From contig JAYWIR010000012.1 in the NCBI GenBank assembly GCA_036172245.1, forward strand, positions 620,001 through 684,000: a DNA stretch of 64,000 nt. Direction: 5' to 3'. The notes beneath the pieces are model-generated. The model worked only from the letters and a program-made list of their open reading frames with translations. It ran no database searches and was not told the DNA's origin. Origin of the DNA: Raillietiella orientalis. Lineage: Eukaryota. The number at the start of each line of letters is the position of its first letter. The stretch's first letter is position 1. The position numbers and the translations under genes are program-made. Of the stretch, positions 1 to 64,000 are shown in pieces.

Positions 1-559
1 CAGACACTAGCAGAACACAACCCACTCCGTAAGGTGAACTAGCCATGTTTCCACCGTCACCTCCAGCATAATCATAGGGACTAATCAATAATTCACCTTA
101 TTACTATCCATCACTTCGCAATCCCCCTTTACCTAACAGCTTGAAACCATCCATCACAGACTGTGCTACTTCGATCCTCAGCTTCTCTTCTCCCGCCATG
201 ACACTTCCCAAAATTTCGTCCTCAGAGAAAGCCACGAAGGCCGTACTCAACAACCGTCTCAAAATCCCTTTGCATCATCCCGCAGCACATTTCGCAATCT
301 TTGCCAACTGAAAAATCTTCCAGCCTCCCAATCCTTTCGTGCTAAGAGGGTTCATCGCCATTTAAAGATGGAAACCAATCGGGCTTACGCAGATCTGAAC
401 TCAAATCACCTAGGATTCTGAGTCCGGCCAAAGATCCCCTACATCTCACGGGTGCTGAATTCAACGCCGAGGTCTCAAACTTCCACATCAACTGGAACTC
501 TCCGTGAAGACCACGCTGTTATCCCTTGGCTCACACTCTCTTTGCTCCGAGGTCTTCAC

Positions 560-1535
560 TGCTTTTCAACGGATCCCTTAACCACGGAGATTCCTTCTTC
601 ATCTTGCTCCCCGGAAAGCATCATCTCAAAATCCTATCTTACCTCAGTTCCTTGAGGCAGCGCTGTCTGCCCTCAGGACGAGAAATGACAGCAGCCAACT
701 GGCGGGGTAGGAGTTGTCTGGCCAAACTACACAAATCGAGAAACTCCTTGGAGGTTGCAAGACGAGGGTGAATGCTGCCACTCTTCGTTTCCGGGCGAAG
801 AGGACTCCTTCGGTGGAGTGAGCTCCCCGAAGAATTCGTGGTTCCTACTCTGTGCGCCAATATCACCGTGTTCCCGCTCCGCTGGAAAACACAGGATGTC
901 CTCCTGTTTCTAAACTGGGAATTCCAGTGCAGCCAGCCTAGGCACCTGCTTTCCGGGGGAGCTGCCTCCCCGAACTGTCTAAGGTATGAGGCGATGGAAT
1001 CGTTCCCGCACCTCCTGCTGGACTGCAGTGCCCTGGAAGGCATCTGGAATAGACCAGCTTCGGCGCTCCAAGGTCACCAGCAAGGACTTACTGCGTCTTT
1101 TCTTCCCGCAAGGAGGGATGGGGGCGGGCACTGTGATCGCAACTATCTGTTGGATCCGCGCCAGCGTCGCAACCCGCTCCGTGGTGGAGTCTGGTTCGCA
1201 GAGAAGGGGGGCCACCAGCATGGCAGCCGCCTATACGAGGACGGCTAAAAGGTGGCCTCAACTGCCAGAAGTCATTAGAGAGGTTGCCACCTTACGCAGC
1301 CGCTTCTAGGAAGAAAGGAACGAATAAAGCCACAGACTCCTTCCATCTTTTGTATTTATTTGTAGTTCTCTCCCTCCGTTCCTTACTTACATAGAAGCTG
1401 AACTGCGTGCCAATGATCATGCTCAATGAAATCCTGTTTTTTTTTCTCTTATGGCATCTCTTGTATTTAGAGGACACTGTCATCTTTTGACTTGTGGTTT
1501 TCTTCGTTGTAAATAAACGTCCTGGCGTCGCCGGG
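560..1535 (+). mobile_element. Decayed 3' fragment of an L1/Tx1-like non-LTR retrotransposon (ORF2 C-terminus, 3' UTR)
   Basis: TGGVGVV (GGLG-type motif, ~700), then VFPLRWKTQDVLLFLNWEFQCS...PNC...ESFPHLLLDCSALEGIW, resembling the zf-RVT/CCHC region of L1/Tx1 ORF2; frameshifted; T-rich 3' UTR ends with AATAAA plus a small hairpin at 1511-1535. Confidence 0.7.
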
Positions 1536-3188
1536 TAAAAACCTGAGTTCCTCTAACCTTCAAAAGACACCTGGTTCTAAAGGATCTTCCCGTGTCCCCT
1601 AAGCCACTACATGTTTCTTACTATTGAATAAAGTCTAAAATGCCTCGCCCAACACAGCCTCTCTTCCACTTCACCAACTTAATAGCTAATTCTTACGTTA
1701 CCTGCGGGCATTGAAAATACCACGGCCGTTTATTAGCACGCCTCGCCTCGTGCCACGCATAAGACGTTTCGAAGAAACATTCCAAATGAATGTTTGCCAG
1801 ATTCCTCGTCACGTGATCACCTCACACAAGCTCCAGTCCATTTATGTTTGGAACCCTCCTCAAATTGTCCTGCTTATCTTTGAACCAGCAGTTGCCATTT
1901 GGCGGTCGCTCACCAGCCGTTCGTCCTCTGCTTTGAGACCGGATAGTGTCCAAGGTGATAACGGGATCATTCGAAAGGATTCAAGAGCCACCTGCCAAAA
2001 TCCTTCACAGTCGATGCAGCAGTCAATATGGAAAGGAACATTAGGCTCCAGTGACTGAGAAGTTTGCGGCTCCCTTCGAAAGAACACTGCGGCGCAAGGA
2101 GGATAAGTGCGCTGATGCCGAGTTGCTGTCGCGATTTCAGAAGAATGGAGACTGAAGGATGCCGCTGGCGAGCACAAGTTTGCTGTTGACGAGATCACGT
2201 GATCAAGACGTGCGTCCGTCAAAATCGAGGAGACGTTGCATAACAAGGAATACTGACTGGTCCACCGAGGTCATGGAAACCAGTAGAGGGGTATGGTGGC
2301 CTGTTGTAAATAAGTAGCGGAACTCTCCTACAATGCATTTCCGGGTTGGAAAAACAATAGAAGGGAGAAACCCTCTAAAACCCACCAAGTGTTGCGTGTT
2401 TTCCGTGAGCACCTGGAACCGAACAGTGTACTACTGCCTTCTTATTTTTGCACCGGCGGTTTTCTTGAGCAGTATTCTGTTATATTACATTGCTTTGCAT
2501 TTTCTGTTCCGGAAAGAAAGGGTTCATTAGAAAAGAAACCCACTTCTTGGCAAAGATTTACTGAAGATCTCTTGGATGTTTACTCATTTGTTTTTGTTTT
2601 TTCACTTGACTCCTTCCTTTGATTCTGGAAGATCGTCATGGTGTTGAGCTATGAGAACAATTATTTCCACAATGATCCTCAAAATTAGCCTTGAGACACA
2701 TGAAAATACGGCAAGACATGGTACCGCTAGGTTTGGACATCGTCAGTTGACTCGAAGAAACATTCTTCCTTGCACTTTGAAGTATTCCCTTTTTAATTCG
2801 AAATTTTTCAACTGAACCTCTATTTGCTCATGCAGAATTATGACGTGTTAGGGATATTAGGAAGCACCCATCGAAAATAGGCTTTTTCGTGGCAGCAAAT
2901 AATCAGTTTATGTGTTTCCAAATTCAATAACTCTTTTGGGTGACTGTCGGAAGCAAAAATTCATACTTCCTGTTGGTTCAAAAATCGAGAAAACGCAGAT
3001 CTGCTGTGTTTACGGGGAAGAGCCCTTCCGAGTTCTTCTAATAAATATGAATTGGTTACTCGAACTGAAGTCGCCAAAAGGCGCTATGTGAATCACATGA
3101 CCTTTGCATTTGCCTTTTTGAAACAATGCTTTCCACATCAGAGAAACGCCACTTTCAGACTATCTAAATCGTGACCTATAAACAGCTT

Positions 3189-3420
3189 CGACCGTATCCT
3201 AAAGAATAGGCGCATTTATATCAGGTGCAATGGTAGGCAAAGAACAGGTGAAACCGTATCCTAAGAACAGGTGCGACCATACTCCAAAGAAGAGGTGTGA
3301 CCATATCTCAAAGAGCAGATACAACCGCATGCTAAGAACAGGTGCAACCGTATCTCAAAGAACAGGTGTGATTGTATCCTAAGAACAAATGCGACCGTTT
3401 CCTGAAGAACGAATGCAACT
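3189..3420. repeat. Minisatellite, 23-24 bp unit (consensus about AAGAACAGGTGCGACCGTATCCT), about 8-9 diverged copies
   Basis: Directly visible units, e.g. aagaacaggtgaaaccgtatcct / aagaacaggtgcgaccatactcca / aagaacaggtgcaaccgtatctca / aagaacaggtgtgattgtatcct. Confidence 0.85.
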
Positions 3421-3429
3421 GAACTCTAG

Positions 3430-4650
3430 GAAACGATCCGGTGCTGCAATTCTTCGAATCGAGGCCTTGGACTTGTTCGATCACGTGATGCTCTCGAGGA
3501 TCCAGAGGAAGATGGACTTCCAAGGAAATTTCTGGCAAGTGATGATCACTCTGGGAAAGGTCATAGCCAGCATATTCATGAGCGCCTTGAAATCCGAAGA
3601 AATTGGAATGGAAGAGGAGTCCGCTAGAGATATTCCTCGAACTCCATGTCCTTTCGTTCTGAAAGTGGACGTGGCTGCACCCCGTTTCATCAGAAGTGGC
3701 TCAAGAGTCTCAACCTAGGAGGAGAGGACGACAACCTTCTGGCTTGTACTGATGATCTGCTGTTCATCAATGCGGATGAGCAGAATCAGAAGGTGCCTCC
3801 GAAATGCCCGAGACCATGGACCAAGGAGGGGCACCATTGGGATTCTCGACACCACTGTCCCGCAGGTTGGCGACAGCAGGCGGAACCACATTCTTCGACA
3901 TCCACATGGAAGGAAAACATACTGCAGGTACATCCCAACGGAAGGTCGTAGTGCAGAAGATCCGTAACGGAGCAACCAGCACGGCGTAAAGAACTTTTTT
4001 CCGAGGGAGGAGAAGAGCCTGCAGAGCGGCTCAAGTTCCTGTTCGGTACGATCTTGTCCAGCACCCCGAAGAATGTGGCAAAACACAGTGCGGGCGACCG
4101 AGCAAACTCGGCCCGGAGTGAAAAGATCGCGGGTCCAGGTGAAGCTTCGTTATGTTTTGCATTCGGCAGGAGGCATCGTGCGCGCCACCAAGCTCCAGGA
4201 TCCTCGGACACCGGCCACGAAGCACGAGCACCGGGGCATTTCGCCGAGACTTCTGAAGGTAGCTTGGCGGGCGGACGGTCTGATGTCCGTCTTGTGCGGG
4301 ACTTCGGGGAGCCGGAAAAGGAAACATTCGACATAGCCGAGGATGCGGCTTTCCGCCGAGAGGACCAACATGCAAATCTGTTCCCGAAATTCAGGGCATC
4401 CTGGAGTAGGTAGATGAACCCGGTGATCCTGCTTTCCGCAAGCGTCTTGTAGGCTCCAGAGGAAGAGACGTTCTGGCCACTTGGCGACCACCGAGCACAT
4501 TCCCACCATGAAAACACCCATGAGGAGTTTGGAAGGACCAAAAGGTTTGCAAGACTTCCGGTCACGGCTGTCCGCTGTAACCTCCAAAAAATTCTGGAAA
4601 CAGGCAGACTCGTCATCGCAAGACCCTGGGTGCACCGCAAGGGTTTTTAA
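3430..4650 (+). mobile_element. Decayed non-LTR (L1/Tx1-like) reverse transcriptase core fragment
   Basis: Across frames: LDLFDHVMLSRIQRKMDFQGNFWQVMITL (AFD..H..L..MGF motif), PCPFVLKVD (SP.LF.L region) and LNLGGEDDNLLACTDDLLF (degenerate YADD). Multiple frameshifts. Confidence 0.65.
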
Positions 4651-4899
4651 TATGACCCCATCAGCTCCTTCTACTCATCTCCCCTATCAGTAAAGCCACA
4701 TCCGATAGGAGCGGTTTTTTTTTCACCAGGTCGCCCCGGGAGTCACCAAACCCACTGACCTGTGGAAAACCTGTCTGTCTCCTAGGGAACGAGGCCACTC
4801 CGAAAGTTCCAGCCCAGAGCCCCCTGTAATGAATGGATTCCATGGAGATTCCTTAGGTGGATCCTGCTTCCTGGTCGCTCATCGTACAAAAAACTAATT

Positions 4900-5420
4900 C
4901 TTACTACAAGCAGTCACCAATCATGCGGTCCCTCGTGGGATAGATGGCACGCTTCGACGCCTCTTCGCGCATGGTGGACGATCGTTGCGCTGCTTTCGTG
5001 GCCTCCATGGGGATGGCTGTTAGGTGACCCAAAATCCTCAAGCAAGTAGGGAGTGCAGCTCCCAAACTAAACAAAAACAAAAGGACTGAGTGGGGAGGAC
5101 TTGGAGGCACGCAGATTGGTTACTGGGGGCAGTTCGGAGGGGGTAGCAAGTAGGAAATTAACAGGCAAATAAGTCCTTGGTAGGGTTCAGGACGCGGGAG
5201 GCCATGTCATTCTAGACTGAGACGATCGCTGCTTCCTGAACCTGCGTGGCTTGCAAACGGTGTCCGTCCTTCTTTGAACTGAGGTATCAGCAGGTGCAAA
5301 AGGAAGTCCCTCCAAACACCAATGCTCGCGGAACGACTCAAGAACGCGTCCTCTCCCTGAGCAAACCGTTCTTCATCTAGTGATGCCGGGACATTCATTT
5401 GATAAACGGAAAACAAGCAA
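4900..5420 (-). mobile_element. Decayed non-LTR RT N-terminal fragment
   Basis: Minus-strand QGLICLL...PNC.. followed by LRILGHLTA...RDRMIGDCL, resembling the G.I.LL.K..NWRPI / KIL...A.RL / GR.I.D motifs. Confidence 0.4.
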
Positions 5421-5534
5421 TCAACTGAGAATATAGTTCCGAAACAACAAGTACCAACAACAGCTAAAGAAAGTCAAGGTGTGGGTTCACCGATATACAA
5501 GTCGTTTGCTGAGCCAGTGATGTGATGAGGATCT

Positions 5535-5760
5535 CACTTTAACTCACATAACCCAACCGTACTTCACCGCACGTAAACTCACATAACCTCTCATAACTTC
5601 ATCAAACCCAACCTAACCACATTTAATCTAACTCGACCTAACCCAACGCAAGTCAAACTAACCTAACCTAACTAAACTTAAGCATACTTAGCCTCATCTC
5701 ACCTAACCTGACCTAATTCCACCACACCTCACCTAATCTAGCCTAAATCAGTCACCTCTA
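5535..5760. repeat. Degenerate (CCTAA)n / (TTAGG)n pentamer tract
   Basis: acctaacc, aactaacctaacctaactaaac, acctaacctgacctaa, acctaatctagcctaa etc.; 5-bp periodicity over about 220 bp. Confidence 0.75.
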
Positions 5761-7244
5761 GCCCCTCGCTATGGTAGCTATGGATTCTAAAGACAAAAGA
5801 CAGAGGCAACAAAAGTGCAGTGTGCATCCGTGCATCCCATGGAGCTGCCCTTTGTAGGGATGGCTGGCTGCCTTCTGTGGGCACCATGGGCCTTCCAGAA
5901 CTTACAGGTAGGACTCATCGGATTTTGTAAACAGAACTCATCAGAGCGTCCCCAACTCGAGGTCGAAACAAAAAAACAAAGTAGAAAATTCAGTTTCAAG
6001 GAAGGAAGAATTCGCTAGAAAAAAAAAAAAAAAAAAAAAAACTTCTTCTTGCCAAGGTCAAATCCAAACAACGTCACGCCAGCAATCATGTCATCCCCTG
6101 ACCTCACTGTTAATTTGTCGTGTCATCATCCGCAAGTCGCAGCTGACTGCCAGTCGCCATAAAATTAACGGCGTTGTCACTGAGTTTACCTGCCTCTCAA
6201 GAGAAGGCAGCTGTCGAACGAAGATGCTGCTGGAGCGTGCCGCTGTGCACCTAGATGCGCTCCGACTCCTCCACATGACAAGAAAGTGGGATAAAGGACC
6301 CTACACAAGACATTGAAGAAATAAATAAAGGGCGCGGGTAGGATTCTTTGGTTTGAGTCGCTTCTTTCTGCTCAGTGCCGACGCCCAATGCTATCTCCAG
6401 CTTGGCTACTTCCAGAAGGTAAGGTCACTTCGCAGCGCGCTCTCATGCAAGGAGGCTGCCGTGCGGGAGACCTCCTTTCGCTGCACCCGAGACCCCAGAG
6501 CATGGCGGGCTATAGCAATGGCGCGCATGAGGGACATCCGCTGCAGCCACGGCACCTGCCTACCGGTGAATTGGGAGGTTTCCTGAGAGAAGGCGGAGAC
6601 CCGGAAACCAAGCTCCAGGTGGCTGGACTGCGCATAAAAAACCCTCCCGGAGGACTTGTTTCTTAGGGTGAACTCTTCGGTGTCCTTTCGGAAGAGCTGG
6701 AGATACCCCTCGGTGGCCGCGAGGAACTCGTTCCTCCCCCTCGAGTGGCGCTACTGACGTTGTTAGGCGCTTCCGTGCAACGCGCGCCGCTACCTCTGTA
6801 CCAGGGGGAGATCCAGTGCTAACTACTCCAGGTAAGGAAAAACCTCCCACCCACCCACCTGCTTGTCACGTGTGTTTCCCTGCAAGCATAACATTTCAGT
6901 AGACCTCTTTGCGCTGAGGGCCTGGTCACCAGCTGCCCCGCCTCAGCTCCGTGCTGCCTACGCGGTGCCTTCGCCTGCAGGAACGATGCTGAAAGAGGGC
7001 GGAGGCACGACAGGGGATCCGCTACCTTCTAAGCCGTTCTTTCGGATTCTTTCGGATCGCGATGGGGTAGAAGCACTGGTCAAGGGGATGCCAAGAGGAG
7101 CTCTCCGGCATCCTGCGAAGGGTGCAGAGGATCCCTTGTCGCAGGATATGATCTCTTCCCTCTAGGTGATGTCGTGAACTCCTGGGCTTCCCTCAGGCGG
7201 TAGTCAGACCTCTTAAGACGCCAGTTCCACTGATCTCTCTCTGT

Positions 7245-7640
7245 TTATTTATTTATTTTTCTATTTCATAGAAAATAATCCCTGCGGCGCAACCGTGAAG
7301 AGCCGCGGAGCCTGACGAGGGTCTGCCGCGCGCGGGGAACTCCGCACCAAGTCCTTGGAGGGCACGTTTTCCAGAAAATACCAGCCAAAGTTCGTGTAGG
7401 ACACCTCAGTCCGAAAAGCAGACGCGGGTAGGGTTTAACCGCCCCACATCTTAGACGGTTCCCTACGCTCTTTGCACTGGGAACCCCAGCGCGGAAGCAG
7501 CAGCACCTCGCGTTTCCAGCTCAAGGGGAACACACCCAAGCGTCCAAGCGCACAGGAGACCAAAAGTTCTTCGAGTGACGCATTCTCGAGCTTAAACCTT
7601 TGGGCGTTGCTAGGGATACGTTGCTAGTTTGTTTGTCTGA
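7245..7640 (-). mobile_element. Decayed 3' fragment of the same L1/Tx1-like family
   Basis: Minus translation LEELLVSCALGRLGVFPLSWKREVLLLPRWGSQCK aligns with PEEFVVPTLCANITVFPLRWKTQDVLLFLNWEFQCS of the 560-1535 copy; ends in an (aaat)n tail at ~7245-7260. Confidence 0.7.
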
Positions 7641-8230
7641 TTCATAAAATTTATATCTATCCCAACGCATCAGCAACGTCGAACAGGAGGTGAAATTTTG
7701 AACAGGCATTCTTCCCGGACGTTCGTCTGGTGCAAAGCTGGAGGACAAGATGAATGGGATGCATGCATGAGAGTAGGAAAGGAATTAATGGGACCGCCAG
7801 GAGCCTGCGACGGCAACCAACCGAGAGAAACGCAAGCTTCCTGGAACTCGAGAAGTTGAGGGAGCGGTTCAGCGGCTGTGCATTCCACTGCAACGCCCCT
7901 GACGCCATCTATCCGGAAAAAGTTCAATCATTTTTCAGGTGTTGCGTATCACATTAGGGCTTCGAAAACACTACCTGTTCCGGATTCATCAGATGGATTC
8001 ACCGGTGAAAGAGCAAGGTGGAAAGTATCTAAATGGATCTGGATTCTGGTAAGCATGAAAGTTTTTGGTTCAAAATTTCGAACGTCCAAGCGCTGAAAGA
8101 TCACACAAAAAAAATAAATATGCATACTTATTTGCTTAAATAGCTTGCTTATTACATATTTCAATATATAAATTTATATACAGTTTAATTCATAATAAAT
8201 AGATGAATAAAGCTCAGAGATTGTAGCCAC

Positions 8231-8406
8231 GTGGCCGCCAACTCGGACTGTGTGGCTACGATCCGCGCGCGTGGCGCCAACCGTTGCGGGTTCGAATCTC
8301 CACGCGGAGGATCGATGCGAGAAATGGGTGCACCGTGGTCCCGAGTTTCCCGCCCAGGATGGCACTGGTTGGCCTTGCTTAGCTTCGGGTGCGTCGCTGA
8401 TTGACA
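8231..8406 (+). mobile_element. tRNA-headed SINE-like repeat, copy A (5' part only)
   Basis: B-box GGTTCGAATCT at 8289-8299; homologous to the copies at 10040-10708 (-) and 11638-12630 (+); truncated by the 3' end of a minus-strand LINE at 8407. Confidence 0.6.
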
Positions 8407-9990
8407 TCCGGTCACACCAGGACGTTTATTTATAAAATAGACATACATGTCTGTAGCAGGACGTTTGATCCGGCCACGTTACTTATGAATACGGGAAGGA
8501 ACCTTCCGGGAACTGGCATGCAGGCCAGCGGGGTTTGCCTCGGCAGCACAGAGGAAGGAGAGACAAACAAAAAGAAAAACGAAAACACAAAAACATGCAG
8601 TCAAAAAAATGGGGGAGGCGGGGTTCGGGGAGGGATCACTGTGTGCTAGAGTGCGTCCCCTGCATCCTTCTAAGGATGCCAGCCGGTTCATGTTTCAAGA
8701 ATCCCAGATGGGGCCATCTTGACACTGTCCTCATGAAGAGACAGAAAAATAGATGACTTCCCTTTCGTTCTGTCTTCCTCTAACGTTGCTGCCCCATGCA
8801 GCCACGATCCAGCAAGTGCTGCTAGGGGTGTGGTCTGCCGGCGTGAGGGCGTCGCGCAGGAAGAGACTCTTCGAAACGTCTCTGGCGTTGCAGCCAAGGG
8901 TTCCAAGGGTCGCATCTCCAAAGGAGCCGGAGGGCAACACAGTGCACTAGGAGATGCGACGGGACTTTGCGCTGGGGTTTGCTACTGGATATTCCGGAGA
9001 AAGGCCTGCAGTGACTCACGCTGCTCATGAACACCCACACCCTCCCCTTGAATTCGCAGGAGTCGGCGCAGTCGTTCTGCTGCACTGGGGCCTCCCATGC
9101 AACGCCCGCCCGCATCTGTGGACGCGGGGGTTGGGGATGAACCCAAACTATGCAAGGTGCGGGAACGTCTCCTTTCCGCGCCTTTCGCATTTGGCACCGA
9201 CACTTCCCTGTGTCCAGTAGTGAAGGCGCGCTTTGCATTGAATTCCCCCATGCAACACCGGAAGCACCAACTCCTGCCAATTGAGTGAGGGAGGGCGCCG
9301 CTGTTCCAGAACTCTGGAGTTCACTTCACGTCCTCCGGGGGGATTCTGAGCAACTCGTCCCTGGCGTAGAATTCCCTTGGGCAGGACACTCGGGTTTGCA
9401 GTGTTCATGACTTCCGGGGTTGTCCACGCTCCTCAGCAGTTTCTCATTGGCTTCAATCACACCTTGCTGGGGAGATGCTGTTCCTTTCTTCCCTAAGGGA
9501 GGGCAGCATCGGGGCAAGAAGTGTGCACGAAGCCCGAAGCATATTCCGCGGATTGCCGACCATCTCCTTCCATCTCTTGCGAGCGCTGTGGATCTTCTCC
9601 CAGGCGAAGACGGGACTCCTGAAGCCAGGCAGTGCACTTCTTGGGGAAGCAGGAGATCGATGTGTTCTCCTCCACCATGGCAAGCATCTGGAGAAGCTGA
9701 TGTCCGCAATCACTCGCGAGTGACGAGGAAGGATGTCGTCCCCTCGCAGCTGGTTGCGCTATTCGCGAGGAACCGTGCTGGTGCGCACCAGGTGGGGCCC
9801 ATCATCTCGCCGCAAGGGCGAGTCTCCTGAACTGGAGTTGACGCTCCATCCTCTCCGGCGCAAGGAGGCCCAGTCCACCATCCCTACGCGGAACACGCAA
9901 GTCTTTGAGTCGGCCCGGGATGATAGAAGAAATCCTTTGGGAAAGTCCGCTGCTTTCCTTTCAGCTTCTTTTTTTTCCCCTTTTTGGTTC
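8407..9990 (-). mobile_element. Decayed 5'-truncated L1/Tx1-like element (end of RT through zf-RVT and 3' terminus)
   Basis: Minus frames give SRADSKTCVFRVG, VFAWEKI and KVPSHLLVHCVALRLLW (compare HLLLDCSALEGIW); the 3' terminus aaataaacgtcctggtgtgaccgg matches 1511-1534. Confidence 0.7.
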
Positions 9991-10039
9991 TAAGGAGTGC
10001 TGAAGAACCGTCCTCTGCCTTAGGGGGGACTCACAGAAC

Positions 10040-10708
10040 TCTCTTTAGCACTGTTCACGTCACTCGAGGGTGCATGTGGCTTTTCAAGTTGGGAATCAAC
10101 CCCGTAGGGACCACCTTGTGAATCCAGGAAGATCCCAGAAAAATGAATCCGTTTCTCTTACCCTTCTTGGTAGGGGAACCCCGAAGAGAACCTCTTCGTT
10201 GTTCTCTTCGAACGGATCTGCTCCTTGTTTCTTCTCCGAAGGGAGCCCTCAAGGGAGCTTCTCCTGGTTTCCTTCCCTGAAGAGATTTCTTCCCTCTCCG
10301 ATTTCTCCGAAGCTCCCCGAAGGAAGCAGCTCACTTCTGACACTCTGGAGAGGCAACCCCCTAAGGGTGATATCAATCAGCTTCATGATACGCGATGGAT
10401 GGTCCCCTTCTCAGAATGGGACCCCTCTTCACAGCCGTGAGACAACCCCGAAGGGCTCCTAAGGATGACTTCCTGGAAGGACCCCGTAGGGTCTACTTTC
10501 GATCCCGGTCAGTCAATGGAGTCATCAGGCTTCCACCAGAGCTGCACCTGAAGCCAACCGAGGCCAAGCCAGCATCAACGTGCGGAATAGCACTCGAAAA
10601 CCACGAGCACCCCCATTTCTCGGAGTCGATCCTTCTCCGGGAGGGATTTGAACCCGCAACGCTTGGTGCCACACGAGGAGGCCGCAGCCACACCGCTGCC
10701 AACGCGCC
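10040..10708 (-). mobile_element. tRNA-headed SINE-like repeat, copy B (about 670 bp)
   Basis: Starts GGCGCGTTGGCAGCGGTGTGG (A-box-like); B-box GGTTCAAATCC at 10644-10654; body collinear with 12050-12630 (e.g. aacttgaaaagccacatgcaccctcgagtgacgtgaac vs aacttgaagagtctcacgcaccctcgggtgacatggaac). Confidence 0.65.
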
Positions 10709-10709
10709 A

Positions 10710-11620
10710 TATTTATTGGTGTTTATTTACATACGCAACGTTGATATTAATATACATAATAAACAGATTAATACATATCATTGTTTTGAAATAGGATCGC
10801 TATTAACCTTTTGGGTGCGGAGCTCGTCAGGTTTGAACATCCTGTGTTGCGGAGGCCCTGTGACCTTGAGGTTGTGGAGAAGTCAGAATGCAGGAACCCT
10901 CTCTGTATTTGGGGGTAGGGGTGGGGAGGGAGGAGGCTTGAGGGACGGGTTGGCGCATCCAAGGCCTCCTTCACGCAGCTAAGAGTCACGGCGTCTCACG
11001 CAGACAAATCCCGCGAACCGCAGCTGAAACACGCAGATCCTCAAGAGGATGAGCTGAAATGTTCCATCGGTTGAGCAGCTCACCCGCGCAACGGACAGCA
11101 AGGCCCAAAAGCAAACTGCGGGAAGCCCCGCTCCTCTGTGAAGCTGGTCAGCATGCAACGAAGCCAAGGTCGGTATCAGGCGCGCGTTCTCACGACCGTC
11201 TGAAGCCTCAGACTATGAGCACCCTTCCGCTGCTGTTCAGCAGGGTGCCCACTCGGCTGTCTGGATGGCTTCGCTCCGGTCTCGCACCTTGATCGGCACG
11301 GGGCGCGTTGAACTACAAGTGACCAGTGTCCGAAGAGGACGCTCGGCAGGCAGAATACTCGCGTCCCGCATGGAAACCGGACACAAAGTGGCTTCTGCAG
11401 CCCTCCACCAATCGGCTGCATCGGAGACAAAATAGAGAAACGCGATCGGCTGCTGCTGGAGACTTCGGCGCGGTACAGGTTTCCCCTCACGGATGGAACT
11501 TCCAGGAACTTTCCGCACGACGCCATACGTGCTGCTCTTCCTCGAAAACATTGAAGGAAGCCGGAAGTCCGCTCGGCAGAGAAAGCAACGGAAATCGGTG
11601 ACGTCACTTGTCAGTTGCCA
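10710..11620 (-). mobile_element. Decayed 3' fragment of the L1/Tx1-like family
   Basis: Minus RGAGLPAVCFWALLSVARVS resembles MGAGTVIATICWIRASVATRS of the 560-1535 copy; AT-rich 3' UTR with two AATAAA on the minus strand at ~10712-10728. Confidence 0.5.
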
Positions 11621-11637
11621 CGATGAACGCCGGAAGG

Positions 11638-12900
11638 CGTGCGTTGACAGCTGTGCGGCGCCGTCCTCCGAGCATTGCGGGTTCGAATTCCACCTGCTCA
11701 AGGATTGACGCCGATAACGGGGGGTGCTGGTTGGCCTATTCGTGTGCGACACCGATGGAAGCCGGAAACTGGGTGCCCCCATCGAACCTGGACTGCAAAT
11801 GCATCTTCCGGGTCCTCCCAGGAACCAAGGAGCCTGTTCCCTTGGGGATGCCCCTTCGGTTGTGAAAATAGAGTCGTCCGCCCCTGGCATCGTGGGTTCA
11901 AAAACTCCCAACTGAATCGACGCAGTGCATCGTAGGTCCGACTTTCTCCCGCAAGGTGACGCTGCTTTGCGTTTCATCCGGGTTCATTCGGGTGCGACAC
12001 TGGTAGCGGTTGAAACCGGGTGCCCACGATGAGGGCCGGGACAATGCGAGTCGACCTTCTGGTCCTTCCAGGAATCAAGGAGTGGGAGCTCTCCTCCGGT
12101 TGTGAAGGAAAGGACCCCCATTCCGGGGGACTCTCCGCGTCGTACTGATGGAGTAGGTGTGTCTCCATCACCTCTCCAGAGAGTGCAGAGAAGCGAGCCG
12201 ATCCCTTCGGGGAAGCTGCGTCCTTCTGAATTTCGGAAGCGTCCCTTCGAGGCTCTCTTCAGAGGAGTAAAAATAGGAGCGGATCCCTTGCGGGAGATCC
12301 CTCCGGAGAAGAAATTCCAGGATCGGATCCTTTCCGGGTTCCCTTCAGAGAAGAAAAAATGAAGCAGACCCCTCCGGGGAGTCCTCCGGAGAGAATAAGG
12401 AAATAGATTAGAATATAGAATAAGGAAAGAGATTCCTTTCGGGGTTCCCCTTCGGAGACAACCAGAGTGGAGGTGATCTCCATTCCGGGGATCCCTCCCT
12501 AGGCGTGAGAGGAACGGACTCCGAGCTATTTCCTGGAATCATGGGGAGGTCCCCTCGTGGGGTGTCCCCTAAAACTTGAAGAGTCTCACGCACCCTCGGG
12601 TGACATGGAACCGTGTCAAAGAGCTGCAAAGACAGAAAAAAGGGATTTTCATCATCCTATCTTTTGTATTATCGATGAGAGGCACTATGGAGCTGGTTGA
12701 CACCCCCCTCGGGAGTTGCCCCTCCAGAGTGTAAGAAGCGCTCGCTGCTCCCTTCGGAATTCTCTTCAGGGACATGAACAAGGAGAGGCTGCACCTTGAA
12801 GGTGCCCTCCGGGGAAGAAATTCCAGTAGCGGATGCTTTCCAGGTTCCTTCGGAGATAACAAAAAAGAGGTTCCCTTCGGGTTCCTCTACCAAGCAAGCG
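11638..12900 (+). mobile_element. tRNA-headed SINE-like repeat, copy C (duplicated head module, body, plus a partial second body at 12680-12900)
   Basis: B-box GGTTCGAATTC at 11680-11690; 11735-11870 is repeated at 11983-12115; 12296-12360 is repeated at 12802-12868; homologous to copy B in the opposite orientation. Confidence 0.6.
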
Positions 12901-13442
12901 TAGGAGGAACTCCTTCCAGCGAAGCCTTCCTAGATTCCCACCAATCTGCGCAATAAAAGTTGGTCTCGTATTTGAGATCCTCTTCTTCGGGAAAATTCCG
13001 CTTTCCCGTCACCTTTTCCATCATAGGATCGCCTCTTCCTAAAGTCCAGACCGTTCTTGAGCATTTGATTACAAAAAGGATTGGATTGCACGATACATGC
13101 TATATCCCCGGTGTCGATCAAAGTCCCGAAATATCATTAAAAATAAATTTATCCGTATTATTCTACATAGATTAATATACAAATTTATTTTAATACACAC
13201 AGTTATTCATGTTTATTAACACACATATTATGAAGAGTAATATTATTGGGACATATATTTATTGAGATTCAGTGACAAAGATTTCATCAATATAATTAAG
13301 AAGTCGTTGATTAAATTGCTGATATATGCACTTAAGATCATAAAAAATAAATATGTATTCATATGTATATTTAGGTAAAGATTAATATCTACATTAGTAC
13401 ATATCAGGAAGATTATAAAAATAATGACTATAATGACTGAAG

Positions 13443-13969
13443 GTTTATTAACACTTTCAGTCATTCATTCACTAAAGTTAACTGAAATGACACACACAGT
13501 TATTCATATTATTAACTGCACATATTATTAAGCGTAATATTGTTGAAGCATCTACTGATTAAGATTATTGACATAGATTTTATTGATATAATTAATAAGT
13601 GCTTGATTATATTGTATATAGCTCCATTGAAGATTATAAAAAATAAATATATGTTCTTATAACATGTATTGATACGTATATATTCATATAGATATTTGTA
13701 TGTGTGCGTGTATGCATTTATATTCATACATGTGTATAATCCATAAATATGGTTGTATATAATGACAATATATATTAATTAATTTCTTATAATCTTCAAT
13801 AAAGCTATATACAACATAATCAAGCACTTATTAATGATATTAATAAAATCCATGTCAATAATCTTAATCAATAGATGTTTCAGTAATACGTCCTGTTAAT
13901 AAGTACGAATATCTGTGTGTGTCATTCCAGTTAACTTCAGTACATGAATGACTGGAAGTGTTGATAAAC
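13443..13969. repeat. AT-rich foldback (MITE-like) with ~200-bp inverted arms; a third, direct copy of the arm at ~13195-13360
   Basis: Left arm gtttattaacactttcagtcattcattcactaaagttaactgaaatgacacacacag...gattataaaaaataaat (13443-13650) is the reverse complement of 13775-13969 with scattered mismatches. Confidence 0.85.
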
Positions 13970-14244
13970 TTTTGCTTTCATACGCTTTCATATAGTTCGG
14001 CTGGTGCACAAGCCCTGAAGATTTTTTGAATGACTGCTTGGTCAAGTTTTTAAAACATTAATTCGAACTTTCGATTGGCATCCGTGTCTTCTTAACGATG
14101 GAAAGTTTAAAAATGAGGAAGGCTTGGTAGTTCCTCTAATGTGTCGGTGAACACATAGTAATGGGAGTGAGTGATATGATTAGATAACGTTCCACAAAGA
14201 TTATGTTTATTCTTGAAGCATAACCGAGTCGACTGAAATGCATT

Positions 14245-16127
14245 ATGGATAGTGAAGGAAGGAAATTAATTGTTTGCGACAATGGGACCGGAGTAAGTGA
14301 TGTTCATCCGTAAGAAAATGAAAGTGTGAGGCCTTTTAGTATATATTGAGCAGCAATTTGTTCAGAGAAGAGTATATGATGCAATAATCCAGCAGATTTG
14401 ATTTTTCAGTGTTTTTTCTAAAGCAAGATTTGTGAGTTATAGAAATAAGTCTTTGTGAATCTTAGTTAGGTTTGGTTTCAGTAACGGCACTGTGTGCTGT
14501 TGACTTTGACTTGCTCTTTAAGATAGTAATCAGTTTTGAGCACAATAAAAGAAAGCTAAGCAAGTCGTTGTGAAAACCAAATGTGGTAATTGTCACTGAT
14601 GTGTTTTAGTTTGTGAAATGTGGATACGCGGGTTCCAATTTCCCGTTGCATATTTTTCCGTCAATTATTGGAAGGCCGGTGATACGTGCTGGGAACAGAA
14701 TCGGCGATGTGGAAGTCAAGGTAATATGGATACCCACTTTTACATAGCCAAAACCGAAAAAAATTTGTTAGAATCTTATGATTGGAGATGAAGCCAACAA
14801 ATTGAGGTCTGTTTTGCAAATTACGTATCCTATGGAACGGGGCATTATCAGGTTCGTAAATTTGCACTCGATGATAAATGTAATTGTCTTCAGTGTTTTG
14901 ATGATAGATATAGTTGAGGAAATAATTTTAATGTATCTTTTATCTCATATGCCAGTCTGATTCTGATTCTCCTTTCTATTTTATTTATAAATGCAAAATG
15001 TTGTTTCCTTAAGGAATTGGGAAGATATGATGCATTTATGGGACTATACTTTTGGATCTCAAAAAATGACCATTGACCCTACAGAGTGTAAAATACTGCT
15101 TACTGAGCCTCCAATGAATCCACTGCAAAATCGACGAAAAATGATTGAAGTAAATTTAGATATTGGTGTGTTCATTAATGTTTTCCTCCAGGTTATGTTT
15201 GAAAAGTATCATTTTCATGGATGTTCTATTGCTATTCAAGCAGTACTAACTTTGTGCGCTCAGGGCATGCTCACAGGAGTTGTTGTTGATTCTGGTGATG
15301 GAGTAACACACGTATGCCCTGTATATGAAGGCTATGCCATGCCACATTTGACCAAACGGTTAGACATAGCTGGCCGAAACATAACCCGGTATCTCATCAA
15401 GGTAGGAAACAAATCTTCAGTTTGTGGCAAAATCTGATTGCACAATTAGCTGTTGCAGCTGCGTGGATATGCCTTTAATCATTCAGCTGATTTTGAAACA
15501 GTACGCATCATGAAGGAAAAACTTTGTTATATTGCTTATAACCTAGAGCAAGAGCATAGGTTGGCTTTGGAAACCACTGTTCTGATGGAGTCTTACACTG
15601 TGAATAATTTTGCACTCATCTTTAAAATGGTGTCATAGCTTCCAGATGGGCGTGTTATCAAAATTGGAGCTGAGAGATTTGAAGCTCCTGAAGCTCTTTT
15701 TCAGCCTCATCTTATTGATGTGGAGGGACAAGGTTTAGCAGAGTTAGTGTTCAATACTATACAGTCTGCTGATATTAACATTCGATCTGACCTTTATAAA
15801 CGCATTGTATTGTCTGGAGGTTCAACTATGTATCCTGGTTTGCCATCCCGTCTTGAGCGGGAAATTAAACAGTTGTATTTGGATCAGGTGCAACATGGAG
15901 ATGTTTCCAAATTAGCTGTACGTAGTCTCCATGTGTGAAGTACATATTCGTTTCAGAAATTCAAGATGAGGATCGATGAACCTCCCTTAAGAAAAGATAT
16001 GGTATTTATTGGTGGTGCTGTATTGGCCGATATAATGAAAGATAAAGATAATTTCTGGATAAGTCATGCAGAATACCAGGAAAAAGGGTTGCAGGTGTTA
16101 GATAAACTCGACAGGTGTTCTGAATGA
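14245..16127 (+). CDS. ACTR2: Actin-related protein 2 (Arp2/3 complex subunit), 8 coding exons
   Basis: Exons 14245-14292, 14610-14720, 14772-14851, 15014-15149, 15192-15401, 15450-15599, 15639-15917, 15957-16127, all GT-AG. Protein [28 protein letters not shown]...[10 protein letters not shown]...[16 protein letters not shown]...[20 protein letters not shown]...[21 protein letters not shown] is diagnostic of Arp2. AATAAA at 16186. Confidence 0.96.
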
Positions 16128-17092
16128 TTGCCAAAATATATTTGTGATATTTTTTATATCTGTAAACTTTTAAGTGAACTCATAAAATAAATCAAAACTC
16201 ATGACAGGTTTTCTAAATGGAAAACTGCAGTTTGATTTTTTATACAATGGTGAACAAATGTAGCCAATTCCATTCTGTAAACTACCTCCCTTTAGATAGT
16301 AGCCTTATAATACATGTATTCATAAGTATGTTTGTGTATATGTGCATAGCAATTATTTGACTTCTTGTATATTAAGCACGTTTTCATTAGACAAATTTGG
16401 CATGGTTTTTTTTATTCTAATAGACTTCCTCAGCTGTTTTAAAGTCAAGGTTTTAGATGATGATCAATGGCAACTAGTTGCCTGAGGATGCACAATACAC
16501 AGGACCACTTGAATTTTTAAGCTGGTTCTTCCAAAGGTTTCTTGCAAATTAGCACTCCCCAAATTTCTGTGTACTGATGAAGCTGTTGCATCTGATCCGA
16601 TTTCAAAGACAAGCAGCCCAATGCTGGCACTGATCCCTTAATCCCATCCCTACATCTGATGGAGGTGCACCAAGCCACAGTTAAGGAAAGTGTGAGTACA
16701 GTTACCGGAATTCAACAGCTCTAGGTGGGAAACAGTTGACTGAGACATGAACAGTCGGAGTACGGTCGCAGCAGCAGCAGCTTTTGACTGCAAACCTCAC
16801 GGTGTGCAGCAACCTTCCCATTTCCTTTTATTACAGATTTCAAATCCCTTTCATCATTACTAAGCTTTTTTTTTTCCGGACTGTTAAGCATGAAATGCGT
16901 TAACTGAGCGATGCTTTTGATATTCAAAGCTTTCAACAGAAGTACTTCTCCATGCTGAGGCTCATGTCGCCACGCATCGTTTCAAACGTAATGGCATGCG
17001 ATTCTCGCCATTGGACTTGGGAGAAATCCAACGCTGCCTTCCCAGCAACCACGCGCGACGAAATCCATACCACCGGCCGGGTGCCATGCCTG

Positions 17093-18469
17093 CAGGGTTG
17101 CCAACAGGAGTTAATGGAATCCCACTAGATGGCATTCGAAAACCCGCGATTGTCCGGAAAAAAAAAATCTCCAGATTTTAATACCTAGGAATTTATTCTT
17201 ATTATCACTCCGCAGTTTAGCGCACATGCCATCGCTTGTGTCAGTCAAGACGCTTGCATTTTATCGACGCGAATCCCTTTCGTATTTTGAATGCTTAATC
17301 CTTTATTCTTAAGTGTTTTCACTCCCAGTAGCAGCAATAGAGTCAGCATCACAGGTGTCCAGTTTAGCCAATGCCAAAAAGTGGATTCCACCCTTCCCGA
17401 CTGATGACTGAAATATGCAACAGCAATCCCCATGGCATTTTAGTTACACTAATATTGTTGGATTTATCGATTGAAGCACTGAAAGGACCAGTCCCTATAT
17501 CATCAAGAGCCTTTTCGAAGTGAGATGCCGATATGAACTTTATTATAGCAGTATACTTGGAACGATGTAGTTGGACTTTGCAATTAAAGTGCCCGCGAAT
17601 TTATGCTTACACAGTTCTCCGAGATTGCCAGCTGTTGTTGTTGCTGCGTGACATGCTATGAAGAGACTTAGAGACGGTTGAGCTGTTCGTTGAAAGCTGT
17701 TCGTTCAGAGTCTTTGTCCGTTGAAAAAAAATGTCCAGTTTTCGCGAAGAAGAGAATGCAGCGCTGGCCGACTGATGCTTCTTCGTTTTGTAGGGAGAGC
17801 GTAGACCACGTTTCGCGGTCGATACGCATTTGCAAAATCTGCATTTAGCTTTATCAGCATCTCTCGGAATTTCTAGGATCCAACCTTTAAGCAGCACCTC
17901 ACTTGGCCACTCTACAAAATCGTTGCTGATATTGAGGCCCCACATCTTGAATGAAACAATGAATGAAAATACTGGAAAGGACACCTAATAATTTAACATG
18001 ACACGAGGTATTGAAGCCCACTATACTACAGCACACGTCCAACACACGTAATTTCGTTTACTCTTCAGAGTCAAAGTAAAATCACGTGATATTTTTGTTA
18101 CGAAATTACTGCTGCACGCCTTCGATACGTTTGGAAGGAGAGAGCCGCCCTGACGCTCGTATTCCTCCTTATCACAATCTAAATATCGAAATAATTCCAT
18201 AACAAGGAAGTCGCTGTCCTCGACAGTCTTCATCAGCAATGCAATTATTTATTCATGCAACTCTATGTCCGTCAAGATGGAAACAGAAATGGATAAAGAA
18301 TCCATCATTGAAAATTCTCTTTGGAAGCATGAGAAACTCTTAAACTTCGGCGTCCAGTGATTCCAAAACCACTAGAATTCCTGCAAAGCGGGATAAAATA
18401 CTTTTGGCCGCTAGATGGGTTTCCAAGAACGCTAGATCTAGCGGGAAAACCGCTAAGTTGGCAATCGTG
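17093..18469 (-). mobile_element. hAT-superfamily DNA transposon, internally deleted and decayed
   Basis: Imperfect TIRs CAGGGTTGCCAAC (17093) / GTTGGCAATCGTG (18457-18469); 8-bp TSD-like flanks catgcctg / catgagtg; minus-strand transposase remnants: zinc finger KGWILEIPRDADKAKCRFCKC...TKKH, DIGTGPFSASIDKSNNISVTK (DESTDIS-like), GIAVAYFS...TF, GIRVDK (GIG.DN-like). Confidence 0.8.
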
Positions 18470-21400
18470 CATGAGTGAGCGGGATCCGTTGACACTTGTC
18501 AACGATGACAAGATCGCGACATCTCAAGTTTCCAAAAATTTGAGAAATCAAAGATTGGGAAGAAAATTTGACAAGCCGTGGAACATCTGCTTCGTAAAAT
18601 AGGTGACAGTCTATGGAAAGCTTGGGTACGAAGATTTCTCATTTTAGAAGGAAATGATGTGAACAATTATTGATGAGCAAACTTGAGGTCTTTGAGGCCA
18701 TCACGTATCTTGGAGAATTCGTTCCATTATCAATTCTTCTCGTGCATCAGATAAGAGATCTGATCGTGTTCTTTACATATTGTTTCCAATTGGGCAACCG
18801 TGCATCATCATCTTGATCGTCAAGCATTTTTTAGAAAAATTTCGTAGGAAGAGCCAATTTTCTGGGAACGAAAGACTGGGAAGAGCCACCCCCCGTTATT
18901 ATTCCATTGTACCACCATTTAAAGTAAACAAATCTTTCTTATCAGCCGAATATCTGATAAGTCACCTATTTTTGCTCCAAAATTTTTGCGCTTTTCTGCA
19001 AGCAAGAAATTTCTGCAAGCTTTTAGTCCTTTGTTTCCGGAAGGAGGAGGAGAGAGCGGGAATGGAGATTTTTGTGTGAGGAAAGATGCTCATTTTTAGG
19101 CAGCTTTTCGTTTTGCTTTGCTCCTTCTCTAACATAGATGTGGATTAGCCTTGACGACAGAGTTTATTTCAATTGCCCCATTAGTAATGGATGCAGGATC
19201 TTCCCAAGGATCTAAAAATCACTTAGATCAGCAAAACATATTGTTTAACTGGGCGGACTGTATTGTGAAATGTGATTTTAGCCACGGTTTACATCTGATG
19301 GGAGCACATGACTGATTTTAAATACAGTTTCAAGAAATCGATATTTTTTTTGTATATGCATATAGAAAAACCGTAAATGCTCGCTCTAAATCTCAAGAAA
19401 CCTTGTGCGCAAATCTGGGCAGTTTTTTAGCAATAGAGCCAAAAAATCGGAAAAAAAAAGTTTTTACCGAAGGATGAAGGGCATCTTCATAAGTGCATCT
19501 CGGTTTTTGCTTGCCAGTATTGTGTGCCATTCCGTTTGGATAAAGATAGATTATTGTGTTAGGTTGTATGTCGGTCTTTGTCAACATCCTTTCAGGAGTT
19601 CTTTAACTTCGATCTGATAAGAGTTAGTTCAAGAATCACTGCAGAGGTGATGGAGAAAACTGTGAGCGTCTCAACGCAAATGTTATTAGGCACAAAATAA
19701 AGTTCCTTCTTATGTTCAGAATGAATGAACAAATATGTTGGACCCCACAGCATAACAAATCTTTACTGCTTAATGCTGTGAATTTTAATCTTCTTCCATG
19801 ATGCCCCCAAAAATATCACGAATGAGTAAATTTCTCGAGTTTGAGGCGCGCCCGCAACCACTGCCCTCCCGTTCGGCAGGAAGGCTTACTACCCCTTCCT
19901 CTTCCTTGTCTTCGGCTCTCGTCTCTGCTTTTCTCTTTCCTCCTCCGAGGAATATACGAGGGACCGTTTCGATCCAAGAGATTGACCTAAATTGCTTGAG
20001 ATTCGAGCAGTTTGCTGTCTAAAAAGAGAACGACATGATTAATCATGTGATAGATTTTAGCTCATTCTTTTGTTCTTTTGCTGTTCTTTCTTATTTCTCG
20101 TTTATGGTACTCCTTAACGAAACTAAATACCTTTGTTCATCAATTTTTGTTCATACTAGCTCCGTTCGCAGGAGAATCGAATCTGTTGTTTAGAAGAATA
20201 AAGCTGGAAGGTCCTACATGATAAAAACAAAAAAAGACACATGATTACAAAGGAAATGAAGGTTTCAAAGGTGCATTCTTTATCATATAGAGTATGTTCC
20301 CAAGTTTTCGACATCCGCTTTCTTGGAGACTTTACATTGTGTATGCTGCCATCAAAGTTTTCTAAGTTATGATCGCATGGTAATTAGCACGACTGATGAC
20401 ACAGCATTCACTTGAGAAGTCGGCAGAAAAAATCATTAAACACACTTTGCATGTTTGATAGGAAAAGTCGATTTTTCCAGATTCCGTGTTAAATTGTAGA
20501 CAACTGAAGGATTGCACAGTTGTCATTGTAAGATTTACTTGGTAACGATATACAACATTCGAAAGAAATCTGCATTAGAAATCTCGTCTTCTAGAACACA
20601 TTTTATAGAATAGAAAATAAGAAGTGTGCTTTTCTACGCAAATTCAGAAAGCCAGTTCGCTTGTCATCTCGAAGTGACTGCACAAGCAGGCAGTGCTTAA
20701 AGACGCAAAATTAGTGCTGATGAGAAACGAGTTTTCCTCAAGTTGTTGAATATCAATTCCAGGATGGTTGATTGCATTTTGAAATGACGTGGAAATATTT
20801 TCAATTTAAGCTTTTTTTTCATTTTTCATTTAGAATAATATTTCAGTTGTAGGAAAACTTGCTGGTTATCCAGCAGCATGAGAACTAAACTTAGAAAAAC
20901 ACACTGCAAATCCAGTTTGTAGATTCCTAATTGTTTCTTCAACTGCGTGCACAATGTCACATTTTTAACACTGCTTTCGAGTTTTTCTAGAATCTTTTTG
21001 CACAATATAGATGCCCATTCTCCAATTCATTGGAGGAAATGTACCCTTAAAATTCTATGAGGACGTAGACGTCGGTCATTCAGCATCCAGTAAGAATTAA
21101 AATGCAGTGATACATGACTTATCAGATCAATACTTTTTGACCACTTCCGGCAAAAGTGAAAGATCAGATTCGGAAGGTATATCTAGAAAATCAACTTCGA
21201 AATAAAAGATTTGATAGTGAAGTGCGTTTACATTCACATCAGAACATCTAATTAGCTTATGTAAAGGTCAGTCCCAAAGAACTGTTTTAAACAGAAGATT
21301 GAACACAACAGTGCTCAAACCAAACAAAAACTGTAGAGGAAATTGTTTTTGGATCCAGGAAACATGAACTAGCCAAAAAGACACAACCAAAAAGTAAACA

Positions 21401-22176
21401 GCTTGAAGGGCCAACCAGTTTTGTTTATTCTTCTTATCCACTGTTTATTCGGAGTAGGAAAAACTTGAAGTCCAAGAACTATGAATCAAGAGCAATCAGG
21501 AATGGAGATAAATCGTTAGTTAAAACTCATCGTTCCATTAGAGATAATATGACAAGTGTATATTAAAACCGCTCTAATTACGAAATCAGTACCAAAAATC
21601 AGAAATTTTTTTCGAAAAAAAAAACTTTTATAAAAACGAATAACATCTAGTGTATTTACACCTGACATCAAGAGCTTTGGTTACAATGCAGTGAACGCTT
21701 TAAATTTAACAGAAGCACCAATTCCAAAAGACTGACAACTACATTGTAGTATTCATCAAATAGTCATGATTACCAACTATGAAATGACACGACTCTTTGA
21801 AACACCCCAAAAATTGAACAATAGGGCAAATCAAACAAATCACAAAACAGATAGAGATCACGTTGGTCACTAGAATTAGCAAAAAGACACTTGGAAATAA
21901 AAATGATTCAAGATTGCAAGAATTGCAATCTTGAAATCCTTTAACTTCCATTTGTATAACCATATGCGAATTCTCAATAAAACACACCTGAAAATGTCTT
22001 CAGAATTGCATAGTTAGCTTTTAAATGATATTAAAAAACAACTATACAATTAAAAAGAATACGAAAGTTATTTAAATATAACCTAGATATTCCTTGCCAA
22101 AGATAGATTTCGCCTCTGTCTACCTTTTCTTAAATCAAGGATAAGGAGTCGAACATTCTACACATACCAAATTGCC

Positions 22177-23203
22177 ATTCTGGTTCCGATTCACCGGCAA
22201 CTCCCGCAAACCATCTGTGTGGTCTCGGTAACTGGTTGCATCCTCGTCGACCGTGAAGACTTCTTGATGGAGAGCATTCCGGGCATTCGCACTCGCCCGT
22301 GCGCATTGCAAATGGATGCACGGCGGGCTAGAACGGAGCCACGCTTTCGGGAGGACACGCCTCACGAACAGTTCATCTGAAGGGCTTCTAAAATGGCCAG
22401 GGGCCCTGATAGACGTTCAACGAACGAGTGCCATTGCCGATTCAGAAAACAAGAGCTCCTGCTTCGGATGCTCCCAATCCTCGTACCCTTCGAGAATGCA
22501 TCGAAATCGCAGTTTTTGAGATACTTCCCCGGGACTGCTTCCCCGACCTCTTCTCGGACCGGGTTCAAACCGATTCAAACTTCCTTGTGCACAGCCCTCA
22601 GCTCGGAGGTCGTGCAAACCTTATTTGCCTGACTGCGTTGTTTCAAACGCTCTTTTCTCGGCGAACGCCTGTCTAAGATGGAGGCGCTTTCCCATAGTCT
22701 TCCCCGTCTTGCGAAGAATACTCTTTTGTGACAAGATGCTTCCGCTCCCTGCATTCGATCCGGACGAAGCGTTGGAGCAGCCAAGTGTCGTACTTCAGGA
22801 TGACGACGAAACGGAAGACTACCGACGCCGCGGACGAGGTCTGACGGAAGAGTGAAGATTCCCAGAGAAGGCATTTTAGCAAGCGCCAATGAAACTGCCG
22901 TCATGTTGAACGGCTTGTGGAAACTTGACCGCAACTTCGTCCGTCTCATTTTTTTTCCCCAGTCGGGGCACCGGAGGAAGGTTTTTCGGTTCCACCACGT
23001 GGAGGGGATAGCCGGCATATTTCGGTGCTGGCGAGCTCTTTCCCTTCTTTCTTTTAAAGCGTTTGCTGTTGGCCGGTAATTCACCGGGTGACGCTCGGTG
23101 GATACCAGGATTTCCCCAGCCTCGTGGAACACCTCGAAGAATCCGATGTACTGCCTTTCGAAAGTTATTTTTTCCGGTGCGTCTGCATCACGCGGATACT
23201 TTC
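22177..23203. repeat. ~1.03-kb dispersed repeat, copy 1 (near-identical to 58454-59494)
   Basis: Identical ORF-track translations at a constant 36277-bp offset; by eye one substitution and one 14-bp indel. Confidence 0.95.
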
Positions 23204-23716
23204 GAAGGTTCATTTTTCTTTCTGTTATGTTGTTTCCACGATAATTGGAAACATGACGTGGACGTTCAGTTCTCTTCACTCCGGGAAATGTTTCAGTCTC
23301 AGCTACGTGTGCATTTATTTGTATGCCCTCCTCGCTGGGAAGGGAACGTTTCAGCTGGTCTTGCAGCTTGATCGAATGAAAAGCTAACAGAATGCCACTT
23401 TAATGCTCGAACTTTTGTCTGATGAGCCTGCAGCTCTGCGAACTCTCTGTTTTGGTTCCCAACGTGGGAGCAGGCCGCTTTGGCAAATTGGAAAATCCAT
23501 GTCAAGGAGAGTACGAAAAACGCTGTACCAAAAAGATAAAACGTTCAGATGACGATGTGTCTCTTATCGCCTAATGATCACTTTCCTGGATTGAACTGAA
23601 GAGTCACGTTGGCCAGAACAGATGCAGTGACAGATGTGTTGGAGGTGAAATACGCAATTCTCAAGAGCGTTTGATTGCTATAGGAAATAAAATGAGTGGT
23701 TAAGTGGGACCACGGA

Positions 23717-24716
23717 ATGCAGAAAAATATGCACGATATTCTAAGGAAATACGTAATTCCAGGAATTTATGAATTGTGTTCCGAAGAAAATGTTTGCACA
23801 TCAGATTCTTTCAAATCACACCTTAGGCATTCTTTACAGGTGAAAACCAAAACCTGAGGGTGCATGTTAATTTTATTACTAGGTTTTAGAGGAATGCTAT
23901 CTTATTTACTCACCATCCGAAATTTGTGTAAGTTTCAACGGAGGTAAAGACTGTACTGTTCTCTTGTATCTTGCATTGGCTGTAAGGAAAAAGATGTTCC
24001 CAGATTTGTGCATTAATATGAGGTTAATTTATTTCAAGCATGAGGATTCATTTGAGGAGGTTGAAGGTTTTATACAGAGCACAGTTGAAAGGTGTACATC
24101 TGTAAATCATTCATGTGTTTAATTATCTGTAAATAGCTTAGGATTATCTGTTTTAACACTTTCCTATCCAATGCACTCTGGCTTGGGTACTCTCAAAGAG
24201 CAGCTTCCTCATTTGAAAAGCATACTAATGGGCACAAGACGAAGTGATCCTTTCTCAAACCATTTGATACCCTTTCAGGTAAAAACTGACCGTAAGATTT
24301 TGAGATACAACATATTCCGTTCTAAATAAGCAAGAATGTATTAGAATGAATAATTAAAAAGTATTAGCACCAGATGTATTGCAAAGTGAGTAGAATAAGA
24401 AGCTAATAATTTTACAGATGACTGATCCTGATTGGCCACAATTTATGAGGGTGCACCCATTATTAGAGTGGAATTACCAAGACATTTGGAATTTTATTAG
24501 ACACTTTCAGTTACCCTATTGCTATCTTTACAACCAGGGGTAACAGCCAAACCTACCTGACAGTCTTAAATTTCTTTTTTTAGATATACTTCAATTGGTT
24601 TAAAAAGCAATACTTTCCCCAATCCTCTCCTTCGTTACTTTGATCAAGGAAAAGAATGTTTTTATCCTGCTTATTTACTTGGTGATGTAGATAGTGAGCG
24701 GATTGGTCGTCAGTAA
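23717..24716 (+). CDS. FLAD1: FAD synthase (FMN adenylyltransferase, PAPS-reductase fold), 5 exons, about 242 aa
   Basis: Exons 23717-23839, 23883-24091, 24137-24278, 24418-24539, 24584-24716. Motifs [43 protein letters not shown]...[14 protein letters not shown]...TFPNP, ERIGR. The start codon is less certain. Confidence 0.93.
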
Positions 24717-24930
24717 TTGATAAATTCGATATTTTTTTAATACCGAATTGCGCTAAAACACTAGTAAGTAAGATGTAATTTCACAGGAAATAAAATTAAA
24801 ACAAATTCCAATCTGAATTAAAAGTAAGTAGGACTCATAATCCATTTATTCTAAAAATAGATCTTTATGTAGATCTGGAGCTTTCTGTAAGATTCCACCA
24901 TCACAGTTGCAATAAATAATGTACCAACAA

Positions 24931-27900
24931 TTAACGTATGAAGCATGTCATGCACAACATTGATGCACTGATGCAGTCATCATGACAAAAGGCACCACAG
25001 TTCTTGCAAGTCACCATGGCCTTCAGACTACAATCACAATTTTTATCAGGAGCAGCACAAACTTTTGGTGTCAAAGGAATGATGCTAGGATGAAGAGACT
25101 CACTCGGCAAAACACCATTGGTTAATGGAATAATGGAATCAACTCTTTTACTTGCTGCAGGGGTCAAATCCACAACTGCTGCCTCCTTAGAAGGGCTATG
25201 ACAGGCTGATGAGATCCCAGTGGTAGTACTGGGTATATCTGTGTGTAGTTCGAAATTTGCATATGGTTCACTGCTTGGTATGTTTTGGTCTTGAGACACA
25301 GTATATGATGACTGTTGCTGGGGAAAACATTCTGGAAGATGAGGGGATGGAAGAGCCAGTTCTGCATGTGGAGGCAAATTCTGCGTGATCATGCCACCAG
25401 AGATGGGAAACATACAGTTAGGAGGCGCACTAGCAGCACGAGGATAGCTGGAAGGGGACTGTGCTGCATACGAAAGTGTGTGCCCTAGCAAATGAATTCC
25501 TTGATTGGCTAAGGTCCCCCCACTACCTCTACGAAGGATGATAGCCTGGCGATATCGCTGGTTTTGTAACTGTGTGGCTGTGATTGTGTTTGTGGGATTT
25601 GTGAGTGCACTACTTGGATAAATGCTAGGTGTATTAGTGGGAGAATGGTGTGCCCAAGGGTATCCATTCATAACAGGCTGTGCACAATCATGAATTTGCA
25701 ATTGTGCAGTTGCTTGAATAGGAGCTCTAGTAGGAGGGTCTAAATGTAACGAAAAAGGACCAGGATTAGGAAATATCACAGATTCACAATGCTTAGAGGG
25801 AAGTACCGAAGGCATGGGTTGTGACAGTTTCTGGGGCTCTGTTCTAACTGGCTTCCCATTCTCTGTCTTGCCATCGGGGGATTCTTTTTGACCATGAGTT
25901 GCAAGAAGCTCTGGAAGAGATATGAGCTGACTCTGCAAGTATTCTCGATTGGCACTCTTCTCGATAACAGCTTGGCAAATTTGGTGAGAGCGTTGTAAAT
26001 TCACTTCTCCTCGAATATTTCCACCAGCTGATCCACATAATGTTTTCTTAGAAAAACAAATATATACATATATAAATAAATAAATAGTTGCACACACACA
26101 CAGAAGAATAGTGAAAGTATTCAACCTACTTTTTTAATTGAAGATCTTGAATTTGTACTTCCAAGAAAAGTGACCATTGGAGGTTGCAGAAAAGTGCGCT
26201 CCTGTGGTTTGCTGAATGATGTTGCTTGTTCCACTAATTGTGTGCAAGAGTTATCAGGAGGATCCACCACAGTATCCATGCTTGCATCTATAGGGGGTGT
26301 TCTGTCATCTGGGGACTGCTGTTCTTTCAGAGATGAATCTTGTGCATCATCTGAAGAAGGCAATTCAAGTATTGATGGTTGCGGTTCAGGAGAAGAAATG
26401 CTTGTTGCATCTAAAGACTCTGGATTACTAGATGCATTTTCAGCAATCTCTATGCAATGCTCAGCATCAGCCAGTTGAATTACAGTTTCTGTCTCTGGCA
26501 CTTCTGCTTCTCCAGAATAAGGATTTTCTAATTCAGCTTCTGAAAAACCATATTAGAACATTATTTATTCGAAGCATGCAACTCAAATAACCTTCATCCT
26601 TAAATATGTATTTGCTACATTAAGCAGCCTATTATTTTTTGCAACTAAGCATTAATTTATTAAGGAATACATTAGCCTTTAAGTCACTTACAGTTACAAA
26701 TTCTTTGAAATATGTATACTATATAGAACAGAATCTTTTGATCAAAGAAAAATTTAAATATGTATCATAATGAATTTATAAATAATTGAGATAAAAGCCA
26801 TTAAATCGTACCAAGAGAAGGCACACTTGGAGCTGCTTCTTGTGATACTTGAGTTGGTGGACTATCTAATGGGAATAAATCTTCTGATGGAGATAAACAA
26901 GGAGGAAGTTCCTCTGCTGAGCTACCCTCTGTTTCATCAGCCATTAGCAAGTTGTTAGATGGAGATTTTGAAAAAGAGGAATATGCTAAAGAAAAGTGTG
27001 GGAGCTCATTTTCTAAATTGCAGTTTTCAACTCGGTCAAACTTTCTTGCAATTTCACCAGGAGACAACGTTTTCAAACCCCATATTGGCTCAAAGTATTT
27101 CAGCTAAAACACATTCTAATAAAAGAATTGAGTTTGCTTATTTTACCTTCCATGGATCTAACTTAGCTCTTTCTTTTTCTGATTCCAGGATGTATTTCTG
27201 CTTACTTTCTGGAGTAAACTCTCCTCTTCCCAACCTTTCTTGCCAGTCTTGACAAGCACGAGTAAAGAATTCATTATTAATAGCTGAGCTGCTTAAACTA
27301 AAAAAAAAAAAAACACACACAAAAAGTAACAATAAAAATAATAATAACGACAATGACAAGAATCAGACATATAAAACTGCATCCCTTACGCCTTCATATA
27401 TGATTTCATTGGAGTCTGTATGGCATCCAAAAAATATGGGTACCAAATTGCTTTGATAAGCTTTAAGTAGAATTCTCGGTAAAATCAATAAGAAAAAACA
27501 ATGATGAACACACTTTTTTCGATTTTGGTACCGTTAATCTGTTTTATCTCATGCTTTGACCAAATATAGTATTTTCAAAATTTGGTGAACTTGAAAAATC
27601 ACTATTTTTTAACATTAGCACCACTAAATTTTAAAATTTTGCGATCCTTTCCTCCGCATTATGAAAACATTAAAAAAAAAAAAAACTGATTTAGGGAAAT
27701 GGATAGGCAAAAAATTTTTTTTTTAATGTATAGCACCATGAAATAAAAAAAAAATTTTTTTTTTTAACATGTTCTGGGAATATTTAGATGCAACAGAAAA
27801 ACTGTTCAGAATTTTTACTACAACGATGTTTTTCGATGCTCATGATTCTATTTTGCTAGATCATTCAAGTAATTGTTCATACAATCAAATGGCTTAAGCA

Positions 27901-30900
27901 CAGGAACTGAATTCTAATAATCCACACATGTAGAGAATTACAAAATAGTTTTTATTTTGCAATTCTCTACATGTTATGATGCAATGCCAAATTTTTGTTG
28001 TTACAAATTAATCAGTAATCTATGTTATAAAGTAACTCTTTGAAAGCCAAGTGAATTGGAAAACCAGGAGTAAAAATGACATAAGAATCACTGCACCAAA
28101 TTTCATCATTAGTATTGGCAAAACCAGAATTCAGCAATAGCAACTGGGATGATTTCATTTCAATTTTCTCTAATGATCATCAATTATCTTATCATATTCA
28201 TGTTATTAGATCACAAAATTATGCAATATTTTCCCACAACAGCAACAATGTATTCAAAACAGAATTCTATGATTACATTATCATATATCTAGTTCAATTA
28301 AAATTAGATGACCATTCATCTCTTCTGATGCTTGAATTATAAAATAATGCTAACCCACTTTTAATAATGAAGTGTGTAACTATAGGAAATTTATCTACTG
28401 GATACATAATAAAATAAATTTAATGCAATTAGATTATCAACAGGAAAATCAATGACTTGAGAATATTGGACGCTTGTTTTTTACATCAAGTCACTAAGTG
28501 GCTATTATGGCTAGTGTAAGATCACCATCATCATCACACTTTGGAAAATGATACAATAGAATACAATTTCCAATCTGTTATTTCTTTCTACCTAACAGCC
28601 AACCAAGGATTAAAATTACAATAAACTAATCCTGATACTAACAAATTGATTAATCTGATTAAATAAAAATCATCTAATAATTTTTCAATGAAACTTATTG
28701 ACTATGTATTCCAATTATATATCGCAACAGGAAATATGATCCATCAATTTCGATTTAATTCTATCAATTCTATTAGTTCCGTATTTAAAGGCTCTTTTCA
28801 TCAATCCAATGGGAATAATATTCCACATCGAAACATCTGCACAAAAGAACCAGTGAAATACCCTGAATTTACCTATCTGAACTTTACATACCATTAACAT
28901 GCAAAATAGTCATACAGGCAAAGACAAAGTAAAGTCTTCACTTTTGCATATTATCATTTATAGTTCTGTATTCTACTAAATACTAAAATAATCCGTTAAA
29001 AACTTATCAAAGAAACTCAAAGATGGTGCTGTAAAAATAATTTGCAAATGAAACTTGTAATTTAATTACCATAATGAAATTTATGGAACCTTACCTGATG
29101 CTTCCATCATCTCCTATCACATGATCAACTTCTGGGACCAATAAAATTAATTTTTGTTGACACTCTGGAGGAAGGGAAGCAAAAGTGTCTAAATTTATTA
29201 ATTCTTTTAAGTTGGTTAACAGCAAAATGGAATTTGGAGTCACAAGATCAATGCATCCTTTTTGAGTATCAGCTAGCTGCGCTGCTGTAGATAATTTCCT
29301 TCGTTTTTTTGGTGCTAGATCATTAATATCTTTTCTATGTTTTCTTTTTTTTTTCAGTATCTTTCTTAAATTGCCAATTGAAAGAATCTCCCCATTCACA
29401 GATGAGTCGCATATTTCTAAAAAAACAAAGACAGATATTTTTTTTGTGTGAAACTAAGAAATTATAACATCTAAGTAAAAATTGTATCAAAACATCTAGT
29501 TTTTTGTTTTTATGAAAGTACATTAACAAAATTTTCTCTCAATTTACACTCACTAATAATAAAAGCAAACAAAGTCTGAAATTTGTATTCAAATCACTGA
29601 ACAGTCATCTTTAGGAACGAGCTACACGATTTCAAATAATGTGTGATTACCAAATGGTGTATCTAAAACTATTCATGCCATGCTTCCAAATCATTCAAAT
29701 ACTTCTAAACAATGGTCAAATTTTCAAAAATCCAATATTGACAAAACGCAATTTACAGCTATTGCTCGCAGTGAATGAAAATACCCATATCATCACTATT
29801 TTCCACCCATGATCTCATTAGTATTTATGCCTGTATCATTATCAATATTTCGTTTAATTCTGGAAAAAAACTAAACCGCCTGCATCAAACTTCGATTTCT
29901 TATAGGTAGTATTTATATTATTAGTGTATAAAATGTGGCTTGAACAACTGTGAAGTTTGCAGACTGACTAAATCCATCTACTCCTCCCTTCTACTACATC
30001 ATGAAAGTTAAGCTACAGTTTTAATTAGTAGAAAATTTACTAAAATGGAACCACATCTTGCATTGAGATAATATTTCTAACTCACTAACTGTATTGGTTT
30101 TGCTTTCAGATTTGTCAAAAAGAGTTTTCAATTTTTAAACTATGTATTTTTGAAAGTCATAGGGCTTCATGACATCACAAATCAGTCTACAGCCAAAAAG
30201 CTACTGATCATATGTGTACTCTCAACATAGGCCAATCAGTCTCAAATTTGAAGGATGCAAGGAAAAAATCATACATTTTCTGATTATATACCGCAATACT
30301 CGCCAACCCATGACAGGAGAGGGGCAAGCACCCAGTCCATTTCCAAAAAGTAGTTTAATACTGGCCACCAGATAAGTTTAATTATCAGACATTAGGCTAA
30401 TAAAAACAGATTTTTATTTGAATGCAAGAGAGAAATACTACATATTGCAGGGGAGAGGATAATCAAAATCTTTTCCAATTTCAGGACAAATTAAGAAGCA
30501 CAAGGTAATAAATGAATAAAATTGACATTTGTGGTAATCAGTGTTTTGAACTGACTCATTTTAATAACATTCTCACACAAATGCTGCGACAAAGAAGAGT
30601 AGAACATGGTCTTGTAAGAGAAAAGCAGCTTAATGCTACCTCACTAAACGAATTATTATGAAGATCAACTTCAGAAGTAATAGCAAAAAATTACAAGTCA
30701 ATTTTAGTTTCTTAGCTTTATTCTTTGATGTTCTGTAATAAGAATGACTGGAGCAAAAACCTTCATTCAGATATTTAAGCCTTCCAAAAAAAGGGAACCC
30801 TGAACTATTACATTACCCTATAATCATATCTTTTTCTTTAGCACTAGGCTAACATGATAACTTCACTATCATGCCAATATCTCCACCAAATGATGCTTTA

Positions 30901-33900
30901 AATTTTCAAATATAGATAACACTGTACACCAAAAACCAGCACCAAACTCTTATTTTCTTTTGGGAAATTAATATTCCTTTCTGTCCACTCAGGAATCCAT
31001 TATGAATACACAGCCTTCACTGATTCAAATAGGAATCTCAATTCCCATCTCTAATAAAGTTTTTGCTTCAAATGGCAAAATGCGAAATGATTTATTTTTC
31101 AAATTCACACAATGGTCAGATAAAAAGCATAAATGCATTCATGATTCCACATATTCAGCATATCAATGAAATATAAACAACAACTTTCATTGAATCCTCA
31201 AATCATTTCTTCAATCAGGTATTTAAAATTTTGCTTTGGACTTTGAATTTCAATAATTTCTCATTCACTTTTAAACAAAATACAATGTATTAAATCTAAT
31301 ACTTCTCAACATCAATATGATTCCAGATTCATTCATATGCTTCTAGTTATACATTTCCTTGAAGTTGACTACTCCAAGAAAAAACGATTTCAAGTTTATT
31401 ATTGCTACTGTATTTTCTTAGTTAAGTTAGGTAACATATATTGCCTATTTGTCCACACATATAAATGGAACAGTATGAATACAAATGCCTAGGTGTATGA
31501 ATTCTGCCCACAAGAACAGATCTTGATTTTATTGCTTGAAAGCAGACAATCACACCCATACATCTTATTTGAAGTCCCAATCATTATTTCATATTTCATT
31601 CTTCACTACGTTTTTGCACCATGTAGAATATTACCATTTAATTTTATTTTACAAATCTTGAATTAATAAACCTATCCTAATAGGGTTCCGATTTTACTTC
31701 CTCACTATTTTGAAACTGTTTCACTAATTCCACAATTACATAAAATAGCCACAAATAATCTAAAATAAAAAAATGAACCCCATACTTCTACAAGTGCCAA
31801 ACAGTAATTCCAACATTCCGTAATTGTGTGAACATTGAAAATTAAGAAATCTTACAACATAAGTGAACAAATAATTTTCGAGTTCTTGACTGAATATTTT
31901 CGGGCATCTGCCTTATGACACATCACAATAAAACTGGTTAGAAACCAAATGATTTCTTGCTATGGCAAATAATTAAAAGAAAACACTGATGTTATTGAAT
32001 TCAATTAAAATAATATGCTGGAAAAAGAAATATAGTTCATAATATCTTTAATCAAATCCGCCTGGAAAACAGTCGGACAGACATCTGGGATGTAAATGCA
32101 ATTAAAAATCAATCAACAAATCACCAAAGATAAATAGATCTGCTTTGATGTCTAAGTACAAGACTAAGAGCAATTTAGCCAACATAAAAGGAAACTATAG
32201 TTTCAAAATGGGTGAAAGATTTATCCTTGAACACATGCAACGAATTCAAAACTAAAATGCAAAATTCCGAAACTTAACAACATTCCAAAAGTGAACCCGA
32301 TTTTTTTTTTTTTGGTGGTTATGTGACTTTGCATTCAGTTTCTTTATTCTGTTTGCAATTAATTTAACAGCTCATGGTTCTTTATGGAAAACCTGATGCA
32401 AATAATTCCTCCAGCCTTATCTAATGTACCTTACTTACATCTTTTCAAGCTAATGTAACGCTTTTCAAAATTCTGCAAAACTCTTCTATTCAGTGCCTTA
32501 TAGTTACAGCTTGGTAACCACATAACACACATAAGAAAGCTACCATACTTTGGTAAAAGCCATTTTGTAGCAAAAATTTCCAAGCTAAAGCTTGTTCTAG
32601 ACAACTGGTAACATGAATACTGCACACTCCACCTAAAGTACTGATTTTTTTTTTGACCTCCATCAATGGCGATATTTGTTTTCTGCTTCATATTCATTCT
32701 GTACAACATCATAAATGATCATGTTTTTTGATACAAATGATGAATAGCTTAATGTTATGCTGAAAAGTATTTGGATTTCCTTGATTTTATCTTGGTAAAT
32801 GCAAAACAAGATGCCAATAAATGAAAATGTGCAGTCCTAGTTGCATGAAGCTGCACTTGAATAACTGGTAAGTATTTTAACAATCACAAATTTTCAGAAA
32901 ATGATAAATCCTTCACTTTGGAACAGAAGAAAACATCATAAATATGTACATATGTTTGAAACAAACATTTAGTGTTCGGAGAAACTTAAATTCTCATGTA
33001 ATTTCAGTTCAAGGAAATATGCTATTCGATTTTAAAAAACACCTTGACTTTTTGCAAAATGAAAAATACTAATTTACAAGGAAACATCAAAAAAAAACAA
33101 GCAATGCACTTTCACTAATCTACAATACACTGATCTGGGTTCACACTACTACAGAGCCTGTCAACTCAGGTTGATTTTTTGTGCTCCACTAACTGTAAAT
33201 TCTGACAGAAGATTGAGCAAGACCACTGATGCACAGAAAAATATAGCAAGGATTACTGAACAGTATTCAAAACTTGTACATCTAAGAAAAAATTACGTTT
33301 GGACTATAACAAGCATAGAAACTTCGTAACAGAAAACTGATGTTCTAATTATGAAGATATAATGGTATTAGGATTTGGATTAAAAAATGCAAAGTACAGC
33401 ATGACAAGTTCTCTACTTTTCAATTTGATGTACTGCTTGATACTTATGAACAACTGGAATACATGAAGGATGAAAACTACACATATTACACACATGTTAA
33501 TGTTTAAAAGCAATGACTCAATCAGACCATTATGTTTTTCAAAATAACATTGACATTCTTGGCATAGAAAGCGAAAAAAATAAAATACAACTTAAAGTTA
33601 GTTGGTTGCTTTGAAAGATACATAGATCTGCCATTAAAACAAAACAAATTCACAAACACTATTATTTAATAACGTTGAACTTGAATGTTCTATGGAATGC
33701 TTAACCAATGCTCAAATTTTGTCACTTATAAACAGAAGGCATGACTATTCATAAAACTTGAGCCCTTTCCAGATTTTTTTTTTCTAATTATTTCTTTGCA
33801 GACCTGCCATTTTAACATCTCACTCATTCCCCAAATTACCATAATTTTACTTGACATGCTTTGTCCACATGAATTTGTATACGCAGAAGATTTTAAACTA

Positions 33901-35233
33901 TGAAAAGAAAATACAATTAGAGGATCAAAACTCTCAAAAACAGATTTTCGTATTTGGCCAAGATGATCAGTGTGATAGCAATGTCTATTTAAATGGAAAC
34001 AGTATGATGATGTGATGTCTTGCAGTTCTTGCTCATGCTCTTTCTAGAAATACTTAATTTAAAAACATAGATTTCATTTAATTCCTGAAACTCAGTAATC
34101 TTTTGACTACTGTTTCTAATTCTTTAAAATACTGATAGAAATGCCTACAATGAACTAAAGAATCGTATTTGTTTAATAATAAATGCATACCTAAGTTTCA
34201 TAAATTTGGATTCATTATGTCAAATACACAAGAAAAAAAAGTCCTGTTTTTTTGTTTATGGTTGTTATTCATTCAAAATTTTTGCATAAGCTTTCATGCA
34301 AATGCTTCAAATTAGGAGTCAAACACTTTTGACATGAAATATTAATATATTAAAATTTTATTCCCTACTGAATTACTAACTGGTTCAGTTGCTGCTTCAA
34401 TTTACCACATTTTACTAAAAATCTATTTACTCTGTGATTTACACTATTTTCCTTCAGACAAAAAGGGTTGGAAATAGTTTTTCAACTACTGACTAGCAAT
34501 AATGGCTGATAAATTCCACTACTGCCTTCTATAATATAAATATGCTAGTAGCAAACATCAAGGCATTTCCTCTGAATGACACAAGCAATTAAATACACTC
34601 ATATCTGCCTGTACAAACATATGCTCGAGCATTAGTTAACTATAAAAAGCCAAAAATCATCATTTAGCAAACACTTCCATAGGGTTTTTCTTTTACGTAT
34701 ACATAAATAAGCGAATTTCTTTCCTAATTGGGTTCTTGAGTTTGCAGCTATCTCCTTGACATGGCATGAAAACATCACAAGCATAATAAAATTAATGTGA
34801 ATGTATGCATTTCTACATGACTTGTATATGCGGAAATGAGATTGAAGAGATTTATTTATTCAAGAGATTATGTTATCAAACATCAATATTTTGATTTATT
34901 AGAGAAATAAACTCTACTGAAGATTTGAGAAATAAATTATTATTCAAATGATTACCTGACAACTCCAAAATCATAAATATAAACGATTGCAATAGTTAAA
35001 CAAGATTCCCATGATATGCAACAAGGTAAAGATACATTTGAAAAATCATTGCAGATTAAATATTGTGCAAATGCTTTTCTGTTACCATTCTTAAATCTGT
35101 TAACTGTTAACTATCATGCTGTTAACATTATGACATTATTGAAGCAATATAAAAGAAGATGGACATTATTTACATAAATATGAATTAGGAACTCACCAAT
35201 TCGTTTAATTTTGACTACTGCATCCATATCCAT
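24931..35233 (-). CDS. Asx: Polycomb/PR-DUB protein Additional sex combs (ASXL family), about 775 aa
   Basis: Exons (minus) 35197-35233 (tentative first coding exon: [18 protein letters not shown] donor, phase-compatible, upstream in-frame stop), 29095-29416, 27147-27297, 26812-27103, 26130-26539, 24931-26046. DEUBAD domain [20 protein letters not shown]...[17 protein letters not shown]...[27 protein letters not shown]...[14 protein letters not shown]-terminal [35 protein letters not shown]. Confidence 0.92.
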
Positions 35234-38200
35234 GACATATTTACTGTCATGGTTTCAGTATTCTCCTACTCCAACTTCATCTCAGTTGCATGAGTTTTTA
35301 CTTACATAAGTTATTACAAAACAAAACCTTTAGTTTCAAGATTTTCAAAGGTATTACATCTCCAAAATGTCAAGCATCTTGAGAACATGTGCATGACCAC
35401 GTTGTAAGATTTTGGTTTGATAGAAAAAAAAACCCTGGAAATTCAACTATGATGGATGACATTAATTATCTTTGATTTCTAGCATTGCTTATTCAACATC
35501 CACATGCTTTGCAAAATCTACTAATATCTCAACTGTGCTAAAACCAATGATAATCTAGGTGCTTTGGTTCCAAACATATACAAGTTTTAGAAATTTTTGG
35601 AGACAGAGCACTAGAAATTTAATTTCTGAGTTTGGCAATATATCAAAACATGAAAGAACTGCAGTAAGAAAAATAATAAAATTGTCATTTGAATAATGAA
35701 CATGTCATTTCGAAATAACTAGGATTCCATGTGCATTCAAGTTCACTGAAATTATAACAAACAACTTCCCAGAACAGTTTAGTTTTACAATGCAGTGAAT
35801 AAGCTGTTCTGAACAAATAAACAGGTAATATGCCTTTCAATACTCCAAACACAAACCATCGGAACTTTTAAAAAACTGTGTACTCAGTAGCAAGCATACA
35901 ATTTTCTTCTGCTATAACTTCAGCACGTTTTCTTCAGGTGTACATCGACCAATAAGCTACTATTTTTTATCTGAGTTTCATATATATATATATATATTCT
36001 TGATGCAGTTTACATCGATATTACAAATATCTGCTCGAATATGAAGAAATGCACACTTATGCAGGTTTGGCAATCAACACGAAAAGTTCATGCCTATTCT
36101 GAAACTCCTTACACAAAAGAATCATAATTTTTACAAATAATGTGCTACTTTGGTGGCAACGATTCTCTTATATCACGGAAAACCTATCAGACATTTGATT
36201 ACTCAGATCGTAACTTTTTATAATGCCGAAAAATGTTTTCAAAGTAACATAAATATTGTGTTTATTTCCGCAAGGCTTTAATTGAATGGCCAAGTTATGA
36301 TCCACTTTGGTTTCTCCACGCCACAAAATATTCGACAAAGTACGTGTTAAAAAATTATTTACAAAAAAAGTAATGGAAACTTGAACTTTCAGATTAAATC
36401 TGCATATTATAATGATATCATAAATTCAATTTGTTAATTAAAAAAGAAACGACTCTTAATCGACAAGTCTCACATAAAACACGCAAATCGTTACACAGGG
36501 GTCACGTACGAAACAGTAGCTTAACCTTTTTCAAACACATGTACCCTGCTGTAATACGCTTATAAAACAGTTAACACCAACAATAAGTACACACGTTGCA
36601 ACATATACACAAACAAATGTACGTATGCAGGCACCAATAATAAGCACAGAGAATCCTAATTCGTCTATGAAAAATCATTCAGCAGAAAATTTCACTCAAT
36701 CTGAATCATTGCTGAAAACAAACTTAAGGATTTCAGTATCGACTTGAATAAACCAGGCCAAACACATATTATAATTGAGGGAACAGAAAATTTACTCTTG
36801 CTACCAAGTACCTTACAACTATGCTGGCTTTAAAGGTTTTCAGAATTAAAAAATCCATTATAATCAAAATTTACCTATCGAGAATAACTGCGCAATATGG
36901 CGCAATGCAAAACAGAGGATTCTTTCGCTAATGGAACACAAAATTTTTGAAATAAGCAATTAGATGGATCTTTAAGGCATTACGAAGAAGGGAAAAGAAG
37001 TCACTACTCGAGAAATTTAATCTTGAAACAAATTCACTGCTGGAATTCAATAGGGTATTGGAAATGGACATGAGGACACTACCTACTGAATCTGCTTCCA
37101 CATTGAACAAACAGCAAGTTATACAATAATTTTAGAAGGTCGCATTGTTAATTTGAAAAATTATGATTGTGTTGTTACTTGATGATTTTGTTCATATCAA
37201 AAGGTAAATTCCATAAGAAATAATTCCGATAACTAATGGCTAAGTATCGTTACACACTAGGAAACAACCGTGCTAAATTCTCCAAAAACTTTAAATCAAT
37301 AAAGCATTAAATAAAGTTTGTTAGATAACCATTTATTACAAGTGCATTACTTGAAGAATTCTTTATTGATAACTCCCTCATTTTCGCTCATACATCCAAA
37401 CGAGTATACATTTCTATGTACGAAGTTTAATAATGGATGATGGACAATTGCGAGCTTTTAAGTTATCTCTATCATATACTCTATTTCTTCAAAAGTTCCT
37501 CACTGATGTCTGCTGCTTTGGAATTCGGCTATGAACGGTGAAGAAACTTTTCACTTGTACATACTTCAGCTTGGAGATCACATTGCATGATTCCTACTGG
37601 CAAACTATTTTCTCAAGTTCGTCTGAAATATCACAATAGAAAGGATCCTCAGATTGTTCGTAATTTTTACCAACTAAATACATTCTTTATTTGAATACTC
37701 AGAATGCAAAAGAAATAACGGGAACTTATGGCACCATAGAACGCTCTCTCTGAAAGGTAAGCAAAGTAGCAAGAGGCTCTTGTAAAATACGAGCATCCTA
37801 CGATTGGCTACATGCTGAAAGGAATCACCTTTAGCTTCAGAATAAAAACATAAATATGTTATATAAAAATCACATACGATACAAAGAACGAAGAGGCACT
37901 CTGTCATTTGGAGAAATCACCAGCAGAAAACACTAAAATGAGCTTCTGGCTTTGATTACTTATTAGCGTGATCTCAAAGAAAACTTGATTTCATGTTTGC
38001 TTGCAAAAGATTCGGAAAGAATGATTATTATATTCTGTATTGATATCGCTATTGGACTAATGCAAAAAGTGTTAAGGTCATACTTTCGAGCCCATATTTC
38101 AAGAAACGTGTTAAAAAGGCTTAAGAATCTAGAAATATTGCTGTTCAACAGGTTTTTGTTTGAAAATCCATGATCACAATAGAAAATGTGTGTTATGTCG

Positions 38201-38589
38201 ATACTCAATTACAAACAGTTGAACAATTAAAAAGAAATCTTGACGGTCAAAGTACTTATTGACACTGGACCATGCTATCTTAAAGAATTCTGGAAGACGT
38301 GACTACTTCCATATAAAGATACCCTTAGCTGTGCGCAAAGAAAAAAAACTAAATACAGGCAGGCCACAGTTAGTGCGAATTCGCCTTCGTGAGAATTTTT
38401 TCAAAAATACAGAATAAGTGTTTCGTCCACACCAGAATTCAATTAATGCAGCTGATGCGCGCGTAATTAAAGGTGCCAGGTTCTCGTTACGAGTGTTACA
38501 TGCTTCCACTTCATCTTTGCATATGTGATGCTGCCTGTTGTGATATTCACTACTTTTCGTGATTTGCCTTAACTGTTGTAGAAACTTAC

Positions 38590-39960
38590 CCAAGAAAATG
38601 GACAAGGAGATTGTTTTTTAAGATGAAGAACGCAGTGAATGCGCAAAAAAGGAAGAGCAAAAATCCTGAGATCACGAAGAGGCATTCTGCGTCTACGAGC
38701 ATTTATATGTATGAGTATTTGGAGAAAACAGCGCGTTCAGTATGTGCCGCTAAAATGTCTCCAAAAGCAATAAAAGTGTAAGGCTGCTTTCATGATTAAT
38801 TTTGAGATTTTTTTTCTTTTTTGTTCCATGGCTACCCTGACTTTATTAACGAAAGCTTTGGTTGCGATTCTTTTTATTTTTTTCAGTAAAAAATGCCCAT
38901 TTCTATTATTTTGGAGCCAGCAACATATTTTACATCCGAATCGTACGAGCTCGAATAACGCGACGATTTCATGAAACGAATCGTGCGCGGCTAGCGTATA
39001 CATTGAGGGGAATTTCAAGAAAATCCAAACAGAAACACATGTGTGAGTGTTTAAATAAGTAATAACAGACCCAGAAAAAGGCAAGCTCTGCAGTGGAACG
39101 CGTCTCCCATCGAGATGTGAGAGCAACCATTCCCAGCTCCTGTGAGCCACCACATGGAGATGCAAAGGACCCCCGTTCCCAGGTGGACGTCACAGAACAC
39201 GGAAGAACAGCTGTCGGAGGACAAGGGGTCGTCCTCCTCCCAAGAATTCCGGGCCGCTGCGAAAGAGGGAAACGCCCCACAAATATATCCCTGACGGCGA
39301 TCCAGAGTTTCGTGACCAGGGAGACCAGGGCCAGAGAGGAGAGTCGGGAGAATCGCGCGGCGTTCAAGATAGTCCAGCGCAAAAAAAAGGTGGGCTTGGC
39401 CGCCAGAAATAAACTCCCACAAGTCCTTGATGGCCATTGGAAACGGCAACAGTGTTATTCCTGTTAAATGTAGCGGGAAAAGAATGAAAGAAAAACTTCT
39501 GGTGACGCAATGAGCACACGGCATCGTTACTTTATAAGATCGTTTTTCTGTTGAAATAAATGTACCTTACCCTGAGTCGGAATGGAAATAAGCCTCAAGT
39601 AATACCTACACTCCAGTGTTCACATGAAAAAAACATCATCGTTACTCTTTCAGTCCGTAACCGGAAGATTATTTGGAATGGTGGATTGCTGACAACCTTA
39701 TTCGTGCTAAACGATATACGATCATATTTGTATAGTAGTTAGCTTCACGGATTGGCGTGTTTTTGAGTGTAATGACAGAAAAGCAACAGAAAACTACCCT
39801 TGCGTGCAATGTTTTGTATGCTATTAATGAAACTGATTTATGTAGGTGAGATTTACAAGCTCTGAGGTCAGCACGGATTGATGGTTTTTTGCTTTTGCCG
39901 GAAAGTATTGAAATATTCCGTGTATCCTGCATATTTTTTGAGTTAGAAACCATGTACGAG
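38590..39960. promoter_or_regulatory. Candidate CpG-retaining promoter region for Asx (possibly bidirectional)
   Basis: CpGs are frequent at ~36-39.9 kb versus nearly absent at 29.5-35 kb; strong minus-strand donors G|GTAAGT at 38589 and G|GTAAGG at ~39570 could end non-coding first exons; plus-strand donor AG|GTGAGA at 39846. Inference only. Confidence 0.3.
39070..39470 (-). mobile_element. Probable decayed L1/Tx1-like ORF2 fragment
   Basis: GC-rich island in AT-rich DNA; minus WTILNAARFSRLSSLALV...RDIF resembles the post-RT L.N....SRL.Y region; composition matches the 1-12 kb fragments. Confidence 0.35.
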
Positions 39961-42900
39961 GTAATGGGTGAAAGATACAAAAACTGGATTGAAAGTAAAC
40001 TGGAGAGTTTTTGATGTCATTCAATGAATGCAGCTTACTATATAAGGGATCCTAGCTAGTTATCCTTTGTAATTTCAAAAATAAAAGATCTGCACATGTA
40101 TTTTCCAATATCCTATCAATAGAATGCTGTTAACTATATTTCACAGGACAATCCACTGTTTTGTAATTCGAATTTGTTTTAGTCAACTGTTTTTTGTACC
40201 AATGTTCGAAGGAAAAAACGAATCAAACTGTAATCAACACGGATAATTATTGTCAACCAGCCCATCCAAAGATCTTTGCTGATTTAGTAAATTCTGATCC
40301 TTGCCGTGAGTTACAGATTTAACACAACAAAAGTAACTTATAGAATAAGTGCCATTTGGAGTACAAATCCAGCCATCTATCTATTATCAAAGATTTTCAA
40401 TCAATGACTTGAAAATCAGTATCAGCTGTGGAACCAAACTGACTGTGTGATTCCACAAATATGCACATAGTAATCCAGTACTTTGAAAAAAGCCTGATTA
40501 ATAATGCAACTCAATAAATACCCAACATAAATACATACAACATTGCTTGAATACATACATGAGTTTAGAGTAATCTGGTGTAACTGATACGGGCATCTGT
40601 CATAGACCATCATTGCAAGTATCTAAACAGGACAACAATTTGTTGCCCTTATTTATCCTAAAAAGTTCCCCAAAATAAAGCAAAAAGAAAACTGCAACTG
40701 CAGTTGTAAATCATGAGTAGTTTGTTAACTTACTCATTTTAAAGAACTGCTACTAAAGCAGCTTAAAAGTGCTAAAAACTCCAAGAGTAAAATAAAGTCA
40801 CGGATCAAAAGAGCAGTCATATTGAAAATAAGCTATCTTGTTTTTTTGTAAGATAATGACTACTATTCTTTGGTGAAATTGGTGGCAAACAGATGAAGCT
40901 TTGCATCCTGTGACTCTTTATTATATACTGCAACCTCTTGCTCAATAAATATAAATTGATGGCAAAAGAATGCTTGAATGTCAAATGTTCTTCCACAACT
41001 TTTTATAAAGATTGGTATGAAACTAATTATATGAAGTGAAATGAATACATCCCAAGATCCTTTTTCTTTAAATTCATTTTAAATTTGGTGATTTTTTCAA
41101 TTCTTAAATTTCATTGTTCACATGCATCATACAATGGATATCAGTGCATTGTACAAGAAGTAGACACTATTTGTTCTGAGTATGCAACATTTGTTCCAAA
41201 AAAAAAGTCTTTGAATTTTCCAAGGGAGCATGCTATATGGTGAGAGCAATGAATATTCTGACAAAAATACACTGGAGACTTGAAACACTGATCCTGTTCT
41301 TCATGCTTTTCCTTCTCTCCTCAGCAAAAGAGAGCTACAGAGATGGTCACCAAGTTTTGTACTAATATGTGCAAAACACTCTTTAGATCCTTATGTTTTA
41401 TGAGCCATGCAAACTGTGAAACATCATGATTGCATCTTTTTCATTCTTAATTTAAACTGAAAATGTCATAGTGCTGAAAGAAAATCATAAGAATAGCTCA
41501 CATGAAAATGATTCACATCTAGCCACATTAAGTAGTTGTGGAATACACTCTTGATACTGATAGGAAAGTTTAATCTAAGCAAAGTGCTTATTTCTATACT
41601 TACGCAAACCTCTTTCTTAATAATGGAATGTCAAAAAACAGGAAAACACACAACGTTGGCTAAAAGTACTATGACATGGACCATGACATGTTCCTGGACA
41701 AAAACAACTTGGCTCGATACAATGATTTTGTGCTGTTGCTCATGCTATCTTTTGATTCTTCTGTGAACCTGACTAAAACAAGTTAGTGCAAGTTGATAGA
41801 ATGTTTGATAAAAGACTAACAAATCCTCATTTACAATTAAAGCAAAATGATAAACAATTTTGCTTTTGCAAAATTATTTCCATCATCACACTGAGTGAAC
41901 ATGAGATTCATTTCAGAAATAATGAGGTTCAATCTTCGGAAGTGAGTACTTTATGTATACAAGTAGTAAAGCTTACATGGATTGTAAACAGCTTTATCTC
42001 TAAAACACAAACATCAAAGTCCACTAAAAATCATAATGAAGACATGTATTAAGCAAATGCAGATGCTAGAGTTCTATACCATGCCCACATAAAAGCAAAC
42101 CACACTTATATGTAATGAAGAATCTGTATTTTGTGCTTCTACCGAACACCTAAGACATTTAACTGTTACCTATAACTTGATCCCTAATGTTACCATGTAT
42201 TATCAGAATCACCAATTTCCCCATACTTCTCTCACAATACAGTAAAATTTACCATTCAATATCAATATATTATTGTAAGCTGCTTCTGAAACTTATTAAA
42301 TGTAAAGTCAACTTCAAAAATTTGTTCCAGCTAAAACGAAACAAAAACATAAAATCTCTTAATGACAATCGGTGCATCTTGGAACACGGCAAGACGAGCA
42401 TTACCTGTTCTTGGGCATATGTCAAATGTGGATGAATGCAATATCAAGGTTTGAAATTTTTTTTTTTTTTCAAAACAGTTCCTCTTGAATAATAGTACAT
42501 CATGCTCTTCCTAATTCTAATTTCAATCAACATTAAGTTCGGCAACGGCAAAAAGAAAAAATTAAAACACCTTATGGCGGACTGAAATAAATACAAAGGA
42601 CTTCAACTTGTATATGTTTTTATACGTGCACCCAGTGAACAGCTGCAATATTTGGTCAGACCCTTTCCAGCAAAACAGGAAAACAAAAGCCTGTTTAGAA
42701 CAATGAGCTATTTTTTTCCATTTAAACAGATACTGTGGAAATTTTTGCATCCTTCTCGGAAGGGCACTTCTGTGGAGCAACTGAACTACAAGTACTAAAG
42801 CTATTCGAAATGGCACGGTGCTTCGCAAGAGCATTACACAACAGGTCTTGGAAAAACTCTTCAGAGTCGGTAATTCATATGCTAAAATTTTGCTCCAAGC

Positions 42901-43669
42901 AACAAAATACAGTGTAGCTGATCCACTAAAATGTATATATATATATATATATTTTTGTGAAGACATGTGTTGAATACACCCACTGTTTGCTTAAATATTT
43001 ATCTGCTCCTTCCTAGGGTTTATTGGTGCTACCAGACAATAAAAAAAAGTTCAAAGCAAAAGTGAGTGAAACTGCCCACTGCCATTTTCGTTTATATCTT
43101 TTTTAGAATTGCTTTCCTTGAATGAGAAGTCCTCCCAGTGTAAATCATTTTTGTAAAATTCTAGTGTAATTCATAAATACAGTGTTTAATATATGCATGA
43201 ACCCAATAAAGATGTACATGGAGCCACCTGTTTGGATCAAAAGTTTGCTAATGAAAAGCTTACTAAGGCCATGTATTTTCTTTCCACTTTTTTTTCAAGT
43301 CGTTGGGCCTCCTGTTGCTTCTGAACGAGCGAAAAGTTCATCGTTTGCAATGCCGGCAAGAATGTCTAAAACAAGGAATACACCATTCTAAAGTGCAATC
43401 ACGTATTCATGATAAGCACAAGGCTACTCCAAAGTAGTAGATTAGCATAATAATATACCAGCCAGCTTTATAGGAAGACTGTGAATCGGATTACAATGAG
43501 CTAAGCTTTCTTTCACAAGTCAATCGAGGTACTGCCAATTATAAAGCCATGTGTGATTGGGCTGACTGAACATTAAAATCTCATTTGTCTTTGGTCTTTG
43601 GCCAGGGGCAATATACATGGAACCACTCTTTGTTTCGTACATACCTAAAAGCAAAAAGCGAGGCGTTTA

Positions 43670-45896
43670 CCGTAACCTCCCTCATAACGCGGGTTCGTAC
43701 AGCGCGGCGAAAACTTTGCGGCGGTACTCGTATAACGCGGTCGAGCAGCTCCATACGACGCTGTGCGGGTGCATCTGTGGCGTGGTGTGAGCTGAGGTGT
43801 TTTTTAAAAAAGAATACGAACGCACGATTTAAGTAGGTTGAATTCATTTTTTTTTGTGGTTGTTGTTATTTCCACGTTGAAGAGAGAGAGAAAGAGAGAG
43901 AGGAAAAAAAAAAAAAAAAAACCTTTTTCTCCCCTTTTAGCCATGTCCATCGACAACGAGGGAAAAAAAAAGCTGAACAGAAAATTCATATCTTTGGAAG
44001 GAAAAATTCAAATTCTGGATATGTTGCAGTCCGGTGAGAAATTAACGTCTATTGCCAAAGAGTTGAATTTAAGCGAGTCAACAGTTCGGACTATTAAGAA
44101 AAATGAAAACAAAATAAGAGCCAGGATTTCTGCCGGTTCTTTAGTCAGCTTAAACAGAGCTGCTCGTATAAAAGGCACTTTGATGCCGAAAATGGAGAAG
44201 TGCTTGATGCTGTGGATAAAGGATTCTCACTCGAAGAACGTGCCTCTGAACAACCAGGACATAAAACGAAAGGCTCTGGAAATTTACCATCACTTGAGAG
44301 AGCGTGGAGGCGCTTCTTTCAGCGAGCCGCAGAAGACAGAGTTCAGCGCGAGCAAAGGGTGGTTCAACGGCTTCCGGAAACGGTTCTCTTTGGACGGCAT
44401 AAAGATCGTGGGGGACGACGTGTCCGCCGACGTGGAAGGAGCCAAGAAGTTTCGGGAAGAGCTTTGGAAAGTGGTAGGAGAAGGCACGTACACAGCGGAT
44501 CAGGTGTACAACGCGGACAAGTTTGCCTTGTACTGGAAGAGAATGCCCAAGCGGACGTACGTTGCGAAAAATGAGAAATCCGCCTCTGGGTTTACGGCTT
44601 CTAAGGACAAGATCACTTTTGTTCTGTGTTGCAATGCATCCGGAAGTTACTTGACAAAGCCCTTGTTGGTCCATCGCTCCTTGAACTCACGTGTAATGAA
44701 AAGAATCGACAAGTCGAAGTTTCCTATTTACTGGAGAGCAAATAAAAAGGCACGGGTTCCAGGTGTTCTCTTCCGTGATTGGTTTTACAACTGCTTTGTA
44801 CCAGATGTCAAAAATTACTCAGAAAGAAAAAGTATCAGTTTCAAGGCTTTGTTAATCATCGACTGCTCCCCAGAACATCCGACGGATTTAAATCATCCGA
44901 ATGTCAAGGTGATTTTTCTGCCACCCAATACGAGATCGATTCTTCAACCATTGGACCAGGGTATCATAAAAATATTCAAATCCTATTACATACGCCGAAC
45001 ATTTCAACTGATTTTGGATGAAGCTGATAGTAATCCAGATAAAACGGTGCTGCAATTATGGAAGGAGTTTTCGATTTCAAATTGTATACAGATCATTTCT
45101 GAGTCTTTCAAGGAATTGAGATCTTCAACTCTGAATGCTGGCTGGAAGAGAATTTGGCCTGAAGTTGTTGCCAAAGGAAATCGTTTAGCCTCGATGGCAA
45201 CAGAGGTCGATCAGATAATAGGTATTGGTCAATTCTTGGGTGGAGAGGGATTTGACGACATGAACAAGGAGGATGTTCGTGAATTAATTATTAGAGACCA
45301 AGACTTAGACGAAGAAGATCTAGTGCAACTGGCGGACAACTCTGTTCCCAGTTTTCGAAGCGACCACGAAGAAAGTTCCTTACAGATCTTAAATCAGGGA
45401 TTTGACCTCGCCAAAAAGCTCGAAACACATTTTACGGATAATGACCCTTCGACGGAGCGCGTCGCAGAGTTTAAGAGGAAACTGCAAGACTGTATGGCTC
45501 CATATTATGAGATCCAAAGAGAGCTGGAAAGATGCAGCAAGAAGTCTCTGATGGCTGAAATTTTCATGAAGAAAACAGCGGAAGGTGATGCATTTTTTAG
45601 CAGCGAGATTAGGAGAGCCGAAAGTATGGAGGTGTTTAAATAGAATAAAAATCAATAAACAAATAGAATCAAAATCAAATGAAGGAAAAAGTTGTTTTTC
45701 CTTCATTCCAAATTGAATGATCAACAAACAAGTTTAATTTTTTCCCCCTTTGCTTTCGGATGAGCTCAACTTTGTGCTGTTATGACATTTAAGGCACACT
45801 TTGTGTCTTTCATAAATACCATTATTATTCGTATATCACCCATAGGGCTCGTATAACGCGCAGCGTATCCCCGTGTTATACGGAGGAGACCTACTG
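43670..45896 (+). mobile_element. pogo/Tigger DNA transposon shell (about 2.2 kb) with eroded TIRs
   Basis: TA|CCGTAACCTCCCTCATAACGCGGG at left; CCCCGTGTTATACGGAGGAGACCTACTG|CA at right; identical subterminal 13-mer CTCGTATAACGCG at 43727 and 45848. Confidence 0.75.
43943..45643 (+). CDS. pogo/Tigger-type transposase or TIGD/CENP-B-like protein, 566 aa, intronless and intact
   Basis: N-terminal HTH (RKFISLEGKIQIL...IAKELNLSESTVRTIKKN), CENP-B HTH (MEKCLMLWI...FSASKGWFNGFRKR), DDE_1 domain VYNADKFALYW / LLIIDCSPEHP / FLPPNTRSILQPLDQGII (30 residues between D2 and D3); ATG preceded by a polypyrimidine tract plus AG; two AATAAA just after the stop. Confidence 0.92.
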   Translation: MSIDNEGKKKLNRKFISLEGKIQILDMLQSGEKLTSIAKELNLSESTVRTIKKNENKIRARISAGSLVSLNRAARIKGTLMPKMEKCLMLWIKDSHSKNVPLNNQDIKRKALEIYHHLRERGGASFSEPQKTEFSASKGWFNGFRKRFSLDGIKIVGDDVSADVEGAKKFREELWKVVGEGTYTADQVYNADKFALYWKRMPKRTYVAKNEKSASGFTASKDKITFVLCCNASGSYLTKPLLVHRSLNSRVMKRIDKSKFPIYWRANKKARVPGVLFRDWFYNCFVPDVKNYSERKSISFKALLIIDCSPEHPTDLNHPNVKVIFLPPNTRSILQPLDQGIIKIFKSYYIRRTFQLILDEADSNPDKTVLQLWKEFSISNCIQIISESFKELRSSTLNAGWKRIWPEVVAKGNRLASMATEVDQIIGIGQFLGGEGFDDMNKEDVRELIIRDQDLDEEDLVQLADNSVPSFRSDHEESSLQILNQGFDLAKKLETHFTDNDPSTERVAEFKRKLQDCMAPYYEIQRELERCSKKSLMAEIFMKKTAEGDAFFSSEIRRAESMEVFK

Positions 45897-48800
45897 CACT
45901 TGTATGTTTGCTATTAAAATGTGGCTTGGTAATTTTTAATGAGGTCTAGTGATGAATTATTCGACCAGTTACAATAAAGCAAGAAGCTGATAAAATCACC
46001 ATGCAATAGCTCTTTTCAGCTGCGGTAACTTTGTATGTGGGTAATGTGATAATTATTTGTATCTTATTATTTTCTGGGTTGTAAGCGCAGTGGGCACCCA
46101 TAAATGGATTTCTAGGAATGAACTTGATTATATTAATGCCTCACAGTGGTCAATGTAATTAAAAATGCAAGTCTGAGCATTTTCCAGAACTCATGTTATT
46201 GCAAGACAAACAAGATTTCAAAGATCACACAGTATCTCCTTATTTGCTGCTCTTATTCTGAAATACTTATAAAACAGCCACTCTGAACATGAGTTACTAA
46301 GCATAGCTTCGGAAATTTCCGATAATTCCAGGAGTCCTTACTAACATTCGGTTATCGAATAGTAAAGGGAAAAAAATCGAAAACTGGAAGGTGGCAGCCT
46401 CACTTGCCATCGATGATTTGGTGGATGATTCAATTTGCAAACCACTCGTAGATTCAGATATTAGGATGAGTACGTGAGCATCCATGTCCGAGTGCATGTC
46501 TTTTCCATAACGAGCAACTTGGAAGCTCCAAGACTCGTTCTCGGAATCTACATATTAATTTTTGCGCATTTCCTCTCATAAAGGATGATTATGTTATCCA
46601 TAACAAACTCCATACATCAGTTTCCTCGATCCCTTAGCGATTCGTCAATGTATTGAATACGGGTCCGTTTCCGGATGAAGATTAACGAAAAGTGAATTTG
46701 TAATTTCTTCTTAGAAGACCGCATAAAAAGTGTGCTTTCAAGGTACATTTCTAGTGAGGCTAAACCGAGAAGGTCCAAGAAGGTCACTCGTTAGGCAAGT
46801 GACATCATAAACCCAGTAGCAGATAATTCCCACTGCCGAAGATTTTTTTTTTTTTTTAAAATAAACAAGCTTTGAAGACGAAAACCATCTCAGAAGAAAA
46901 GGAATCCCACTTCTGATAATAATAATTTTCTTTGGTGAGCGGCCATGGATGTGAGCCAGCAAGCAGGATTCTACTCTTTCACTGTAAAGCCATATTTCCT
47001 TTTCAAGGAGACTCTACGATGTAACGATCCAAATATGAACTCTCTACTTTTCTTTGCAGCAAACGAAAAAGTTCAGACAAGCAAGCAACGATGGTCAACC
47101 CAAGGACTGAAAACGGAGACCGAAAATCTCTAAACGGGAAGAAACAAAAGGACCATTCTTTGAAAAATTTGAGACTCCAAGATGCTCCCATAGCATTTCA
47201 ATTTCCTTAGCGTGGTTCGTTTCCCAAGTGGATCGATCTCTCGTGTTTACTTTCCTATCAGCTGTGCAGAGAAAAACAATCTCCTACAGACTGTGTTCTC
47301 GATGATTTTTGAAATTTTGGAAGCCCTGCATACCTGGACGAAGCAAAAAGTAGAAGGTGAAGAGACTGCTTGGCATAGAATTCCATACAAACATGGGAAA
47401 ATAATATATTATGTATTCAGAAGTCAGTACGGAGCAGATGCATTTATTCTTGAGGAAAAAAAAACGAGGAACTCGCAGTGGTATCTCACAATCACACCAG
47501 CATTGAAAAAGAACTAGCTCTACTTCAGATCGTTTATTCAAATTTCCAGTGTATTTCAAAGGAAAAATGCGTTGAATTTCCCAATTACTGTTCTTCATAT
47601 TCATACTTTAATTTCATCATGCCATCATTTGCTTAAGCTTCGACTTCTTAGTTCACAAATGCTTCCTTAAACCTTAGGGGAATTCGGTTTCCCCGTTACC
47701 TCGCAAAGCACAGAGGACCGATTTTTAGGCTGCAACTTCAGCTGTTTCCATGTCTGTCTCCCTGCATCTATTGAAAGATAAAAATCGCTCTGAACGAACA
47801 CGGAAGTTTTCTCTTCTTTGAAACATGAGTCGAATCGTATTCAAAATTTCTGCAACGAAGAATTGAAATGGTTAGAAAGATATCATGGAAGAAAGTATGA
47901 AAGCCCGTACTTAATACTTATTCGTATTTCTCTAGTAGGTTACATTCGTATCATCTCCCGCCTATTGGATTTCCCTGAACGCTACTGAGAAGTTTTTAAA
48001 TATTGCATCCTGAAGTTACCATTTCTGAACCATCCGCATGCTCTACATCTCTCAGTTACTTAAGATGGTAGTCAGTGATTACTCAGTTTTTTTCATGTCT
48101 TTTCCTTTAGATAGAACAAAGGAAGCAGCAAAACCACCCTTCACCTAACCTTTTCTGCCCAAGTCATCACTCGAGCCTTTTCAACTTGCTTATCCAAGAG
48201 CCTTTTTCCGTGATGAATATGGATGGATTCAGCCTCCAGTGTAGGACTCAGTCGTTTAGATTGAAGCACATTTCTGTGCTCCCTCATTTCTATTCATGTT
48301 CAACCCTAAAGGCTTAGTTTTGAGGGAACTATAAACACCACATTCTCCTTAAAGATGAAAAGGAATTCATAAAAAAGGAAACGCTGCAATGACGATACAT
48401 TCTTTTAGTATTTACATGCGATTAACTTCCGCCTGTTTGTGTACACTTTCGCAGGATTTAACTTTCACTTCGCTGAGAACTTTGGAATTTTCGAAATCTC
48501 TCATGAAGCTATGAGGACCGCTGAAATTCGCAGGAGGGGTGCCTGGATTTCGACGAGTCCTCGAGTTTCAGTTATTCTGAATCCACCTTACTGTATGTGC
48601 CTGAACTTCAACACTAGCGAACACTAGCATCCAGACACAGCTCTTGAAATATGCCGTTATAACAAACTGCCGGTTCATTGCTCGTAAACATTCATGCACA
48701 ACACGGACCTTTCAAAAGCCCTTATACTATTACTGTTATCATAATTTGCAGAAATGGCTAGCCTGGCTAATCGTGATAACGTGAGAATGCATCTTCAGTA

Positions 48801-50479
48801 TTGCACACTTGTTGGAGTCCCCCCCTCCCCCCCCGAAGTTCAGTTTTGATTTTTTTTTTATTTTATCTAGATTTTGATGTATTATGATCGAGTATTTTCG
48901 GAGACCTATACATCCTTTGGAGTTCATTAACTGACTCCCCATGAAACGGTCATTAAACGAAATGAATTTTACACCAAACCGTAATTGTCCGATGAACCGA
49001 TTGTCCGAGCATCCTCAGTGTCAGAAATATACAATCAAGTGCCTATTTCCAAAGCTTTCCATGTTTCCTTAAAATGAAATTTCAGGATTGAACGTTCAAG
49101 CCGGTCCATGATTGCTGCACCATAACTACTTGAACGCCATGCTTAACAACGGTTTACGATGCAGTTGTACGATATGTATGCCCAAGAACATATTTGCAGA
49201 GCCTTATTTTAAGGGGCTTCCCAGGACATTCTCGAGTGACTGCTCAAAAAAAACGTCTTAGCTCGTGTCCATTTGAATCCTTGGGTGGCATCCGGCATCC
49301 AGCATGACAGCCCGCTGAGTTTTCGCCTGATAGCAACTTCATCTGGTTGTTTTCTGGGGCAATGTCTTCTGAAATTTATTCTCATTTCAACCGACTGTGC
49401 TGCACATCAATATCAGACGGTTCGTTCGTGCGACACAAGGGATGCCGCTACCGAAAATCCGATTCCAAAGAACAACTGGTTTCGCTTACTCAAAGAATAA
49501 CACCGCAATGAGCTAAGAGTTTGTGGATAGGAAAAGACATTCCTATTCCACTTTTCAAGGATTCACAGCGAGAATGGTTGCCGGTTGTGGGAATGCTGAA
49601 TGCCCAAAAGGGCATTCAATTCAATTAATTCGGATGGAGGAATGGTTCGTGTATCCGGGTATGGTCTGCTAACACTGGTGTCAGCTAATGAAGGCAAAGA
49701 ATGCCAAATTTGCAATACCGCACGTCCGTGCCGTCACCGATCGTGCTGAGGTCACTGAGATCATGATGCTCCGAATCAACGAACTTTAGGCCAAACAAAG
49801 ACCTTGCAAGGAAGGGTGCAAGAGGAACGGCTACAATTAAGATGACCGAGGGATCACGAAAAAAGCATAAAATAATCTCGTGTGTTTTAGGAGCTCGTTA
49901 GCTTTAGATTCGTTATTTGTCATTCCTTGTGAATAACAGCGCAGCGGTAGGTTGTACACGAAACACAAACAACGGAAAATTAAAATACATGCCGGATCAT
50001 CCAACTTAATTGAAACAGTTTCCTTTTTTTTTTTTTTTTTTTTTAATGTGGTCGTGAGCTTTCAAATGAAAATTATTGTGTATTTAGATATCGTCAAACC
50101 TCGGAGAAAGACCCGGTATTGGAGTTTGGCGTGATTCCCGTTGTGTATTTTCCAATTTACTCCCACTCCGTCCAGCATGCCATTTCGTATCATTAACTTA
50201 ACATGCCAAATTTTCAAGATGACAGGAACTTCATAATTTGGTTATTTAATTGCTGTCATTCGACAAAGAACCAGGAATCACATAAGGAAGAGCATCCCGC
50301 TATTTTATTCTAGCGCTTCGAATATCGTTGGAAACACACATTCAGTAAACAGACATATGCTGCCACCATGATTCATTTGCCATTGCTTATCACATATCAC
50401 ATCACAACGTGCAGCCAGTGCATAGAGTGTAAGTTTTCTGTTCTGCCATTTGAAAATATTAGCAGCTGCCAAGTGGGAA

Positions 50480-51150
50480 ACGTTACTTAAAACATCTAAA
50501 TTCACTTATCACCACATCTTGACAGTGCAGCCTCTCTCCTCGAGCCCAAACACAAAACACCATAGAAGTTGCATTCCTTTGCCGTTGGTTACTGTTCGGT
50601 AATCTCAATCTCTTGTGCAAACGCAACTGTTCGTTTCCCACATCCGGGCCGAAGAAGTGTGGCTGCACTTTCTTCTGCACGGTATGCATGCAGATTAGGT
50701 ATAATTTTTTATTTCCCTTTTCCTAGGAGTACTTTTACTTTCTGCTACTCGGATCCATGGACCTTTCGGTTATGCTGCATCCACCAAAATTTACTCTCAT
50801 GCAGGACAAATTTCTGTCACCAAGTGAGAATTCCTTGAACCACGACTTTGTTTACCGCACAAGCTTTATAAAATTCAATCCTAAAAGTTAAAATACCGGT
50901 TATGCGAATCCAATTCAAGCTTACAACGAGAGTAATGCCCACACTGCAACATGACCGCATCTTCGAGCAAACGTGCCTCCAGAACTGGTTGCTTCCCTCG
51001 TCCACTTTCTTCCGACAGATAAACTCTGTCATGCTTTCGTTGTTTATGCCTTTCGAGTGAAACCCACCTTTGCTGGCCTTCAAGAGTAGAGCTACTCATT
51101 CAAAGTCGTTGATACTTACAAAAATTCAAGGATATAAACAAGGCCACTGC
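50480..51150 (-). mobile_element. Possible heavily decayed pogo-like transposase remnant
   Basis: Minus LKASKG(G/W)F and later TSMVFCVWARGERL resemble F.ASxGW and TV.L...A.G.KL motifs; many stops and frameshifts. Confidence 0.3.
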
Positions 51151-53822
51151 GATTTTCAACGGGGAATAACGATTTACGGCTTAATCCGTTAATTTGAGAA
51201 CACGAACTGTTTTCGGGACACATCTACACACGGCTGACCACCCTTACGTAAGAAACAAGAGAACCTTTCAGTGCTCTACAGATGGACAAACTGGGGATTC
51301 AAACAGATAGCAAGTGGCAATGTCCCTCCGAGAGTGTCCATAAAAGACATACGTGACAGCTTGGTGATCATTTAGCAGGGAGCCTTCCCGGAAAGAATGA
51401 GTATCATGGCAACGGCGCAGACATGCTACGAAACAAGCGTGGACTCCTAAACATCTTTACGGGATGGTGGATTCTTAATGAACACGGTTCTTCATGTTTC
51501 GTCGGAAGCTGCACAAACATCAGTGCACAGCTTCTTATCGATGTACGGTCATCTATAAATGAGTGCTTTAAGATGATCTTGAGAGAATGGTAGCGATGTC
51601 TTCGACCAAAGAGGACATTGCACGGTTCTCCGTATCTGCATACCATTTCGTTTTTCCATTCAGCATTTACTAAAGTTAAAGGTTAACCTCAAGCTGCTGA
51701 GAAAATCACGTTCCAGGCTTTGAACTGTTTCCTGCTTAATGAAGAAAATAATAAACAGACTTAGCTGCTGTATCCACAATGTTAGTTCATCACAGTTATC
51801 GAATTATGATCTTCGCTTCTAAATGTGGTTTGGATTGAGCGGTTAGATATTTCTGTCTTCCCCTGATGCTCGCTTCACCTAAACATTTTTCCACGGATTT
51901 TGGAAATTATTCTGCCGAACACCTCAAGAACGTTATAGCGAAGTTGCGAACCGGTGCCGTTCTTGGAAATTTCAACAAATTCCGTTGAATTCACCTTCAG
52001 CGACAACTTGCTCTCTTATAAGTCAGTTTAGATAGAGTACGCTGGATTGAATACTGGATATAGGTTAGATGCAGTTAAAAATTGTGTACATCCAAAAATG
52101 GAATATCGTGAAAGACAATCCAATCCCATAGAGGAGAACTATTATCCTTATTTTCAATAGATTTCCACTATATGCTTATGGATACGCTGCATTTCTTGAA
52201 ATTTTTTACTTTTTGGAATTTAAATTTGCACTTTGAAATCGGTTGATCATCATTATCGAGAACAACCGAATCCGGGAAATAAAAAAGACTTTTCGAGATC
52301 TTTCTTCAAGGGATGAACTCCTCCCATACACTAAACTCGAATCAAAACAAGCGGCAAAGATGCAATCTTTGGATGCTGCGCGGAAAAGTACTTTGAAATT
52401 GTCCCTACACGAACGCTTCCCATCAATGATTGATGCAAATTGAATGGCGGATTCGAAATTCTATTTTGGAATGAACGGGATGATGTTTCCAACGTGGGAA
52501 AGCTTATGCGTTTACAGACCTTCAAATAATCATTTTTTTCTCCCTTGGAGTTTGCTACTCCGAAAGCAGCCAGGCAAAAAACAAAAACAAAAAAAAGATA
52601 TATATATATATATATATATATATTTCCATTTCGATTTCGCATCACATCGCCTCAATCGTTTTCACCACTTGCACTTTTCCAATGATGGATCCATGAGTCT
52701 TCCGGTAAATTCACGGCTTTCCCGTAATTCAGGCCATTCGCATGGAACCCATGTAGAGCTGCGGAAAGCTCCTGGAGAGCAATAAAAGTTCCACGATAGG
52801 CTTATTTCACACTTGGAGATCGACTACGGTGCAGCCACCCCTTCCCCCATCGGGAAAGGAAAACATCAACAGCACTTTCCTTCAATCAGCACGTCGAAAG
52901 CATTCCAGGTGCACTTTCAGGCAAGGGGGAACGAACGAACGCGATCCTGCAGAACACGGAAATGCTCTTGAACTCGCTTCAAGCTGAAGAGGTCAGCTGA
53001 AGCACACGCAAAACTGCCCGCAGGAAAGAAGCGCGTGACCGAGCATGGTTTCCGTGAATGAAACCAATGGGTTCCACGGCTTTTGCCGACCAAATGCCAG
53101 GTCGCATACTTACAAGGGTGAGGTGAGTTTTCCGAGTACCTGCAATCACGGACGGCTTGAGAATAGTGCTACTGTTTACGGGTAACTTTTTACCCGGTGG
53201 TATCAGGGTGCCATTAGGATCAGATTCTACGTGTTCCAGATGAGCTGCTCCATGGTTGTGCGACTGGAACCGAGACGGCGGAATCAGGAAAAGAAGAATC
53301 CCTTTGCTCTGGATTTTAGACCATGCTTCGGGCGCCGACGCTCAAAATCCCTTCGGATTTTCGTCCTCGCTTACAAATTTGATTCTTCGAATACTTTGAA
53401 GATTCTTTGAAGCCAGAATCCTTCGCACACCCATACCAATGAGCAGACACGTATGGCTTTGGAAAAAAAGGACCTGCTTATACGGCAACAGTGATGAGCT
53501 CTTACTCTTAATAACGCTCGCAAACTTGTTCAATTCGAGCAGCCTCGGCTCAAAACAGACAGAAAGAGAGCTGGAGCAGCTGCACCTTGGAGCAGTTCAG
53601 TTTGAATGCTTTCAGAAAGGCTTTCTGAGGATCACACATCCGTCAAGTGTATGCGGAACGAATACAGAATCTCACTCTGCTGTGTATTAAAGTGAATGCA
53701 TACGCCAACTTCGAAGTAATGCTTGTATTTATATAAAACAATATTATCGTATATTGAGTACTTTTGTAATGGTGAGTAGAGAATCTAGCAACACAATATA
53801 TAGAGGTATAAATTGTTATTCT

Positions 53823-55088
53823 TCAGTACAGTAGAATTCGCTTTTCTACTGTAGTTCTGCAAATTGGGCATTCGGCCATTCGATCGCCACACATCTGACA
53901 CGTACCATGACCACATAAAAAAATCATATTTTTGAAACGATCCAGACACACAGGACACATCGTCTGTAACAGAGTTCAGGATAAACAAACCCGACAGCGA
54001 ACGTCCGTACCTGACCCTTGATGTCTTCTAGCTGCTGCTGCAGCTTGACGATTTCCGAAGACGAGCTGTTCTGCACCAGGTGGTTGTTGGATAAGCGGCA
54101 CTTCTCTGGTACAGGATGGCCGTTCACTTCGCGACGTGATGAACGCTACTTTACCTTTCAGGATGGCATGGAGTTCAACCAGAGGCAACATCCACCCATC
54201 TGATCCGCCACAGCACACTACGTATGGAATCATCTTGCTTATCGACTCGCGGCACTGAACGCATTTTTTCATCAACGCGGCGCAGCTGTCGCAGGCACAG
54301 AAGTGACCACAGGGCTTGAACAGCACGGACGCGGACTTGTCGGAACAGACCACGCACTCTTCTATCTACGATTCAGGTCATCGGATTGGCGACGCAGCAC
54401 GCGACCTCCCGCTTACCTTCGTGCGGGACACCACTGGCTCTTTACATATCAGGCATTTCTTCACACGAGGTGAGCACAGAGAGCAAGTCGCAATATGACC
54501 ACAAGGCCCGAAGAGCGTATCTCGTTTCATATCCGAACACACCATGCACTCATCCACCTCCTGTTCGAGGCGGTTTTCAGCTGCTGCTCCTCCCACGGCA
54601 CCAAGCACGCCCAATTTCGAAGAGTCCAAATCACCTCTGGAAAGCGGAAACACGAGTTCAAAACGCACGACTGATGTCTCTGAAGGAAGGCAGGAGCGTT
54701 ACCCATTTTTACAACGCTGGTATTTCGATAGTGCTTTAGAAAAACTCGGATTTGGACACAGGTCAAGAGGTGCTTTCCCTTTTTTGTTTTTAACATTCAT
54801 GTCGGCACCATGAGACACCAGGAAGCACGCAATGTTGGCCGATCCTTTCTTCTCACCAGTCTGGCACCCTAATCCCATTATGAGCTACGAAATAGAAACA
54901 CAGGCGTTGTTGTTTTATTAATAAAATTTATTTCCAATATTGAGATCCTTAACACTTACCTTTCTGACATCTTTTTCTTCCTGCAACTGGCGCAGCTGTA
55001 ATAAAGTATGGTGACACAAAGCCTCATGAAGGGGGGTATCCCCGTCTTTGTCCTGAATGTTCACATTTGCTCCAGCATCAATCAAGAG
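53823..55088 (-). CDS. MIB1: E3 ubiquitin ligase mind bomb 1, last six exons (ankyrin repeats plus three RINGs); 5' exons lie beyond the window
   Basis: Exons 54960-55088 ([36 protein letters not shown]), 54703-54884 (LIMGLG...[11 protein letters not shown]...PLDLCP), 54417-54636 (RING1 [18 protein letters not shown]), 54155-54365 (RING2 [10 protein letters not shown]), 54011-54105 ([12 protein letters not shown]), 53823-53963 ([46 protein letters not shown]). All GT-AG and phase-consistent. Confidence 0.95.
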
Positions 55089-55962
55089 CTATGCGTAAGC
55101 GAGAATCACACGGTTAGTACAGTGTACAATATAGTACCAACGCAGGAAAGCATTAACACACGCACAAAAAAAACCGAACTGGAAAAGATCGGCTGCCTCG
55201 TTCAACATAAGTGACCACCGCTGGTGGGAAGCAACAGACAGTTACGAGAGGGTTGAAAACGATGGGACATACGGTTGTGTGTAAGAACCCTTTTACACAA
55301 CTACTGCAACAACAGCGAAAAAGTGCCACCGGCGTGGAAGACCAGGTAATTAGAGTTCTTCGAAACCAGTTTGTAACATACACAGTGAATTTCCTCGTGC
55401 TCACCGTGTGAGCACCTGACCACAGATGAACTAGAAATGTGAAACACCACCGAAGCAAACGACATTTCTCCCACACGAAAAAATTCAAAGACAGCAGTTC
55501 CATGGAAGCAATCGAATTTACTGCTGTTTGGCTAGAAAACGATGAAATCATCTATAAAGATACAGTGGACAGCTCACTGGAACGCTTGCTTCAATGAATA
55601 CTCAGCAAGCATCATCTTCTGCTCTTCCTAATGATTTAATAAATTTCTGATGACATTTTTAGCAGCTTCACGCAAACCATAACAGTTTATCTTGAAATCC
55701 AACCTTAATTAAGATTACATAAAATAATTAACAGTGGCTGCTGTTGGCAAAATTTTTACTTGATTTCCTGCCAATAAGCAAATCAATTAAGTTTAAGAGT
55801 GCGATGCAAAACGCATGCTTTCTTTTTTCTTTTCCTCAACGTAAACTAGACTGAATTACAGGATACGAAGGAGAATCATGAATGAAAACCATGAATGAAA
55901 TCAACAACTCAAATTTTCGCTGCCCCGGTATTCTCATATCTTCACAACCGAGTACCAGAAAA

Positions 55963-56060
55963 TTTTTCGCACACATTTGCCCCAATATATATATATAATG
56001 CTCCCAATATATAACATGTATGTATATATATTATATATTGGGGGAAACGTGTGCGAAAAA
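55963..56060. repeat. Short foldback: 28-bp inverted arms (2 mismatches) around an AT-repeat loop
   Basis: tttttcgcacacatttgccccaatatat ... atatattgggggaaacgtgtgcgaaaaa. Confidence 0.8.
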
Positions 56061-57357
56061 ATATATATATATATATTCACACGAAAGCAATCCGTTGTGA
56101 TGACGCAAGCAAAAAGCAACGGGTGTTTTAGTTTTCTCCTTTCTATTCAAAGGGTGTTCTCGAGGGAGGGGGACCCATGTATCCAACATCAGGATTCGAC
56201 GAGCGACAGAGGAGGAGGACCGAGGACCGAGGAGGAAGCAGTCGGCATGCGCGCCGCCGCACTACTATGCAGTCAGAGTTCAAGTGAGCAGGGCTTTTCG
56301 AATATGCTGCCACTAATAGTTATAATCGATGAAAAGGAAAGTTCTGCTATTCGGCCTTACTGTGGCAAAAGGAATCCATTAAATAAATAAAGGGGAACGA
56401 ACAGCAGCAGCAGCTACATCTATGCAACCATGAGAGCAAGAGGTGCTCAGATGCAACAGCATTTTTCAATGGTGGTACGAACGAAGAGACAAATGCACAT
56501 TCATTAGAAAAAAAGATGTTCTTCGTTGCAACCTTCCAATGCAACGTTCAGCAAAGCTCGTAAGCCTCTGAACAAAAATCAAGACACATACTAATTTATA
56601 TCAAGTAATTTGCCCACACTTTCAACGCAAATATGTTTGCCATCCAACACCATAAAAGAATACTAAGATAAATAAAAAAAAACGCCATGCCATCATAATT
56701 GCTTTGAAACGATTTCCCATTTCATCAGGGAATACGTTACTGCCATCTCAATTCGACCTCCTGGAATCCCCTGCTTCTGAAAAACAAACAAACAAACAAG
56801 GCCAGCATCCCGGAGTGGGAATCCAATCAAGATCCCGTTTTTCTTCTTCGCCATTCAGTATTCTTTCTGCTGATACAAAAACTGAAACCGTGGTTTACGT
56901 TTCGTAAACCATAGCTTATTTGTGCTGACTCCGCATGCACAATGACAACAGGTTTTTTATACAGCTTCCAGCTAAGCGGCTTTCGTGCAATGCATCGGAG
57001 AAGATCGAACCACAAGGTCTTTCTTCCTCTTTTTTTTTTTTTTTTTTGCTTTTTCCTTCGAAAAAGTCCCGTCGTCCATTGCTCAGGACGCGTTTTTATC
57101 AGGGCGAAGAAACCGTTCCCAGAATTCGAAACCGGCAGGGGTGGTACACACACACACACACACAAAAAAAAAAAAAAACCCCACGTTTTCCACTCTGAGA
57201 GTTTCACGGGGACATCGAATTTTGACCGCAGTTTAACCGCGGAAGCTCGCGAAAGTACGAAAAGCGGCGGCACGACCCACAAGTCGCAAGCACTCTTAGG
57301 AGCACATTTTGCAAGCTGATAAAACGCGCGCGCCAGCGCGCAAAAAAAAAAAAAAAA

Positions 57358-57374
57358 GGGGGTGGGAGGGTGGG
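57358..57374 (+). other. G-quadruplex-forming motif with 1-nt loops
   Basis: GGGGG T GGG A GGG T GGG, followed by (GAG)n and a G-run to ~57398. Confidence 0.6.
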
Positions 57375-58081
57375 AAGAGGAGGAGGAGGGGGGGGGGGAC
57401 GTACATGGGAGCGCTGTGCTCCCAATAATTTGCAGCAAGAATAGTCGAGGGTGTTGGGTAATTCTGCTCAGTCACTTTGGGAAAATTCGAACAGGCCACA
57501 GTGTCTGGAGCGCGAGAATTAAGGGAAGCAATTCAAGTGACTCCCAAGCGCGGCTGGCGGCGCTCCGCGGGAGAGAAGCACGTGCAAGGATGCTGGCGAA
57601 ACGAATCGGAGGCAGACTGACGAGGACGCTGAACCATTTCAAGACTACGCGACGAATTCCAAGGCAGACGGAACGGTACCGGATGTGCACGAGGGATGTT
57701 CTGGAAGCTCTCGCCTCTCCAGGGATGGGGAACGGCGTAGTGACTGTGTTACAGGGTTTCACGTGATCAGCTAGGAGGTCTCGAAGACCGTGCTGAGGAG
57801 GCCAGGATCTGCAAAACCCGATATGCAAAGGGTTCCGTGGGGCTGCATGCGGAAAACGTATGCTGCTGCACGCTGCAAAGCAAAGACGATCGAGATCGGC
57901 GGACCGGATTCTGTGCACGGTTTGTACGCACGTGTGTCTCGAAAATGAGTCCTTTTCTTCATTATGGAACTGCTTGTAACCGAAACAGTACGGTGAATCG
58001 GTGCAGCTGTGCGTCAGAGAGTTCTCTGGAGGTCCATGTCTAACTGAGGGAGAGAGAGAGAGAGAAAAAAAAAAAAAAAAA

Positions 58082-58112
<31 letters not shown>

Positions 58113-58453
58113 CGGTAAATCTATTCTTGGAGTAATGGTGCGGAGAGGAACGCTTTCCCAACGAATCGTGACACAGCTTTGCAAGAGATCTTACATCCGA
58201 CATTTCGTATATTTACAGATGCTGCGTGCGATCACCGAGTCTCTCGTTAACACGTTATACAAGGTGGGGGAACTCCATCGCAATGCATTATGAAAGATTT
58301 CCTCCATACTTGCGTGCGAGACCGTTGGAGCGCGGAACGTACCCTCCTTCACCCCCGTCCAGCACATGCAGCAGACTTCCACTGGCGGGGGGTACCACGC
58401 AAAACTCGACCCATTCCAAGAGGCCAACAACACGCAGTCTCAAACTCGCTATG

Positions 58454-59494
58454 ATTCTGGTTCCGATTCACCGGCAACTCCCGCAAACCATCTGTGTGGT
58501 CTCGGTAACTGGTTGCGTCCTCGTCGACCGTGAAGACTTCTTGATGGAGAGCATTCCGGGCATTCGCACTCGCCCGTGCGCATTGCAAATGGATGCACGG
58601 CGGGCTAGAACGGAGCCACGCTTTCGGGAGGACACGCCTCACGAACAGTTCATCTGAAGGGCTTCTAAAATGGCCAGGGGCCCTGATAGACGTTCAACGA
58701 ACGAGTGCCATTGCCGATTCAGAAAACAAGAGCTCCTGCTTCGGATGCTCCCAATCCTCGTACCCTTCGAGAATGCATCGAAATCGCAGTTTTTGAGATA
58801 CTTCCCCGGGACTGCTTCCCCGACCTCTTCTCGGACCGGGTTCAAACCGATTCAAACTTCCTTGTGCACAGCCCTCAGCTCGGAGGTCGTGCAAACCTTA
58901 TTTGCCTGACTGCGTTGTTTCAAACGCTCTTTTCTCGGCGAACGCCTGTCTAAGATGGAGGCGCTTTCCCATAGTCTTCCCCGTCTTGCGAAGAATACTC
59001 TTTTGTGACAAGATGCTTCCGCTCCCTGCATTCGATCCGGACGAAGCGTTGGAGCAGCCAAGTGTCGTACTTCAGGATGACGACGAAACGGAAGACTACC
59101 GACGCCGCGGACGAGGTCTGACGGAAGAGTGAAGATTCCCAGAGAAGGCATTTTAGCAAGCGCCAATGAAACTGCCGTCATGTTGAACGGCTTGTGGAAA
59201 CTTGACCGCAACTTCGTCCGTCTCATTTTTTTTCCCCAGTCGGGGCACCGGAGGAAGGTTTTTCGGTTCCACCACGTGGAGGGGATAGCCGGCATATTTC
59301 GGTGCTGGCGAGCTCTTTCCCTTCTTTCTTTTAAAGCGTTTGCTGTTGGCCGGTAATTCACCGGGTGACGCTCGGTGGATACCAGGATTTCCCCAGCCTC
59401 GTGGAACACCTCGAAGAATCCGATGTACTGCCTTTCGAAAGCTATTTCGAATATGTTATTTTTTCCGGTGCGTCTGCATCACGCGGATACTTTC
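58454..59494. repeat. ~1.04-kb dispersed repeat, copy 2 (inside the large mib1 intron)
   Basis: Matches 22177-23203 in the same orientation; carries an extra 14 bp (gctatttcgaatat) near 59441. Confidence 0.95.
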
Positions 59495-62400
59495 CAAGTT
59501 TTATTAATTAACGACCCGTTCCACAAGACACTGATCACACACATGAACGCCGCATTTCAGCGCGTTAATTTGGTGCTGCCATTAAACTGCCGTTAAGTAG
59601 CTGAGAAGAAACTGAAGTTTGCTTTAAATACTTCATTCCATGTGATGGGTAATCTGAATCTGTGAGATTGAGAGGCGTGATTCGAGATGAGAAAGACGAT
59701 TAAAAGGTAAAAACAAGGCGTGAACTAAAATGCAAAAAGATCGCAACATTTTGTATGAGAATTGCGAGTAGAAACGCAGACTTGAAAGACGAGACAGTTG
59801 ACCGAGAAAATCACACAATCATAAACAGGGATAACTCTGTTTTCGATTTCTCCCCACCAGGCTTGAATGAAGCTGGTGGGGAGACACCGAATGGAATATA
59901 AATTGAGCTGTGCGAACAGCGAAGCCACGAATCAATTAGAGTGGTTCATCACCTAAGATAAAGAAATATCATTGAAAAGAAAAAACACTCATTACGAACA
60001 CTTTTGCAAATGGTGTGGGGCGCAACTTCGCCATCATTTAATTGCTGTGAAGACTGAAAAGACTTGACGGCTAGATGCAAATTTCGCAACTTGCTGCTTT
60101 TACAAAAAAGTGAATAGAAACGACTAAATGTGTATCAGAAGAAAAAAAAAAAAAAAAAACAGCATCAGTAAGAATGCACCAATATTTTTTAAAAACGCAG
60201 GTCTCACTTGATTTCGAATTTCTTTCTACAGAAAATATTCGAAATTATAAATATGTTATTTGAACGAAAAGCTAAGATCCATATGTACGCTACAGCACAC
60301 ATGGTATCCAAGTTACTGGAAAGCCATCGTATCTAATACTGCAATAAATTGAATGAAATACACACACGTTCCGAGAGAATAGCTGAAGATGCTTCCAGCC
60401 AGCGCTGCAATGCACATTTGGTGAATTTAATGTATTTGCTGCTGCATCTCAGTCTTTCTGCCATCCCACGACAACGGCACTGCCCGCTGGACACCAGATT
60501 TTGCGATCACATATCAGAGTTAAAAACAAAGCTCAAGGAAATAAGGACTGAAAGTGCAGAAAAAGCGAAGAAGCAGGACACAGGCAGAAGGACGAGAATC
60601 TTTTGATGGAAAGACTCAGCTGCAAGAACAAACGAGATGGGAGTGAGTCGCTGGAGATGCAGGCACCAGAAAACCCCAGATGGAAGAAAGTACAAACTAA
60701 ATCATGGCGAAAACTAAATCAATCATAAAGAATTAAATTAATATGCTGAAACACCGAGAAAACAAAAAACAAATCACACGTAAAATATTCAAAACGACAT
60801 TACACAAGCAAACTTCTTTGTCATTACCAAGTACGAATTTTCAGAATACAAAAAAAGAAAGGCAACATTTACGTCGACAACCGCAAATCTCTCGGGAACG
60901 ATTTACACGTAAAGTGCGCGCGCGCACACACACACACACATCTGAATGGGATTTCTCCAGCCTGTCAATCAATTCCTCTATTCACATACTGATTTCGTTA
61001 TAGGAAGGAAATTCATACAGCTGCTGCTTTCAACAAAAAACATCCTTGCATAAAATTCGCAAACAAAGAAATGTTACATCAGAATTTTCCCAATAAGAGT
61101 CTGAAAAGCAAACGCTTTCATTTTCATATATGAATTTAAATTTTCATATACAAGAGCGTGCAGATCAGCAATCTGAAAACGATGTTTCAGGGAACAGTCA
61201 ACAGCTTGGCGCAAGATATGACCACATAATCCAGCAGAGTGAAGGGATAGAATTTGAGATGAACCTTTCGACACCATAAAATTTTCACTATGCTGAAGAA
61301 CTGATTTTTTGTAGTATTCGAATTGATTGTATGACTTCATGTGATATCCCTCATCAATGAATTTTCAAATTCTACCAATGCGATCATGCACATTTATCTG
61401 TGGGGTGGAAAACGCACAAAAAGTGAAGAAGGAAATCCTTTAAACGTCATTTACGAATACTCAAGTAAGGGGCACAGCATAAAATGCGACATAAATGGAA
61501 TCCAAGGCAAAAAAAACGCATCCTATAGGATTGTATACTTCATGAAATTTCTGGGATATGAATTCAACAGACCACTGCTTAAAAAAAAGGAAAAAAAAAG
61601 AGGAGGCATTGAACGACTAGCAGCAGCAAAAGTTAGGAAGGAACACATGCAATTTGGCTAACGAGCAAAAACAACTTCAGGAAATATACAAAAGTCGGCA
61701 CAAAACAAAGTATGAATGAGATCGCACGGTGAAAAAAGGACACGAGAGAACAACGCTAAAATTCTTCACGGAATATTAAGGGGGAACGCACATCAACTCG
61801 AGTGGGATTTTCTCCATCTTCATTCAGCTACTGATTTTATAAAACAATATTTCGTGAAACGTTTCTCACGATCTGCGTATGGCAAACGCGGGTGCTCGGA
61901 TAAGTTTCCAATATGCAGTACCAGACAGTACAGAAGCTAACCGCTTGCAGTACTGAATGTACATCACGATAAGTGAGAAAAACGGCCGTTCTTCGAACAG
62001 CCCAGGGTGTTGAAAATTTCGGGAACCAACGGGCGGCTAAGTTTCGAACGAATCTTTCGCGGAGTCTGCTGAAAAAAGCTGTACGGATGCGCACATATTA
62101 TATACGCATATTGCAAATGCAAGAAGAGCAGTATAGGTTGGATGAAGGCTCGAAAGCACAAGATGGTTGCCAAACACTGAAGACCTTTCTCAGCCACTCG
62201 CTTGCTCGAATCCCATCATACATCAGCATATGAGGGATATTTCAGAATTTAACAGGAGTCGGAGAAAACACAGAAAAAAGAAACAGAGGTGGAACAGGGC
62301 GACGTGGGCGAAATAGTGCGAAATTGATCTTTTCCTTAAAAGATGAACTTGTGTCTCTTTGCCTTAAAAAGAGATAACCCTCCTTTCTTCGCTGTTTACA

Positions 62401-64000
62401 CAACGAAGGATGAACTTTGGTAGTTCGATTTCTCTGGTATATTAAAATGAAGACTTCAGCAAAGCTCGTAAATTTCTCTGGTAGGGATAAATCATAGGAA
62501 AAACCAACGGCTCGCATGCTGAAATGTTGAAACGCTGATGCACCAACAGAACAACGCATCACACACAAAAGAAAGATTGGAGTTTGAGCCACAATCCGCA
62601 TACACATTTATATCAAACATGGTGCATGCAAATGATGCTTTAATTTCAGAGGAACTGTAATAACAAAGGAAACTAAATCGAGGGGAAAGGGTCAAGTGAT
62701 CCTCTGAAACGAGCACCTTTGAGAACGAAAACCAGAAAAAAAAATGATGATGATGATGACGACGACAAAATCAAGTTAAGCACACAGAAAAGCGTTCGTT
62801 ATCCGCACCCAGCTCTGATCGCCCGAATTCAAACGTCGTCGGAATAAAGAAAGACAAATTCTTGCATCCAAGTGACTTTTCATAGCTCAAACTAGAATGC
62901 GAAGCGATCCCCGTAACCGCAACCCTTTCTGAGAAACGAAACGCCACGACGAACACTCCGAAGTGTTCGACTTGATCGTTTGGAAGACGGGATGCCAGTT
63001 CCAGAAGAATCACTTTCCCACCCGGCTCTTAGAGGTTTTCGGTTTCCTCCATGTTATATTGCCAGGCACCGCAACTGCAGCGCTGAGCAGCTGTAGAGAA
63101 ACCTGACCACAACAAGCAGGGGCTGAGCACTGATTTCCCTTAAACCTTCCGCTCGTTTCGGTTGCTTCATCGGTGCGATCCTGTGAGCAAATTAGAATCC
63201 CTCAAGGGATCGGGACGCCAAGACTCCAATCTCGTCCTTCGCGTTTCGAGAAGCTCTCTCGAACATCCAAACGTACATGCATCCGTCAGCTTCCACGCGA
63301 AGATGCAGACAAGCTCCAAAACCAATCACATAACCCCAATGCGCATTGCCTCCACATGTCTTTGGCGTTTTGCTTGCAGTCCGCTGCAAGTTCCATGCAA
63401 AGTCAAGCCTTTCTCTCTCACACTTATAGACAGAATTTGCATTGAAAAAGATAATCCCCAGTTAATCACTGACCAAACCAATCGAATGCTCTTGACCAAA
63501 ACTCCATTCACATAACACCAAGTACGATTTCATTTACCAAGGATGAAATAATTCCTTGCTCGCTGTATGTGACAAAACAAATGAACACATGACTTGTCGG
63601 ATGAATAGCTAGCTATCAAGCTACCATCCTTCAACAAATCTAAAGAAAATCGTCGGTCCATTAGGATTAGCGATGGAAATTTGGATAGAAAAATTTTCAG
63701 CATCTTTTTTCATTAACTGCCTCTCCTAAGTTCTTGCACACCATTGAATTCCAAAAATTCTTGAAAACCGCATACGTTTCAGCTCTGCATGCTCAGGTGA
63801 AGCAAATGTATTTTTTTTTTTTTTAAGTCAATTTTCGAATCAAATTCTCGATTCTCGAAATCAACTTCTTTCTCCCTTTACCTTTTAATTAAAGAGAAAT
63901 GCGAACGACCGTTATCTCCAATTATTATTAAAGTGGCTGGTCACTTTCGTAAATCCACATCATAACCGCATGCACTCTGCAAAATGATTTACACGAAAAT

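Follow-up and report, generated by a model that had tools for sequence, protein, structure and literature searches.

The locus raises the question of why a transposase gene should still be fully open inside a transposon whose own ends are worn. The element, which is a full-length Tigger of the pogo superfamily as judged from its sequence, occupies 2,227 bp (43670-45896) of the window, the 64,000-nucleotide stretch of DNA that was analysed, and its leader, open reading frame (ORF), trailer and subterminal motifs follow the usual arrangement (Table 1). The first-pass annotation had read it as a lineage-specific domestication still inside its transposon shell. We find a domestication reading plausible overall: the frame may have been held open by selection unrelated to moving its own copy, which would make the gene an early-stage, lineage-specific domestication candidate, a possibility that we place only slightly below an even chance. 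The serious rival is an ordinary, stranded Tigger copy without host function.

Table 1. Positions of the features of the Tigger-type element within the window.
Feature	Positions	Strand	Remarks
Left flank TA (left copy of the target-site duplication)	43668-43669	.	TA on both sides in relatives L004 and L002
Left terminal arm CCGTAACCTCCCTCATAACGCGGG	43670-43693	+	First letters CC; 19/26 columns match the L004 terminal repeat
Subterminal motif of the family, two copies: ATAACGCGG at 43684, TATAACGCGG at 43731	43684-43740	+	
Microsatellites of the 5' leader: (AG)11 43881-43902, A18 43904-43921	43881-43921	+	
Transposase gene, 566 codons + TAG (45641-45643), intron not required	43943-45643	+	ATG at 43943
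First HTH, CENP-B_N, aa 13-61	43979-44125	+	Pfam E 2.2e-6
Second HTH, HTH_Tnp_Tc5, aa 82-152	44186-44398	+	Pfam E 8.8e-14
Triad codons D192 44516-44518, D307 44861-44863, D338 44954-44956	44516-44956	+	
DDE_1 match, aa 221-401	44603-45145	+	Pfam E 9.5e-37
Two AATAAA hexamers (45644-45649, 45654-45659), immediately 3' of the stop	45644-45659	+	
Motif TATAACGCG, direct orientation, by the right end	45852-45860	+	Also present in direct orientation at the equivalent position of L004
Right terminal arm CAGTAGGTCTCCTCCGTATAACACGGGG (minus-strand reading), containing a motif at 45871-45880	45869-45896	-	20/28 columns match the L004 repeat
CA in place of the expected right TA duplication copy	45897-45898	.	

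The transposase gene was examined for signs of decay. We confirmed that its 566-codon frame contains no internal stop, as had been annotated; the chance of a frame that long being open is about (61/64)^566, or roughly 1e-12 by hand calculation. The start codon is homologous to the starts of relatives (MS..K.KFISLE), the frame is collinear with theirs from start to stop, and the hexamers behind the stop codon would serve as poly(A) signals. Pfam returned CENP-B_N, HTH_Tnp_Tc5 and DDE_1 in the order of a pogo/Tigger transposase, with both helix-turn-helix (HTH) domains intact, as the annotation had also held, and aa 17-148 match the CENP-B DNA-binding domain 1HLV (E 8.3e-5). All three aspartates of the catalytic triad (D192/D307/D338) are kept, each at a position occupied by D in 69-72 of the 74 relatives, and the 30 residues between D307 and D338 (DD30D) fall inside the DD29-36D range given for Tigger elements in PMC7386202. 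The intact triad and this spacing leave room for catalysis in the window protein.

The two arms at the margins of the element are its genuine ends, as each is similar to the terminal repeats known from relatives and as motif clusters occur solely at them: TATAACRCG or ATAACRCGG was found four times in the 64 kb, always within about 70 nt of an element end, where 0.33-0.43 occurrences were expected (the relative L004 has four to five motifs of this type per end). Aligned with each other, the arms give 19 matches in 29 columns (66% alike), with 4 mismatches and 6 gap columns in three gap events; they differ in length by 3-4 nt, and several of the differences sit within the outermost 10 nt. The four close relatives having both ends on their contig (L002, L003, L004 and L006, all metagenome-derived) were used as the reference for end complementarity, and all four have ends of 25-31 nt that are 96-100% complementary. 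The window element does not show such a short terminal inverted repeat of high complementarity (about 20-25 bp). It begins with CC, where 8/8 ends of these relatives have CA, and it lacks a TA duplication on both sides, since TA on the left is paired with CA on the right. The mutually diverged terminal repeats and the altered right TA that had been described were both borne out; the arms are degraded but recognisable, and four motif copies are retained. The annotated microsatellites of the leader are also present, but their "expansion" is a conjecture; the leader of L004 has none.

Scans of the flanks gave a similar picture. Strict local alignment of the two flanks yielded a score of 20, nothing above shuffles (18.9 +/- 2.5), and under softer scoring the score of the window was reached by 2-27 of 500 shuffles. 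When all flanks were scanned uniformly, the best score of the window (25) lay under those of all 31 relatives with a TA-CA-type repeat (35-154). The same scan detected no terminal repeat in 11 of the 30 relatives with an ORF of at least 500 aa, a figure that would suit a stranded copy, although some of these 11 are probably technical misses (cut contigs, distant families), and it found good ends together with an ORF shorter than 500 aa in 12 relatives. L004 is the reverse of the window pattern: its ends are perfect, whereas its ORF is broken, the longest piece being 334 aa. Because its ends are worn, the window element has very probably lost mobility.

Whether ends and frame could have reached their present states together by neutral decay was assessed under the assumptions of equal rates for ends and gene and of perfect ends at insertion, complementarity being 96-100% in 4/4 close relatives. 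At d=0.02 the probability of an open frame was 0.22 with stops only and 0.009 with frameshifts included; at d=0.05 the corresponding values were 0.02 and 0.00025. The joint probability of the observed end decay and an open frame of 1,698 nt did not exceed 4.5e-3 when substitutions alone were counted, or 1e-7 when indels were added. Such ends and the open frame cannot both result from neutral decay that is uniform and starts from perfect ends (joint probability at most 0.005). The earlier proposal of purifying selection after mobility was lost is plausible and supported in part, as the mismatch between frame and end decay passes this quantitative test, but the DDD triad is intact and the protein nests among transposon copies.

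An alternative explanation is that the element is a stranded copy that inserted fairly recently, so that its frame is not yet broken, with ends that were imperfect already or were quickly damaged (e.g. by abortive excision and sloppy repair) and with odd residues that reflect a poorly sampled lineage. We see a real chance of this, well short of even. It requires either that the ends were damaged far faster than the background or that they were imperfect from the start, contrary to the four close relatives, and the distance from arm to arm (19/29) is about that to the ends of families with 45-50% identical transposases (19/26, 20/28). Differences in the outermost 10 nt would, however, suit damage at the cleavage sites, and leader, ORF, trailer and subterminal motifs are as in a normal element. 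Intact Tigger elements are also common, at least one being present in 159 of 183 arthropod species (PMC9219625), and single-copy transposase ORFs that lack ends are often not domesticated (PMC13548663).

The ends also bear on whether the element is still autonomous and working, or is an immobile copy that supplies active transposase in trans to family copies or MITEs. Such activity would fit the complete ORF with both HTH domains and a DDD triad at Tigger-typical spacing (PMC7386202), as well as the four binding-type motifs kept at the ends. It is unlikely given the left CC against the CA at 8/8 ends of relatives and the unequal length of the arms, and neither a second copy of the element, a MITE nor a further motif cluster was found within the 64-kb window. 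Moreover, supply in trans offers no selective reason for keeping an immobile copy open. Two residues next to the catalytic aspartates, C308 and R331, argue in the same direction, as 19/19 end-bearing relatives have N and T at these positions; a third unusual residue, K193, is tolerated in L053, a relative that has ends.

These residues belong to a set of atypical neighbours of the triad (K193/F194, C308/S309 and R331). The annotation had pointed to deviating residues beside the catalytic aspartates, and we confirmed DKF, DCS and NTRS in the window protein where the family has DET, DNA and NTTS. All are rare in a sample of about 300-340 relatives: K193 occurs in 8/301, C308 in 5/340 and R331 in 1/338, none of these relatives carries two of them, and the combination of all three was found in the window protein only. 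Of the relatives that combine clear ends with a long ORF, 19/19 have D-N and 19/19 have T at the R331 position, and 16 of the 17 that are readable have D-E; L053, whose ends are recognisable, has D-K after the first aspartate.

Deviations from the family were then counted in 101 near-invariant columns (at least 90% conserved), with 74 other sequences for comparison. The window protein deviates at 15 of these positions against a family median of 3, a count equalled or exceeded by 3 of the 74 others. Corrected for overall divergence, 14.9% of positions deviate where 5.7% is predicted (z 2.56). Fourteen of the 15 deviations lie inside the catalytic core, aa 153-345 (binomial P 0.012 against the family's distribution), where plain decay of a stranded copy would not give a domain-specific excess; in the other 74 sequences deviations are evenly spread (209 in the core, 116 in the rest). 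Relatives with many deviations are core-enriched too (core/rest: P0023 18/4, P0113 15/2, P0022 11/3). Within its own clade, 14 of the 15 deviations are private to the window protein, and three of its deviations are neighbours of the catalytic aspartates.

A search of near-length proteins gave 418 homologues, the named ones being "tigger transposable element-derived", with a best identity of 57-59%, and an exhaustive search of representative proteins reached 48-52%. In none of three protein searches did a relative exceed 59% identity; the third, of shorter proteins, had as its best match 71% over 10% of the query. Metagenome contigs gave at best 50% identity, and viral contigs gave no relative. 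At this distance (50-59% protein identity), synonymous sites are too saturated for dN/dS. With the closest relative at 57-59%, most of the private changes may predate the insertion, as a stranded copy would have it. In the tree, the window protein falls inside a clade of six rows (SH-aLRT 100) made up of transposon copies from a scorpion, the monarch butterfly and other assemblies, with a terminal branch of 0.43 that was not flagged as long, and it does not form a clade of its own apart from mobile copies. This placement, a single sequence within a clade of transposon copies, does not favour domestication and, together with the intact DDD triad, would fit a stranded copy.

A further explanation is that the element is a mosaic, either an old shell in which a younger copy has replaced the interior (through gene conversion or template switching in gap repair) or a combination of ends from different subfamilies. 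The two arms indeed differ from each other as much as they do from the ends of other families, and GC3 is uneven over the ORF (0.60-0.72 in aa 101-250, 0.36-0.52 in the remainder). A donor copy is not known, however, and a chimeric protein was rejected: in sliding 60-aa windows, identity to the nearest relatives is even over the whole protein, with the scorpion family ranking first in almost all of them. We consider a mosaic origin very improbable.

The gene had also been described as head-to-head with Asx, which is borne out for the orientation only. Asx lies on the minus strand (PHD_3 24934-26133; ASXH 27141-27362 and 29094-29453); its last exon matches known proteins via the PHD domain only (9-14% of the query), best of all beetle Asx at 73-77%. 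The detectable Asx exon nearest to the element (29103-29321) is 14 kb off, and tblastn with 95 Asx N-termini found zero 5' exons between 29.4 and 43.7 kb. A CpG-depleted, gene-body-like domain extends to about 43.4 kb and stops about 270 bp before the left end of the element, which indirectly supports the presence of an Asx 5' end at that place. On the other side, a mib-like gene (RING, Ank) runs on the minus strand from 53979. An Rfam search returned no match in the window. CpG content was considered as a marker of age and discarded: the observed/expected ratio of the element (1.06) is the same as that of the unmethylated-type DNA to its right (0.8-1.1), and its CpG retention is therefore uninformative on age. 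The location on the promoter side of a divergently oriented gene favours the domestication reading; divergent promoters shared with a neighbour have been described for a recently domesticated mariner transposase and for cag in Drosophila (PMC13548663).

If selection has kept the frame open, the retained and altered parts of the protein suggest what may have been selected. Given the two retained CENP-B-type HTH domains and a C-terminal part typical of the family, the transposase is predicted to recognise the TATAACRCG sites of the family still, four of which are left at its own ends, and because the catalytic pocket has changed beside each of the three aspartates, cleavage is probably impaired or otherwise altered. 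The protein would then act as a sequence-specific DNA binder, which might serve related Tigger copies as a repressor or poison subunit or might work in chromatin or regulation as CENP-B-like proteins do, and its transcription may begin in the CpG-normal stretch between the element and the leftward gene. We infer host-level selection, TATAACRCG binding, weakened catalysis, promoter use and a cellular role from these features. In its fullest form, the scenario is a domestication in progress, in which a Tigger lying 5' of the Polycomb-group gene Asx lost its ends and the host keeps a TATAACRCG binder with a disabled or altered active site in a still recognisable shell, possibly to repress the transposon family from which it came, or to act as a new chromatin factor expressed from the divergent Asx promoter region; this scenario is tentative, and we would sooner expect it to fail than to hold. 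The annotated lineage-specific domestication inside a transposon shell is plausible, being supported by the rare active-site changes and the core-confined excess of deviations and weakened by the clade of ordinary copies and the intact triad.

Vertebrates, fission yeast and flies all have well-known domesticated pogo/Tigger transposases; the window gene is a candidate of a well-known kind, and early domestication is a known type of event. To our knowledge, nearly all of these transposases were discovered when the transposon shell was long gone. If the domestication reading is true, a gene with readable ends and motifs would show the order of events, namely immobilisation followed by active-site changes with DNA binding kept, and the binding site of the transposase would come for free, making a direct test easy. 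If the copy is merely stranded, it just adds to the Tigger elements of an arthropod-like genome.

The nearest known members of the Tigger family are the Centruroides "tigger transposable element-derived protein 1-like" sequences P0003 and P0010 and the assembly copies P0004, P0023, L001 and L004. Like the window element, they have the CENP-B_N/HTH_Tnp_Tc5/DDE_1 order with a DDD triad of 30-residue spacing and one intron-less ORF of about 570 aa; the elements are about 2.2 kb long, with TA|CAGTAA..CC..TATAACRCGG-type ends and with TATAACRCG recurring in subterminal positions. The window element differs from them in its ends (66% alike with three gaps, against 96-100%; left CC for CA, right CA for TA), in its 15 near-invariant changes against a median of 3, in the unique combination of K193, C308 and R331 and in a best identity of 57-59%. 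Among vertebrates, pogo-derived host genes comprise CENPB, JRK, JRKL, TIGD2-7, POGK as well as POGZ, and most such genes originate from complete transposase genes, as described in PMC7386202. As in these genes, of which CENP-B is matched through its DNA-binding domain (1HLV), the entire transposase ORF with its CENP-B-type DNA-binding domains stays open in the window; unlike the window gene, where ends and motifs are recognisable and the DDD triad is intact, they have cross-species orthologues of high identity and low dN/dS and their transposon ends are gone. Another close parallel is found in the Drosophila obscura group, where the mariner transposase LOC26532114 was recently domesticated and has a divergent promoter in common with its neighbour (PMC13548663). 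LOC26532114 resembles the window gene as a young, lineage-restricted candidate with an intact DNA-binding part, an altered catalytic part and a head-to-head orientation with a host gene, and differs from it in belonging to Tc1/mariner rather than pogo, in the loss of the DDE domain, and in its orthologues in four species with a dN/dS of 0.7, its 5'UTR intron and its measured expression (PMC13548663).

We confirmed that the transposase ORF of the Tigger copy at 43670–45896 was fully open, without an internal stop, and that both helix-turn-helix domains claimed by the first-pass annotation were present, with the three Pfam domains in the order usual for pogo/Tigger (see the table). In a sequence search of solved structures, the transposase matched only the CENP-B DNA-binding domain (1HLV; aa 17–148, E 8.3e-5) and a fly HTH domain. 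A word-indexed protein search gave 418 matches, nearly all of the named ones being ‘tigger transposable element-derived protein 1-like’ (arachnids, bees, flies and others), and 14,522 matches came from searching 1.84 billion cluster representatives exhaustively; no relative in any length class of the proteins searched was more than 59% identical. The catalytic triad (D192, D307, D338) was present, with D found at these columns in 69–72 of 74 aligned relatives, and the D307–D338 spacing of 30 residues falls inside the Tigger range of DD29-36D stated in passages of PMC7386202.

Features of the window and of the transposase
Feature	Position	Strand	Remarks
Transposase ORF	43943–45643	+	566 codons, uninterrupted, stop TAG
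CENP-B_N	aa 13–61 of transposase		Pfam E 2.2e-6
HTH_Tnp_Tc5	aa 82–152 of transposase		Pfam E 8.8e-14
DDE_1	aa 221–401 of transposase		Pfam E 9.5e-37
TATAACRCG motif copies	43684, 43731, 45852, 45871		in the window element
Asx PHD exon	24934–26133	-	
Asx ASXH exons	27141–27362, 29094–29453	-	
mib-like gene	from 53979	-	two RINGs, ankyrin repeats
ATG, then GTAAG after 26 codons	43265–43342	-	just inside CpG-depleted domain
ORF with PAPS_reduct match	23883–24119	+	E 2.9e-7; tail-to-tail with Asx end
Direct repeat	22177–23214, 58454–59505		1,052 bp, 98.3% identical
Actin-like coding sequence	14991–16124	+	split across three frames; Pfam Actin E 5.8e-31, 5.6e-23, 5.2e-6
GC-rich block	1–12000		50–56% GC; crowded with long ORFs in all six frames

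The limits of the element proved right, and it follows the same plan as relatives with both ends on the contig. Among 383 confirmed metagenome contigs with transposase relatives (best identity 50%), four carried such two-ended elements, whose terminal repeats were 25–31 nt long, 96–100% complementary, TA-flanked and started with CA. One of these, L004 (element at L004:619-2887; end TA followed by CAGTAATCCCCCCTATAACACGGTA), carries TATAACRCG motifs within both ends, four to five in each, and one of these, near the right end, is in direct orientation. In the window element, the left arm follows TA and the right arm precedes CA, with a leader of 273 nt containing the microsatellites (AG)11 and A18 and a trailer of 253 nt; the TATAACRCG motif was not found outside the element in the 64 kb (0.33–0.43 copies expected by shuffling).

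The mutual divergence of the terminal repeats and the replacement of the right TA by CA were both borne out, the arms sharing 19 matches against 4 mismatches and three gap events that span 6 columns, and the left arm starts with CC where CA stands at 8/8 ends of the four relatives. When the flanks were aligned locally over their full length with strict scoring, nothing rose above shuffled controls; with softer scoring, 2 to 27 of the 500 shuffles did as well. A uniform end scan of 80 fetched loci (62 with both flanks long enough for analysis) found a TA-CA-type repeat in 31 of the 62, with scores of 35–154; the best alignment in the window element scored 25 and was spurious. Each arm was as near to the ends of L004 and of a second relative, L002 (18–20 matches of 26–29 columns), as to its partner arm, although the transposases of these two are just 45–50% identical to that of the window. 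These distances could be read as those of a mosaic element, which we consider very improbable.

Neutral change was simulated on the present ORF, with the open frame judged by stops and start codon, and in a second variant also by frameshifting indels, set to a tenth of the rate of substitutions. The ORF remained open in 22%, 2% and 0.5% of trials at 0.02, 0.05 and 0.08 changes per site (stops and start only), and with indels in 0.9% at 0.02, 0.025% at 0.05 and 0 of 4,000 trials at 0.08. The arm differences require much more change than an open frame tolerates: assuming that the ends were perfect at insertion (true in 4/4 close relatives) and changed at the same rate as the gene, the joint probability of both over the range 0.005–0.16 was at most 4.5e-3 for substitutions only, and at most 1e-7 once frameshifts in the ORF and the three indels in the arms were included. 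Free drift of a perfect-ended copy since insertion was rejected because this probability is too low. Ordinary copies were found in the opposite state, L004 combining perfect 28-nt ends with a broken ORF, whose longest open part is 334 aa, and twelve relatives in the uniform scan had good ends but an ORF below 500 aa. Our best reading, held tentatively, is that the Tigger copy has lost its mobility and that selection for something other than its transposition has kept the transposase frame open.

A stranded copy of the ordinary sort, its ends damaged to an unusual degree, is a possible, somewhat less likely explanation: among 30 relatives whose ORFs span at least 500 aa, 11 had no terminal repeat in the uniform scan, several of these being distant (27–31% identity) or on contigs with short flanks, and a recent Drosophila screen cautions that transposase ORFs in single copy and lacking ends are frequently debris (PMC13548663). 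In a 42-row tree, which mixes phyla in the pattern of horizontally moving transposons, the window transposase groups, with good support, with copies from scorpion, monarch butterfly and elsewhere, and its end branch (0.43 vs a median of 0.26) was not flagged as long. Given this nesting among transposon copies and the lack of closer relatives, much of its private change may predate the present insertion. Six loci (L013–L017, L020) with 30–31% identity (L020: 34%) and open frames of 587–598 aa had no terminal repeats within 600–700 nt of the ORF in the uniform scan, and may represent either more immobile copies or a family whose ends are of another type.

In the alignment with 74 relatives, the window transposase was off consensus at 15 of 101 near-invariant columns (conserved at 90% or above in the other sequences), against a median of 3, with 3/74 reaching 15. 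Corrected for overall divergence, the deviation was 14.9% versus 5.7% predicted (z 2.56), and 3/74 others showed an equal or larger excess. Fourteen of the 15 deviations fall in the core (aa 153–345; binomial P 0.012, Fisher’s test on columns 0.017), while the other 74 sequences had 209 deviations in the core and 116 elsewhere, equal rates per column; core enrichment was also seen in other high-deviation relatives. Within the six-member clade, every deviation except R77K is private to the window transposase. The atypical residues noted beside the catalytic aspartates are indeed three of the 15: K193, C308 and R331 occurred in 8/301, 5/340 and 1/338 relatives of a wider pairwise sample, in which none had two of them. 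In 19 relatives whose ends were clear and whose ORFs were long, N followed the second aspartate and T stood at the R331 position in 19/19, and E followed the first aspartate in 16 of 17 pattern-readable ones. The remaining one, locus L053 with recognisable ends, has D-K rather than D-E, like the window transposase; a copy still active, or active in trans, is compatible with this but unlikely beside the worn ends and the other two residues. If the copy is instead immobile and its frame kept by other selection, the transposase would most simply be a putative binder of TATAACRCG whose active site is weakened, possibly an early domestication or a repressor of the Tigger family.

The head-to-head arrangement with Asx is plausible: the divergent orientation stood, but the 5′ exons of Asx were not found by homology. 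The Asx PHD domain was nearest to beetle and fly Asx (73–77%), and the rest of the 400-aa PHD exon had no match in the protein search. CpG observed/expected was 0.1–0.4 over the Asx body (24–35.8 kb and 39.8–43.4 kb, interrupted by a CpG-normal island at 35.8–39.8 kb) and 0.8–1.1 rightwards from 43.4 kb, with 1.06 in the element itself. The depleted domain looks like a methylated gene body ending about 270 bp from the element’s left end, and the depleted Asx body versus the undepleted mib-like gene on the right (about 1) is a mosaic, gene-body-methylation-type signature. The minus-strand ATG may open the first coding exon of the leftward gene. Elsewhere in the window, both copies of the direct repeat carry long minus-strand ORFs with identical translation and no Pfam match, and probably belong to a host repeat family of recent origin; the actin-like sequence looks like a frameshifted, intron-less copy; and 60 ORFs tested from 137–13778, a stretch that takes in most of the GC-rich block, had no Pfam match. 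Intact Tigger copies, whose commonness weakens a domestication reading, are reported from 159 of 183 arthropod species in parts of PMC9219625, and the window element is of a known kind whichever reading holds.
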